This document shows, piece after piece, positions 1-32,000 of a stretch of DNA of 32,000 bases. The DNA is taken from positions 5,010,001 to 5,042,000 of the forward strand of contig NC_010296.1 of NCBI RefSeq assembly GCF_000010625.1, written 5' to 3'. The stretch comes from Microcystis aeruginosa NIES-843. Lineage in GTDB: Bacteria; Cyanobacteriota; Cyanobacteriia; Cyanobacteriales; Microcystaceae. The stretch's first letter is position 1. The number at the start of each line of letters is the position of its first letter. The translations under genes and the position numbers were made by a program. Under the pieces are notes generated by a model. That model did not search any database, was not told the origin of the DNA, and was given only the letters and a program-made list of their open reading frames with translations.

Positions 1-81
1 CCCTGCGGAAACTGCGTCACCCCAACCGTAATAGTATCCTCAAAGAGTACATTCGTTAACTTCCCGTCCTTAAAAAACTAG
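1..81 (+). CDS. 3' end of an unidentified gene entering from the left edge (27 codons, ...SKSTFVNFPSLKN*)
   Basis: Frame 1 is open from base 1 to TAG at 79-81. A hairpin plus T-tract follows 3 nt later. Too short to assign a product. Confidence 0.3.
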   Translation, partial: PCGNCVTPTVIVSSKSTFVNFPSLKN

Positions 82-84
82 CAA

Positions 85-109
85 CTGAGTCTCCTTGAGG
101 CTCAGTTTT
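85..109 (+). terminator. Rho-independent terminator candidate
   Basis: CTGAGTCTC / GAGGCTCAG forms a 9-bp stem (one G-U wobble) with loop CTT, followed by TTTT. It lies just after the stop of the incoming ORF. Confidence 0.55.
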
Positions 110-191
110 ACTGTCATCTACACTTCCCCATCTGTGGGAACCTAATCCTGAAAATATCTCTGGGGTTGCCCCAATCTTGTCCAGAAAACTC

Positions 192-221
192 TTGCAACAA
201 ATAGCACAAATCTGTTATTAT
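192..221 (+). promoter_or_regulatory. sigma70-type promoter candidate for rpsT
   Basis: TTGCAA at 192-197, an 18-nt spacer, then extended -10 TGTTATTAT at 213-221, about 50 nt upstream of the rpsT GTG start. Motif match only. Confidence 0.4.
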
Positions 222-273
222 GGTTTGTCTGTGTCCCGATTAACCATACCAGTATTGAGAACAAGAAACGACT

Positions 274-567
274 GTGGCTAATACAAAGTCTGCACTCAAA
301 CGAGTCCAAATCTCCGAAAGAAATCGTCTCCGCAACAAAGCGTACAAGTCAGCCGTAAGAACCCTGATCAAAAAATGTCTTGTCGCTGTCTCGGCCTACG
401 GAGCCAACCCCAGCCCAGAAGGGCTAGAAAGCGCCCAACAAGCTCTATCGGAAGCTTACAGTAAAATCGATAAAGCCGTCAAGCGCAACGTCCTGCACCG
501 GAACAACGGCGCTAGAAAAAAAGCCGGTTTAGCCAAAGCTTTGCAAAAAGTTAGCCAAGCTTCCTAA
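274..567 (+). CDS. rpsT: 30S ribosomal protein S20
   Basis: 97-aa basic protein starting (GTG)[29 protein letters not shown], the typical S20 N-terminus and length. Confidence 0.95.
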
Positions 568-617
568 GAAACGAGTAAGCTGTAATCAGGACAGACGCAA
601 CAAGCGATCGGGGGTCG

Positions 618-1397
618 ATGCAATTAATAGATACGCACGTTCATTTGAACTTTGACGTTTTGCAAGCCGACTTGCCCGCTATCTCCGAACGTTGGCGAAG
701 TGTGGGAGTCGTTCATCTGGTTCACTCCTGTGTCGAACCGGAGGAGTTTGCAGCGATTAAAGCCATTGCCGATCAATTTGAGGAAATTTCCTTCGCCGTC
801 GGTTTACATCCCCTAGATGCCCAAAAATGGCGAGATAATAGTGCCGATCAGATCGAATCCCTAGCCCGATCTGATCGGCGCGTCGTGGCGATCGGGGAAA
901 TGGGTTTAGACTTCTATAAAGCGGATAATCAAGAGCAGCAAAAACAGGTCTTTTGGACGCAATTAGAAATCGCCCATCGTCTCGATAAACCCGTGATTAT
1001 CCATTGTCGAGATGCGGCCCCGGTCATGCGGGAGGAAATCAGCGCCTTTCGGCAACAAGTGGGCAAAATTCGCGGCGTGATGCACTGCTGGACTGGCAAC
1101 CCCGAAGAAACTCAATGGTTTTTAGATTTGGGTTTTTACATCAGCTTTAGCGGCATTGTCACCTTCAAAAACAGTAAAACTGTGCAAGCTGCCGCCCAAA
1201 TTGTCCCCAGCGATCGCCTACTGATCGAAACCGATTGCCCCTTTCTCTCCCCCAATCCCCACCGCGGTAAACCTTGTGAACCCTCCTTCGTCTTCCACGT
1301 GGCCGAAACCGTCGCCCGTCTGCGCGGCTATCCGGTCGAAACCCTAGCCGAACAAACCACCCAGAACGCCCGCAACTTATTTCAACTCCCCAGTTAA
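618..1397 (+). CDS. TatD-family metal-dependent hydrolase/DNase
   Basis: IDTHVHL metal-binding start, [19 protein letters not shown] and ETDCPFL motifs. 259 aa is typical of TatD. Confidence 0.9.
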
Positions 1398-1423
1398 AAA
1401 ACATAGTTTATTAGCACAGAGCA

Positions 1424-1530
1424 GGGGACGGGGAAATGGGGAAATGGGGGAATTCAACTAAAACCCTAAAACCCCAACACCCTAAAACCCCAACACCCTA
1501 AAACCCCAACACCCAACCCCTAAAAACCCC
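1424..1530. repeat. G-tract block (GGGGACGGGGAAATGGGGAAATGGGGG) followed by three CCCTAAAACCCCAACA units
   Basis: Read directly from the sequence. Related composites occur at 14985-15116, 17807-17905 (inverted) and 18877-18935. Confidence 0.85.
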
Positions 1531-1587
1531 GATCTCCGAGAGCAATTCCCGACCGTCGCTATCGTGTCATCAGCCCTTGTAACCATA

Positions 1588-4500
1588 ATGAACAATCTTA
1601 CCTTTAACCTCTTACCCGACCTCATCGAAATCCAACACTCCAGTTTTCGGTGGTTTTTGGAAGAAGGACTAATCGAGGAACTGAATAGCTTTTCCCCCAT
1701 CAGCGACTATACAGGTAAATTAGAACTACATTTTCTCGGCCAGGACTACAGACTCAAAGAACCGAAATACAACGTCGATGAAGCCAAACGACGCGATAGC
1801 ACCTATTCCGTTCAGATGTACGTTCCCACCCGTCTAATCAACAAAGAAACGGGAGAAAACATCGAACAGGAAGTCTTTATCGGCGATTTACCCCTGATGA
1901 CCGAACGGGGAACCTTTATCATTAACGGGGCCGAACGAGTCATCGTCAATCAGATCGTCCGTTCCCCCGGTGTTTACTACAAAGCCGAAATCGACAAAAA
2001 CGGTCGCCGTACCTACTCCGCTTCCCTGATTCCCAACCGAGGAGCTTGGTTAAAATTTGAAACCGACAAAAACGGCTTAGTCTGGGTCAGAATCGACAAA
2101 ACCCGCAAATTATCCGCCCAAGTTCTCCTGAAAGCGATCGGATTGAGCGATAACGAAATCTTTGACTCCCTACGCCACCCCGAATTCTACCAAAAAACCC
2201 TCGACAAAGAAGGCAATCCCAGCGAAGAAGAGGCCCTCCTCGACCTGTACCGCAAACTACGCCCCGGGGAACCTCCCACCGTCACCGGCGGGCAACAACT
2301 GCTCGAATCGCGCTTTTTTGACAATAAACGCTACGATCTCGGTCGCGTTGGTCGTTATAAACTCAACAAAAAACTACGCCTCAACGTCCCCGATAACCAG
2401 CGCGTTCTGACCACCACCGACATCTTAGCGGCGATCGACTACCTAATTAACCTCGAATTTGACATCGGCAACACCGACGACATCGACCACCTCGGCAACC
2501 GTCGCGTCCGTTCCGTGGGTGAACTGCTACAAAACCAAGTGCGAGTAGGTTTAAACCGCTTAGAAAGAATCATTCGGGAACGGATGACCGTCAGCGAATC
2601 CCAAAACCTCACCCCCGCTTCCCTAGTCAACCCGAAACCCCTAGTAGCGGCGATTAAAGAATTCTTTGGTTCCTCGCAACTCTCCCAGTTCATGGATCAA
2701 ACCAATCCCCTAGCGGAATTGACCCATAAACGCCGCATTTCCGCCCTCGGCCCCGGCGGTCTCACCCGGGAACGGGCTGGTTTTGCCGTGCGCGACATCC
2801 ACCCCTCCCACCACGGTCGCATTTGTCCGGTGGAAACCCCAGAAGGTCCCAACGCCGGTTTAATCGGTTCCCTGGCCACCTACGCTCGCGTCAACGACTA
2901 CGGTTTTATTGAAACCCCCTGTTATGTGGTGGAAAATGGCCGAGTACGCTATGATCTCCCCGTTAAATACCTAACCGCCGACGAAGAAGACGATCTGCGG
3001 GTGGCTCCGGGAGACGTGGCCACCGATGAAAATGGTTATATCCTCGGCGAAACTATCCCAGTGCGCTATCGGCAGGAATTCTCCACCACTTCCCCCGAAC
3101 AAGTGGACTACGTTTGTGTTTCCCCCGTCCAAATTGTCTCGGTGGCAACTTCCCTGATTCCCTTCCTCGAACACGACGACGCTAACCGCGCCCTCATGGG
3201 TTCTAATATGCAACGACAAGCGGTTCCCCTGCTGCGTCCCGAACGTCCCCTTGTGGGTACCGGATTGGAAGCACAGGCCGCTCGCGACTCTGGCATGGTG
3301 ATCGTTTCCCGTACCAATGGGGTTGTTTCCTACGTCGATGCTAACCGGATTCGCATCAAAGTGGCGGATGAAGACAAAGAGATTTTCGGCAAGAGCGAGA
3401 TCGAGTACGAAATTCAGAAATATCAACGCTCTAACCAAGATACCTGCTTAAATCAGCGTCCTTTAGTCTATCAAGGTGAACAGGTTGTCCCCGGGCAGAT
3501 TCTCGCCGATGGTTCCGCCACCGAAGGAGGAGAAATCGCCCTCGGCCAGAATATCCTCGTCGCCTATATGCCCTGGGAAGGCTATAACTACGAAGATGCG
3601 ATTTTAATCAGTGAACGACTGGTGGCACAAGATGTCTATACCAGTATCCACATCGAAAAATACGAGATCGAAGCCCGTCAAACTAAACTTGGACCGGAGG
3701 AAATCACCAGGGAAATTCCCAACGTCGGTGAAGATGCCCTGCGAAACCTCGATGAACGCGGCATTATTCGCATCGGTGCCTGGGTAGAAGCCAGCGATAT
3801 CCTTGTGGGGAAAGTCACCCCGAAAGGCGAATCAGACCAACCCCCCGAAGAAAAACTACTGCGGGCAATTTTCGGCGAAAAGGCCCGGGATGTACGGGAT
3901 AACTCCCTACGCGTCCCCAACGGCGAAAAAGGCCGGGTAGTGGATGTGCGGGTATTTACCCGCGAACAGGGGGATGAATTACCCCCCGGGGCCAATATGG
4001 TGGTGCGGGTCTATGTTGCCCAAAAACGCAAAATCCAAGTGGGCGATAAAATGGCGGGTCGTCACGGCAATAAAGGGATTATTTCTCGGATTCTGCCCCT
4101 GGAAGATATGCCCTACCTCCCCGATGGTCGCCCCGTCGATATCGTTCTTAATCCCCTAGGGGTTCCCAGTCGCATGAACGTCGGTCAGGTGTTTGAATGT
4201 TTACTGGGTTGGGCCGGCGAAAATCTGGGCGTGCGCTTTAAGATTACTCCTTTTGACGAAATGTATGGGGAAGAAGCCAGCCGTTTAACCGTCCACGGAT
4301 TGCTAGAAAACGCCTCGAAAAAACCTAATCGCGATTGGGTGTTCAAGGAAGAACACGCCGGCAAAGTCACCGTCTATGATGGTCGCACCGGCGAACCCTT
4401 TGACCGTCCCGTTACCGTCGGTATGGCCTATATGTTAAAACTGGTTCACCTGGTTGATGATAAAATTCACGCCCGTTCTACCGGTCCCTACTCCTTGGTT

Positions 4501-4899
4501 ACCCAGCAACCCCTGGGCGGTAAAGCTCAACAGGGGGGTCAGCGCTTCGGAGAAATGGAAGTCTGGGCCCTAGAGGCCTACGGGGCAGCCTATACCTTGC
4601 AGGAATTGCTAACGGTAAAATCCGATGATATGCAAGGACGGAATGAGGCTTTAAATGCGATCGTAAAAGGCAAGCCGATTCCCCGCCCTGGTACGCCAGA
4701 ATCCTTTAAGGTTTTGATGCGAGAATTGCAATCCCTCGGCCTCGATATCGCCGTTCACAAGGTGGAAAATGCCCCCGATGGTACTTCCCGCGATGTGGAG
4801 GTGGATCTGATGGTCGATGTCGGTCGTCGCGCCCCCTCTCGCCCCACCTACGAATCCTTAACCACGGAAGACCTTGAAGAAGAAGAATCGGAAGTGTAA
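1588..4899 (+). CDS. rpoB: DNA-directed RNA polymerase subunit beta
   Basis: Full-length RpoB: [76 protein letters not shown]. The ORF track starts at GTG 1564. ATG 1588 ([12 protein letters not shown]) matches the usual cyanobacterial N-terminus better. Confidence 0.97.
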
Positions 4900-4902
4900 T
4901 TT

Positions 4903-4948
4903 CAGTTATCAGTTATCAGTTATCAGTTATCAGTTATCAGTTATCAGT
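4903..4948. repeat. Tandem heptamer (CAGTTAT) x6.6
   Basis: Perfect tandem units start at 4903, 4910, 4917, 4924, 4931 and 4938, plus a partial unit. The array begins 4 nt after the rpoB stop. Confidence 0.95.
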
Positions 4949-5152
4949 GAGAAGTCAGGAGTCAGTCCCGATGAAAAAATTTTCACCCCCACAGATGAAA
5001 GAGGTTTCTTTCCCTACACCCCACACCCTACACCCTCTTTCCAGTCAGGAGACAGGAGAGAATTTTCAAGGAAAAAGCCAAAAAAAGGACAGTAAAGTAA
5101 AAATTTGCCTATTCCCCGTTCTCTATTCCCTGTTTCCTGTTCCCTTTTCTAA

Positions 5153-5190
5153 CTGATAGCTGAATGCTGATGGCTGATAGCTAATAGCTG
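5153..5190. repeat. Degenerate heptamer array CTGATAG/CTGAATG/CTGATGG/CTGATAG/CTAATAG, inverse partner of 4903-4948
   Basis: The reverse complement of CAGTTAT, phased as CTGATAA, differs from these units mainly by A->G. The array ends 22 nt before the rpoC2 ATG. Confidence 0.75.
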
Positions 5191-5212
5191 TTTACTTGTT
5201 ACCCGGATCGAG

Positions 5213-8200
5213 ATGTTTTATAACCAAACTGTTGACAAAGGAAAACTGAAAAAACTGATCGCTTGGGCCTATCAAAACTACGGTTCGGCGCGCTGTTCAC
5301 AAATGGCCGATGAATTGAAAAACCTCGGGTTTCGTTTCGCTACCAAAGCAGGGGTTTCCATTAGTGTGGATGATTTAACCGTACCGCCGGCTAAACGACA
5401 GATGATCGAAAGTGCCGAACAGGAAATCCGGCAAACCGAACAGCGTTATGTGCGCGGGGAAATCACCGAAGTGGAACGCTTCCAAAAAGTAATTGACACT
5501 TGGAATAGTACATCTGAATCGCTTAAAGATGAAGTAATTCGCAACTTCCAAGTCACCGATCCCCTCAACTCCGTCTATATGATGGCTTTCTCCGGGGCGC
5601 GGGGTAATATGAGCCAAGTGCGTCAGTTAGTGGGAATGCGGGGATTAATGGCTAATCCCCAGGGGGAAATTATCGACCTCCCGATTAAGACTAACTTCCG
5701 GGAAGGATTGACCGTTACCGAATACGTTATTTCCTCCTACGGGGCGCGCAAAGGTTTAGTTGATACAGCCCTACGGACGGCAGATTCCGGTTATTTGACT
5801 CGTCGTCTCGTCGATGTGTCCCAAGATGTCATCGTCCGCGAGGCAGATTGTGGCACTAATCGTTATGTTGAATTAACCGCCATGACCGATGGCGATCGCG
5901 TGTTAATTCCCTTAAGCGATCGCCTATTAGGTCGTTCCTTGGCCGAAGATGTGGTGGTCAATGGAGAAGTGATCGCCACCCGCAACCAGATTATCGATGA
6001 CGAAACCGCCGAAAAACTAGGGCGACTCGTCGATAAAATCAAAGTCCGCAGCCCCTTAACCTGTGAAGCAGCCCGCTCGGTTTGTCAAACCTGTTACGGT
6101 TGGAGTCTGGCCCACGGTCATCCGGTGGATATGGGGGAAGCAGTGGGAATTATTGCCGCCCAATCGATCGGGGAACCGGGGACTCAGTTAACCATGCGTA
6201 CCTTCCACACCGGGGGCGTATTTACCGGAGAAGTGGCCCGGCAAGTGCGGAGTCCCTTCGAGGGAACCGTGCGTTTTCTGCCGGGGTTAAGTATCCGTAA
6301 CGTGCGAACTCGCCACGGGGATGAACGGGATCAGGTGGAGGCACCGGGGGAAATTAAATTAACACCCAAGGATAAAACTAAAGAAACTGTCACCTACTCT
6401 TTGACTCCTGGTTCGCTGCTATTCGTCACCGATGGGGAAACAGTAAGCGAGGAACAGTTACTAGCGGAAATTACCTCCGATAAAGTCCAAAAATCCACGG
6501 AAAAAGCCACAAAAGACGTAACCAGTGACTTAGCTGGCGAGGTGCTATTCTCCCAATTAGTGCCAGAAGAAAAAACCGATCGCCAAGGCAATACCACCCG
6601 CATCGCCCAACGGGGGGGATTACTATGGATTCTCTCCGGAGAAGTGTATAACTTGCCCCCAGGAGCCGAACCCGTGGTCAGTAACGGCGATCAAGTACAA
6701 GTGGGGGATGTTCTAGCGGAAACTAAGTTAGTATCCACTAACGGCGGTTTGGTGCGTTTAGCCCCCAATAGCCGGGAAATCGATATCGTCACCGCTTCCG
6801 TGTCCTTGGATCAGGCCGAGGTAAAAGTAGAAAGTAGTGCCGGTCGGGAACAGTTTATTATTCATACGGGAGATGGTCAAAGCTTCCTACTGAAAACCAC
6901 TCCGGGGACAAAAGTACAGAATCATGCCATTGTCGCCGAGTTAATCGACGATCGCTATCAAACCCACACCGGCGGTATGATTAAATACGTCGATATCGAA
7001 GTCGCCAAAGGCAGCCGCAAACAGGGTTATGAAATCACCAAAGGCGGCACGATCCTCTGGATTCCCGAAGAAACCCACGAAGTTAATAAAGATATCTCCC
7101 TCTTACAGGTGGAAGATGGGCAGTATGTGGAAGCAGGGGAAGAAGTGGTTAAAGACATCTTCTGTAACTCTAGCGGTGTGGTGGAAGTCATCCAGAAAAA
7201 TGACATCCTCCGGGAGATCATTGTCAAACCGGGGCTGTTATTTATGGATCTCGAACCGGAATCCTCCGGAATTGCCCAAGAACAGTTAATTTACCCCGGG
7301 ACACAGTTAACCCCCGAAGTCACGATCGAGGAGTTACGGCAAGCGGAATGGGTGGAAACTAACGAGGGTTTGGGTTTACTACTGCGACCGGTACAGGAGT
7401 TCACTGTACAAGACCAATCCACTTCTCCCACCCAAGGTTCCGCTAACCAAGAAGGAGGACGACATATCGAACTGCGATCGGTGCAGCGCATCTTCTTTAA
7501 AGACGGTGAAAGAGTTAAATCCGTCGAGGGTTGTCAACTGATCAGCACCCAATTAGTCCTCGAAATTTCCAGCGAAGAACCAGAATCAGTCTCCCATCTG
7601 ACGGCCGATATCGAGTTAGAACCGATTGAGGACAGGGATTGTCAGCGTTTACAGTTAGTTATTCTCGAATCTCTGGTGCTGCGTCGGGATAGTGATAATG
7701 ATCCTTTAGGCGGTAATATTCAGACTCGCGTTCTCGTCCAAGATGGCGATGAAATTCCACCGGGGGCAGTGGTGGCCAGAACCGAAATCCAGTGTAAGGA
7801 AGCTGGAGAAATTCGCGGGATTCGCAAGGGCAGCGAAGCGGTGCGCCGTCTTTTAATTGTGAGTGACCGTGACGAGTTTATTCTCCCGCTCGCTGTTGCT
7901 CCCACCGTCAAGGCCAGGGATCTGGTAATCGCCGAAGCTGAGATCGCTGCCGGAGTTTTAGCCCCCAATTCCGGTCAAGTGCTGGCCGTTGACAAAACCG
8001 CCACTGGCTATGAAATCCGTCTGCGTAAGGCCCGACCCTACCGAGTATCGGCGGGGGCCATTCTGCACATCGACGAGGGAGATCTGGTCCAACGGGGCGA
8101 TAATTTGGTGCTGTTGGTGTTTGAGCGCTCGAAAACCGGGGATATCATTCAAGGTTTACCGAGAATCGAAGAACTGCTCGAAGCGCGTAAACCGAAAGAG

Positions 8201-9217
8201 GCCTGTGTCCTGGCACGCAAGCCGGGAGTTTGTCAAGTGGAGTACCAAGATTCTGAGATCGTCGATATTAAGGTGGTCGAGGATGACGGCACGATCAGTG
8301 AATATCCGCTTTTAGGCAGTCAAAACCCTCTGGTGAGCGATAATCAGCGTATTGATGTGGGTCAGGCGTTAACCGATGGTCAGGCTAATCCCCACGAGAT
8401 TTTAGAGGTGTTCTTTAATTATTATGTGGATAGCCTGGGCAGTTACGAGGCAGCCCTGAAAGCCTTGGAAAAAACCCAGATGTTCCTCGTTGATCAGGTA
8501 CAGTCGGTTTACCAATCCCAAGGGATCGATATTGCCGATAAACATATTGAAGTGATCGTGCGTCAGATGACCTCTAAGGTGCGGATCGATGACGGCGGCG
8601 ATACCAGTATGTTACCTGGGGAATTGTTGGAACTGCGACAGGTGGAGACGGTAAACGAAGCCATGTCGATCACCGGTGGGGCGGCAGCTAAATATACGCC
8701 TGTACTACTGGGAATCACCAAAGCTTCCTTGAATACCGATAGCTTTATCAGTGCCGCCTCCTTCCAAGAAACCACCCGCGTCCTCACCGAAGCGGCGATC
8801 GAAGGCAAGTCCGACTGGTTACGGGGTCTCAAGGAAAACGTGATTATCGGTCGTCTGATTCCGGCGGGTACTGGCTTCAATTCCCACGAAAACACGGCGG
8901 GGATCAGTGATTACACCCCCCCAGAGGAGGAATATAACTACAACAATCGTAGCTATTACGCTCCCCCCGGCGGCCTCGGCTTGCCTCCTCGTCCCGGTTT
9001 CGGCGATAGTAGTGAGGATAGCGATATGATTCTTGACGATCAAACCGCTCGCGCCTACGCTGAGGGTGATGTGGTCGATTTAGAGGATGATGAAATGGCT
9101 TTCCTCTCCTCCCGCGGCAGCAGTCGCTTTAGTCGCCAACCCATCAGCGATCGCTGGTCAGAAGCTGATGAGGAAGGGGAGGAGGACGATTTCGAGGAGG
9201 ATTACGAAGAAGAATAA
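5213..9217 (+). CDS. rpoC2: DNA-directed RNA polymerase subunit beta' (cyanobacterial split C-terminal part)
   Basis: The N-terminus aligns to the start of cyanobacterial RpoC2 ([56 protein letters not shown]). It has a large internal lineage-specific insertion, then [39 protein letters not shown] and an acidic tail. 1334 aa. Confidence 0.97.
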
Positions 9218-9435
9218 TCGTCTGTGGAGATATTACAAGGAGCAGTGGGAGACACGGGGAGGCAAGGGCAATTTTTCTAGAGAAAAACCCTTGTTATCCC
9301 CCAAAAATCTCCTGCTTCTCTCCCCAAACTCCCTAATTTTCTGGCTAACTCATACTAAATCCGGTTATTAAAGACTGATTATCTATTGCCCCTTTTGCCT
9401 ATTGCAAGAGTGCCTTTTGCCTGTCCTCATAAGTA

Positions 9436-9634
9436 GGGTTGGCTGAATAAATCTAAAAACCTTGTTGGGTAAGACTTTTAGACTTTTTGTCAATCAAAAA
9501 GTACCTGGCATGGGAGTGATCAGGGGGAAAATTCCGGGACTTTTTCCCTGAAAATTAGGTAATTGGCCACCTCAAAACCGGTAAAACCCCACACCCCACA
9601 CCCTGCCCCCAGGAAAAACTTTTTCAGCAGACCC
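9436..9634. mobile_element. MITE copy A (GGGTTGGCTGAATAA ... TTTTTCAGCAGACCC)
   Basis: About 15-bp terminal inverted repeats. Flanked by the direct repeat TAAGTA (9430-9435 and 9635-9640). About 90 percent similar by eye to copies at 10750-10921 and 21412-21623 in the opposite orientation. No coding capacity. Confidence 0.8.
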
Positions 9635-9750
9635 TAAGTAGCCTATACTCAACGGATTTAGTATCACCTGAGTTTGGCCATAAAAGAAGGCAGCCTTTTT
9701 TGTCAACCGGAAAGGAGACAAAGTTAAGATTTTAAGAATTTTCTCTCAAG

Positions 9751-9824
9751 TCGGGATGACAGGATTTGAACCTGCGGCATCCTGCTCCCAAAGCAGGCGC
9801 GCTACCAAGCTGCGCTACATCCCG
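9751..9824 (-). tRNA. tRNA-Pro (anticodon UGG)
   Basis: The reverse complement reads CGGGATG-TA-GCGC...GCGC-G-CCTGC-TTTGGGA-GCAGG-...-GCAGG-TTCAAAT-CCTGT-CATCCCG-A. It is a 74-nt cloverleaf with a 7-bp acceptor stem and a TTCAAAT T-loop. No encoded CCA. Confidence 0.93.
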
Positions 9825-9864
9825 AAGTAAACTCCTTTTTTAGTATAGCCTAAGAGCGGCATTC

Positions 9865-10380
9865 TTAATCGGGATACCAAAACATCCCTTTGATACCCTC
9901 GGGATCGAGAACAAAACCGAGACGACGATAGAAATCCACCACCTGCGGATCGGCGAAAAGAGTTATATTACTGATGTCCTCACCCCGCAACTTCCTGATC
10001 ATAAATTTCATTAATGCTTTACCAAAGCCTTTACTTTGATAGTGAGGATGAACAACCACATCCCAGACTGTAGCATTAAAAGCGTGATCGGAAGTGGCAC
10101 GGGCAAAACCCACTAAACGACGGCGATTACCTCGCACTTCCCACATCGACACCACTAAAAAACTACATTCGATCGCCTTTTTAACTTTGCGTAAAGGACG
10201 ACGGGCCCAACCTACCGAGTCACAAAGTTCTTCTAACTCATATAGATCTAGCTCTCGATCGGTACTAAAAAACACTCGCGTCTGTCCGAGGTCATTCTGG
10301 GCAACCTCTACCAAGTCTCCCGAATAGTCAGGAGATGCAGTGACTTCCGAGCTATTAAACAATCTTTTCCAAAAAACCAT
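9865..10380 (-). CDS. GNAT-family N-acetyltransferase
   Basis: 171 aa with an acetyl-CoA binding core ([22 protein letters not shown]/RxxGxG/A type) and a C-terminal FYRRLGF motif typical of GNAT. Confidence 0.85.
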
Positions 10381-10486
10381 GCCGGGGGGCTACTGCCTCA
10401 ATATTGTCCTTTTAGCCTAGTATATTTTATTTTCCCCTCTCTAAGAACAATCGGGCCACTGGAGTCCAAATTTGATTGGTTGAGTA

Positions 10487-10571
10487 CGGAGAGGGTGGGA
10501 TTTGAACCCACGAACCATTGCTGGTTACTCGATTTCAAGTCGAGCGCGATCAACCACTCTGCCACCTCTCC
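10487..10571 (-). tRNA. tRNA-Ser (anticodon UGA)
   Basis: The reverse complement reads GGAGAGG...CTCGA-CTTGAAA-TCGAG, a long variable arm (AACCAGCAATGGTT), GTGGG-TTCAAAT-CCCAC and CCTCTCC-G. 85-nt class II tRNA. Confidence 0.92.
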
Positions 10572-10749
10572 AAGGCAGCCATACCTAATATCTTATCATT
10601 AGAACTCTTGCATAAATCAAAAAATTTTCCGCAAATGCAGGTAAAAGGGTTGCATATTATAGAATATAGGGTTAAGGGTTAAAATTTCCCCTTTCCCCCT
10701 TCCCCAATTTCTGCAAGAAGTCTATTCTAGTCAATTAGAGGCACAATTA

Positions 10750-10921
10750 GGGTTGGCTGAAAAAGTCTTTCCTGGCGGCAGGGTGTGGGGGTTTACCGAT
10801 TTTCAGGGAAAAAGTACCTGAATTTCCCCCCCCCTGATCACTCCTAGGCCTGGCACTTTTGGAGCTCAAAAAAGTCTAAAAGTCTTAGCCAACAAGGTTT
10901 TTAGATTTATTCAGCCAGCCC
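10750..10921. mobile_element. MITE copy B (same family as 9436-9634, inverted, with an internal deletion)
   Basis: GGGTTGGCTGAAAAAG ... TTATTCAGCCAGCCC. Flanked by cAATTA / TAATTA. Internal blocks are shared with copies A and C (GGGTGTGGGG, TTTTCAGGGAAAAAGT, CTGATCACTCC, AAAAAGTCTAAAAGTCTTA). Confidence 0.8.
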
Positions 10922-11170
10922 TAATTAGGGGTTTCTGAGCAGCATTTTGGGCGGGCCGATCGGCCGAACCAATTCCCCTCACCATCCCCGCCAAGATGAC
11001 CGACTTATTTGTTTAATTTCTGTAATTTTCGGCTTTCAAGGGGGAAAACTAAAATTAGAATGGGGAGGGTGCCTTAAAATTGCTGTTTTGACGTATAATC
11101 ACCTCAATAAAATTTAGAAGCTCCTAGAGTTGATAGTTTTCAACATTTCTGTGAGGAAAATGTATTTATT

Positions 11171-11932
11171 ATGAGTTCAATTATTGAAATCGGCGACCAC
11201 AAAATTAGCGATTCAGCGGTCTTGCCTCTTTTGGCAAAATATGGTATGTTACCCCAGTTATTCCGGGAAGTAATTATCGAGCAAGCGATTGCCGATATCA
11301 CCTGCAATCCCGAAGAAAGAAACGCCGCCTATTCCCGTTTCTATCAAAATAATCAAATTGCCAACGATGAACAAATGAAATCTTGGTTACGACAAAACGG
11401 GATGGATTCCGAACAACTAGAATATCTAATTCTTCGGGACATTAAACTGGAAAAATTTAAACAGGAGACTTGGGATAACAAAGTAGAATCCTACTTCTTG
11501 CAAGTCAAAAATCAATTGGATAAGGTGGTTTATTCCCTGATTCGGACAAAAAATATCGGCATTGCCCAAGAACTATTTTTCCGGATACAGGATCGAGAAA
11601 ATAGCTTCGCTGAACTAGCCAAAAAATACTCCCAAGGAGCAGAAGCAGAAACCGGAGGACTAATCGGACCTGTGGAACTGAGCACTCCCCATCCCCAGAT
11701 TGGGCAAATTCTCAAAGCAAGTAAACCGGGGCAACTGTGGCCACCGACGCAAGTGGGAGAATGGGTCGTAATTGTCCGGTTAGAAAAATACTTATCCTGT
11801 GAACTGGATCCTCCCACCCGTCAACGCTTACGGAATGATTTATTCCAACAATGGTTAATGACTCAAATGCAAACAGTGAAATTTATCTCCGAATCAACCC
11901 CAGTCAATAGCGAGCAGGTATCGATTATATAG
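11171..11932 (+). CDS. Parvulin/PpiC-type peptidyl-prolyl cis-trans isomerase-like protein
   Basis: The C-terminal half (AQELFFRIQDRENSFAELAKKYSQGAEAETGGLIGPVE ... GEWVVIVRLEKY) looks like a PpiC rotamase domain. No obvious signal peptide. First gene of the export cluster. Confidence 0.7.
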   Translation: MSSIIEIGDHKISDSAVLPLLAKYGMLPQLFREVIIEQAIADITCNPEERNAAYSRFYQNNQIANDEQMKSWLRQNGMDSEQLEYLILRDIKLEKFKQETWDNKVESYFLQVKNQLDKVVYSLIRTKNIGIAQELFFRIQDRENSFAELAKKYSQGAEAETGGLIGPVELSTPHPQIGQILKASKPGQLWPPTQVGEWVVIVRLEKYLSCELDPPTRQRLRNDLFQQWLMTQMQTVKFISESTPVNSEQVSII

Positions 11933-12007
11933 CATCCCTTGCCAAGCTGGGTAAACCCAGTCTTTTCGCTTAATTATTTGCCAACTTAGTCAATTTTCGC
12001 CTAGCTA

Positions 12008-14977
12008 ATGAGTTACACCACTTTAGATTTTACCGCCTTTCTGGAGACTGTACAGCCCTTCGATCGCCTGCCCGTCGAGGTTAGACGTTCCCTCGGCCAG
12101 AAATTACAACCCTTTCGCTATGAGATGGGCAATGCGATACTCAAGTGCGATCGCTTACCCTCCCACCTCGTCCTTCTCTACGAGGGAGAGGCCAGACTTT
12201 TGGGTTACGATGCTAGGGTTAACAATCCGCTGCCGGTCACTTTGGCTAAATTACAGCCGGGGGATTTATTCGGGTGGATGAGTCTTCTGCGCGCTACCCC
12301 CTGTGAAACGGTTATCGCTTCTTCGGAAGTCACGATCTGTTTAACCTTAAAACAAGAGGATTTTTGGTCTTTAATCAATAATTACCCCGAATTTAAGGAA
12401 CATTTCTTTAAAGAAACCTCGATCGCTGAAGTTTATGCTCTCCTAGGCTCCTATCTTAATCAACAGGCCTGGGGTGGGGGAGACCTGAAAGAAATTGCTC
12501 AGGCTCTTTTAAACAAAGCTTGTGTGTCCTACAACCAGATTAACGATGATTATCTCTGGTTAGTCAGCGAAAATACCGATAATTATCCTATCGGCACAGT
12601 TATCACCCAGAACAATCCGACTAACACGCGCTTATTAGGTCTTTCCTCCGACCAGTTAGACAAGTTCTTGACAGTGGAAACCGAAGCGGCTGCGGAAACA
12701 GAAACGGATGATATCTGGGAAACCCAAGTCATTAAGGGAAATAAACCCACCCAGGTATTAGATATCCCCCAAGGAAGAATAAGCGACATCACCAGCGATA
12801 TCGACGTTGAAAAAACTGTCGAGAAAAACCGGAAATCCTATCCCTTTTTCGGGGGAAAAACGGAACTAGAGGCGGTGAGTGCCTGTTTTCAGATGCTCTG
12901 CAAATATTTTAATATCCCCTTTCGCAAGGACGTGATCCAACGCATCCTAGGAGATCAACTGCAAAGAACTGGCAGCCTTTCCCTGCCTCTGTGTGGGGCT
13001 GTGGCCGAGGTAGTGGGACTCCATAGCCAATTAGTACCCCTAAATGCTTCTTCCTTGCCCAATATCAACCCTCCTGCCCTAATTCGCTGGCAAGACACCA
13101 TCGTTATCCTCTACGAAATTAATCAACGGGAAACCACGATCGCTGTTCCCCAAAGGGGGATAATTAAACGCAAAACCAGCGAATTTCTGGAATTTTGGGA
13201 CGAAAAAGGGGAAGTAATTCTGCTCAAACCCACCAAACACACCCAGCAACAGCGTTTTGGCCTATCATGGTTTTGGCCTTCTGTCAAGAAACATAAACGA
13301 GTCTTAATAGAAGTTTTTATCGCTTCTTTCTTCGTGCAGTTATTTGCCCTGGCCAATCCCTTGATGATTCAGGTGATCATCGATAAAGTGATCGTGCAGA
13401 ATAGCCCGGAAACCTTGAATACCCTCGGGGTTTTCCTGTTAGTAATTGCCGTTTTTGAGGGAATTTTAACCTTTTTGAGAACATCCCTTTTTGTCGATAC
13501 CACTAATCGCATCGACATGACCCTCGGTTCAGAAATTATCGATCACCTGCTGCGCTTACCCCTGAAATACTTTGAACGGCGGCCAGTGGGTGAAATTTCG
13601 ACAAGAATCAACGAATTAGAGAATATTCGGCAGTTTTTAACAGGTACAGCCCTAACGGTGGTGTTAGATGCCATTTTCTCGGTTATCTACATCGTGGTTA
13701 TGTTGATCTATAGCCCGATTCTAACCGTTTGGGCCCTGGGAGTCGTGCCGATTTTAGTTCTCTCCACAGCTATTTTCGCACCGATCGTGCGGCGACAACT
13801 GCGAGCAAAAGCCGAACGAAACGCCGAAACCCAATCCTATCTAGTGGAGGTAATGACGGGAATTCAAACGGTGAAAGCACAGAATATCGAATTGCGTTCC
13901 CGTTGGCAGTGGCAAGAACGTTATGCTCGCTATGTGGCCGAAGGTTTTCAAACGGTAATGACCTCAACTTTGGCCGGTTCCTTTAGTCACTTCTTTAACC
14001 AATTATCGGGTTTATTAGTGCTATGGGTGGGAGCAGCCCTAGTTTTAGACGGAAAACTCACTCTTGGTCAATTAATTGCCTTCCGGATTATCGCTTCCTA
14101 CGTTACCTCGCCGATTCTGCGTTTGACCCAACTCTGGCAAAACTTCCAAGAAACTGGCTTATCCCTGGAAAGATTAGCCGATATCGTCGATACTCCCCAA
14201 GAAGCGGAACTCGATCGCCAAAACATCCCTATGCCCTTAATTAAAGGCACCGTCACCTACGAAAACCTCGCTTTCCGCTTCAATCCCCACGGACCCCTGC
14301 AACTATACAACGTCAATTTAGAATTCCCCGCCGGCACTTTTGTCGCTTTGGTGGGGGAAAGTGGCGCTGGGAAAAGTACCATTACTAAATTGTTAGCCCG
14401 TCTCTACGAACCAGAATCGGGACGGATTCTCATCGATGGCTACGATATCAACAAAGTGGAACTCTATTCCCTCCGTCGTCAAATCGGCATGGTTCCCCAA
14501 GAAACCCTATTATTTGACGGTACGGTACAGGAAAATATCGCCCTGACTAACCCCGATGCGACTGTGGAGGAAATTGTCTCGGCAGCGAAAACGGCGGCGG
14601 CCCACGAATTTATTATGACCCTGCCCAATGGCTATAATACCCGCGTCGGTGAACGGGGGGCATCCCTATCGGGGGGACAACGACAACGGGTTGCGATCGC
14701 TCGTTCCGTCCTGCAAAAACCGCAAATTCTCATTCTTGATGAGGCCACCAGCGCCCTCGACTATAACACCGAACGGCAAGTGTGTCTGAATCTCAAGGAA
14801 GTTTTCAAGGATCATACGGTCTTTTTTATTACCCATCGTTTAGCTTCGATCAAATCCGCCGATATTATTGTCATGATGGATAAAGGGACAGTAGCGGAGG
14901 AAGGCACCCACGAGGAATTAATGGCCAAAAAAGGCCTTTACTATACCCTCTATAAACAACAGGATTCGCAAATCTAG
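12008..14977 (+). CDS. ABC exporter: cNMP-binding-like domain + C39-like domain + 6-TM ABC membrane domain + ATPase (type I secretion / bacteriocin-exporter family)
   Basis: Walker A GESGAGKST, signature LSGGQRQRVAIAR and Walker B ILILDEATSALD. A TM region runs from about aa 440. The N-terminal CAP_ED-like fold covers aa ~10-130 and a C39-like segment covers aa ~280-410. Confidence 0.9.
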   Translation: MSYTTLDFTAFLETVQPFDRLPVEVRRSLGQKLQPFRYEMGNAILKCDRLPSHLVLLYEGEARLLGYDARVNNPLPVTLAKLQPGDLFGWMSLLRATPCETVIASSEVTICLTLKQEDFWSLINNYPEFKEHFFKETSIAEVYALLGSYLNQQAWGGGDLKEIAQALLNKACVSYNQINDDYLWLVSENTDNYPIGTVITQNNPTNTRLLGLSSDQLDKFLTVETEAAAETETDDIWETQVIKGNKPTQVLDIPQGRISDITSDIDVEKTVEKNRKSYPFFGGKTELEAVSACFQMLCKYFNIPFRKDVIQRILGDQLQRTGSLSLPLCGAVAEVVGLHSQLVPLNASSLPNINPPALIRWQDTIVILYEINQRETTIAVPQRGIIKRKTSEFLEFWDEKGEVILLKPTKHTQQQRFGLSWFWPSVKKHKRVLIEVFIASFFVQLFALANPLMIQVIIDKVIVQNSPETLNTLGVFLLVIAVFEGILTFLRTSLFVDTTNRIDMTLGSEIIDHLLRLPLKYFERRPVGEISTRINELENIRQFLTGTALTVVLDAIFSVIYIVVMLIYSPILTVWALGVVPILVLSTAIFAPIVRRQLRAKAERNAETQSYLVEVMTGIQTVKAQNIELRSRWQWQERYARYVAEGFQTVMTSTLAGSFSHFFNQLSGLLVLWVGAALVLDGKLTLGQLIAFRIIASYVTSPILRLTQLWQNFQETGLSLERLADIVDTPQEAELDRQNIPMPLIKGTVTYENLAFRFNPHGPLQLYNVNLEFPAGTFVALVGESGAGKSTITKLLARLYEPESGRILIDGYDINKVELYSLRRQIGMVPQETLLFDGTVQENIALTNPDATVEEIVSAAKTAAAHEFIMTLPNGYNTRVGERGASLSGGQRQRVAIARSVLQKPQILILDEATSALDYNTERQVCLNLKEVFKDHTVFFITHRLASIKSADIIVMMDKGTVAEEGTHEELMAKKGLYYTLYKQQDSQI

Positions 14978-14984
14978 TCAGTCA

Positions 14985-15139
14985 GGGAACAGGGATTAGG
15001 GGATAGGGGATAGGGAAATGGGGAAATGGGGAAATGGGGAAGTTTCAACTAATACCCCAAAACCCCAACACCCCACACCCCACACCCCACACCCCACACC
15101 CCACACCCTACACCCACGAAAAACTTTTTCAGCAAACCC
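14985..15139. repeat. G-tract / (CCCCACA)x5 composite fused to a solo MITE end (GAAAAACTTTTTCAGCAAACCC)
   Basis: GGGGAAATGGGGAAATGGGGAAATGGGG, then CCCCACA x5, then a terminus nearly identical to the right end of MITE copy A, followed by TAAATA. Fills the ABC-hlyD spacer. Confidence 0.8.
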
Positions 15140-15158
15140 TAAATATAGGAGAATCCCC

Positions 15159-16928
15159 ATGAACGGTAATTCTAACAACGGTCAAAAGGGCAACGGCAAC
15201 GCTAAAAGCGATGAACTGACCCAAGCGGGTAAAAACGTGGCTACTACCACGAAAAATAAAAGTATTACCCCTTCTTTACCCACTTTCAGCCCACCGGAAC
15301 AATCGGTGATCTTGAAACAATCACCCATTTGGTCGCGGACGATTATCTGGACATTAATGAGTGTCACCACTGCCGCTTTAATTTGGTCGGCGTTCGCCAA
15401 AATCGAGCAGGTGGTGGGCGCCCAAGGACAACTTAAACCCCAGGGGAAAGTGCAAGAAGTACAAGCACCGGTGAATGGGGTAGTACAGTTCGTGAAAGTG
15501 AAAGACGGCGATCGAGTTAACAAAGGTGATGTACTGGTTTTAATGGATTCCAGTGCCTCGCAAGTGCAGTTAGAATCCTTGAGAAAAATTCGCACCAGTG
15601 CTGAGAAGGAAAATCAATTCTATCGTCTCTTAATGGCGCAGGATCTGACACCGGCAGCAGTGGAAAGTTCGATCGCTCAATTAAAATTACCGAGTGAAAT
15701 CGCCGATTTAGCCCGTAATCGTGCCGCTTTGGTGACAGAAAATCAACTTTATCAAGCACAGGTCAGTGAAGGTGCTTCTAGCTCTGCTTTACAAGGGGAT
15801 GAATTAGCTCGTTTAGGGGCTGCTCGACGGGAGGCCAATTCTCGACAAGCGGCCGCTAGATTGGAAATGGAACAACTAGAAAAACAATTGGCCCAAACTA
15901 GGGTACAGTTGGCCGATGCCCGCTCGCAATTAATCAAAGATCGCTTAGTCTTAGAAGAAATTAAGACTCGTAATGCCAATTCGATGAAACAGGGCCAAGA
16001 AAGCTTGGATATCGAGCGTAATATTCTTAAGGATATTGAACCCTTGGGGGATGAAGGAGCGATCGCCCGTTATCAGATTAATAAGCAAAAACAATCGGTA
16101 ACCGATCGCCAGAATGAATTACAGCAGCAAGAGGCTAATGGCAAAATCGATCGAGAAAAACAAGAGAAAGAAGTACAAACCCGCATCGCCGAAATTTCCC
16201 GCCTGGAACAGGAAGAAAAGCGTTATTTCCTGTTGATCTCCCAAGCGCAAGAAAAGCTGATTAATACCACGGTAATCACGGAAAAAGATGTGCGCGATAA
16301 AATGGCGGACAATTACAAACGGATCGCTGAAATCGATAGTCAGATCAGTCGCATTATCATTGATAACAACAAGCGCATTGCCGAACTAGACAGTCAAATT
16401 AGTCAAGCACAACAGACCATTAAATATCAAAAAATTACCGCCCCCATCGATGGTGTGGTCTTTGATCTCAAGGCCCGGCCCGGGTTTGTTCCCCAACCAA
16501 GTCAAGCGGAAGCATTATTAAAACTTGTTCCCGATGGCTGTCCCACCGAGGTGAAAGATGCCGCTAAAGGTTGTTTAGTGGCAGAGGTGGACGTGACTAA
16601 CCAAGACATCGGTTTTGTGCGCGTGGGACAAAAAGCCGATATTCGCATTGATTCCTTTTCCTACAGTGAATACGGCGATATTAAGGGAGAAGTAATCTCG
16701 ATCGGTTCCGATGCTTTACCTCCCGACGAAAATCACCGTTTTTATCGGTTCCCCGTCCGGGTACGCTTGAACAGTCAAGAGTTAGTTTTGAAAAATCAAT
16801 CCACTCTACCGCTGCAATCGGGGATGTCCGTGAGTGTCAACATCAAAGTCAATGAAAATCGCACCGTTTTGGGACTATTTACCGATATGTTCAATAAACA
16901 GGTGGATACTCTCAAACAAGTCCGTTAA
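15159..16928 (+). CDS. HlyD-family type I secretion membrane-fusion (periplasmic adaptor) protein
   Basis: One N-terminal TM helix ([23 protein letters not shown]), a lipoyl-like hairpin ([29 protein letters not shown] ... [12 protein letters not shown]), a long coiled coil and a C-terminal beta-barrel. ATG 15159 has AGGAG 8 nt upstream. The track start at 15018 lies inside the repeat. Confidence 0.88.
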
Positions 16929-17686
16929 GCGAAAAAATTCGGGGGTACATCCTGCCAACGGCCTGAACCGATCGCGCTAATCGCTTCCGAGAGGTTAACT
17001 GCACCGGTATAAAGAGCGCGGCCCACGATTACTCCCGTTACTCCTAAAGGTTCCAAAGACAATAAACTCAGTAAGTCCGTCAGGGAACTAATGCCCCCAG
17101 AGGCGATCACAGGAATCTCGACAGATTCGGCTAATTCTCGCAAAGCGGCGAGATTAGGGCCAGAAAGCGTGCCATCTCGATGAATATCAGTGTAGATAAT
17201 CGTGCTGGCTCCTCTTTTTGCCATATCTTGACCAAGAGCGATCGCCTCTACCTCGGAAGTTTCTAACCAACCCCTGGTGGCTACTTTACCATCGCGAGCA
17301 TCAATACCGACAATTATTTGCCCCGGAAAGCTTTGACAAAGTTCGCTGACTAATTCTGGCTTTTCTACGGCGACTGTCCCTAAAATCGCCTTTTCTACCC
17401 CGATTTTTAGGAGATTACTCACCGTTTCTAGATCCCGCAGTCCACCCCCCACCTGTACGGGAATGGCAATATCATTAAGAATTGTTTCAATAGTTGACAA
17501 ATTAACCGATTTACCCTCTTTGGCTCCATCCAAATCAACTAAATGTAATCTGGTTGCCCCCTGATTGACCCATTCTCGCGCCACTATTGCGGGATTATCG
17601 TTAAAAACCTGCGATTGTTGGTAATCTCCCTGATAAAGTCGCACACATTTGCCATCGAGAATATCAATAGCGGGGATAACTTCCAT
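16925..17686 (-). CDS. hisA: 1-(5-phosphoribosyl)-5-[(5-phosphoribosylamino)methylideneamino]imidazole-4-carboxamide isomerase
   Basis: [51 protein letters not shown] and GVIVGRALY are canonical HisA (beta/alpha)8 motifs. 253 aa. Confidence 0.93.
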
Positions 17687-17806
17687 GTTTTTCTCAATAT
17701 CTAACTAAGGAGCGTTTTTCATTATATAGTACCAGCCGTCAGAATTCAGGAGACAGGAGGCAGGAGTCGGTGGTCAGGAGATAGGGTGGTCACTGCGTGC
17801 GCATTG

Positions 17807-17905
17807 CGGGGGGTGTTGGGGTGTTGAGGTGTTAGGGTTTTAGTTGAAATTCCCCCACTTCCCCACTTCCCCACCTCCCCATTTCCTACACCCCACTTTC
17901 CTATA
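17807..17905. repeat. Inverted copy of the G-tract/C-tract composite
   Basis: GGGGGGTGTTGGGGTGTTGAGGTGTTAGGG-TTTTAGTTGAAATT-CCCCCACTTCCCCACTTCCCCACCTCCCCA is the reverse orientation of the 1424-1530 type element. Confidence 0.8.
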
Positions 17906-18055
17906 CCTTTTAAACGGGATTGAGGATGAGGGGGTCTTAGCCAGCTATTTTAGCTATTTCTGGTTGCTTAGAGATAATCTTCAGAATATTAATCGATTCC
18001 TAGGAGAAAAAATTCTTCTAGAATGATAAGTAAATATACGAGAGGAATTATACTC

Positions 18056-18337
18056 ATGTCTGCTGCGAAGTTTCAAACAGCCGCTTCATTATCCGATCGA
18101 GAGCTAGAAATACTCGATTTAGTGGCTAATGGTTTAACTAATCAAGAAATCTCGGAAAAGCTAGAGATTAGTAAGCGTACCGTTGATAATCATATTAGTA
18201 ATATCTTGACGAAAACAAAAACCGATAATCGGGTGGAATTGGTGCGTTGGGCATTGCATTGGGGTAAAGTTTGTCTTGATGATATTAATTGTTGTATCCT
18301 TCCTTCCCCAGCGCCGACTGATGATCAGGTTTCCTAA
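18056..18337 (+). CDS. Stand-alone LuxR/GerE-type HTH transcriptional regulator
   Basis: LSDRELEILDLVANGLTNQEISEKLEISKRTVDNHISNILTKT is a canonical GerE HTH with no receiver or ligand domain. ATG 18056 has GAGAGG 10 nt upstream. The alternative start at 18023 (track) cannot be excluded. Confidence 0.85.
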   Translation: MSAAKFQTAASLSDRELEILDLVANGLTNQEISEKLEISKRTVDNHISNILTKTKTDNRVELVRWALHWGKVCLDDINCCILPSPAPTDDQVS

Positions 18338-18872
18338 ACTTCTGGGACTTTTTCTTGCGGTTAATATCATCAGTCTGGGGGGATGTAGTGATGCGGGTTT
18401 TGTCACCCCTCCCCAACAGCTTTTAGGAAATACTTTAAATACCCCTTCCTCTGAAGATAATCCCCGTTTTAACTACGATGGTCGTTATCTGGTCTTTGCC
18501 TCCGATCGCAGGGGACAACGAACGATTTATTTATTCGATCGAGTGGCTAATCGTTTAGTTCCCCTGCCGGGGTTAAATCAAGCAAAAACCTATCAAGATC
18601 AACCGGATATTAGTGCCGATGGTCGCTATATTGTTTATGTGTCGGAACAGTCCGGTAAACCCGATATATATATTTATGATCGACAAACTCTGCAAGCAAA
18701 AAATATCACCGAAAATATTTTAGGAGAAGTGCGTCGTCCGACGATTAGTGGCAACGGTCGTTTTATTGCTTTTGAAAGTAATCGTTTCGGTCAATGGAAT
18801 CTGGAAATATTCGATCGAGGTGGCGAAATTTCTCCTTCTTTACCCCCGATCAATTCTTCCCCGTCCCGATAG
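18321..18872 (+). CDS. Small lipoprotein with TolB-like PD40 beta-propeller repeats
   Basis: Signal peptide plus lipobox (MIRFPKLLGLFLAVNIISLGGC). Three PD40-like repeats (DGRYLVFASDRRG, DGRYIVYVSEQSG, NGRFIAFESNRFG). The start overlaps the luxR-type stop by 17 nt. The track start at 18276 is upstream in the same frame. Confidence 0.75.
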   Translation: MIRFPKLLGLFLAVNIISLGGCSDAGFVTPPQQLLGNTLNTPSSEDNPRFNYDGRYLVFASDRRGQRTIYLFDRVANRLVPLPGLNQAKTYQDQPDISADGRYIVYVSEQSGKPDIYIYDRQTLQAKNITENILGEVRRPTISGNGRFIAFESNRFGQWNLEIFDRGGEISPSLPPINSSPSR

Positions 18873-19022
18873 TATTGGGGGAGAAGGGAGAAGGGAGAAG
18901 GGTGTGGGGTGTGGGAAGATGGGAGATGGGAGAGGAGAATATCCACACGCCCCGGAATCCCTCCACGCTTACTTTTTGCTCCGTCTCGACTCTTTCTTTT
19001 TCCTCGTCCAGCCGCGTAGGTA

Positions 19023-19279
19023 GGGTCTGCTGAAAAAGTTTATTGGTGGGGTTAGGAGTCGGTCGCCGGTCGTCGGTCGCCGGTCGTCGGGAGGGGAAGT
19101 CAGAATAACAGAATGACCTCGCACGTCTGGAAGCGGAACCCTTCGAGATCGAAGAGCGAAAGTGCCAGGGTTTTGAGTCCCTCGGAGCGATTTCTCAACG
19201 TTTGTTTCTGGCACTTTTTTGGCTAAAAAAGTGCCAAAACCGTTTTCTAGTAAGGCTTTCAGTAATTTTCAGCAAGCCC
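19023..19279. mobile_element. MITE copy D (same termini, different core)
   Basis: GGGTCTGCTGAAAAAGTTT ... TTTTCAGCAAGCCC, flanked by the perfect direct repeat TAGGTA (19017-19022 and 19280-19285). The core has a 14-bp tandem (GTCGGTCGCCGGTC x2.3) and an 11-bp perfect hairpin GGCACTTTTTT-GGCT-AAAAAAGTGCC at 19210-19235. Confidence 0.8.
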
Positions 19280-19403
19280 TAGGTATTCTTGATAAGCTAA
19301 ACGGCGCTTAACCTGCATGATCCAACAGCTATAACCCTTTTGGAGTCTATATCGGTGATCCGAAGTAAAAGCCGTTTAGCTTACTTTCCACAGTCAAGGG
19401 TAG

Positions 19404-19769
19404 TTATGATCGATCATTCATTTGATAGATGGTTTCGTGACTGAGAAATTCTTGACTGGCTCTTTTCAGACGACCTGCTATTTGTTCCGGACTATGATAA
19501 TTTTTCAATCCTTTTTTCACCAACTCTAAGGCCGACTCGCTGACATTTTTAAAGGGTTGTTTGGCATTTTTTTGGTGCGTCTCGCTTTGAGCTTGTGCTG
19601 TGTCAGGTAGATAGCAGCCGAGGGAACTTTGATTCCTTCTTAATTCTCGTGATATTGTGCTTTGATGACATCCGAGCCAGACGGCCATTTGCCGTTGAGA
19701 TAAATTTCCCTCTTGACTAAGTTAGTAGAGCAAGTTTCTTTGTTCTATGTTAAGATGTTGTCGGCTCAT
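19404..19769 (-). pseudogene. IS30-family transposase, N-terminal HTH fragment with an in-frame stop, DDE domain missing
   Basis: Minus-strand reading MSRQHLNIEQRNLLY*LSQEGNLSQRQMAVWLGCHQSTISRELRRN...SPEQIAGRL...SHETIYQ matches the IS30 transposase N-terminus. There is an in-frame TAA at codon 16. Similarity ends after about 120 codons, whereas full-length enzymes are about 320-380 aa. Confidence 0.75.
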
Positions 19770-19859
19770 TTTTGGGTCTGATTTGTTGTTGTTAATGATC
19801 AGACAGTACCTGATGAGCCTTTCTTTTTCAACTCTTGAGGTTGATGCGTTTCATTTTTG

Positions 19860-20030
19860 AATTGACGATTTTTTTGACATCCTCACCGCCGTAAACGGAC
19901 GGTGATTCCCAAACCTCACGATTTAGGTTTCTGCTTCTTTCCCTTGCGGGGTTCCGCACCTGCCTTAACAGATTTACTCTGTTCTGGTCTTATGGTCGCT
20001 CTACAGACTGACACCGCAAGCCCTGCGGCC
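19860..20030 (-). ncRNA. Putative omega-RNA (reRNA) scaffold of the TnpB element; boundaries guessed
   Basis: In characterised TnpB systems the guide RNA scaffold overlaps the 3' end of tnpB and runs to the right end. The conserved hairpin at 19883-19905 lies where the terminal stem is expected. No covariance model was run. Confidence 0.3.
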
Positions 20031-21185
20031 AAAATATTTTTACTGGCGTTAATATCTCGGTCATGGTGTGTCCCACAGTCTGGACAGTCCCATTCTCGAA
20101 TATTTAACGGCATTTTCTCAGCAATATACCCGCAATTACTACACCTTTTAGAGCTAGGAAACCATCTATCTATTTCGATGTAATTTCTGCCGTACCAACG
20201 GCATTTATAGGCTAATTGTCGGGTGATTTCTCCCCAGCTAACGTCAGATATTGCCTGAGATAATTTCGGGTTTTTGACCATATTCTTGACGGCTAAATTC
20301 TCAACCACAATCGTTTGGTTTTCACGAACTAATTGAGTGGTTAGCTTGTGTAAATGGTCTTTTCTGTTATCGGTGATTCGAGCGTGAATCTTGGCTACTT
20401 TGATTCTCGCTTTTTCCCGATTTTTTGACCCTTTCTGTTTTCGAGAAAGACTTTTAGATGCTCTTCGCAGTCTCCGATAATGCTTTTTAAAATGCTCAGG
20501 ATTAGATACTTTGTCACCATCGCTGGTAATGACAAGGCTACTAATTCCTAAGTCAATTCCAATGGCTTTATCTGTTACTGGTAATGGCTTAATCGTTGGG
20601 TCATCAAATCTTATTGAGATATGCCAACGTCCTGAAGGATGTAATCTGACTGTTACTGTGCTTGGTTCACAGCTTTCTGGGATGTGTCTTGACCATCGAA
20701 TAGGTAAAGGTTCTGTGCATTTAGCTAAATAGATTTGTCTGTCTTTAATTGTAAAAGCAGATTTGGTAAATTCGGCACTTCCTCCCTGATGTTTTTTCTT
20801 AAAGTTAGGATACTTAGTACGACCAGCAAAGAAATTAGTGAAAGCTGTTTGTAAATGTCTTAACCCTTGTTGTAAGGGTACACAGCTTACTTCATTGAGA
20901 AAGTTTAATTCTTCTTGCTTTTTCCAATCGGTTAGCATTGAAGAAGTTTGAGCGTAGCCTACTCTTTCTTGTCTTTCGTACCATGCTTGTGTTCTGACAT
21001 GGAGAGCTTTATTGTAAACTAATCTTACACAGCCCAAAGTGCGCCGCAATAGCGACTCTTGTTCGGGTGTGGGGTAAAATCGAAACGAATAGGCTTTTTC
21101 CATACCTCACATTTTAGCATATATTTCGTAAACGATGCTCATATTTAACAGTAAAGCCGTCGTAGAACGACGGGGTTTCAGACCC
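19870..21185 (-). mobile_element. IS200/IS605-family tnpA-less (IS1341-like) element carrying tnpB; ends approximate
   Basis: The tnpB ORF is flanked by subterminal hairpins: CCGTCGT-AGA-ACGACGG at 21157-21173 (left-end side) and TCACCG(C)CCG-TAAA-CGG(A)CGGTGA at 19883-19905 (right-end side). There are no inverted terminal repeats, as expected for this family. Confidence 0.7.
19916..21103 (-). CDS. tnpB: TnpB (OrfB) RNA-guided endonuclease, apparently intact
   Basis: 395 aa. N-terminus MEKAYSFRFYPTPEQ, RuvC-I AIGIDLGISS, RuvC-II TIVVENLAVKNM, zinc finger CSNCG...CPDCG and RuvC-III HDRDINASKNI. Confidence 0.9.
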   Translation of the reverse strand: MEKAYSFRFYPTPEQESLLRRTLGCVRLVYNKALHVRTQAWYERQERVGYAQTSSMLTDWKKQEELNFLNEVSCVPLQQGLRHLQTAFTNFFAGRTKYPNFKKKHQGGSAEFTKSAFTIKDRQIYLAKCTEPLPIRWSRHIPESCEPSTVTVRLHPSGRWHISIRFDDPTIKPLPVTDKAIGIDLGISSLVITSDGDKVSNPEHFKKHYRRLRRASKSLSRKQKGSKNREKARIKVAKIHARITDNRKDHLHKLTTQLVRENQTIVVENLAVKNMVKNPKLSQAISDVSWGEITRQLAYKCRWYGRNYIEIDRWFPSSKRCSNCGYIAEKMPLNIREWDCPDCGTHHDRDINASKNILAAGLAVSVCRATIRPEQSKSVKAGAEPRKGKKQKPKS

Positions 21186-21331
21186 AAATTTTCGATGAAG
21201 GAGGGGCGGCTTTTATGGCTGACGGTTATGCCAGAGCGAGGCAAGGATTTGGTGTTTGTATTGGACTCGGTGGGCCAGGTGTGACCAACAGGGTGACGGC
21301 GATCGCATCCGCACTGAGCGATACCGACTAG
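21182..21331 (+). pseudogene. Remnant of a thiamine-diphosphate-dependent enzyme gene (acetolactate-synthase-like N-terminal Pyr domain)
   Basis: Translation ...IFDEGGAAFMADGYARARQGFGVCIGLGGPGVTNRVTAIASALSDTD* matches the conserved HE-x-gA-x-MAdGYAR-x-G-x-GVC-x-GPG-x-TN-x-IA block of ThDP enzymes. Only about 50 codons are present, with no N-terminus and no PP domain. Confidence 0.65.
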
Positions 21332-21411
21332 GGGGCGAAATTACAACCACAAGGCACATCCTTGGCAATAAAGTGTATAAGTTAATTTGGGCTGCAACTA
21401 TAGGATAATTA

Positions 21412-21623
21412 GGGTCTGCTGAAAAAGTTTTTCCTAGGGGCAGGGTGTAGGGTGTGGGGTGTGGGGTGTGGGGTTTTACCGATTTTGAGGGGGTCAATTA
21501 CCTAATTTTCAGGGAAAAAGTCCCTGAATTTACCCCTGATCACTCCCATATCTGGTACTTTTGGATTTCAAAAAAGTCTAAAAGTCTTATCCAGCAAGGT
21601 TTTTAGATTTATTCAGCCGGCCA
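21412..21623. mobile_element. MITE copy C (full length, same orientation as copy B)
   Basis: GGGTCTGCTGAAAAAGTTTTTCC ... TTTATTCAGCCGGCCA, flanked by TAATTA (21406-21411 and 21624-21629). It ends 38 bp upstream of the GH13 start codon. Confidence 0.8.
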
Positions 21624-21661
21624 TAATTAGGAAGAAAAAGTTGAGGTTATAAAGAATAATC

Positions 21662-23551
21662 ATGTCTAGAACGCTAGTTGAAGCAGCAGCACCTCAAGAA
21701 CTGAGGTTGGCAGACTTAAAGCCCCGTGGACGGGTTAATCCAAGTCCTGCAACCTGGAGAGACCAGATTTTATATTTTCTCCTACCAGATCGCTTCAGCG
21801 ATGGTGGAGAAGGTGGTCGAACACTATTCGATCGCTCCAATCCATCGACATTCAGGAAGAATGATAAAAAACAATGGATGGCTGGCGGCAAAATATTTCA
21901 GGGAGGAACGATCGCCGGAATAAAAAGTAAATTGGACTACCTGCAAAATTTAGGCGTTACCACTCTTTGGATTGCCCCTGTTTGCAAACAAAGAAAAGAT
22001 TTAGAAACTTATCACGGTTACGGAATTCAAAATTTCTTAGAAATCGATCCTCGTTTTGGTACTCGTCAAGAATTGAGAGATTTAGTAGATGCTGCCCACA
22101 CCAAGGGTATGTATGTTCTATTAGATATTATCTACAATCATTCGGGAAATAACTGGTTTTACAATGTAGGTGGAAGACCAAAAACTACTGAAAAGTACCG
22201 TTTTGCTCCACCTTATCCAGTTCATGGGTGGCGTTCTGATACTGGAAGTAGTATTCCTATTTCAAGCATTTCTCCCTCTGATTTAGAAGACGGTGTTTGG
22301 CCCCAAGAATTCCAAGATTTAGACTGGTATACCAAAGCTGGAGAGATTTGCAAATGGGATCCCGAGGGTTGGGAAGAGCCGCTTCATCCAGATAATGAAT
22401 TTCGACGAGGTGATTTTTCCGACCTTAAAGACCTCAATCTCAATAGAAGTGATGTTTTAAATGCTGTTATCAAAGTCTATCAATACTGGATTGCTCTCAG
22501 CGATTGTGATGGATTTCGGATTGATACTGTCAAGCACGTTTCTTGGGAAGCATCCCGTAACTTCTGTGGTGCAATTCACGAATATGCCGAGTCGATTGGC
22601 AAGGAAAACTTCTTGCTTCTTGGTGAGGTTACTGGTGGTGCTGATATGGCGCGCAACTATCTAGAAATCTTTGGTCGCAATCTAGATGCTGTTTTAGATA
22701 TCGGCGAACCACCACAAAAACTAGCAGGAATGACTAAAGGGTTTAGAGAACCAAGCGATTTTTTTAATCAGTTTGCAGGTCATGATTCTCTTGGTAGTCA
22801 TCGTGAAACAGGACGCTATCACGTCTCAATTTTAGATGACCACGATATGGTGGGACGTGGTAAAAATCGATTTGCAGCTAATAATCCTAATTTAGAACAA
22901 GTTGCCCATGCAGTAGGTGTGCAGTTGACTACTCTAGGCATACCCTGTATTTATTACGGTACTGAGCAAGCATTTGATGGTAAAGAATCTTATCACGACT
23001 TTAGTATCGAACCACGCGATAGCAACGGCAAAATTCCTTTCGATGATCGCTATATTCGAGAGTCCATGTTTGGTGGAACTTTTGGAGCTTTTGAAACCGA
23101 AAATTGCCATTTCTTTGATGAAAATCATCCTACTTATTTACGTATTGCCGCGATCGCTCTTATCCGTAATGGAGATAACAAAATCGGTCTAGCTTTACGT
23201 CGCGGTCGTCAGTATTTAAGGGAAACATCTATCTTAGGAAGACCTTTTAATATACCAGCAAGAGAAGAGTTGGTAGCCTGGTCTCGCATTCTCTTTGACC
23301 AAGAGGTTCTGATAGCAGTTAATACTAATGGGACTGCGGTCAGAGGTGCAGATATAACTGTAGATGGCTCTTTAAGTCCTATTGGAGGACAAATGACCTA
23401 TCTTTACAGGAGCGACTGGGCTGATAGTCAATTACATACCCCACCCACAGATCAAACTGTAAACATTATTAGTAATGGCAGTCGTGCCACTGTCAAAATC
23501 GATTTACCGCCTGCTGGAATGGCTATCTTAACCCACTTTCCGTCAAATTAA
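21662..23551 (+). CDS. GH13 (alpha-amylase family) glycoside hydrolase, cytoplasmic
   Basis: All four GH13 regions are present: I VLLDIIYNHSG, II DGFRIDTVKHV (nucleophile Asp), III LLGEVTGG (acid/base Glu), IV ILDDHDM. The N-terminus has LPDRFSDG. No signal peptide. Confidence 0.88.
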   Translation: MSRTLVEAAAPQELRLADLKPRGRVNPSPATWRDQILYFLLPDRFSDGGEGGRTLFDRSNPSTFRKNDKKQWMAGGKIFQGGTIAGIKSKLDYLQNLGVTTLWIAPVCKQRKDLETYHGYGIQNFLEIDPRFGTRQELRDLVDAAHTKGMYVLLDIIYNHSGNNWFYNVGGRPKTTEKYRFAPPYPVHGWRSDTGSSIPISSISPSDLEDGVWPQEFQDLDWYTKAGEICKWDPEGWEEPLHPDNEFRRGDFSDLKDLNLNRSDVLNAVIKVYQYWIALSDCDGFRIDTVKHVSWEASRNFCGAIHEYAESIGKENFLLLGEVTGGADMARNYLEIFGRNLDAVLDIGEPPQKLAGMTKGFREPSDFFNQFAGHDSLGSHRETGRYHVSILDDHDMVGRGKNRFAANNPNLEQVAHAVGVQLTTLGIPCIYYGTEQAFDGKESYHDFSIEPRDSNGKIPFDDRYIRESMFGGTFGAFETENCHFFDENHPTYLRIAAIALIRNGDNKIGLALRRGRQYLRETSILGRPFNIPAREELVAWSRILFDQEVLIAVNTNGTAVRGADITVDGSLSPIGGQMTYLYRSDWADSQLHTPPTDQTVNIISNGSRATVKIDLPPAGMAILTHFPSN

Positions 23552-23627
23552 AGGAGAATAGAAAGGAAAATAAAAATATATTACGCTCCCAAAGTCTATT
23601 GTTCACCTACCAAAGAGTCCATAAATT

Positions 23628-26126
23628 ATGTCTCAGAATGAGTCCAACGTTAACAATCAAGACACGTCATTTGCTTTCGGTACTGATATTTTAGGTCGCT
23701 ACTTCTGTAACACCCTAGAGGAGGCAGCAAAAAGCAATGAAGCCAAACCATTTGATGTGGTGGTGATCGGATCGGGAATGTACGGTTCGTATATTGCGAG
23801 TAAGCTCTACCACTGGAGTAAAAATAAAAAGCAACTTGGAGAGGAAAAAAGGTTAAAAATCCTCATCCTTGAAGCTGGTCCTTACATCGTACACGAGCAT
23901 ATCGAAAACCTTCCACCTAAAACTGGCATTTTTGATGAAAATATCGATCACCCACACATGAAGTCCCCATATGTATGTCATGTTCGTCGAGCAGGGATGG
24001 GTGAGGAGTTTTTTGGGGAAGTAAAAAAGCATAGCTACTGTGTTGGGGGTAAATCGTTGACGTGGGGGAAGTGGTCGCCACGTCTTACCGATGAAGATTT
24101 AGCGTCTTGGCCAAAAGAGCTTAGAGATTTCCTATATGAGAACTATAAAGAGGTAGAAGACGAGACAGGTGTTTCTGACTACTCAGACCTTATAAATGGG
24201 ACTCTTTTTAAGGGTCTGAAGAAATTTCTAGAGGAAAAGCTAAATTCACCAGATCTAAATCATCTCAAACTTAAAGATCCACCTGTGGCTGTCGCGGCAA
24301 ATAGCACCCGATCTGGAGTGTATAGCCCTGATGCTTTCAGTAGTCTTGGTAGGCTCTTACAAAATATACGGATTGAATCCCAGTACGATGATGTGCCGAA
24401 GCCCAATGATCCCATTTGGAAATCTAAATCAATCTTTCTTGTTCCGAATACGTTTGTATACAAGCTTGAAACCGATAAGGGTTCTGTCTCTCGCATACAT
24501 GTAGTCGATAGCAACTCTCAAAAAACAAGCTCTTTTGAACTTTTAAGCAATTGCGAGGTGATCTTGGCTGGTACGGCTGTAGAATCTACCAGGCTTGTAC
24601 TCAACTCATTTCCCAGATCGGACTCTTTAAAAGAGAACCAAGAGTTAATCGGGCGTAATCTGATGGGGCATCTGTTCAGTGCGGTAACAGTTCGGATTAA
24701 GCGAGAAGCACTTGGATTCCTTAAGGAGGATGTTCTTGAGTCTGCCCTTTACCATCTACAGGGCTACAGCGAACGTTTCAAGAAAAGTTACCATTTCCAA
24801 TTCCTCTGTAGCTCTGATCCTGGCTTTGATGTTTTCACGACTCTCTATAAAATGTTTTACGATTATGAGGAGCTTGTCGATACATTAGGGTCGCAGGATC
24901 AGGAATGGGTCACTCTATTGATATTCACGGTTTCTGAGGTGCAAGGAAAGCCAAAGGCTCCACTTTACACAGAAGGCTCGAATTGGATGAATTTAAGTAA
25001 GGATCAAATCGAAGTATTCGGTGAAGTGAAATATGCTAAGCCCTACTTGAAATGGGAAAGTTCACCAGAAGATGAGGAATTCTGGGACGAGGTTCATTCA
25101 ACTTTATTTGACTTTCTTTCATCACTGGTATCCTTTGGTGCCATCGAATACCAAGATCCGAATGATGCTAAAAAATGGACACCAGAGAAGCCGACACAAT
25201 TCGACCCATACCAAAAGACTGAGGCATTTTGGAATTCACGCCATGAATCGGGTACGCTATGGATGGGTGAAAATCCTGATGAATCTGTAACAGATCTAGA
25301 CGGCAAATTACACCACATTCAAAATGTTTACTGCGCTGACCAAGCGATTTTTCCTACTGTTGGTTCTGCCAATCCTGTACTCACAGGACTAACCCTATGC
25401 CGTAAGATTGCGGATTCAATTATTAAACGCCACATCTCATCTGAATTTGTCGAGGAAGAAGACGCGGATTCAATTATTGAACGCCACATCTCATCTAAAT
25501 TTGTCGAGGAAGAAGACTTTGAAATTCTTTATCGAGGTGACTTCAAATCAGATGGTTGGAAATTTTTGGAATCAAATAAATCAGGTGCCAAAAACTTCTT
25601 TGATATTAAAGATAGTTTGCCTATATTGGGTGCGGGAGTTTCCGATAAAGATGTCAAAATGGGTGCTCTTTGTTATACACGCAAAAAATTCAAAAATTTC
25701 ATCTTAAAGTTAGAATGGAAAGCATTTGCCATCGAAGCAAACTCTGGTATTTTTCTAAGGAGGCCAGAACCTAAAGGTGAATCTTTCTATGACAATCTCA
25801 TCGAAGTTCAAATTGACGAGACTGCCTATGACTACAAAAAAAAGATATACGGAAGTCCTTTACATAAAACAGGTGCAGTCTATGATATATTTCCTGCTCA
25901 ACGATGGGCTACTAAGGTGATTAGTCCTCGAAATTCAGAGCATCCTGGATATTGGAACAGCTGTGAAATCACCGTACAGGATAATACGATTGAGGTTAAA
26001 CTCAATGACAAAATAGTTAGTGCGGGAACTTTTTCTGAATCCGTGAACCTCGAAGGTTTCATTGCCTTGCAATGTCATACAGAGGTCGTTCAGTTTCGTA
26101 ATATTCGGATCAAGGAACAACCCTAA
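23628..26126 (+). CDS. Fusion protein: pyranose-oxidase-like GMC FAD oxidoreductase (aa ~40-600) + DUF1080 / 3-keto-disaccharide-hydrolase-like domain (aa ~640-832)
   Basis: FAD Rossmann motif FDVVVIGSGMYGSYIASKL...LEAGP. The GMC C-terminal block HESGTLWMGENPDESVTDLDGKLHHIQNVYCADQAIFPTVGSANPVLTGLTL resembles pyranose 2-oxidase. The C-terminal domain carries the DUF1080 pattern (FILKLEWK...NSGIFLRR, IEVQIDE, KTGAVYDI, YWNSCEITVQDNTIEVKLND, GFIALQCH..VQFRNIRIKE). Confidence 0.8.
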   Translation: MSQNESNVNNQDTSFAFGTDILGRYFCNTLEEAAKSNEAKPFDVVVIGSGMYGSYIASKLYHWSKNKKQLGEEKRLKILILEAGPYIVHEHIENLPPKTGIFDENIDHPHMKSPYVCHVRRAGMGEEFFGEVKKHSYCVGGKSLTWGKWSPRLTDEDLASWPKELRDFLYENYKEVEDETGVSDYSDLINGTLFKGLKKFLEEKLNSPDLNHLKLKDPPVAVAANSTRSGVYSPDAFSSLGRLLQNIRIESQYDDVPKPNDPIWKSKSIFLVPNTFVYKLETDKGSVSRIHVVDSNSQKTSSFELLSNCEVILAGTAVESTRLVLNSFPRSDSLKENQELIGRNLMGHLFSAVTVRIKREALGFLKEDVLESALYHLQGYSERFKKSYHFQFLCSSDPGFDVFTTLYKMFYDYEELVDTLGSQDQEWVTLLIFTVSEVQGKPKAPLYTEGSNWMNLSKDQIEVFGEVKYAKPYLKWESSPEDEEFWDEVHSTLFDFLSSLVSFGAIEYQDPNDAKKWTPEKPTQFDPYQKTEAFWNSRHESGTLWMGENPDESVTDLDGKLHHIQNVYCADQAIFPTVGSANPVLTGLTLCRKIADSIIKRHISSEFVEEEDADSIIERHISSKFVEEEDFEILYRGDFKSDGWKFLESNKSGAKNFFDIKDSLPILGAGVSDKDVKMGALCYTRKKFKNFILKLEWKAFAIEANSGIFLRRPEPKGESFYDNLIEVQIDETAYDYKKKIYGSPLHKTGAVYDIFPAQRWATKVISPRNSEHPGYWNSCEITVQDNTIEVKLNDKIVSAGTFSESVNLEGFIALQCHTEVVQFRNIRIKEQP
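25410..25517 (+). repeat. 54-bp in-frame tandem duplication (2 copies, 2 mismatches) in the interdomain linker
   Basis: GCGGATTCAATTATT(A/G)AACGCCACATCTCATCT(G/A)AATTTGTCGAGGAAGAAGAC x2 encodes ADSIIKRHISSEFVEEED / ADSIIERHISSKFVEEED. Confidence 0.95.
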
Positions 26127-26167
26127 AATAATCAGAACAAAAAGAAAGATGGATAGATCATCGAAGA

Positions 26168-29100
26168 TCAATCACAAAGATGGCGATCATTTTCACTCAC
26201 ATTGGGATTTGCCCTTAGATAATCATGCACCCAATTACAACCGTACATCAATGGATTAAGGGTAAGAACCTGCTCCTTGTTCCACAAAATGACTGTCTTG
26301 TCTTCATTTGCTGAGGCAATAGTTTGACCATCAGGACTGAAGGCTATTGACCAAAAGCGACCGCTATAGCCATTCAGAGTCGTCAATAAAGTGCCATCTG
26401 GTTTCCAAAGCTTGATCGTCTTGTCCCAGCTTGCTGAGGCAATGGTCTGACCATCGGGACTGAAGGCAACAGAGAAAACGACAGCACTATGACCTTTAAG
26501 GGTTGTCAATAAAGTACCATCCAGTTTCCAAAGCTTGATCGTGTTATCTGCACTTGCCGAGGCAATCGTCTGACCATCGGGGCTGAATGCCAATCCATAA
26601 ACTTGAGCAGTATGTCCTATAAGTGTCTTTAGGAGAACAGGCACCTGATCTGGCTTCACTCTCCAGAGTTTTACGGTATTGTCTGCACTTGTGGAGGCGA
26701 TTGTCTGACCATCGGGACTGAATGCCACTCCAAGAACCGCCGCTTGATGTCCTCTCAAGGTGGCGAGGAGTTGGGGCGTTTTTTGCCCTACATTCCAGAG
26801 CTTGACAGTATTATCCCAGGCTGCGGAGGCAACTGTCTGACCGTCGGGACTAAAGGCAACTTCCCAAACCACTGCTTGATGTCCTCTCAGGGTGGCAAGT
26901 AATCGAGGCTTCCCTCTACCTAAGTTCCAGAGCTTGACGGTATTATCTGCACTTGCGGAGGCAAGCCTCTGACCATCGGGACTGAAGGCGACTCCATAAA
27001 CCTGAGCGGTGTGTCCGCTGAGAGTTGCGAGCAGAGTGCCATCTCGCTGCCAAAGTTTGACCGTTTTGTCATCACTGGTCGAAGCAATGGTCTGACCATC
27101 GGGGCTGAATGCCACTCCAATCACTACGCCACTATGCCCTGTCAGCCTTGTTAACAAAGGGCTTTTCAGCCTCCAAAGCTTGACCGTTTTGTCATCACTG
27201 GCCGAAGCAATGGTCTGACCATCGGGGCTAAATGTTACTCCCCAAACACGATCGCTATGCCCACTGAGAGTTGCAATCAAAGTACCATCCCGCTTCCAGA
27301 GCTTAACAGTCTTGTCCCAACTACCTGAAGCGAGAGTCTGACTATCGGGGCTGAATGCTACTCCAGCAATCACTTCACTATGTCCTGTAAGGGTTGCCAG
27401 TAGAGCCGGCATTTTCCCTGTTTCTAGTTTCCAGAGTTTGATCGTTTTGTCCCAACTGGCTGAAGCCAGCATCTGACCATCAGGGCTGAACGCTACTCCG
27501 TTGACAATATCAGTGTGACCTGTGAGAGTCGTAATCAAGGTGCCATCTCGCTTCCAAAGTTTTACTGTCTTATCGTCACTCGCCGAGGCCAGTATTTGAC
27601 CGTCAGGACTAAAGGCAACTCCATTCACCACAGCAGTGTGACCTGCTAGAGTTGCAATTAAAGTGCCATCCTGTTTCCAGATTTTTACCGTCTTATCATC
27701 ACTCGCTGAAGCCAGCATTTGACCATCGGGACTGAATGCCACTCCCCTCACACCATCGCGATGTCCTACAAGGGTCTTTAGCAAAACAGGTGTCTTGCCC
27801 GCTTCTAGTTTCCAGAGTTTGATGGTTTTGTCTGTACTACCCGAGGCAATCGTGTGACCATCAGGACTAAACACAGCTTGCCAAATTCGATCGCTGTGTC
27901 CGTTCAGAGTTGCAATTAGAGTACCGTCTCGCTTCCAGAGTTTGATGATTTTATCACGACCCGCTGAGACGAGTATGTTACCGTCGGGGCTGAAGGCGAC
28001 GCTTTTAACTTCGTCGCGATCCAATGACAAACGATTGTATTCAAGAACGCCATAAACTGCCTGCCGTAAGACGGAATCTACCTGAGTTTTAGTCTCAGCG
28101 TCTGTTCCTCCTGTCCTGGATAATTTTTGCCAGGCCCGAATGGCCTCAATCAACGCATCTAACTTATTATTGGAGACAAAAAGTGCTTCTGAGGACGCAG
28201 TGATGGCTTGGATCTCGCTACGCGCTGAATTCTGCCATTGCCCCCAAGCGACTCCTGCTAAGATTAAGGCCCCTAGCAAGCCACCTGTGAGTCCTGAGAT
28301 CGTTAACTTTCGCCTGCGCTTTTGGGATTTCAGGTCGCGATCGCGCAGTGCCACACTTTGCTCAATCAATTCGCGATCGCTCGAACTCAGTTCATCAGCT
28401 CGATTCAGATACCAATATTCTGCATCGGTCAGAGGTTTACCCCGCAACAATGCCCCTTCATCCTGATGGCTGCGCTCCCACTGGTAGCGGTTTGCCCGCA
28501 GTTGCTCTTGCCAGAGGCGAAACTCTCGATCGAGCTGCATCCAATTCCTGAGTCGTTTCCAGCCCCCAATTAATGCCTCGTGAACAATTTCTACGGTTTC
28601 TTCTCCTGTAGAATCGTTGCGGTTGGTCACCACTAAGCGAGAGGAGGCTAAACGCACTACCAAGTCCCAGTTTTCGGGCTGCACGTCTTCCCGTGTAGCA
28701 GTACGCCGGCTATCGTCTGTCCCGGCACCGGGCTGCACTAATTGGATAAATACCCGTTGCGCTCGCTGTCGATCCTCTTCGTTCAGTTGAGCGTATACGA
28801 ATTCTGCGTGATTGGCCAGCGCTGCTTCTACGCCGCCAATCTGGTCATAAGCCTGATTGGTTAGCCATCCATCTCGCTGGTTTGACCACAATTGCGTGAG
28901 GGCAAATTCCAACAAGGGCAAACGCCCTGGCTGCTCATTCATGGCATGGATCAGCTTCTGGATTAACCCATCCTCTAATTTCACTTGCATTTGGGCGGCG
29001 GGCTTGGCAATCGCGGCTGGCAATTCTTCCCGGTTCATCGGCCCCAAAACCTGAATGGCACCTTGCAAGGCATCACTCAAGGGGCGGTAAGCCAGGGCAT

Positions 29101-30919
29101 AGCCGCAAAAGTCTGCTCGTAGGGTCAGAATCAGGGTGAACCCTGGAGCAAATTTCACGGCATTTAGTACAGTATCCAAAAAAGTCTGTCGCTCTGCCTC
29201 TGGACAAAGGGTATAGAGTTCTTCAAATTGATCGGCGATCAAAATCAGGCATATCCCTGAATTCTGCTGTTTAACCCACTCGATGAGGTGGGATAATCCC
29301 TGGTCGTCTTGCCGCAATAGCCGCTCTAGTTCTACTGCGTTAGCGAAGCTGTCGCTTTGACCTTCTGGGAGAGCATCGCCACACCCCTGTTGGGACTGAT
29401 GTAGAGAGACAAATTGAGCGATCGCAGGACACTGCGCCAACCCAGTTGCTAAGGCTTCAAACGGATTATTTCCTGGGCGGAACGAGACAATCTGTACAGA
29501 CGGCGAGCCTCGTTCCTTCATGCCGCTACTGCCTAATTCCTGACGCAAGCGCGGCACTAATCCCGCAAAGACGACGGATGATTTGCCACTGCCAGAAGCA
29601 CCAATCACCGCCACCAATGGCTTTTGTTTGACCGCCGCCAGCAGTGCCTGAGTTACCTGCTCCCGCCCAAAGAAGAACCGAGCATCTTCCTCCCGAAAGG
29701 CAAATAGACCGCGATAGGGACAGGTTGGCGTTCCTCCAAGCTGAATCCAAGTGGGAGGTTCAACGGCTAGATTTTGGCAAATCACGGGCAACCAAGACGC
29801 TGCTGGAAAATCATCTTCTAATCCTTGGAGCTTTCGACGCGCTTGCTGAACGGCAAGATAAAGCGGCAATTGCTCGATCGCAAATGCTGTCAGAAACTGC
29901 TGAAAGAACTCTTGTGCCACCCGATTGGGAATCGGTTCGCGCATGACAATCACTGTGGGAATGTGTAGTTTCTCCAGTGCTTGTGCCAAGCCTAATCCAT
30001 CACAAGAATTAAAAATAGCCAGCGTTAAACCCTTCTCGAGCGCGGTTTTCAGTGCCTCTTCTAACTGTGATATCGTCAAACTATTGTGGGTTGAATTCTC
30101 ATTAATATATATTCGACCCGTTTGTCCCTGGGTTTGACTGTGACCGGCAAAAAACAGGATATCCCACCCTTCAGGCTGCCATAATTGAGTATTGAACTCC
30201 TGGCGTGAGGGGTTGGCCAGGAACTTAACTGACCCATCCTGCAACCGCTGAAGTAAGCGGGTTTCTGTGGCTAAATCAATGCCAGAGCTATTGCCTAAGA
30301 CTGCTAAAATCCTGACTTTCTGGTCAGTTTTTGCTGACTTCAGAACATTTCGATAGTGGTACTCTGGTTGACTCAACGCCATTTCCGCTTGGGGATAATC
30401 CTCAAAGAAATGCCAGCGATGCCAGGGAAGAGAGCGCAATTCCAGATCGTTAGTTTCAATCATGACTCGGATGGGAGCGGATGAGTCGAGTCGCGATCGC
30501 AGTTGCAGTTCAATGGGGAGAAAACCCTCTGATTTCAGCCAAGTATTGATGCTTGCCTGTAGCTGCTGGCACAACTCATCAAAACTGACCTGAGAAATAT
30601 TGGTAATGCCTGCTTCACTGATTTCTAGTTCACCAACTTCTACGAGAGAAGCTGAAGATAGATGTCCTGGTTGGGATATTATGGGATGGCGTTGTCCGCC
30701 CGTAATGCGTTCAGTTTCGCTGCGCCCAAGGCGATCGCATAGTCCCCGATAAACAAGCTGCCAATTCCGATACAGTTCCCCTAAAGCGGGTGCGGCGGGC
30801 AACGTGCCGATAAATTGCTCTGGCCTCGGATTGCCGTCCGTCCATAATTGAACGGTAACTCGCGGAAATCCCTGATACAAATTCCCACTGCCTAGATTAA
30901 TAATCACTGACTTGTTCAT
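26168..30919 (-). CDS. CHAT (caspase-like) protease - STAND P-loop NTPase - single TM helix - 14x WD40 protein (NLR/Apaf-1-like architecture)
   Basis: The N-terminal ~390 aa have a CHAT-type His/Cys dyad context (ILFFAGHS ... LAIFNSCDG). Then come CPYRGLFAFREEDARFFFGRE, Walker A GASGSGKSS and Walker B-like LILIADQFEELYT, followed by a helical region. KRRRK precedes the hydrophobic LTISGLTGGLLGALILAGVAWGQW, which is followed by 14 WD40 blades (xAFSPDGQxxASxSxDKTxKLW). Confidence 0.85.
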   Translation of the reverse strand: MNKSVIINLGSGNLYQGFPRVTVQLWTDGNPRPEQFIGTLPAAPALGELYRNWQLVYRGLCDRLGRSETERITGGQRHPIISQPGHLSSASLVEVGELEISEAGITNISQVSFDELCQQLQASINTWLKSEGFLPIELQLRSRLDSSAPIRVMIETNDLELRSLPWHRWHFFEDYPQAEMALSQPEYHYRNVLKSAKTDQKVRILAVLGNSSGIDLATETRLLQRLQDGSVKFLANPSRQEFNTQLWQPEGWDILFFAGHSQTQGQTGRIYINENSTHNSLTISQLEEALKTALEKGLTLAIFNSCDGLGLAQALEKLHIPTVIVMREPIPNRVAQEFFQQFLTAFAIEQLPLYLAVQQARRKLQGLEDDFPAASWLPVICQNLAVEPPTWIQLGGTPTCPYRGLFAFREEDARFFFGREQVTQALLAAVKQKPLVAVIGASGSGKSSVVFAGLVPRLRQELGSSGMKERGSPSVQIVSFRPGNNPFEALATGLAQCPAIAQFVSLHQSQQGCGDALPEGQSDSFANAVELERLLRQDDQGLSHLIEWVKQQNSGICLILIADQFEELYTLCPEAERQTFLDTVLNAVKFAPGFTLILTLRADFCGYALAYRPLSDALQGAIQVLGPMNREELPAAIAKPAAQMQVKLEDGLIQKLIHAMNEQPGRLPLLEFALTQLWSNQRDGWLTNQAYDQIGGVEAALANHAEFVYAQLNEEDRQRAQRVFIQLVQPGAGTDDSRRTATREDVQPENWDLVVRLASSRLVVTNRNDSTGEETVEIVHEALIGGWKRLRNWMQLDREFRLWQEQLRANRYQWERSHQDEGALLRGKPLTDAEYWYLNRADELSSSDRELIEQSVALRDRDLKSQKRRRKLTISGLTGGLLGALILAGVAWGQWQNSARSEIQAITASSEALFVSNNKLDALIEAIRAWQKLSRTGGTDAETKTQVDSVLRQAVYGVLEYNRLSLDRDEVKSVAFSPDGNILVSAGRDKIIKLWKRDGTLIATLNGHSDRIWQAVFSPDGHTIASGSTDKTIKLWKLEAGKTPVLLKTLVGHRDGVRGVAFSPDGQMLASASDDKTVKIWKQDGTLIATLAGHTAVVNGVAFSPDGQILASASDDKTVKLWKRDGTLITTLTGHTDIVNGVAFSPDGQMLASASWDKTIKLWKLETGKMPALLATLTGHSEVIAGVAFSPDSQTLASGSWDKTVKLWKRDGTLIATLSGHSDRVWGVTFSPDGQTIASASDDKTVKLWRLKSPLLTRLTGHSGVVIGVAFSPDGQTIASTSDDKTVKLWQRDGTLLATLSGHTAQVYGVAFSPDGQRLASASADNTVKLWNLGRGKPRLLATLRGHQAVVWEVAFSPDGQTVASAAWDNTVKLWNVGQKTPQLLATLRGHQAAVLGVAFSPDGQTIASTSADNTVKLWRVKPDQVPVLLKTLIGHTAQVYGLAFSPDGQTIASASADNTIKLWKLDGTLLTTLKGHSAVVFSVAFSPDGQTIASASWDKTIKLWKPDGTLLTTLNGYSGRFWSIAFSPDGQTIASANEDKTVILWNKEQVLTLNPLMYGCNWVHDYLRANPNVSENDRHLCD
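26279..28015 (-). repeat. Array of 14 WD40-coding repeats (about 123-138 bp units) with high unit-to-unit identity
   Basis: The DNA motif GGTCTGACCATCGGG(A/G)CTGAA(G/T)GC recurs about every 126-135 bp on the + strand. Protein blades share GVAFSPDGQTIASASxDKTVKLW. Confidence 0.9.
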
Positions 30920-31520
30920 TTCAGGTAGTAAGGTAAGTTGGCTCTTCGTTACTTGTTATGGTTCGATAGGGGGGCATAAATCGACTAAATCCTTATCTGG
31001 CAAGAGACTTAATTGATTAGTTCGCTCTAGAGCAAAAACAATTGACAAAAATCGCTAAATGCCTTTCTATATAAGGGTTCCATCCCTTATAACCCCCGTC
31101 CATTGCATAACACAAACCGAAGAGCCGGTAAGTTTTGCCATCGGCGCATAATATAGATGTCAGCCCTTTCATCTTAATACAGGAAAACGGAAGAAAACTG
31201 GAGAATGCTTTAAATTTGGGAAGGGGGGGATGCGATACGCCCTGACAGCAAGGCTTTTCAGCTATCAGGAGAGTAAAGCTTTTCTCAAAATGTATCAGTG
31301 CGATACATCTTGTCCACAAAACCCAAGAGAGCCATCCAGAATTTAGAACCGTAAGTGTATAGGTTGATTTTGCTCACAACTACTAACGAGTGTAACGGTT
31401 CGCAGTCGTATGAGGTACATTATCACGGACTACAAACCAGTCTAAGCAAGGCTTTGCCTGTATCTCACTCAATTGCGTATCGCTATAACTGAATCGAGAT
31501 CTAACAAAAGGAGAAATTAC

Positions 31521-32000
31521 ATGGCAGAATTAAGTTTGACCGCCCTTCAAGATACCGTGATCAAGCGATTTACTATCGATAGCACGGATATTGACAATCC
31601 AGGAGAAAAGTTTGATTTAGAAAAAGGCGAAAAAATTGGTATCAACTGGTATCGACCAGCTTCCAAGAATCATTGGGAATTTGAACTCAAATCTCCCCAC
31701 GGAGGCTTTTTCAATTGGTACGTTTTCCAGCCGCACGTTCAGATTAACGATCCCACGCCTGGACATACTGAAGCTTCAGGAAGCAAACAAGTCATGGCTT
31801 TCTTAGATGCCATTGCTTGGCCAGAAGGGACAGATAAGAGCGTTGGAGATGGTGTAAGGACAGGATACAATATCATGTTCACTGGCCAGACATTTTCTAG
31901 TTATGCGGATCATCCCCGTAAGGTTATATGTTCAGGAGGATTATGCTCGACAGCAGCAGGGCGATATCAATTTCTGAACACAACTTGGGATGGAGTTGCC
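31521..32000 (+). CDS. Lambda-R-like lytic transglycosylase (GH104 lysozyme family) with an unrecognised ~95-aa N-terminal domain; 3' end beyond the window
   Basis: ATG 31521 has AAAGGAG 8 nt upstream and the frame stays open to the window end (160 codons). QVMAFLDAIAWPEGTD ... GYNIMFTGQTFSSYADHPRK ... STAAGRYQFLNTTW parallels phage lambda R (AFLDMLAWSEGTD ... FTDYSDHPRK ... STGAGRYQLL), including the catalytic Glu. Confidence 0.8.
   Translation, partial: MAELSLTALQDTVIKRFTIDSTDIDNPGEKFDLEKGEKIGINWYRPASKNHWEFELKSPHGGFFNWYVFQPHVQINDPTPGHTEASGSKQVMAFLDAIAWPEGTDKSVGDGVRTGYNIMFTGQTFSSYADHPRKVICSGGLCSTAAGRYQFLNTTWDGVA

Follow-up and report, generated by a model that had tools for sequence, protein, structure and literature searches.

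Cleavage of glycosidic bonds by oxidation, elimination, and hydration is a recently recognised alternative to the Koshland glycosidases, and it has so far been found only as groups of individual proteins, most of them periplasmic or secreted. In the BT2156-2160 route of Bacteroides thetaiotaomicron and the AL route of Alistipes, the C3-OH is oxidised, the aglycone is released by 1,2-elimination, and then 2-hydroxy-3-keto-glucal is hydrated, where the DUF1080 protein (BT2 or AL2) acts as alpha-lyase and hydratase (10.1101/2024.03.25.586180). The lyase step of BT2 is specific for alpha-anomers, K245 of BT2 contacts the 6-OH, and the biochemistry of the DUF1080 family is that of a 3-keto-alpha-glucoside 1,2-lyase and glucal hydratase (10.1101/2024.03.25.586180). 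DUF1080 enzymes are now known to be 3-keto-glycoside 1,2-eliminase/hydratases, not hydrolases. Caulobacter, Pedobacter, and others show genetic coupling between the GMC 3-dehydrogenase LacABC and DUF1080 (Price et al. 2022, PMC9007349); this pairing is already known, as separate periplasmic proteins. Bacterial POx or glycoside 3-oxidases are followed by separate C-/O-glycoside beta-eliminases (PMC10646112, PMC11650716, PMC10628242). In Arthrobacter sp. FB24, chrJ (flavin oxidoreductase), chrK (WD40), and chrL (LppY/LpqO lipoprotein) are needed for chromate resistance (PMC2751784). In the literature on DUF1080/PF06439 with GMC, on POx-DyP clusters, and on chromate and GMC, we found no account of the fusion reported here or of its neighbour associations, and the searchable literature gave no characterisation of the fusion, as the initial annotation had supposed.

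The window analysed here is a stretch of 32,000 nucleotides of Microcystis aeruginosa NIES-843, and its relevant features are given in Table 1. The open reading frame proposed for the fusion was recovered exactly, and its product is identical or nearly identical to WP_012267784.1/BAG05288.1 of M. aeruginosa and BBH40160.1 of M. viridis. The protein consists of an N-terminal GMC flavoenzyme body and a C-terminal DUF1080/PF06439 domain, with the duplicated linker between them. The assignment of the two halves to GMC and DUF1080 was upheld by the PF05199 and PF06439 matches and by agreement at the fold level. Of the other two Pfam families named at the outset, PF00128 was found in the neighbouring gene, and PF00732 (GMC_oxred_N) gave no match in the fusion protein at E <= 0.01. 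Since Foldseek aligns approximately 620-660 columns to GMC structures with a probability of 1.0, the PF00732 miss reflects a divergent clade, not the absence of the domain. Simple hydropathy gave no signal peptide or TM segment (maximum KD19 = 1.2), which agrees with the proposed signal-less single chain. The full-length AF2 model has a pLDDT of 87.3 and a pTM of 0.91, with disorder in the linker only; the pTM only suggests that the two domains have a defined mutual arrangement.

Table 1. Positions of the fusion gene, its parts, and its neighbours in the window.
Feature	Position	Strand	Basis
3.7-kb segment with TnpB, a TPP-enzyme gene remnant, and GH13	19868..23580		M. novacekii comparison
IS605-family TnpB (OrfB_IS605 + Cas12f1-like TNB)	19916..21103	-	Pfam
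GH13 alpha-amylase-family gene, 629 aa	21662..23551	+	PF00128, E 6.9e-49; haplotype-specific neighbour
GMC-DUF1080 fusion gene, 832 aa	23628..26126	+	ORF and Pfam
FAD (ADP)-binding GxGxxG motif, G48-S-G50-M-Y-G53	23769..23786	+	Motif, model, conservation
GMC_oxred_C (PF05199), aa 472-588	25041..25391	+	Pfam, E 4.2e-16, 60.2 bits vs cut-off 24.6
Tandem duplication of 54 bp, in frame	25410..25517	+	2.0 copies, 52/54 identical (96 %)
DUF1080/PF06439 domain, aa 642-829, beta-jelly roll	25551..26114	+	Pfam, E 5.7e-30
Convergent CHAT-nSTAND1-WD40 gene, 1583 aa	26168..30919	-	Pfam, locus comparison

In the flavoenzyme half, the GxGxxG motif makes up beta1-alphaA of the Rossmann fold, modelled as E44-47 and H51-65, and the next strand is E78-81. 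Conservation was evaluated over 84 fused relatives, which are 28-71 % identical: G48 and G50 occur in 84/84, G53 in 82/84, and the acidic residue E82 at the end of beta2 in 83/84. The active-site His and Asn that had been proposed are present as the catalytic pair H539 (RHESG motif, codon at nt 25242-25244, 84/84) and N582 (GSANP motif, codon at nt 25371-25373, 83/84), which align with the catalytic-His and Asn segments of 6a2u and 8xcm. H348 and H389 are likewise found in 84/84.

The claimed closeness to pyranose oxidase and glycoside 3-oxidase is borne out in part: these are nominally the nearest folds, where Oscillatoria POx (OPOx, 9fl2) ranks first at 5e-23 in the Foldseek search with the full model, but PsG3Ox (7qva, 9e-21), FDH (1.9e-21), and FAD-GDH (1.1e-20) are essentially tied with it, and fungal P2Ox is likewise within 1e-20 to 1e-23. 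OPOx, PsG3Ox (7qf8/7qva), and CarA-type enzymes are soluble GMC oxidases that act on glycosides at C3 (or sugars at C2) and reduce O2 to H2O2, although their sequence identity to the fusion is only 13-18 %; their partner eliminases are unfused TIM-barrel proteins, whereas the fusion carries DUF1080 in cis. The covalent-flavin His is His167 in Trametes P2Ox. In OPOx it is His125 of the motif G-I-H-W (PMC11650716), whereas the position, aligned by motif inspection, reads K-S-L-T145-W146 in the fusion and is F56/Y15/T7/A3 in the relatives, never His. TIGR02462 scores 23.4 bits against a cut-off of 544.9, over the C-terminal 60 aa only. Pyranose oxidase proper was rejected because TIGR02462 is far under its cut-off and the flavinylation His is absent.

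The best sequence-profile matches are the catalytic subunits of FAD-GDH and FDH, from the group of LacABC and glucoside 3-dehydrogenase, in which a GMC flavoprotein that makes 3-keto-glycosides with a cytochrome c and a small subunit has DUF1080 as its neighbour; the best match among the solved GMCs is FAD-GDH, a C1 oxidiser. LacABC is a three-subunit dehydrogenase of the membrane or periplasm whose DUF1080 partners have signal peptides, whereas the fusion is one signal-less chain with no partner subunits. In the GMC half, Cys residues are dispersed (27, 117, 138, 309, 394, 569, 591), whereas the related FAD-GDH catalytic subunit (6a2u) has a Cys cluster for a 3Fe-4S centre, and no gene for an adjacent cytochrome c or Tat-signal small subunit was found in the window or at the related loci. 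An FAD-GDH/FDH/G3DH-type complex was rejected because the Cys cluster and partner subunits are absent.

In the C-terminal half, PF06439 (3keto-disac_hyd) scores 105.2 bits against a cut-off of 26.8, and the DUF1080 profile covers 8tda over the whole domain at 4e-21. When the domain was modelled alone (pLDDT 91.7), the top 18 Foldseek matches were all DUF1080, including AL2 (8v31) and BT2 (8tda/8rr2/9fbe, '3-keto-glycoside eliminase/hydratase'), and lectins and CBMs were approximately 1e4-1e5 worse. The domain shares its fold and six of the eight conserved active-site residues with BT2 and AL2, where N705, E726, Q728, Y752, Q815, and H817 correspond to BT2 N134, E164, Q166, Y190, Q273, and H275; E726, Y752, and Q815 occur in all 84 relatives, Q728 in 83, N705 in 82, and H817 in 79. 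The equivalent of BT2 E103 is D673, in a variable column (E34/A22/S11/N6), and the K245 loop of approximately 40 aa in BT2 is reduced to approximately 12 aa, so that the K245 position is unalignable. The oxidant of the BT2156-2160/AL route is a separate NAD-dependent Gfo/Idh/MocA protein (BT3/AL3), whereas an FAD GMC is present in cis here. BT2 is annotated as 'probable secreted', in contrast to the signal-less fusion, and the route includes a TIM-barrel beta-lyase, whereas none is nearby here. RefSeq (PGAP) lists fusion proteins under the misleading name 'family 16 glycoside hydrolase'. A regex for the GH16 motif, E-[ILV]-D-[IVAF]-[VILMF](0,1)-E, matched nowhere in the fusion protein; as it lacks this catalytic motif, GH16 was rejected and the RefSeq name is wrong.

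The linker, which had been described as acidic and recently duplicated, indeed contains the tandem repeat of Table 1. The two copies encode ADSIIKRHISSEFVEEED and ADSIIERHISSKFVEEED (aa 595-612 and 613-630) and overlap both the final helix of the GMC part and the acidic linker, a region disordered in the model. The 832-aa Microcystis allele is, by sequence comparison, a recombinant of a clade-A flavoenzyme and a Nostoc-type (clade-B) DUF1080, where the crossover lies within the conserved GSANPVxTGL block and the duplication immediately 3' of it. The exchange of DUF1080 modules between clades is evidence against an interface that has co-evolved tightly.

Far from being an oddity, the fusion is the commonest architecture of its own GMC clade, in many phyla: DUF1080 is carried by 53/99 near-full-length representatives of this small clade, from at least six phyla. 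The remaining 46/99 are without DUF1080, which indicates that the flavoenzyme can work alone. The recurrence of the fusion (53/99) is a Rosetta-stone argument that the two domains may be functionally coupled. In part of the family, variants with a Rieske insertion suggest that the enzyme behaves as a dehydrogenase, not as an oxidase.

The gene context was determined by a genome contig scan with the single fusion protein, which gave one locus, in M. novacekii, and by exact-protein look-ups and one metagenome scan for the others. The GH13 gene ends 76 bp upstream of the fusion gene on the same strand, and its catalytic regions are complete, as claimed, with the conserved regions DIIYNH, GFRIDTVKH, GEVTG, and LDDHD readable in the translation beside the PF00128 match. 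PADLOC returned a generic 'GlgB' candidate model for this gene, which is uninformative. The 3.7-kb segment that contains it is an indel, absent from the M. novacekii locus (L001), which is otherwise 95-97 % identical and in which positions 1699|1700 are contiguous where the segment sits here. Some GH13 haplotypes carry TnpB and others lack it. The convergent CHAT-nSTAND1-WD40 gene is the sole neighbour kept across all clade-A fusion loci. Membership in a defence system was set aside, where PADLOC was uninformative: it gave nothing for the fusion, and the CHAT-WD40 protein matched a repeat model only. A DyP peroxidase directly adjoins the family gene at 9 loci (5 clusters at 70 % identity), and in the soil clades the gene is surrounded by ChrB (11 loci/7 clusters), ChrA (8 loci/5 clusters), DUF1259, and a beta-propeller protein. 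No sugar transporters, kinases, or other 3-keto-pathway genes were found at any locus compared, which counts against a two-step glycoside-cleaving enzyme.

The best reading of these results is oxidation followed by elimination in one chain, because six of the eight BT2 active-site residues are near-invariant in the 84 relatives; we consider that the chances are about even that the fusion is such a soluble, signal-less two-step glycoside-cleaving enzyme. The N-terminal approximately 600 aa would be an FAD-dependent GMC oxidoreductase of a small clade, apparently not described before, in the neighbourhood of the pyranose oxidases, glycoside 3-oxidases, and FAD sugar dehydrogenases, with His539/Asn582 as its catalytic pair and with neither a covalent-flavin His nor an Fe-S cluster. 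This half would oxidise a sugar hydroxyl, most likely the C3-OH of a glycoside, with either O2, which yields H2O2, or a quinone-type compound as the electron acceptor. We infer the C3 regiochemistry solely from the fused DUF1080 partner, and the active-site coupling, electron acceptor, and substrate are likewise putative. The DUF1080 domain would then perform 1,2-(beta-)elimination, expelling the aglycone or the sugar that leaves, and would probably hydrate the ensuing 2-hydroxy-3-keto-glycal as well, as in BT2/AL2. The oxidise-then-cleave logic of the initial annotation is retained with current knowledge of DUF1080, whereas its hydrolase role is replaced by that of a 1,2-eliminase/hydratase. 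Alternatively, DUF1080 could have no catalytic function here and serve as a ConA-like module, either carbohydrate-binding or regulatory, by which the flavoenzyme is targeted or gated; the flavoenzyme would then perform the sole chemistry, for example by oxidising a free sugar at C1 or C2, or a non-sugar alcohol. The close GMC relatives that lack the domain, its exchange between clades, the absent K245 loop and unconserved E103 equivalent, the lectins and CBM66 as next-best structural neighbours, and the C1-oxidising FAD-GDH as best profile match of the GMC half are consistent with such a module. However, six BT2 metal/active-site residues are invariant or at least 94 % conserved among sequences with down to 28 % identity, which is unexpected for a mere binding module, and in Foldseek the characterised eliminase/hydratases score 4-5 orders of magnitude better than lectins. 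We consider a non-catalytic role unlikely.

The two-step reading leaves the role of the neighbours to be considered. The initial annotation proposed that GH13 and the fusion make up a dedicated alpha-glucoside pathway of two genes, where GH13 would produce or trim the substrate and the fusion enzyme would break it down by oxidation. The shared strand and 76-bp gap, the recurrence of both genes, encoding identical proteins, in many Microcystis assemblies, whether TnpB lies upstream or not, the alpha-anomer specificity of BT2, and an unrelated GMC-only locus (L090) with a GH13 gene 1.1 kb away are in its favour. Within the gap, a weak consensus scan of 21000-26400 found no terminator-like and no + strand promoter-like site, but the scan was no better than shuffles and therefore shows no more than that the gap lacks an obvious terminator; co-transcription of the fusion gene with GH13 is plausible, and probable in our mechanism, for the present haplotype. 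However, GH13 is missing exactly at the M. novacekii site and from four other clade-A lineages, clade B, and approximately 80 metagenomic loci, and its adjacency is seen in 2/38 clusters at 70 % identity, namely one Microcystis haplotype and the GMC-only locus. The family to which GH13 belongs is larger by a factor of at least 10 (4593 matches), is 67-72 % identical across phyla including archaea, and has orthologues that stand alone in Nostoc and Manganitrophaceae. The pairing is a local feature, not one that characterises the family; by synteny and family distribution, GH13, absent with one exception from approximately 85 other loci besides M. novacekii, was rejected as a dedicated partner, and the proposed pathway is very improbable. 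Another possibility, compatible with the two-step mechanism, is that the family serves redox or oxidant stress, not nutrition, by burning an internal glycoside and passing H2O2 to a partner DyP peroxidase, or electrons or a putative reductone-like 2-hydroxy-3-keto-glycal to oxidants such as chromate. The adjacent DyP-LysM peroxidase has complete GXXDG, proximal-His, and RRG motifs and would fit H2O2 production; the ChrB, ChrA, DUF1259, and beta-propeller genes mirror the FB24 determinant (chrA, chrB, chrJ, chrK, chrL), where the fusion relatives of the soil clades occupy the flavin-oxidoreductase position; and catabolic genes are absent from every neighbourhood. On the other hand, ChrJ is Mqo-like, not GMC, FB24 has no DUF1080, none of the DyP or FB24-like chromate partners lies within the Microcystis window, and the contexts differ between clades, so that there is perhaps no single role. 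A redox role is, in our estimation, decidedly unlikely. Quite improbable as a whole is a broader picture of the family as a self-contained intracellular 'oxidative glycosidase' for redox chemistry, which would release H2O2 and/or a reductone-like 2-hydroxy-3-keto-glycal from an internal glycoside, with DyP (Nostoc-type) and chromate-resistance (soil) partners, exchangeable DUF1080 cassettes, and, in Microcystis-type cyanobacteria, a genetic lock of the gene to CHAT-STAND-WD40, a putative death/conflict protein.

If the two-step reading is true, the fusion would be a compact, FAD-dependent, signal-less catalyst that cleaves glycosidic (possibly thio-/C-glycosidic) bonds with O2 or a quinone only, and it would provide Rosetta-stone confirmation that GMC 3-oxidoreductases and DUF1080 eliminases cooperate. 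The clade-A/clade-B chimera shows the natural interchangeability of the modules, a useful property for enzyme engineering. Members of the family occur in bloom-forming Microcystis, Nostoc, Planctomycetes, and abundant soil bacteria, and because the family's neighbours are peroxidase, chromate-resistance, and STAND/CHAT genes, not sugar-utilisation genes, its physiological role may be unexpected.

The 832-aa open reading frame is present as the initial annotation placed it, and its C-terminus is indeed a DUF1080 domain, as Pfam PF06439 (3keto-disac_hyd/DUF1080) matches aa 642-829 with an E-value of 5.7e-30. The GMC flavoenzyme body proposed for the rest of the fusion is supported by PF05199 (GMC_oxred_C; aa 472-588, E 4.2e-16) but not by PF00732, which has no match in the fusion, and in NCBIfam only the models for choline dehydrogenase, MftG and pyranose oxidase match, weakly, at the C-terminus and all far under the cut-offs. 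The linker carries the expected in-frame duplication (54 bp × 2.0 copies, 96 % identical; Tandem Repeats Finder), with the copies ADSIIKRHISSEFVEEED and ADSIIERHISSKFVEEED at aa 595-630, and simple hydropathy finds neither a signal peptide nor a membrane segment in the protein. These results, together with the GH13 gene on the same strand, confirm all factual elements of the initial annotation. Its interpretation was partly supported, in that the oxidise-then-eliminate mechanism is the best-supported part and the dedicated GH13 pathway is not sustained.

Coordinates of the features in the window and in comparison loci (L-numbers; L001, M. novacekii MAG contig; L098, Nostoc sp. 106C), with neighbour counts as loci / clusters
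Feature	Position	Strand	Loci / clusters	Remarks
TatD, rpoB, rpoC2	window 618-9217			upstream of exporter/HlyD pair
ABC exporter (989 aa), then HlyD-family protein (636 aa)	window 12008-16928	+		exporter with N-terminal cNMP-binding and C39 peptidase domains
IS605-family TnpB gene	window 19916-21103	-		upstream of GH13; copy also at L001 10272-10774
TPP_enzyme_N gene remnant	window ~21215-21331	+		short; upstream of GH13
GH13 gene	window 21662..23551	+		PF00128, E 6.9e-49; ends 76 bp before fusion ATG
Fusion gene	window 23628..26126	+		832 aa, ORF call
Linker duplication	window 25410-25517
CHAT-nSTAND1-WD40 gene	window 26168-30919; L001 4250-9001; L002 10426-15141; L011 3180-7895; L012 9716-14374; L013 9396-14132	- (window)	14 / 5	convergent, directly downstream of fusion in all clade-A loci; ~1,550-1,583 aa across loci
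DyP-type peroxidase gene	L004 11087-13039; L014 9753-11711; also L019, L020, L023, L024, L042, L048, L080		9 / 5	~650 aa, two C-terminal LysM repeats; mostly directly downstream, same strand
ChrB	around fusion gene, soil clades		11 / 7
ChrA	around fusion gene, soil clades		8 / 5
DUF1259/PF07485	around fusion gene, soil clades		7 / 5
Beta-propeller protein	around fusion gene, soil clades		9 / 5
Separate DUF1080 gene	around fusion gene, soil clades		5 / 4	in some loci only
Soil-metagenome chromate-type loci	L037, L039, L041, L047, L052, L054, L061, L062, L064, L071, L075, L076, L077, L089
Rieske-type fusion P0031	L017 7001-9880			959 aa; Rieske at aa 562-633; also P0311, P0079
GH13 orthologue	L098 6001-7887			72 % identity to window GH13
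Peptidase_C14-nSTAND1-WD40 gene	L098 10705-13887			convergent, 2.8 kb from GH13 orthologue

Across the 84 aligned fused relatives (28-71 % identity), G48, G50, H348, H389 and H539 of the flavoenzyme half are invariant, and G53, E82 and N582 are kept in at least 82 of the 84. H539 and N582 align with the catalytic His and Asn segments of FAD-glucose dehydrogenase (FAD-GDH) and fructose dehydrogenase (FDH). The AlphaFold2 model from this alignment (pLDDT 87.3, pTM 0.91) is disordered only at residues 1-19 and in the duplicated linker (608-625). The top Foldseek match of the full model in the PDB is the pyranose oxidase of Oscillatoria princeps (OPOx; 5e-23), followed within about two orders of magnitude by fungal pyranose 2-oxidases, FDH, the glycoside 3-oxidase PsG3Ox and FAD-GDH, where the identity to all top GMC structures is 13-18 %. 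The family profile ranks them differently, with FAD-GDH at 8e-22, OPOx at 1e-19, HMF oxidase at 3e-18, FDH at 6e-18, PsG3Ox at 3e-10 and fungal pyranose 2-oxidase at 5e-8. The catalytic subunit of FAD-GDH-type enzymes carries a Cys cluster for a 3Fe-4S centre, which is absent from the fusion. In OPOx the flavinylated His sits in the motif G-I-H-W (PMC11650716); this position in pyranose oxidases corresponds to T145 in the fusion and is never His across the fused family. An exhaustive phmmer search with aa 1-612 over 1.84 billion representatives returned just 105 clusters at E <= 1e-30. The description as pyranose-oxidase- or G3Ox-like is thus fair by fold, but the protein belongs to a separate, small and uncharacterised GMC clade in the sugar-oxidising neighbourhood.

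The DUF1080 half was compared with BT2, a Bacteroides enzyme whose conserved metal and active-site residues are E103, N134, E164, Q166, Y190, K245, Q273 and H275 (10.1101/2024.03.25.586180), through an alignment to 3osd (BT2157), where the chain index plus 25 gives the BT2 numbering. N705, E726, Q728, Y752, Q815 and H817 occupy the positions of N134, E164, Q166, Y190, Q273 and H275, and these six are kept in 79-84 of the 84 fused relatives. The equivalent of E103 is D673, in a column that varies among the fused relatives, and the loop with K245 is shortened from about 40 aa in BT2 to about 12 aa. For the domain-only model (pLDDT 91.7), the top 18 Foldseek matches are all DUF1080 structures, including the Alistipes enzyme AL2 (8v31) and BT2 (8tda; 8rr2 and 9fbe, deposited as '3-keto-glycoside eliminase/hydratase' complexes), and lectins and CBM66 score 1e4-1e5 worse. 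A DUF1080 domain serving as a non-catalytic module, as the altered E103 and K245 positions might suggest, is unlikely beside the six retained residues.

The best-supported mechanism is that of a single-chain enzyme, in which the same polypeptide would oxidise the substrate and then eliminate, and a hydration step would follow, probably also on this chain. The fold, the catalytic residues and the recurrence of the fusion are observed; oxidation at C3, a coupling of the two active sites and the nature of the substrate and of the electron acceptor are inferred. GMC 3-dehydrogenases of the LacABC type are encoded beside DUF1080 proteins and act jointly with them in lactose and salicin use (PMC9007349), which is the same pairing in separate genes. 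In Agrobacterium, the FAD glycoside 3-dehydrogenase, the eliminase and the hydratase are all separate, in contrast to the one chain here. The pairing is therefore already known as separate genes, and the protein is a fused, FAD-dependent, signal-less form of a known type of system rather than something categorically new. The searchable literature yielded no paper on DUF1080 together with GMC or on the fusion in any form, in line with the initial annotation.

A word-indexed search returned 135 relatives, most with both domains, from Microcystis, Leptolyngbyaceae, Nostoc, Acaryochloridaceae, Flavisolibacter, Arenibaculum, Roseomonas, Chthoniobacterales, Catenulispora, Gemmata and Isosphaeraceae, and a metagenome scan gave >437 encoding stretches, mainly from soil samples. 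Of the 150 top-ranking representatives of the GMC half, 99 reach a length of at least 520 aa; DUF1080 is present in 53 of these and missing from 46. In one subclade, a Rieske [2Fe-2S] domain is nested in the GMC C-terminal domain, in a variable loop directly before the catalytic-His segment (aa ~505-530 of the fusion), which implies an internal electron-transfer route. Within Microcystis, several assemblies, including the complete genome AP019314.1, encode fusion proteins 99.5-100 % identical, and their GH13 proteins are identical. The gene is already in public genomes under automatic names only: in its protein cluster, M. aeruginosa BAG05288.1/WP_012267784.1 is named 'family 16 glycoside hydrolase', or in UniRef 'GMC oxidoreductase C-terminal domain-containing protein', and BBH40160.1 of M. 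viridis is entered as 'unknown protein'. The protein lacks the catalytic motif of GH16, so a GH16 identity was rejected and the label of WP_012267784.1 is incorrect. As the protein is moreover mostly a GMC flavoenzyme, the RefSeq/PGAP name (WP_012267784.1, WP_125730987.1 and relatives) is a systematic mis-annotation.

The two halves differ in their relationships. Identity to clade A, the Microcystis-type fusions (M. novacekii, L002, L011, L012, L013), is 60-77 % in the GMC half and 33-44 % in the DUF1080 half; the corresponding values are 36 % and 61-65 % for the Nostoc-type clade B (L004, L014), and 32 % and 52 % for the Rieske-type protein of L017. In the alignment by residue, the fusion matches M. 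novacekii exactly up to ...QNVYCADQAIFPTVGSANPVLTGLTL, and from ADSII(K/E)RH on it shows the clade-B/Rieske pattern (ARSIIERY, ADSIIQRY; FEILYRG-NFKADGW). Since M. novacekii nucleotide homology stops at 25423 and Nostoc homology starts at 25470, this switch places the crossover in a block that clades A and B both retain, with the 54-bp duplication directly 3' of it. The protein is a chimera of a clade-A GMC half and a Nostoc-type DUF1080 half, and the Microcystis 832-aa allele is the recombinant, because the A-type DUF1080 is common to five clade-A lineages. Between window 23581-26126 and L001 1700-4215, the GMC part is 84 % identical in nucleotides, against 95-97 % in the sequence flanking the gene on either side; as DNA, the DUF1080 part can hardly be aligned at all. 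Divergence between Microcystis genomes peaks in this gene, which points to allelic replacement by recombination.

The initial annotation had combined GH13 and the fusion into a two-gene alpha-glucoside pathway. The pair is a genuine Microcystis haplotype: it recurs with identical proteins, with TnpB (L005, L006, L009) or without it (L007, L008, L010), and no terminator-like site was seen in the gap between the two genes. Relative to M. novacekii, window 19868-23580 is a clean indel that takes in TnpB, the remnant of the TPP-enzyme gene and GH13: L001 1699 and 1700 are contiguous. Four further clade-A lineages have no GH13 next to the fusion, nor do the Nostoc-type, Arenibaculum, Chthoniobacterales and Rieske-type loci; in the metagenomic set it is found at a single GMC-only locus. 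Clustered at 70 % identity, the adjacency thus occurs in 2 clusters out of 38. GH13 itself is of the alpha-amylase type, with Geobacillus and Anoxybacillus amylases as closest PDB relatives. Its family is very large (4593 matches at E <= 1e-30), is 67-72 % identical from cyanobacteria to Nitrospirota, Chloroflexota and Methanosarcinales, and has orthologues without a fusion neighbour in Nostoc sp. 106C and one Manganitrophaceae genome. A GH13-coupled pathway is accordingly quite improbable; it is a local arrangement at best and does not define the function of the fusion.

For the neighbourhood, flanking ORFs of 98 loci were clustered without prior labels, recurrent clusters were annotated with Pfam, and independent lineages were counted at 70 % identity. 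The CHAT-nSTAND1-WD40 gene follows the fusion after ~26-200 bp in clade-A loci, whose upstream neighbours are all different, and in these loci its N-terminal 900 aa share 60-95 % identity, tracking the GMC half; the adjacency could reflect a functional link or co-inherited synteny. The Peptidase_C14-nSTAND1-WD40 gene near GH13 in L098, separated from it by a group II intron reverse transcriptase, echoes this STAND/WD40 neighbour. Elsewhere in the window, the exporter/HlyD pair looks like a system for bacteriocin or peptide export.

The DyP-type peroxidase adjoins the fusion or a GMC-only relative in its nine loci, has intact GXXDG, proximal-His and RRG motifs, and lacks a signal peptide. This adjacency suggests a producer and consumer pair for H2O2 and speaks for H2O2 production by at least some members of the family. 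The variants with a Rieske insertion speak for electron transfer of the dehydrogenase type in other members. The soil-clade loci parallel in composition the chromate determinant of Arthrobacter FB24, which comprises chrA, chrB, the flavin oxidoreductase chrJ, the WD40 protein chrK and the LppY/LpqO lipoprotein chrL (PMC2751784), with the fusion in the oxidoreductase slot. Sugar transporters, kinases and other 3-keto-pathway genes were found in no locus examined. The absence of such catabolic genes and the presence of peroxidase, chromate and STAND genes nearby suggest, from context alone, that the family may act in redox or stress rather than in nutrition. So far as the searchable literature shows, this sizeable and mis-annotated family is unstudied; the fusion is of value mainly as Rosetta-stone evidence, for its natural exchange of modules and for its unexpected neighbours.

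Follow-up and report, generated by a model that had tools for sequence, protein, structure and literature searches.

RESULTS

Organization of the locus and domain composition of its product

The window analyzed here (the whole stretch of 32,000 nucleotides from contig NC_010296.1 of Microcystis aeruginosa NIES-843) carries on its minus strand an open reading frame (ORF) at 26168..30919 that begins with ATG and encodes 1,583 amino acids plus a stop codon, in exact agreement with a first-pass annotation made from the letters of the DNA. The product is identical to BAG05289.1/WP_012267785.1 of this strain, and WP_012267785.1 is already annotated as a CHAT/nSTAND1 protein. All motifs quoted in the first-pass annotation were found (FFAGHS at aa 256, FNSCDG at 303, CPYRGL at 400, GASGSGKSS at 440, and ADQFEELYT at 562). 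The composition it had described, CHAT, STAND NTPase, transmembrane (TM) segment, and 14 WD40 repeats, was borne out by a hydrophobic helix and by the profile search it had called for, in which the Pfam models CHAT (PF12770), nSTAND1 (PF20703), and WD40 all matched. Scans of the protein against NCBIfam and PADLOC returned no meaningful family except repeats and the P-loop, and searches of PDB sequences with residues 1 to 960 and with a profile of the head gave nothing useful; only fold comparison succeeded. Conservation was scored in 109 relatives with 56 to 98% identity. The features are as follows.

30470..30919, minus strand: N-terminal alpha+beta domain ("EACC2" constant component of Kaur et al. 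2021), residues 1-150, before CHAT; conserved in alignments
29735..30469, minus strand: CHAT caspase-fold domain, residues 151-395; PF12770
30140..30142, minus strand: codon of His260 (FFAGHS), candidate catalytic His; invariant in 109/109
30002..30004, minus strand: codon of Cys306 (FNSCDG), candidate catalytic Cys; invariant in 109/109
28325..29734, minus strand: nSTAND1 STAND-type AAA+ NTPase with helical and winged-helix parts, residues 396-865
29576..29602, minus strand: Walker A, GASGSGKSS, aa 440-448; G, S, G, S, G and last S invariant, K446 in 108/109
29219..29248, minus strand: Walker B, LILIADQFEE, aa 558-567; D563, E566, and E567 in 109/109
28244..28306, minus strand: single TM helix, LTISGLTGGLLGALILAGVAW, residues 872-892; Gly-rich, with KRRRK before and W.QW after
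28037..28243, minus strand: helical juxtamembrane linker from the TM helix to the first blade, residues 893-961; helices in the AF2 model
26261..28036, minus strand: 14 WD40 blades, residues 962-1553; units of 41-45 aa, 61% mean pairwise identity
26171..26260, minus strand: conserved C-terminal tail, residues 1554-1583; motif [GA]C.W..DYL...DR.LC
19916-21103: IS605-type TnpB

The intact 4.75-kb ORF is kept at ≥90% identity in a 118-member Microcystis cluster. Variability among these strains is lowest in CHAT (6.5 variable columns per 100 aa), and the WD40 region is overall about 3 times as variable as CHAT. A literature search found no paper citing the gene's accession numbers, and the paper on the Ma-LMM01 infection transcriptome does not mention the gene.

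A predicted CHAT protease joined to an nSTAND1 NTPase

Residues 1 to 150 matched no Pfam model. In the AF2 model, this N-terminal domain has strands at residues 3-8, 17-26, and 34-40 and helices at 44-76 and 113-143; a linker at about residues 65-97 is disordered (pLDDT of <50 at residues 74-96), and the same residues carry an indel and variation between strains. The CHAT domain that follows matched PF12770 over residues 151-368 with 54.1 bits (cutoff, 24) and was modeled with a pLDDT of 81 and a pTM of 0.83. When the CHAT head was compared with solved folds using Foldseek, Csx29 was the best match (8eey_B, E = 2.4e-10), DdvA was also recovered (8rot_A, E = 4.6e-8), and further matches included separase, SAVED-CHAT, MALT1, and caspases; E values for Csx29, separase, SAVED-CHAT, and DdvA spanned 1e-10 to 1e-7. 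As modeled, the CHAT region is of the caspase-hemoglobinase fold.

The first-pass annotation had reported an intact His/Cys dyad, and the candidate residues H260 and C306 are indeed invariant in all relatives aligned. In the AF2 model, His260 lies at the turn following strand 254-258 and Cys306 directly after strand 300-304, with a spacing of 46 residues versus 45 in the dyad of DdvA (H862/C907; PMC11506125). By the secondary structure of the model and this spacing, without residue-level superposition, the two residues are placed at the ends of adjacent core strands. The motifs and the model together mark the domain as a predicted protease.

The NTPase opens with the lead-in CPYRGLFAF..D..FFFGRE and matched PF20703 over residues 401-821 with 400 to 403 bits (cutoff, 27.1). 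Its AF2 model (pLDDT of 84.9) and Foldseek matches to ORC/Cdc6 (E = 3e-7), Avs4 (E = 2.5e-4), Avs3, and SAMD9 revealed an AAA+ core with helical and winged-helix parts. Both Walker motifs are intact, as the first-pass annotation had it, with each key position invariant or altered in one of the 109 relatives at most. Pfam scans of the protein gave no match to NB-ARC, the NTPase being nSTAND1, nor to CARD or any death-like domain. Membership in the STAND class predicts NTP-dependent oligomerization.

A conserved transmembrane helix and its predicted topology

The hydrophobic helix at residues 872-892 is preceded by KSQKRRRK. Its KD19 value is at least 1.6 in 99% of the 109 sequences, in which the K+R count is 6.5 upstream of the helix versus 1.6 downstream. 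The helix is present in 54 of 54 nSTAND1-type loci, including members with just 33 to 43% identity, and in the AF2 model it forms part of one unbroken helix of about 70 residues (about 846-915). Cysteine is distributed unevenly across it, with a frequency of 0.33% after the TM helix versus 1.08% before; exactly 2 post-TM Cys residues occur in 81 of 108 relatives, whereas 14 to 17 Cys residues are found in the full WD40 arrays of NB-ARC-WD40 paralogs that share the head but lack the TM helix, a contrast that counts partly as a single character because the repeats are homogenized.

Relatives that have lost the repeats bear on the same question. Rivularia versions terminate directly past the TM helix, so membrane anchoring is retained even without WD40 repeats, and in one relative (L020) the juxtamembrane linker is retained while all WD40 repeats are gone. 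In other paralogs the same head is joined to CHASE2, a known extracytoplasmic sensor, and by analogy we counted this fusion in favor of external propellers.

Because the TM helix is conserved, the charge bias is strongly positive-inside, and the post-TM region is Cys-poor, unlike that of TM-less paralogs, the WD40 propellers are most likely extracytoplasmic. By these sequence rules, the topology most likely would be N-in/C-out, with CHAT and the NTPase in the cytoplasm and the propellers outside it, either in the periplasm or, possibly, in the thylakoid lumen. Extracytoplasmic propellers would make the protein an outside-in receptor and not a cytosolic Apaf-1 analogue. The Apaf-1/NLR-like switch proposed in the first-pass annotation is accordingly reasonable in its effector-switch-repeat logic, but the TM helix splits the WD40 repeats from CHAT and the NTPase, and the NTPase is nSTAND1, not NB-ARC. 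Counting against external WD40 repeats, Kaur et al. (PMC8195603) list STAND C-termini as "intracellular"; the text of that paper does not discuss a TM helix or an external WD40 array. When the literature was searched for experiments that place WD-repeat proteins in the periplasm, it yielded just an annotation label for Slr1410.

A homogenized WD40 array and a conserved tail

Fourteen FSPD-anchored units were counted, and the Pfam scan also gave 14 WD40 stretches; going by blade number, these presumably form two 7-bladed propellers. Fungal HET-E/NWD-type NLRs likewise have highly repetitive WD40 sensors. Variability between the repeats is highest at positions assigned to predicted top-face hotspots, as described for highly repetitive WD40 proteins, which share near-identical tandem blades and variability at these positions (Hu et al. 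2017, PMC5587647). The protein differs from such sensors in that substitutions between Microcystis strains were not enriched at the hotspots (9/42 versus 85/476, P = 0.54). The C-terminal tail holds the sole post-TM Cys residues, C1561 and C1582, which by sequence are a candidate disulfide pair, and its end, DRHFCD, with the second Cys, is kept in the WD40-less relative L020.

Membership in the EACC2-caspase class and its sigma-like and DUF1822 partners

The architecture is not new: it belongs to the "EACC2-caspase + variable C-terminus" class of Kaur, Iyer, Burroughs, and Aravind (2021, eLife; PMC8195603), who described these mostly cyanobacterial systems and also defined nSTAND1. The remark in the first-pass annotation that such combinations had been noted in comparative genomics holds, the class having been described there in silico. 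Among the loci that we fetched, one head (51 to 63% identical) was joined to nSTAND1-TM-WD40, NB-ARC-WD40, CHASE2, or AAA_35, and several genomes had multiple paralogs (up to 4). A soluble EACC2-CHAT-NB-ARC-WD40 design without a TM helix thus occurs as a separate paralog class (NB-ARC in L070).

Kaur et al. reported ECF sigma factor-like and DUF1822 genes in the "majority of neighbourhoods" of EACC2-caspases (PMC8195603), wording from which we take it that the pair is not obligatory. In our set, sigma-like and DUF1822 (PF08852) genes (DUF1822 profile score, 285 bits) are the immediate upstream neighbors, in the same orientation, in 22 of 49 nSTAND1-type loci; relatives with this three-gene arrangement include L027 (Nostoc parmelioides) and L034 (Aliinostoc). 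The other 27, all in other genera, are without the pair, and stand-alone copies are therefore common. The pair was also present in both CHASE2-type loci with at least 3 kb of upstream sequence (L073 and L074) and in none of 5 NB-ARC-type loci and is thus confined to TM-bearing types. The upstream protein (450 to 540 aa) matched no model of Pfam or NCBIfam at default thresholds, and a profile of it matched no PDB sequence. Only weak Sigma70_r4 matches were seen, in 3 of 8 members (E = 0.014 to 0.04), so in using the term "sigma-like" we rely on Kaur et al. 2021.

The link to ECF sigma and DUF1822 genes points to a transcriptional output rather than death alone. Both genes are absent from the window and from the Microcystis contigs, and no Microcystis DUF1822 protein was among the best 120 of 1,112 profile matches; since the pair was not found there, a sigma output may not apply to the Microcystis copy.

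Genomic context

The gene contains 5 HIP1 sites (GCGATCGC; 1.05/kb) versus 15 in the whole window (0.47/kb), a density that fits the host-like value attributed to it by the first-pass annotation. The "phage-type lysozyme" gene mentioned there is real: a plus-strand ORF begins at 31473, which leaves 554 bp to the start codon of the CHAT gene, and extends past the end of the window. It has no Pfam match; its full-length ortholog in strain M131 (94% identical) matches phage lambda lysozyme (1am7/3d3d, E = 7e-37) and a PHROG endolysin.

An accessory context had also been proposed, and this was half right. The flanks do differ between strains, with a breakpoint at 31126, the TnpB insertion, and swapped sugar genes, but the gene itself appears to be vertically inherited, because the amylase-family gene immediately downstream is conserved in 7 loci of different genera. 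The proposed role in defense did not find a counterpart in PADLOC, where no model matched apart from a WD40-driven hit to HEAT-ARM_XIII and a P-loop hit to mad3 (E = 0.0035), and no recognizable defense island was seen around the locus in the window. Bacterial gasdermin-protease systems have an adjacent gasdermin gene. The neighbors, as identified by general family models, are GMC-oxidoreductase/3-keto-disaccharide hydrolase, amylase, lysozyme, and AP_endonuc_2 genes, with no gasdermin among them.

A small TM partner of the EACC1 type was sought upstream and rejected; at locus L001 the upstream gene is divergent and 140 bp away, and in the window the sole same-strand ORF (31017-31319) has no Pfam match and lies partly over the remnant of a gene. 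That rpoC1 seems to be "missing" from between rpoB and rpoC2 is nothing unusual; Synechocystis shows this split arrangement too.

DISCUSSION

Relation to known systems

Like other EACC2-caspase systems, the protein has a constant alpha+beta domain and a caspase/CHAT head followed by a C-terminus that varies across the class and includes STAND NTPases and CHASE2. The ECF-sigma-like and DUF1822 neighbors that its relatives share were reproduced on the loci we fetched; the Microcystis copy differs in being without them, and the work in PMC8195603 was all in silico. It resembles Apaf-1 in having WD40 repeats, presumably two propellers, as the sensor behind a STAND-type NTPase and caspase-fold protease activity as the predicted output. 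Apaf-1, in contrast, is a soluble NB-ARC protein that relies on CARD to bring in a separate caspase, whereas the Microcystis protein has nSTAND1, an N-terminal protease in cis, and a TM helix between switch and propellers. Avs and NLR-like defense proteins have the same tripartite effector-STAND-repeat layout and a weak likeness in NTPase fold (Avs4 and Avs3), but Avs proteins sense phage proteins cytoplasmically through TPR-like repeats, while here the repeats are WD40 and probably external; none of the Avs or NLR models of PADLOC matched. Receptor Ser/Thr kinases of the PknD type have an external beta-propeller. With these and with CHASE2 receptors the protein would share the order of cytoplasmic enzyme, one TM helix, and extracytoplasmic sensor, the output here being a predicted STAND-gated protease and not a kinase or cyclase.

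Precedents for a link between CHAT and sigma or anti-sigma factors are craspases and DdvA-DdvS. In Craspase, the type III-E TPR-CHAT protein Csx29 is an allosterically gated protease that cuts Csx30, and Craspase targets are described as putative anti-sigma factors; its gate is a Cas7-11/crRNA complex and not a STAND NTPase, and it has neither TM helix nor WD40 repeats. DdvA of the DdvA-DdvS system of Myxococcus xanthus is, like the Microcystis protein, a single-pass membrane CHAT protein, and it is coupled to an ECF sigma factor that switches on defense genes (PMC11506125). Its orientation is inverted, with TPR-CHAT periplasmic and a zinc anti-sigma (ZAS) domain cytoplasmic, it has no NTPase or WD40 repeats, and its CHAT domain is without a three-helix motif. 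In the Microcystis protein, no TPR or ZAS domain was detected with Pfam, and CHAT lies N-terminal to the TM helix, the end at which K and R residues cluster.

Proposed mechanism and alternatives

On balance, domain matches and models lead us to think that the gene product is probably a receptor-protease that crosses the membrane once, belongs to the cyanobacterial EACC2-caspase(CHAT) class, and would work as follows. A ligand would bind to the external propellers on their variable top faces, and the signal would travel via the long TM/juxtamembrane helix to nSTAND1, which would exchange or bind NTP and oligomerize at the membrane. Clustering would activate the CHAT domains, which would then cleave a target in the cytoplasm or undergo self-cleavage. 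For roughly half of the relatives, the sigma-like and DUF1822 proteins encoded just upstream are the likely output, and proteolysis would set the sigma factor free, a step of the kind suggested for Craspase-Csx30 and DdvA-DdvS. With the pair lost in cis, the Microcystis copy could act on a target in trans, on itself by autoproteolysis, or on a lethal substrate. Most likely it would serve to sense an invader or some other protein cue from outside. As a tentative extension, which we hold possible but would not lean on, the nSTAND1-TM-WD40 proteins (>7,000 in cyanobacteria) might be "outside-in NLRs" in which external, diversifying WD40 repeats drive internal NTPase oligomerization and CHAT proteolysis and in which the protease of the ancestral operon cuts DUF1822, freeing a divergent sigma factor.

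The protein could instead be a wholly cytosolic abortive-infection switch like Apaf-1 or Avs, in which WD40 repeats bind a phage or danger protein, the STAND module oligomerizes, CHAT kills, and the helix is a peripheral tether or buried. The effector-NTPase-repeat order, the resemblance of the NTPase fold to Avs4 and Avs3, the intact dyad and Walker motifs, the "intracellular" STAND C-termini of Kaur et al. (PMC8195603), and the soluble NB-ARC-WD40 paralogs with the same head would all suit such a switch. We nevertheless judge it quite unlikely: a 21-residue Gly-rich hydrophobic helix, flanked by a K/R cluster and, at the opposite end, by an aromatic belt, is kept in 54/54 loci, and both flanks of one TM pass cannot be cytoplasmic. 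The region beyond it is depleted of Cys except for one conserved pair, unlike the soluble paralogs; the sigma-like/DUF1822 pair is limited to TM-bearing types; the NTPase is not NB-ARC; and PADLOC gave no match. Loss of the partners might, on the other hand, have left the Microcystis copy a functionless orphan, as their absence in cis, the absence of Microcystis from the best 120 of 1,112 DUF1822 matches, and the rearranged flanks would allow. This is highly improbable for a 4.75-kb ORF that is intact and at least 90% identical across 118 cluster members, with CHAT as its least variable part and all catalytic residues intact, and 27 of 49 nSTAND1-type loci elsewhere also lack the pair.

A different purpose for the same membrane receptor-protease is unlikely, namely, vertically inherited envelope, cell-cell, or colony signaling in which an external cue leads through regulated proteolysis to transcriptional change. 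Parallels would be ECF sigma cell-surface signaling or developmental CHF proteases such as HetF. It accords with the amylase-family neighbor conserved across genera, the host-like HIP1 density, the lack of a recognizable defense island or PADLOC model, and the coupling of relatives to a sigma-like gene. Multiple paralogs per genome (up to 4 among the fetched loci), a C-terminus that varies around a constant head, and homogenized repeats with variable hotspot positions speak against it, these being hallmarks of conflict systems (PMC8195603). Immune and nonimmune purposes are not mutually exclusive.

Significance

The gene was already annotated and its class described in silico, and the first-pass annotation had named the TM helix but drew no topology from it. 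STAND/NLR receptors are textbook intracellular sensors in animals, plants, fungi, and bacteria. In a very large protein family of cyanobacteria, the STAND switch appears to be coupled both to external sensors and to a fused caspase-like protease. If true, the membrane receptor-protease reading extends NLR logic to transmembrane signaling and ties in with the emerging CHAT-protease/sigma-factor theme of Craspase and DdvA. Microcystis forms toxic blooms under heavy phage pressure, and such a receptor could bear on its phage sensing, colony behavior, and programmed cell death.

Domain content and conservation of the CHAT protein

The first-pass annotation had described a chain that combines a CHAT protease, a P-loop STAND NTPase and 14 WD40 repeats. 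The ORF is exactly as claimed, Pfam backs the composition, and the quoted motifs were all located in the protein (FFAGHS, FNSCDG, the CPYRGLF lead-in, GASGSGKSS and ADQFEELYT, at residues 256, 303, 400, 440 and 562).

26168..30919 (-): CHAT gene, ATG start, 1583 aa
Residues 151-368: CHAT, PF12770 (Pfam, 54.1 bits; cut-off, 24)
Residues 401-821: nSTAND1, PF20703 (Pfam, ~400 bits; cut-off, 27.1)
Residues 872-892: hydrophobic, Gly-rich segment directly after a KSQKRRRK cluster
14 stretches: WD40 (Pfam)

The repeats are 14 FSPD-anchored units of 41 to 45 aa each. The product is identical to BAG05289.1/WP_012267785.1 of Microcystis aeruginosa NIES-843, named "CHAT domain-containing protein / WD-repeat protein" by NCBI and UniProt, and belongs to a 118-sequence cluster (≥90% identity) from several Microcystis taxa. 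The ORF, its domains and these entries confirm the earlier observation, and the gene was therefore already annotated at the domain level; a literature search found no paper mentioning it.

Conservation was assessed in an alignment of 109 full-length relatives (56 to 98% identity). His260, Cys306, the Walker A glycines and serines, D563, E566 and E567 were invariant and Lys446 was kept in 108 of 109, bearing out the claim that the His/Cys and Walker motifs are intact. AF2 modeled residues 1 to 400 confidently (pLDDT, 81; pTM, 0.83); in this model, strand 254-258 is followed by a turn carrying His260, and strand 300-304 ends just before Cys306. PDB searches by sequence alone returned no match for the protein. 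The top Foldseek matches of this model in the PDB were all CHAT or separase-type proteases: Csx29 of Craspase was best (8eey_B; E = 2.4e-10), others included separases, a SAVED-CHAT filament and DdvA, a transmembrane anti-sigma factor (8rot_A; E = 4.6e-8), and MALT1 and caspases ranked lower. The His-to-Cys spacing of 46 residues agrees with that of the DdvA dyad, H862/C907 (PMC11506125). For residues 396 to 960 (pLDDT, 85), ORC/Cdc6 AAA+ proteins were the best structural match, with Avs4, Avs3 and SAMD9 further down, as expected for a STAND NTPase. Protease and NTPase are thus conserved and apparently competent.

Topology of the protein

The transmembrane (TM) helix recorded by the first-pass annotation is conserved, but its topological consequence had been missed. 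Its 19-residue Kyte-Doolittle mean was ≥1.6 in 99% of the 109 relatives, and AF2 placed it in a single unbroken helix (approximately residues 846 to 915). K plus R per 15 residues came to 6.5 before the helix versus 1.6 after it, where a W.QW belt follows. The helix was present in 54 of 54 nSTAND1-type proteins of ≥880 aa, members at 33 to 43% identity included, and missing from all five NB-ARC-WD40 paralogs having the same head. Natural truncations were also found. Two Rivularia proteins (locus L047, 10001-12574; locus L049, 10001-12568) stop immediately past the helix, leaving a tail-anchored CHAT-nSTAND1, and a Microcoleus protein (locus L020, 393-3404) shows an in-frame loss of all the WD40 blades but retains the TM segment, the linker and the tail end with the second Cys.

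Cys made up 0.33% of the ~690 residues after the helix versus 1.08% before it, a contrast that does not represent 14 independent observations because the blades are homogenized. Exactly two post-helix Cys, a conserved C-terminal pair, occurred in 81 of 108 proteins; the WD40 regions of four full-length TM-less NB-ARC-WD40 paralogs contained 14 to 17 (2.1 to 3.9%). Under the positive-inside rule, the helix, K/R and Cys data indicate an N-in/C-out arrangement, and the NTPase would itself require the cytoplasm. We consider it probable that protease and NTPase are cytoplasmic and the propellers periplasmic or luminal. The same head also occurs fused to CHASE2, an established extracytoplasmic sensor, in line with a receptor reading. 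STAND C-termini were classed as intracellular by Kaur et al. (2021; PMC8195603).

Diversity of the WD40 region

The 14 blades share a mean identity of 61% and are encoded by 123/132-bp tandem arrays. Blades differed most from one another in the residue preceding GH, in two alternate strand a positions and in the residue preceding the tetrad Asp, all of which by our own mapping would be top-face hotspots; highly repetitive WD40s show the same pattern (Hu et al. 2017, PMC5587647). Across seven Microcystis strains, 18.9 columns per 100 aa were variable in the WD40 region versus 6.5 in CHAT, but the hotspots showed no enrichment of substitutions (P = 0.54).

Family distribution and partner genes

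With residues 1 to 960 as the query, 7,259 proteins scored E ≤ 1e-10 among 8,000 candidates; the best 120 were mostly 1,500 to 1,600 aa, and all of those with an organism name were cyanobacterial. Scanning one genome per species gave at least 570 encoding stretches. Every organism-named locus among the 79 kept was cyanobacterial, and single genomes among them carried as many as four paralogs. A constant head spans residues 1 to 395; elsewhere, at 51 to 63% identity, it is joined to NB-ARC-WD40, CHASE2, AAA_35 or short tails. It corresponds to what Kaur et al. (2021; PMC8195603) described as a constant EACC2-plus-caspase module carrying a variable C terminus; the same authors coined the name nSTAND1 and proposed that a stimulus activates an autopeptidase, leading to a transcriptional step.

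Neighbor clustering reproduced their association of head genes with DUF1822 and a second, ECF-sigma-like gene. DUF1822 (285 bits) lay within 7 kb in 32 of 79 loci, in most listed cases directly upstream on the same strand, and a 450- to 540-aa partner, usually upstream of DUF1822, was found in 25. The partner had no Pfam or NCBIfam match at default thresholds, with weak Sigma70_r4 signals, and no PDB sequence match. When counting was restricted, more fairly, to loci with ≥3 kb of upstream sequence, DUF1822 and/or the sigma-like gene occurred in 22 of 49 nSTAND1-type loci, both occurred in each of the two CHASE2-type loci with enough sequence (L073 and L074), and neither occurred in any of five NB-ARC-type loci.

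The sigma-like partners (among others, L027, 6766-8211; L034, 6726-8240; and L038, 7320-8945) form a large family without a Pfam or NCBIfam model, and their resemblance to sigma region 4 is confined to a C-terminal LYY..G.SLKEIA..LGMTSWDQARR segment. CHAT-CHASE2 paralogs and DUF928 genes recur near the nSTAND1-type gene (flanks of L009, L010, L019, L039, L052, L060 and L061) and may be a second conserved module; some of these loci, and others, carry large hemagglutinin-repeat-like ORFs.

The Microcystis locus

DUF1822 and the sigma-like gene were both missing from the window and from the Microcystis contigs examined, and no Microcystis DUF1822 was among the best 120 profile matches. An amylase-family gene lies convergent to and just downstream of the CHAT gene in seven loci of different genera, including Microcystis M131, and the order in Nostoc parmelioides and Aliinostoc is sigma-like gene, DUF1822, CHAT gene, amylase gene. 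The conserved neighbor and four-gene order argue for vertical descent of the CHAT gene with later loss of its partners. Other features of the window are as follows.

4900-5212: rpoB-rpoC2 spacer with the heptamer CAGTTAT repeated seven times in a row, plus further short tandem motifs
9441-9636 and ~21410-21611: ~200-bp repeat, 89% identical, opposite orientations; one copy adjoins tRNA-Pro, the other is upstream of the amylase gene
12008-16928 (+): ABC exporter (N-terminal cyclic-nucleotide-binding domain, C39 peptidase domain), then HlyD-family gene
18023-18872 (+): LuxR/GerE HTH ORF (104 aa) and, in another frame, PD40 beta-propeller-repeat ORF (198 aa, TTG start) whose 5' end it overlaps
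19916-21103 (-): IS605-type TnpB/OrfB
21662-26126 (+): amylase (629 aa), then GMC-oxidoreductase/3-keto-disaccharide-hydrolase fusion (832 aa)
31059-31126 (+): 5' remnant (approximately 22 codons) of an AP_endonuc_2 (sugar-phosphate isomerase-like) gene
31473-32000 (+): lysozyme gene, running off the window end

The TnpB/OrfB element is missing from M131, where flanks 19385-19879 and 21195-21412 are contiguous, and is an insertion specific to NIES-843. The sugar genes downstream of the CHAT gene also vary by strain: in M131 a 45%-identical amylase-family gene adjoins the CHAT gene, followed by a GMC-like gene at 23% identity. The window matches an ENA contig (L001) at 99.9% identity over 21410-31126, past which the two diverge; AP_endonuc_2, cut short at this strain-specific breakpoint, is intact in L001. 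The lysozyme gene follows the breakpoint in both NIES-843 and M131; its lambda-R-type domain is C-terminal to a ~100-aa part and matches 1am7/3d3d (E = 7e-37) and a PHROG endolysin, with no Pfam match for the product. HIP1 density is 1.05/kb in the CHAT gene versus 0.47/kb in the window. The earlier remarks on context were thus factually right, but the label "accessory" suits the flanks more than the gene itself.

The fusion contains a near-duplicated linker (SIIKRHISSEFVEEED / SIIERHISSKFVEEED). The ~200-bp repeat may be a MITE-like element. The exporter and HlyD genes resemble an export pair of the bacteriocin type, possibly under cNMP regulation, and the LuxR/GerE and PD40 ORFs may be one frameshifted or fused regulator-propeller gene. 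No rpoC1 lies between rpoB and rpoC2; Synechocystis has the same split, and the arrangement is probably ordinary.

A proposed transmembrane STAND-gated protease model

We favor, by a modest margin of confidence, a model in which an external ligand would engage the propellers, the juxtamembrane helix would relay the signal, nSTAND1 would oligomerize and the clustered CHAT domains would cleave a cytoplasmic target. In relatives, the DUF1822 and sigma-like pair, putatively cotranscribed, would be the obvious candidate output. Analogies exist: craspases target putative anti-sigma factors, and in DdvA-DdvS the ECF sigma factor that turns on CBASS and CRISPR defense is controlled by a membrane protein with a CHAT domain (PMC11506125). 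A sigma output in Microcystis itself is doubtful.

The first-pass annotation had read the protein as an Apaf-1/NLR-like switch. The effector, switch and repeat parts are indeed present; a wholly cytosolic Apaf-1/Avs-like suicide switch, however, conflicts with the TM evidence, and PADLOC matched no defense model to the protein, making that version improbable. The same transmembrane mechanism might instead serve non-immune signaling, which vertical inheritance and sigma coupling would fit, but paralog expansion, modular C termini and repeat diversification fit it less well, and we regard it as unlikely. That the Microcystis gene is a dead orphan is very improbable, because its 4.75-kb ORF is intact and conserved across Microcystis and CHAT is the most constrained part of the protein.

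The earlier observation was therefore correct and its interpretation partly right. Since comparative genomics had already described the class, the architecture is not categorically new, and the CHAT gene is an annotated member of that class. To this our analysis adds that proteins of the nSTAND1-TM-WD40 subclass most probably span the membrane as receptors, with the sensor outside, and that the ancestral genomic partners of the gene suggest sigma-factor control.
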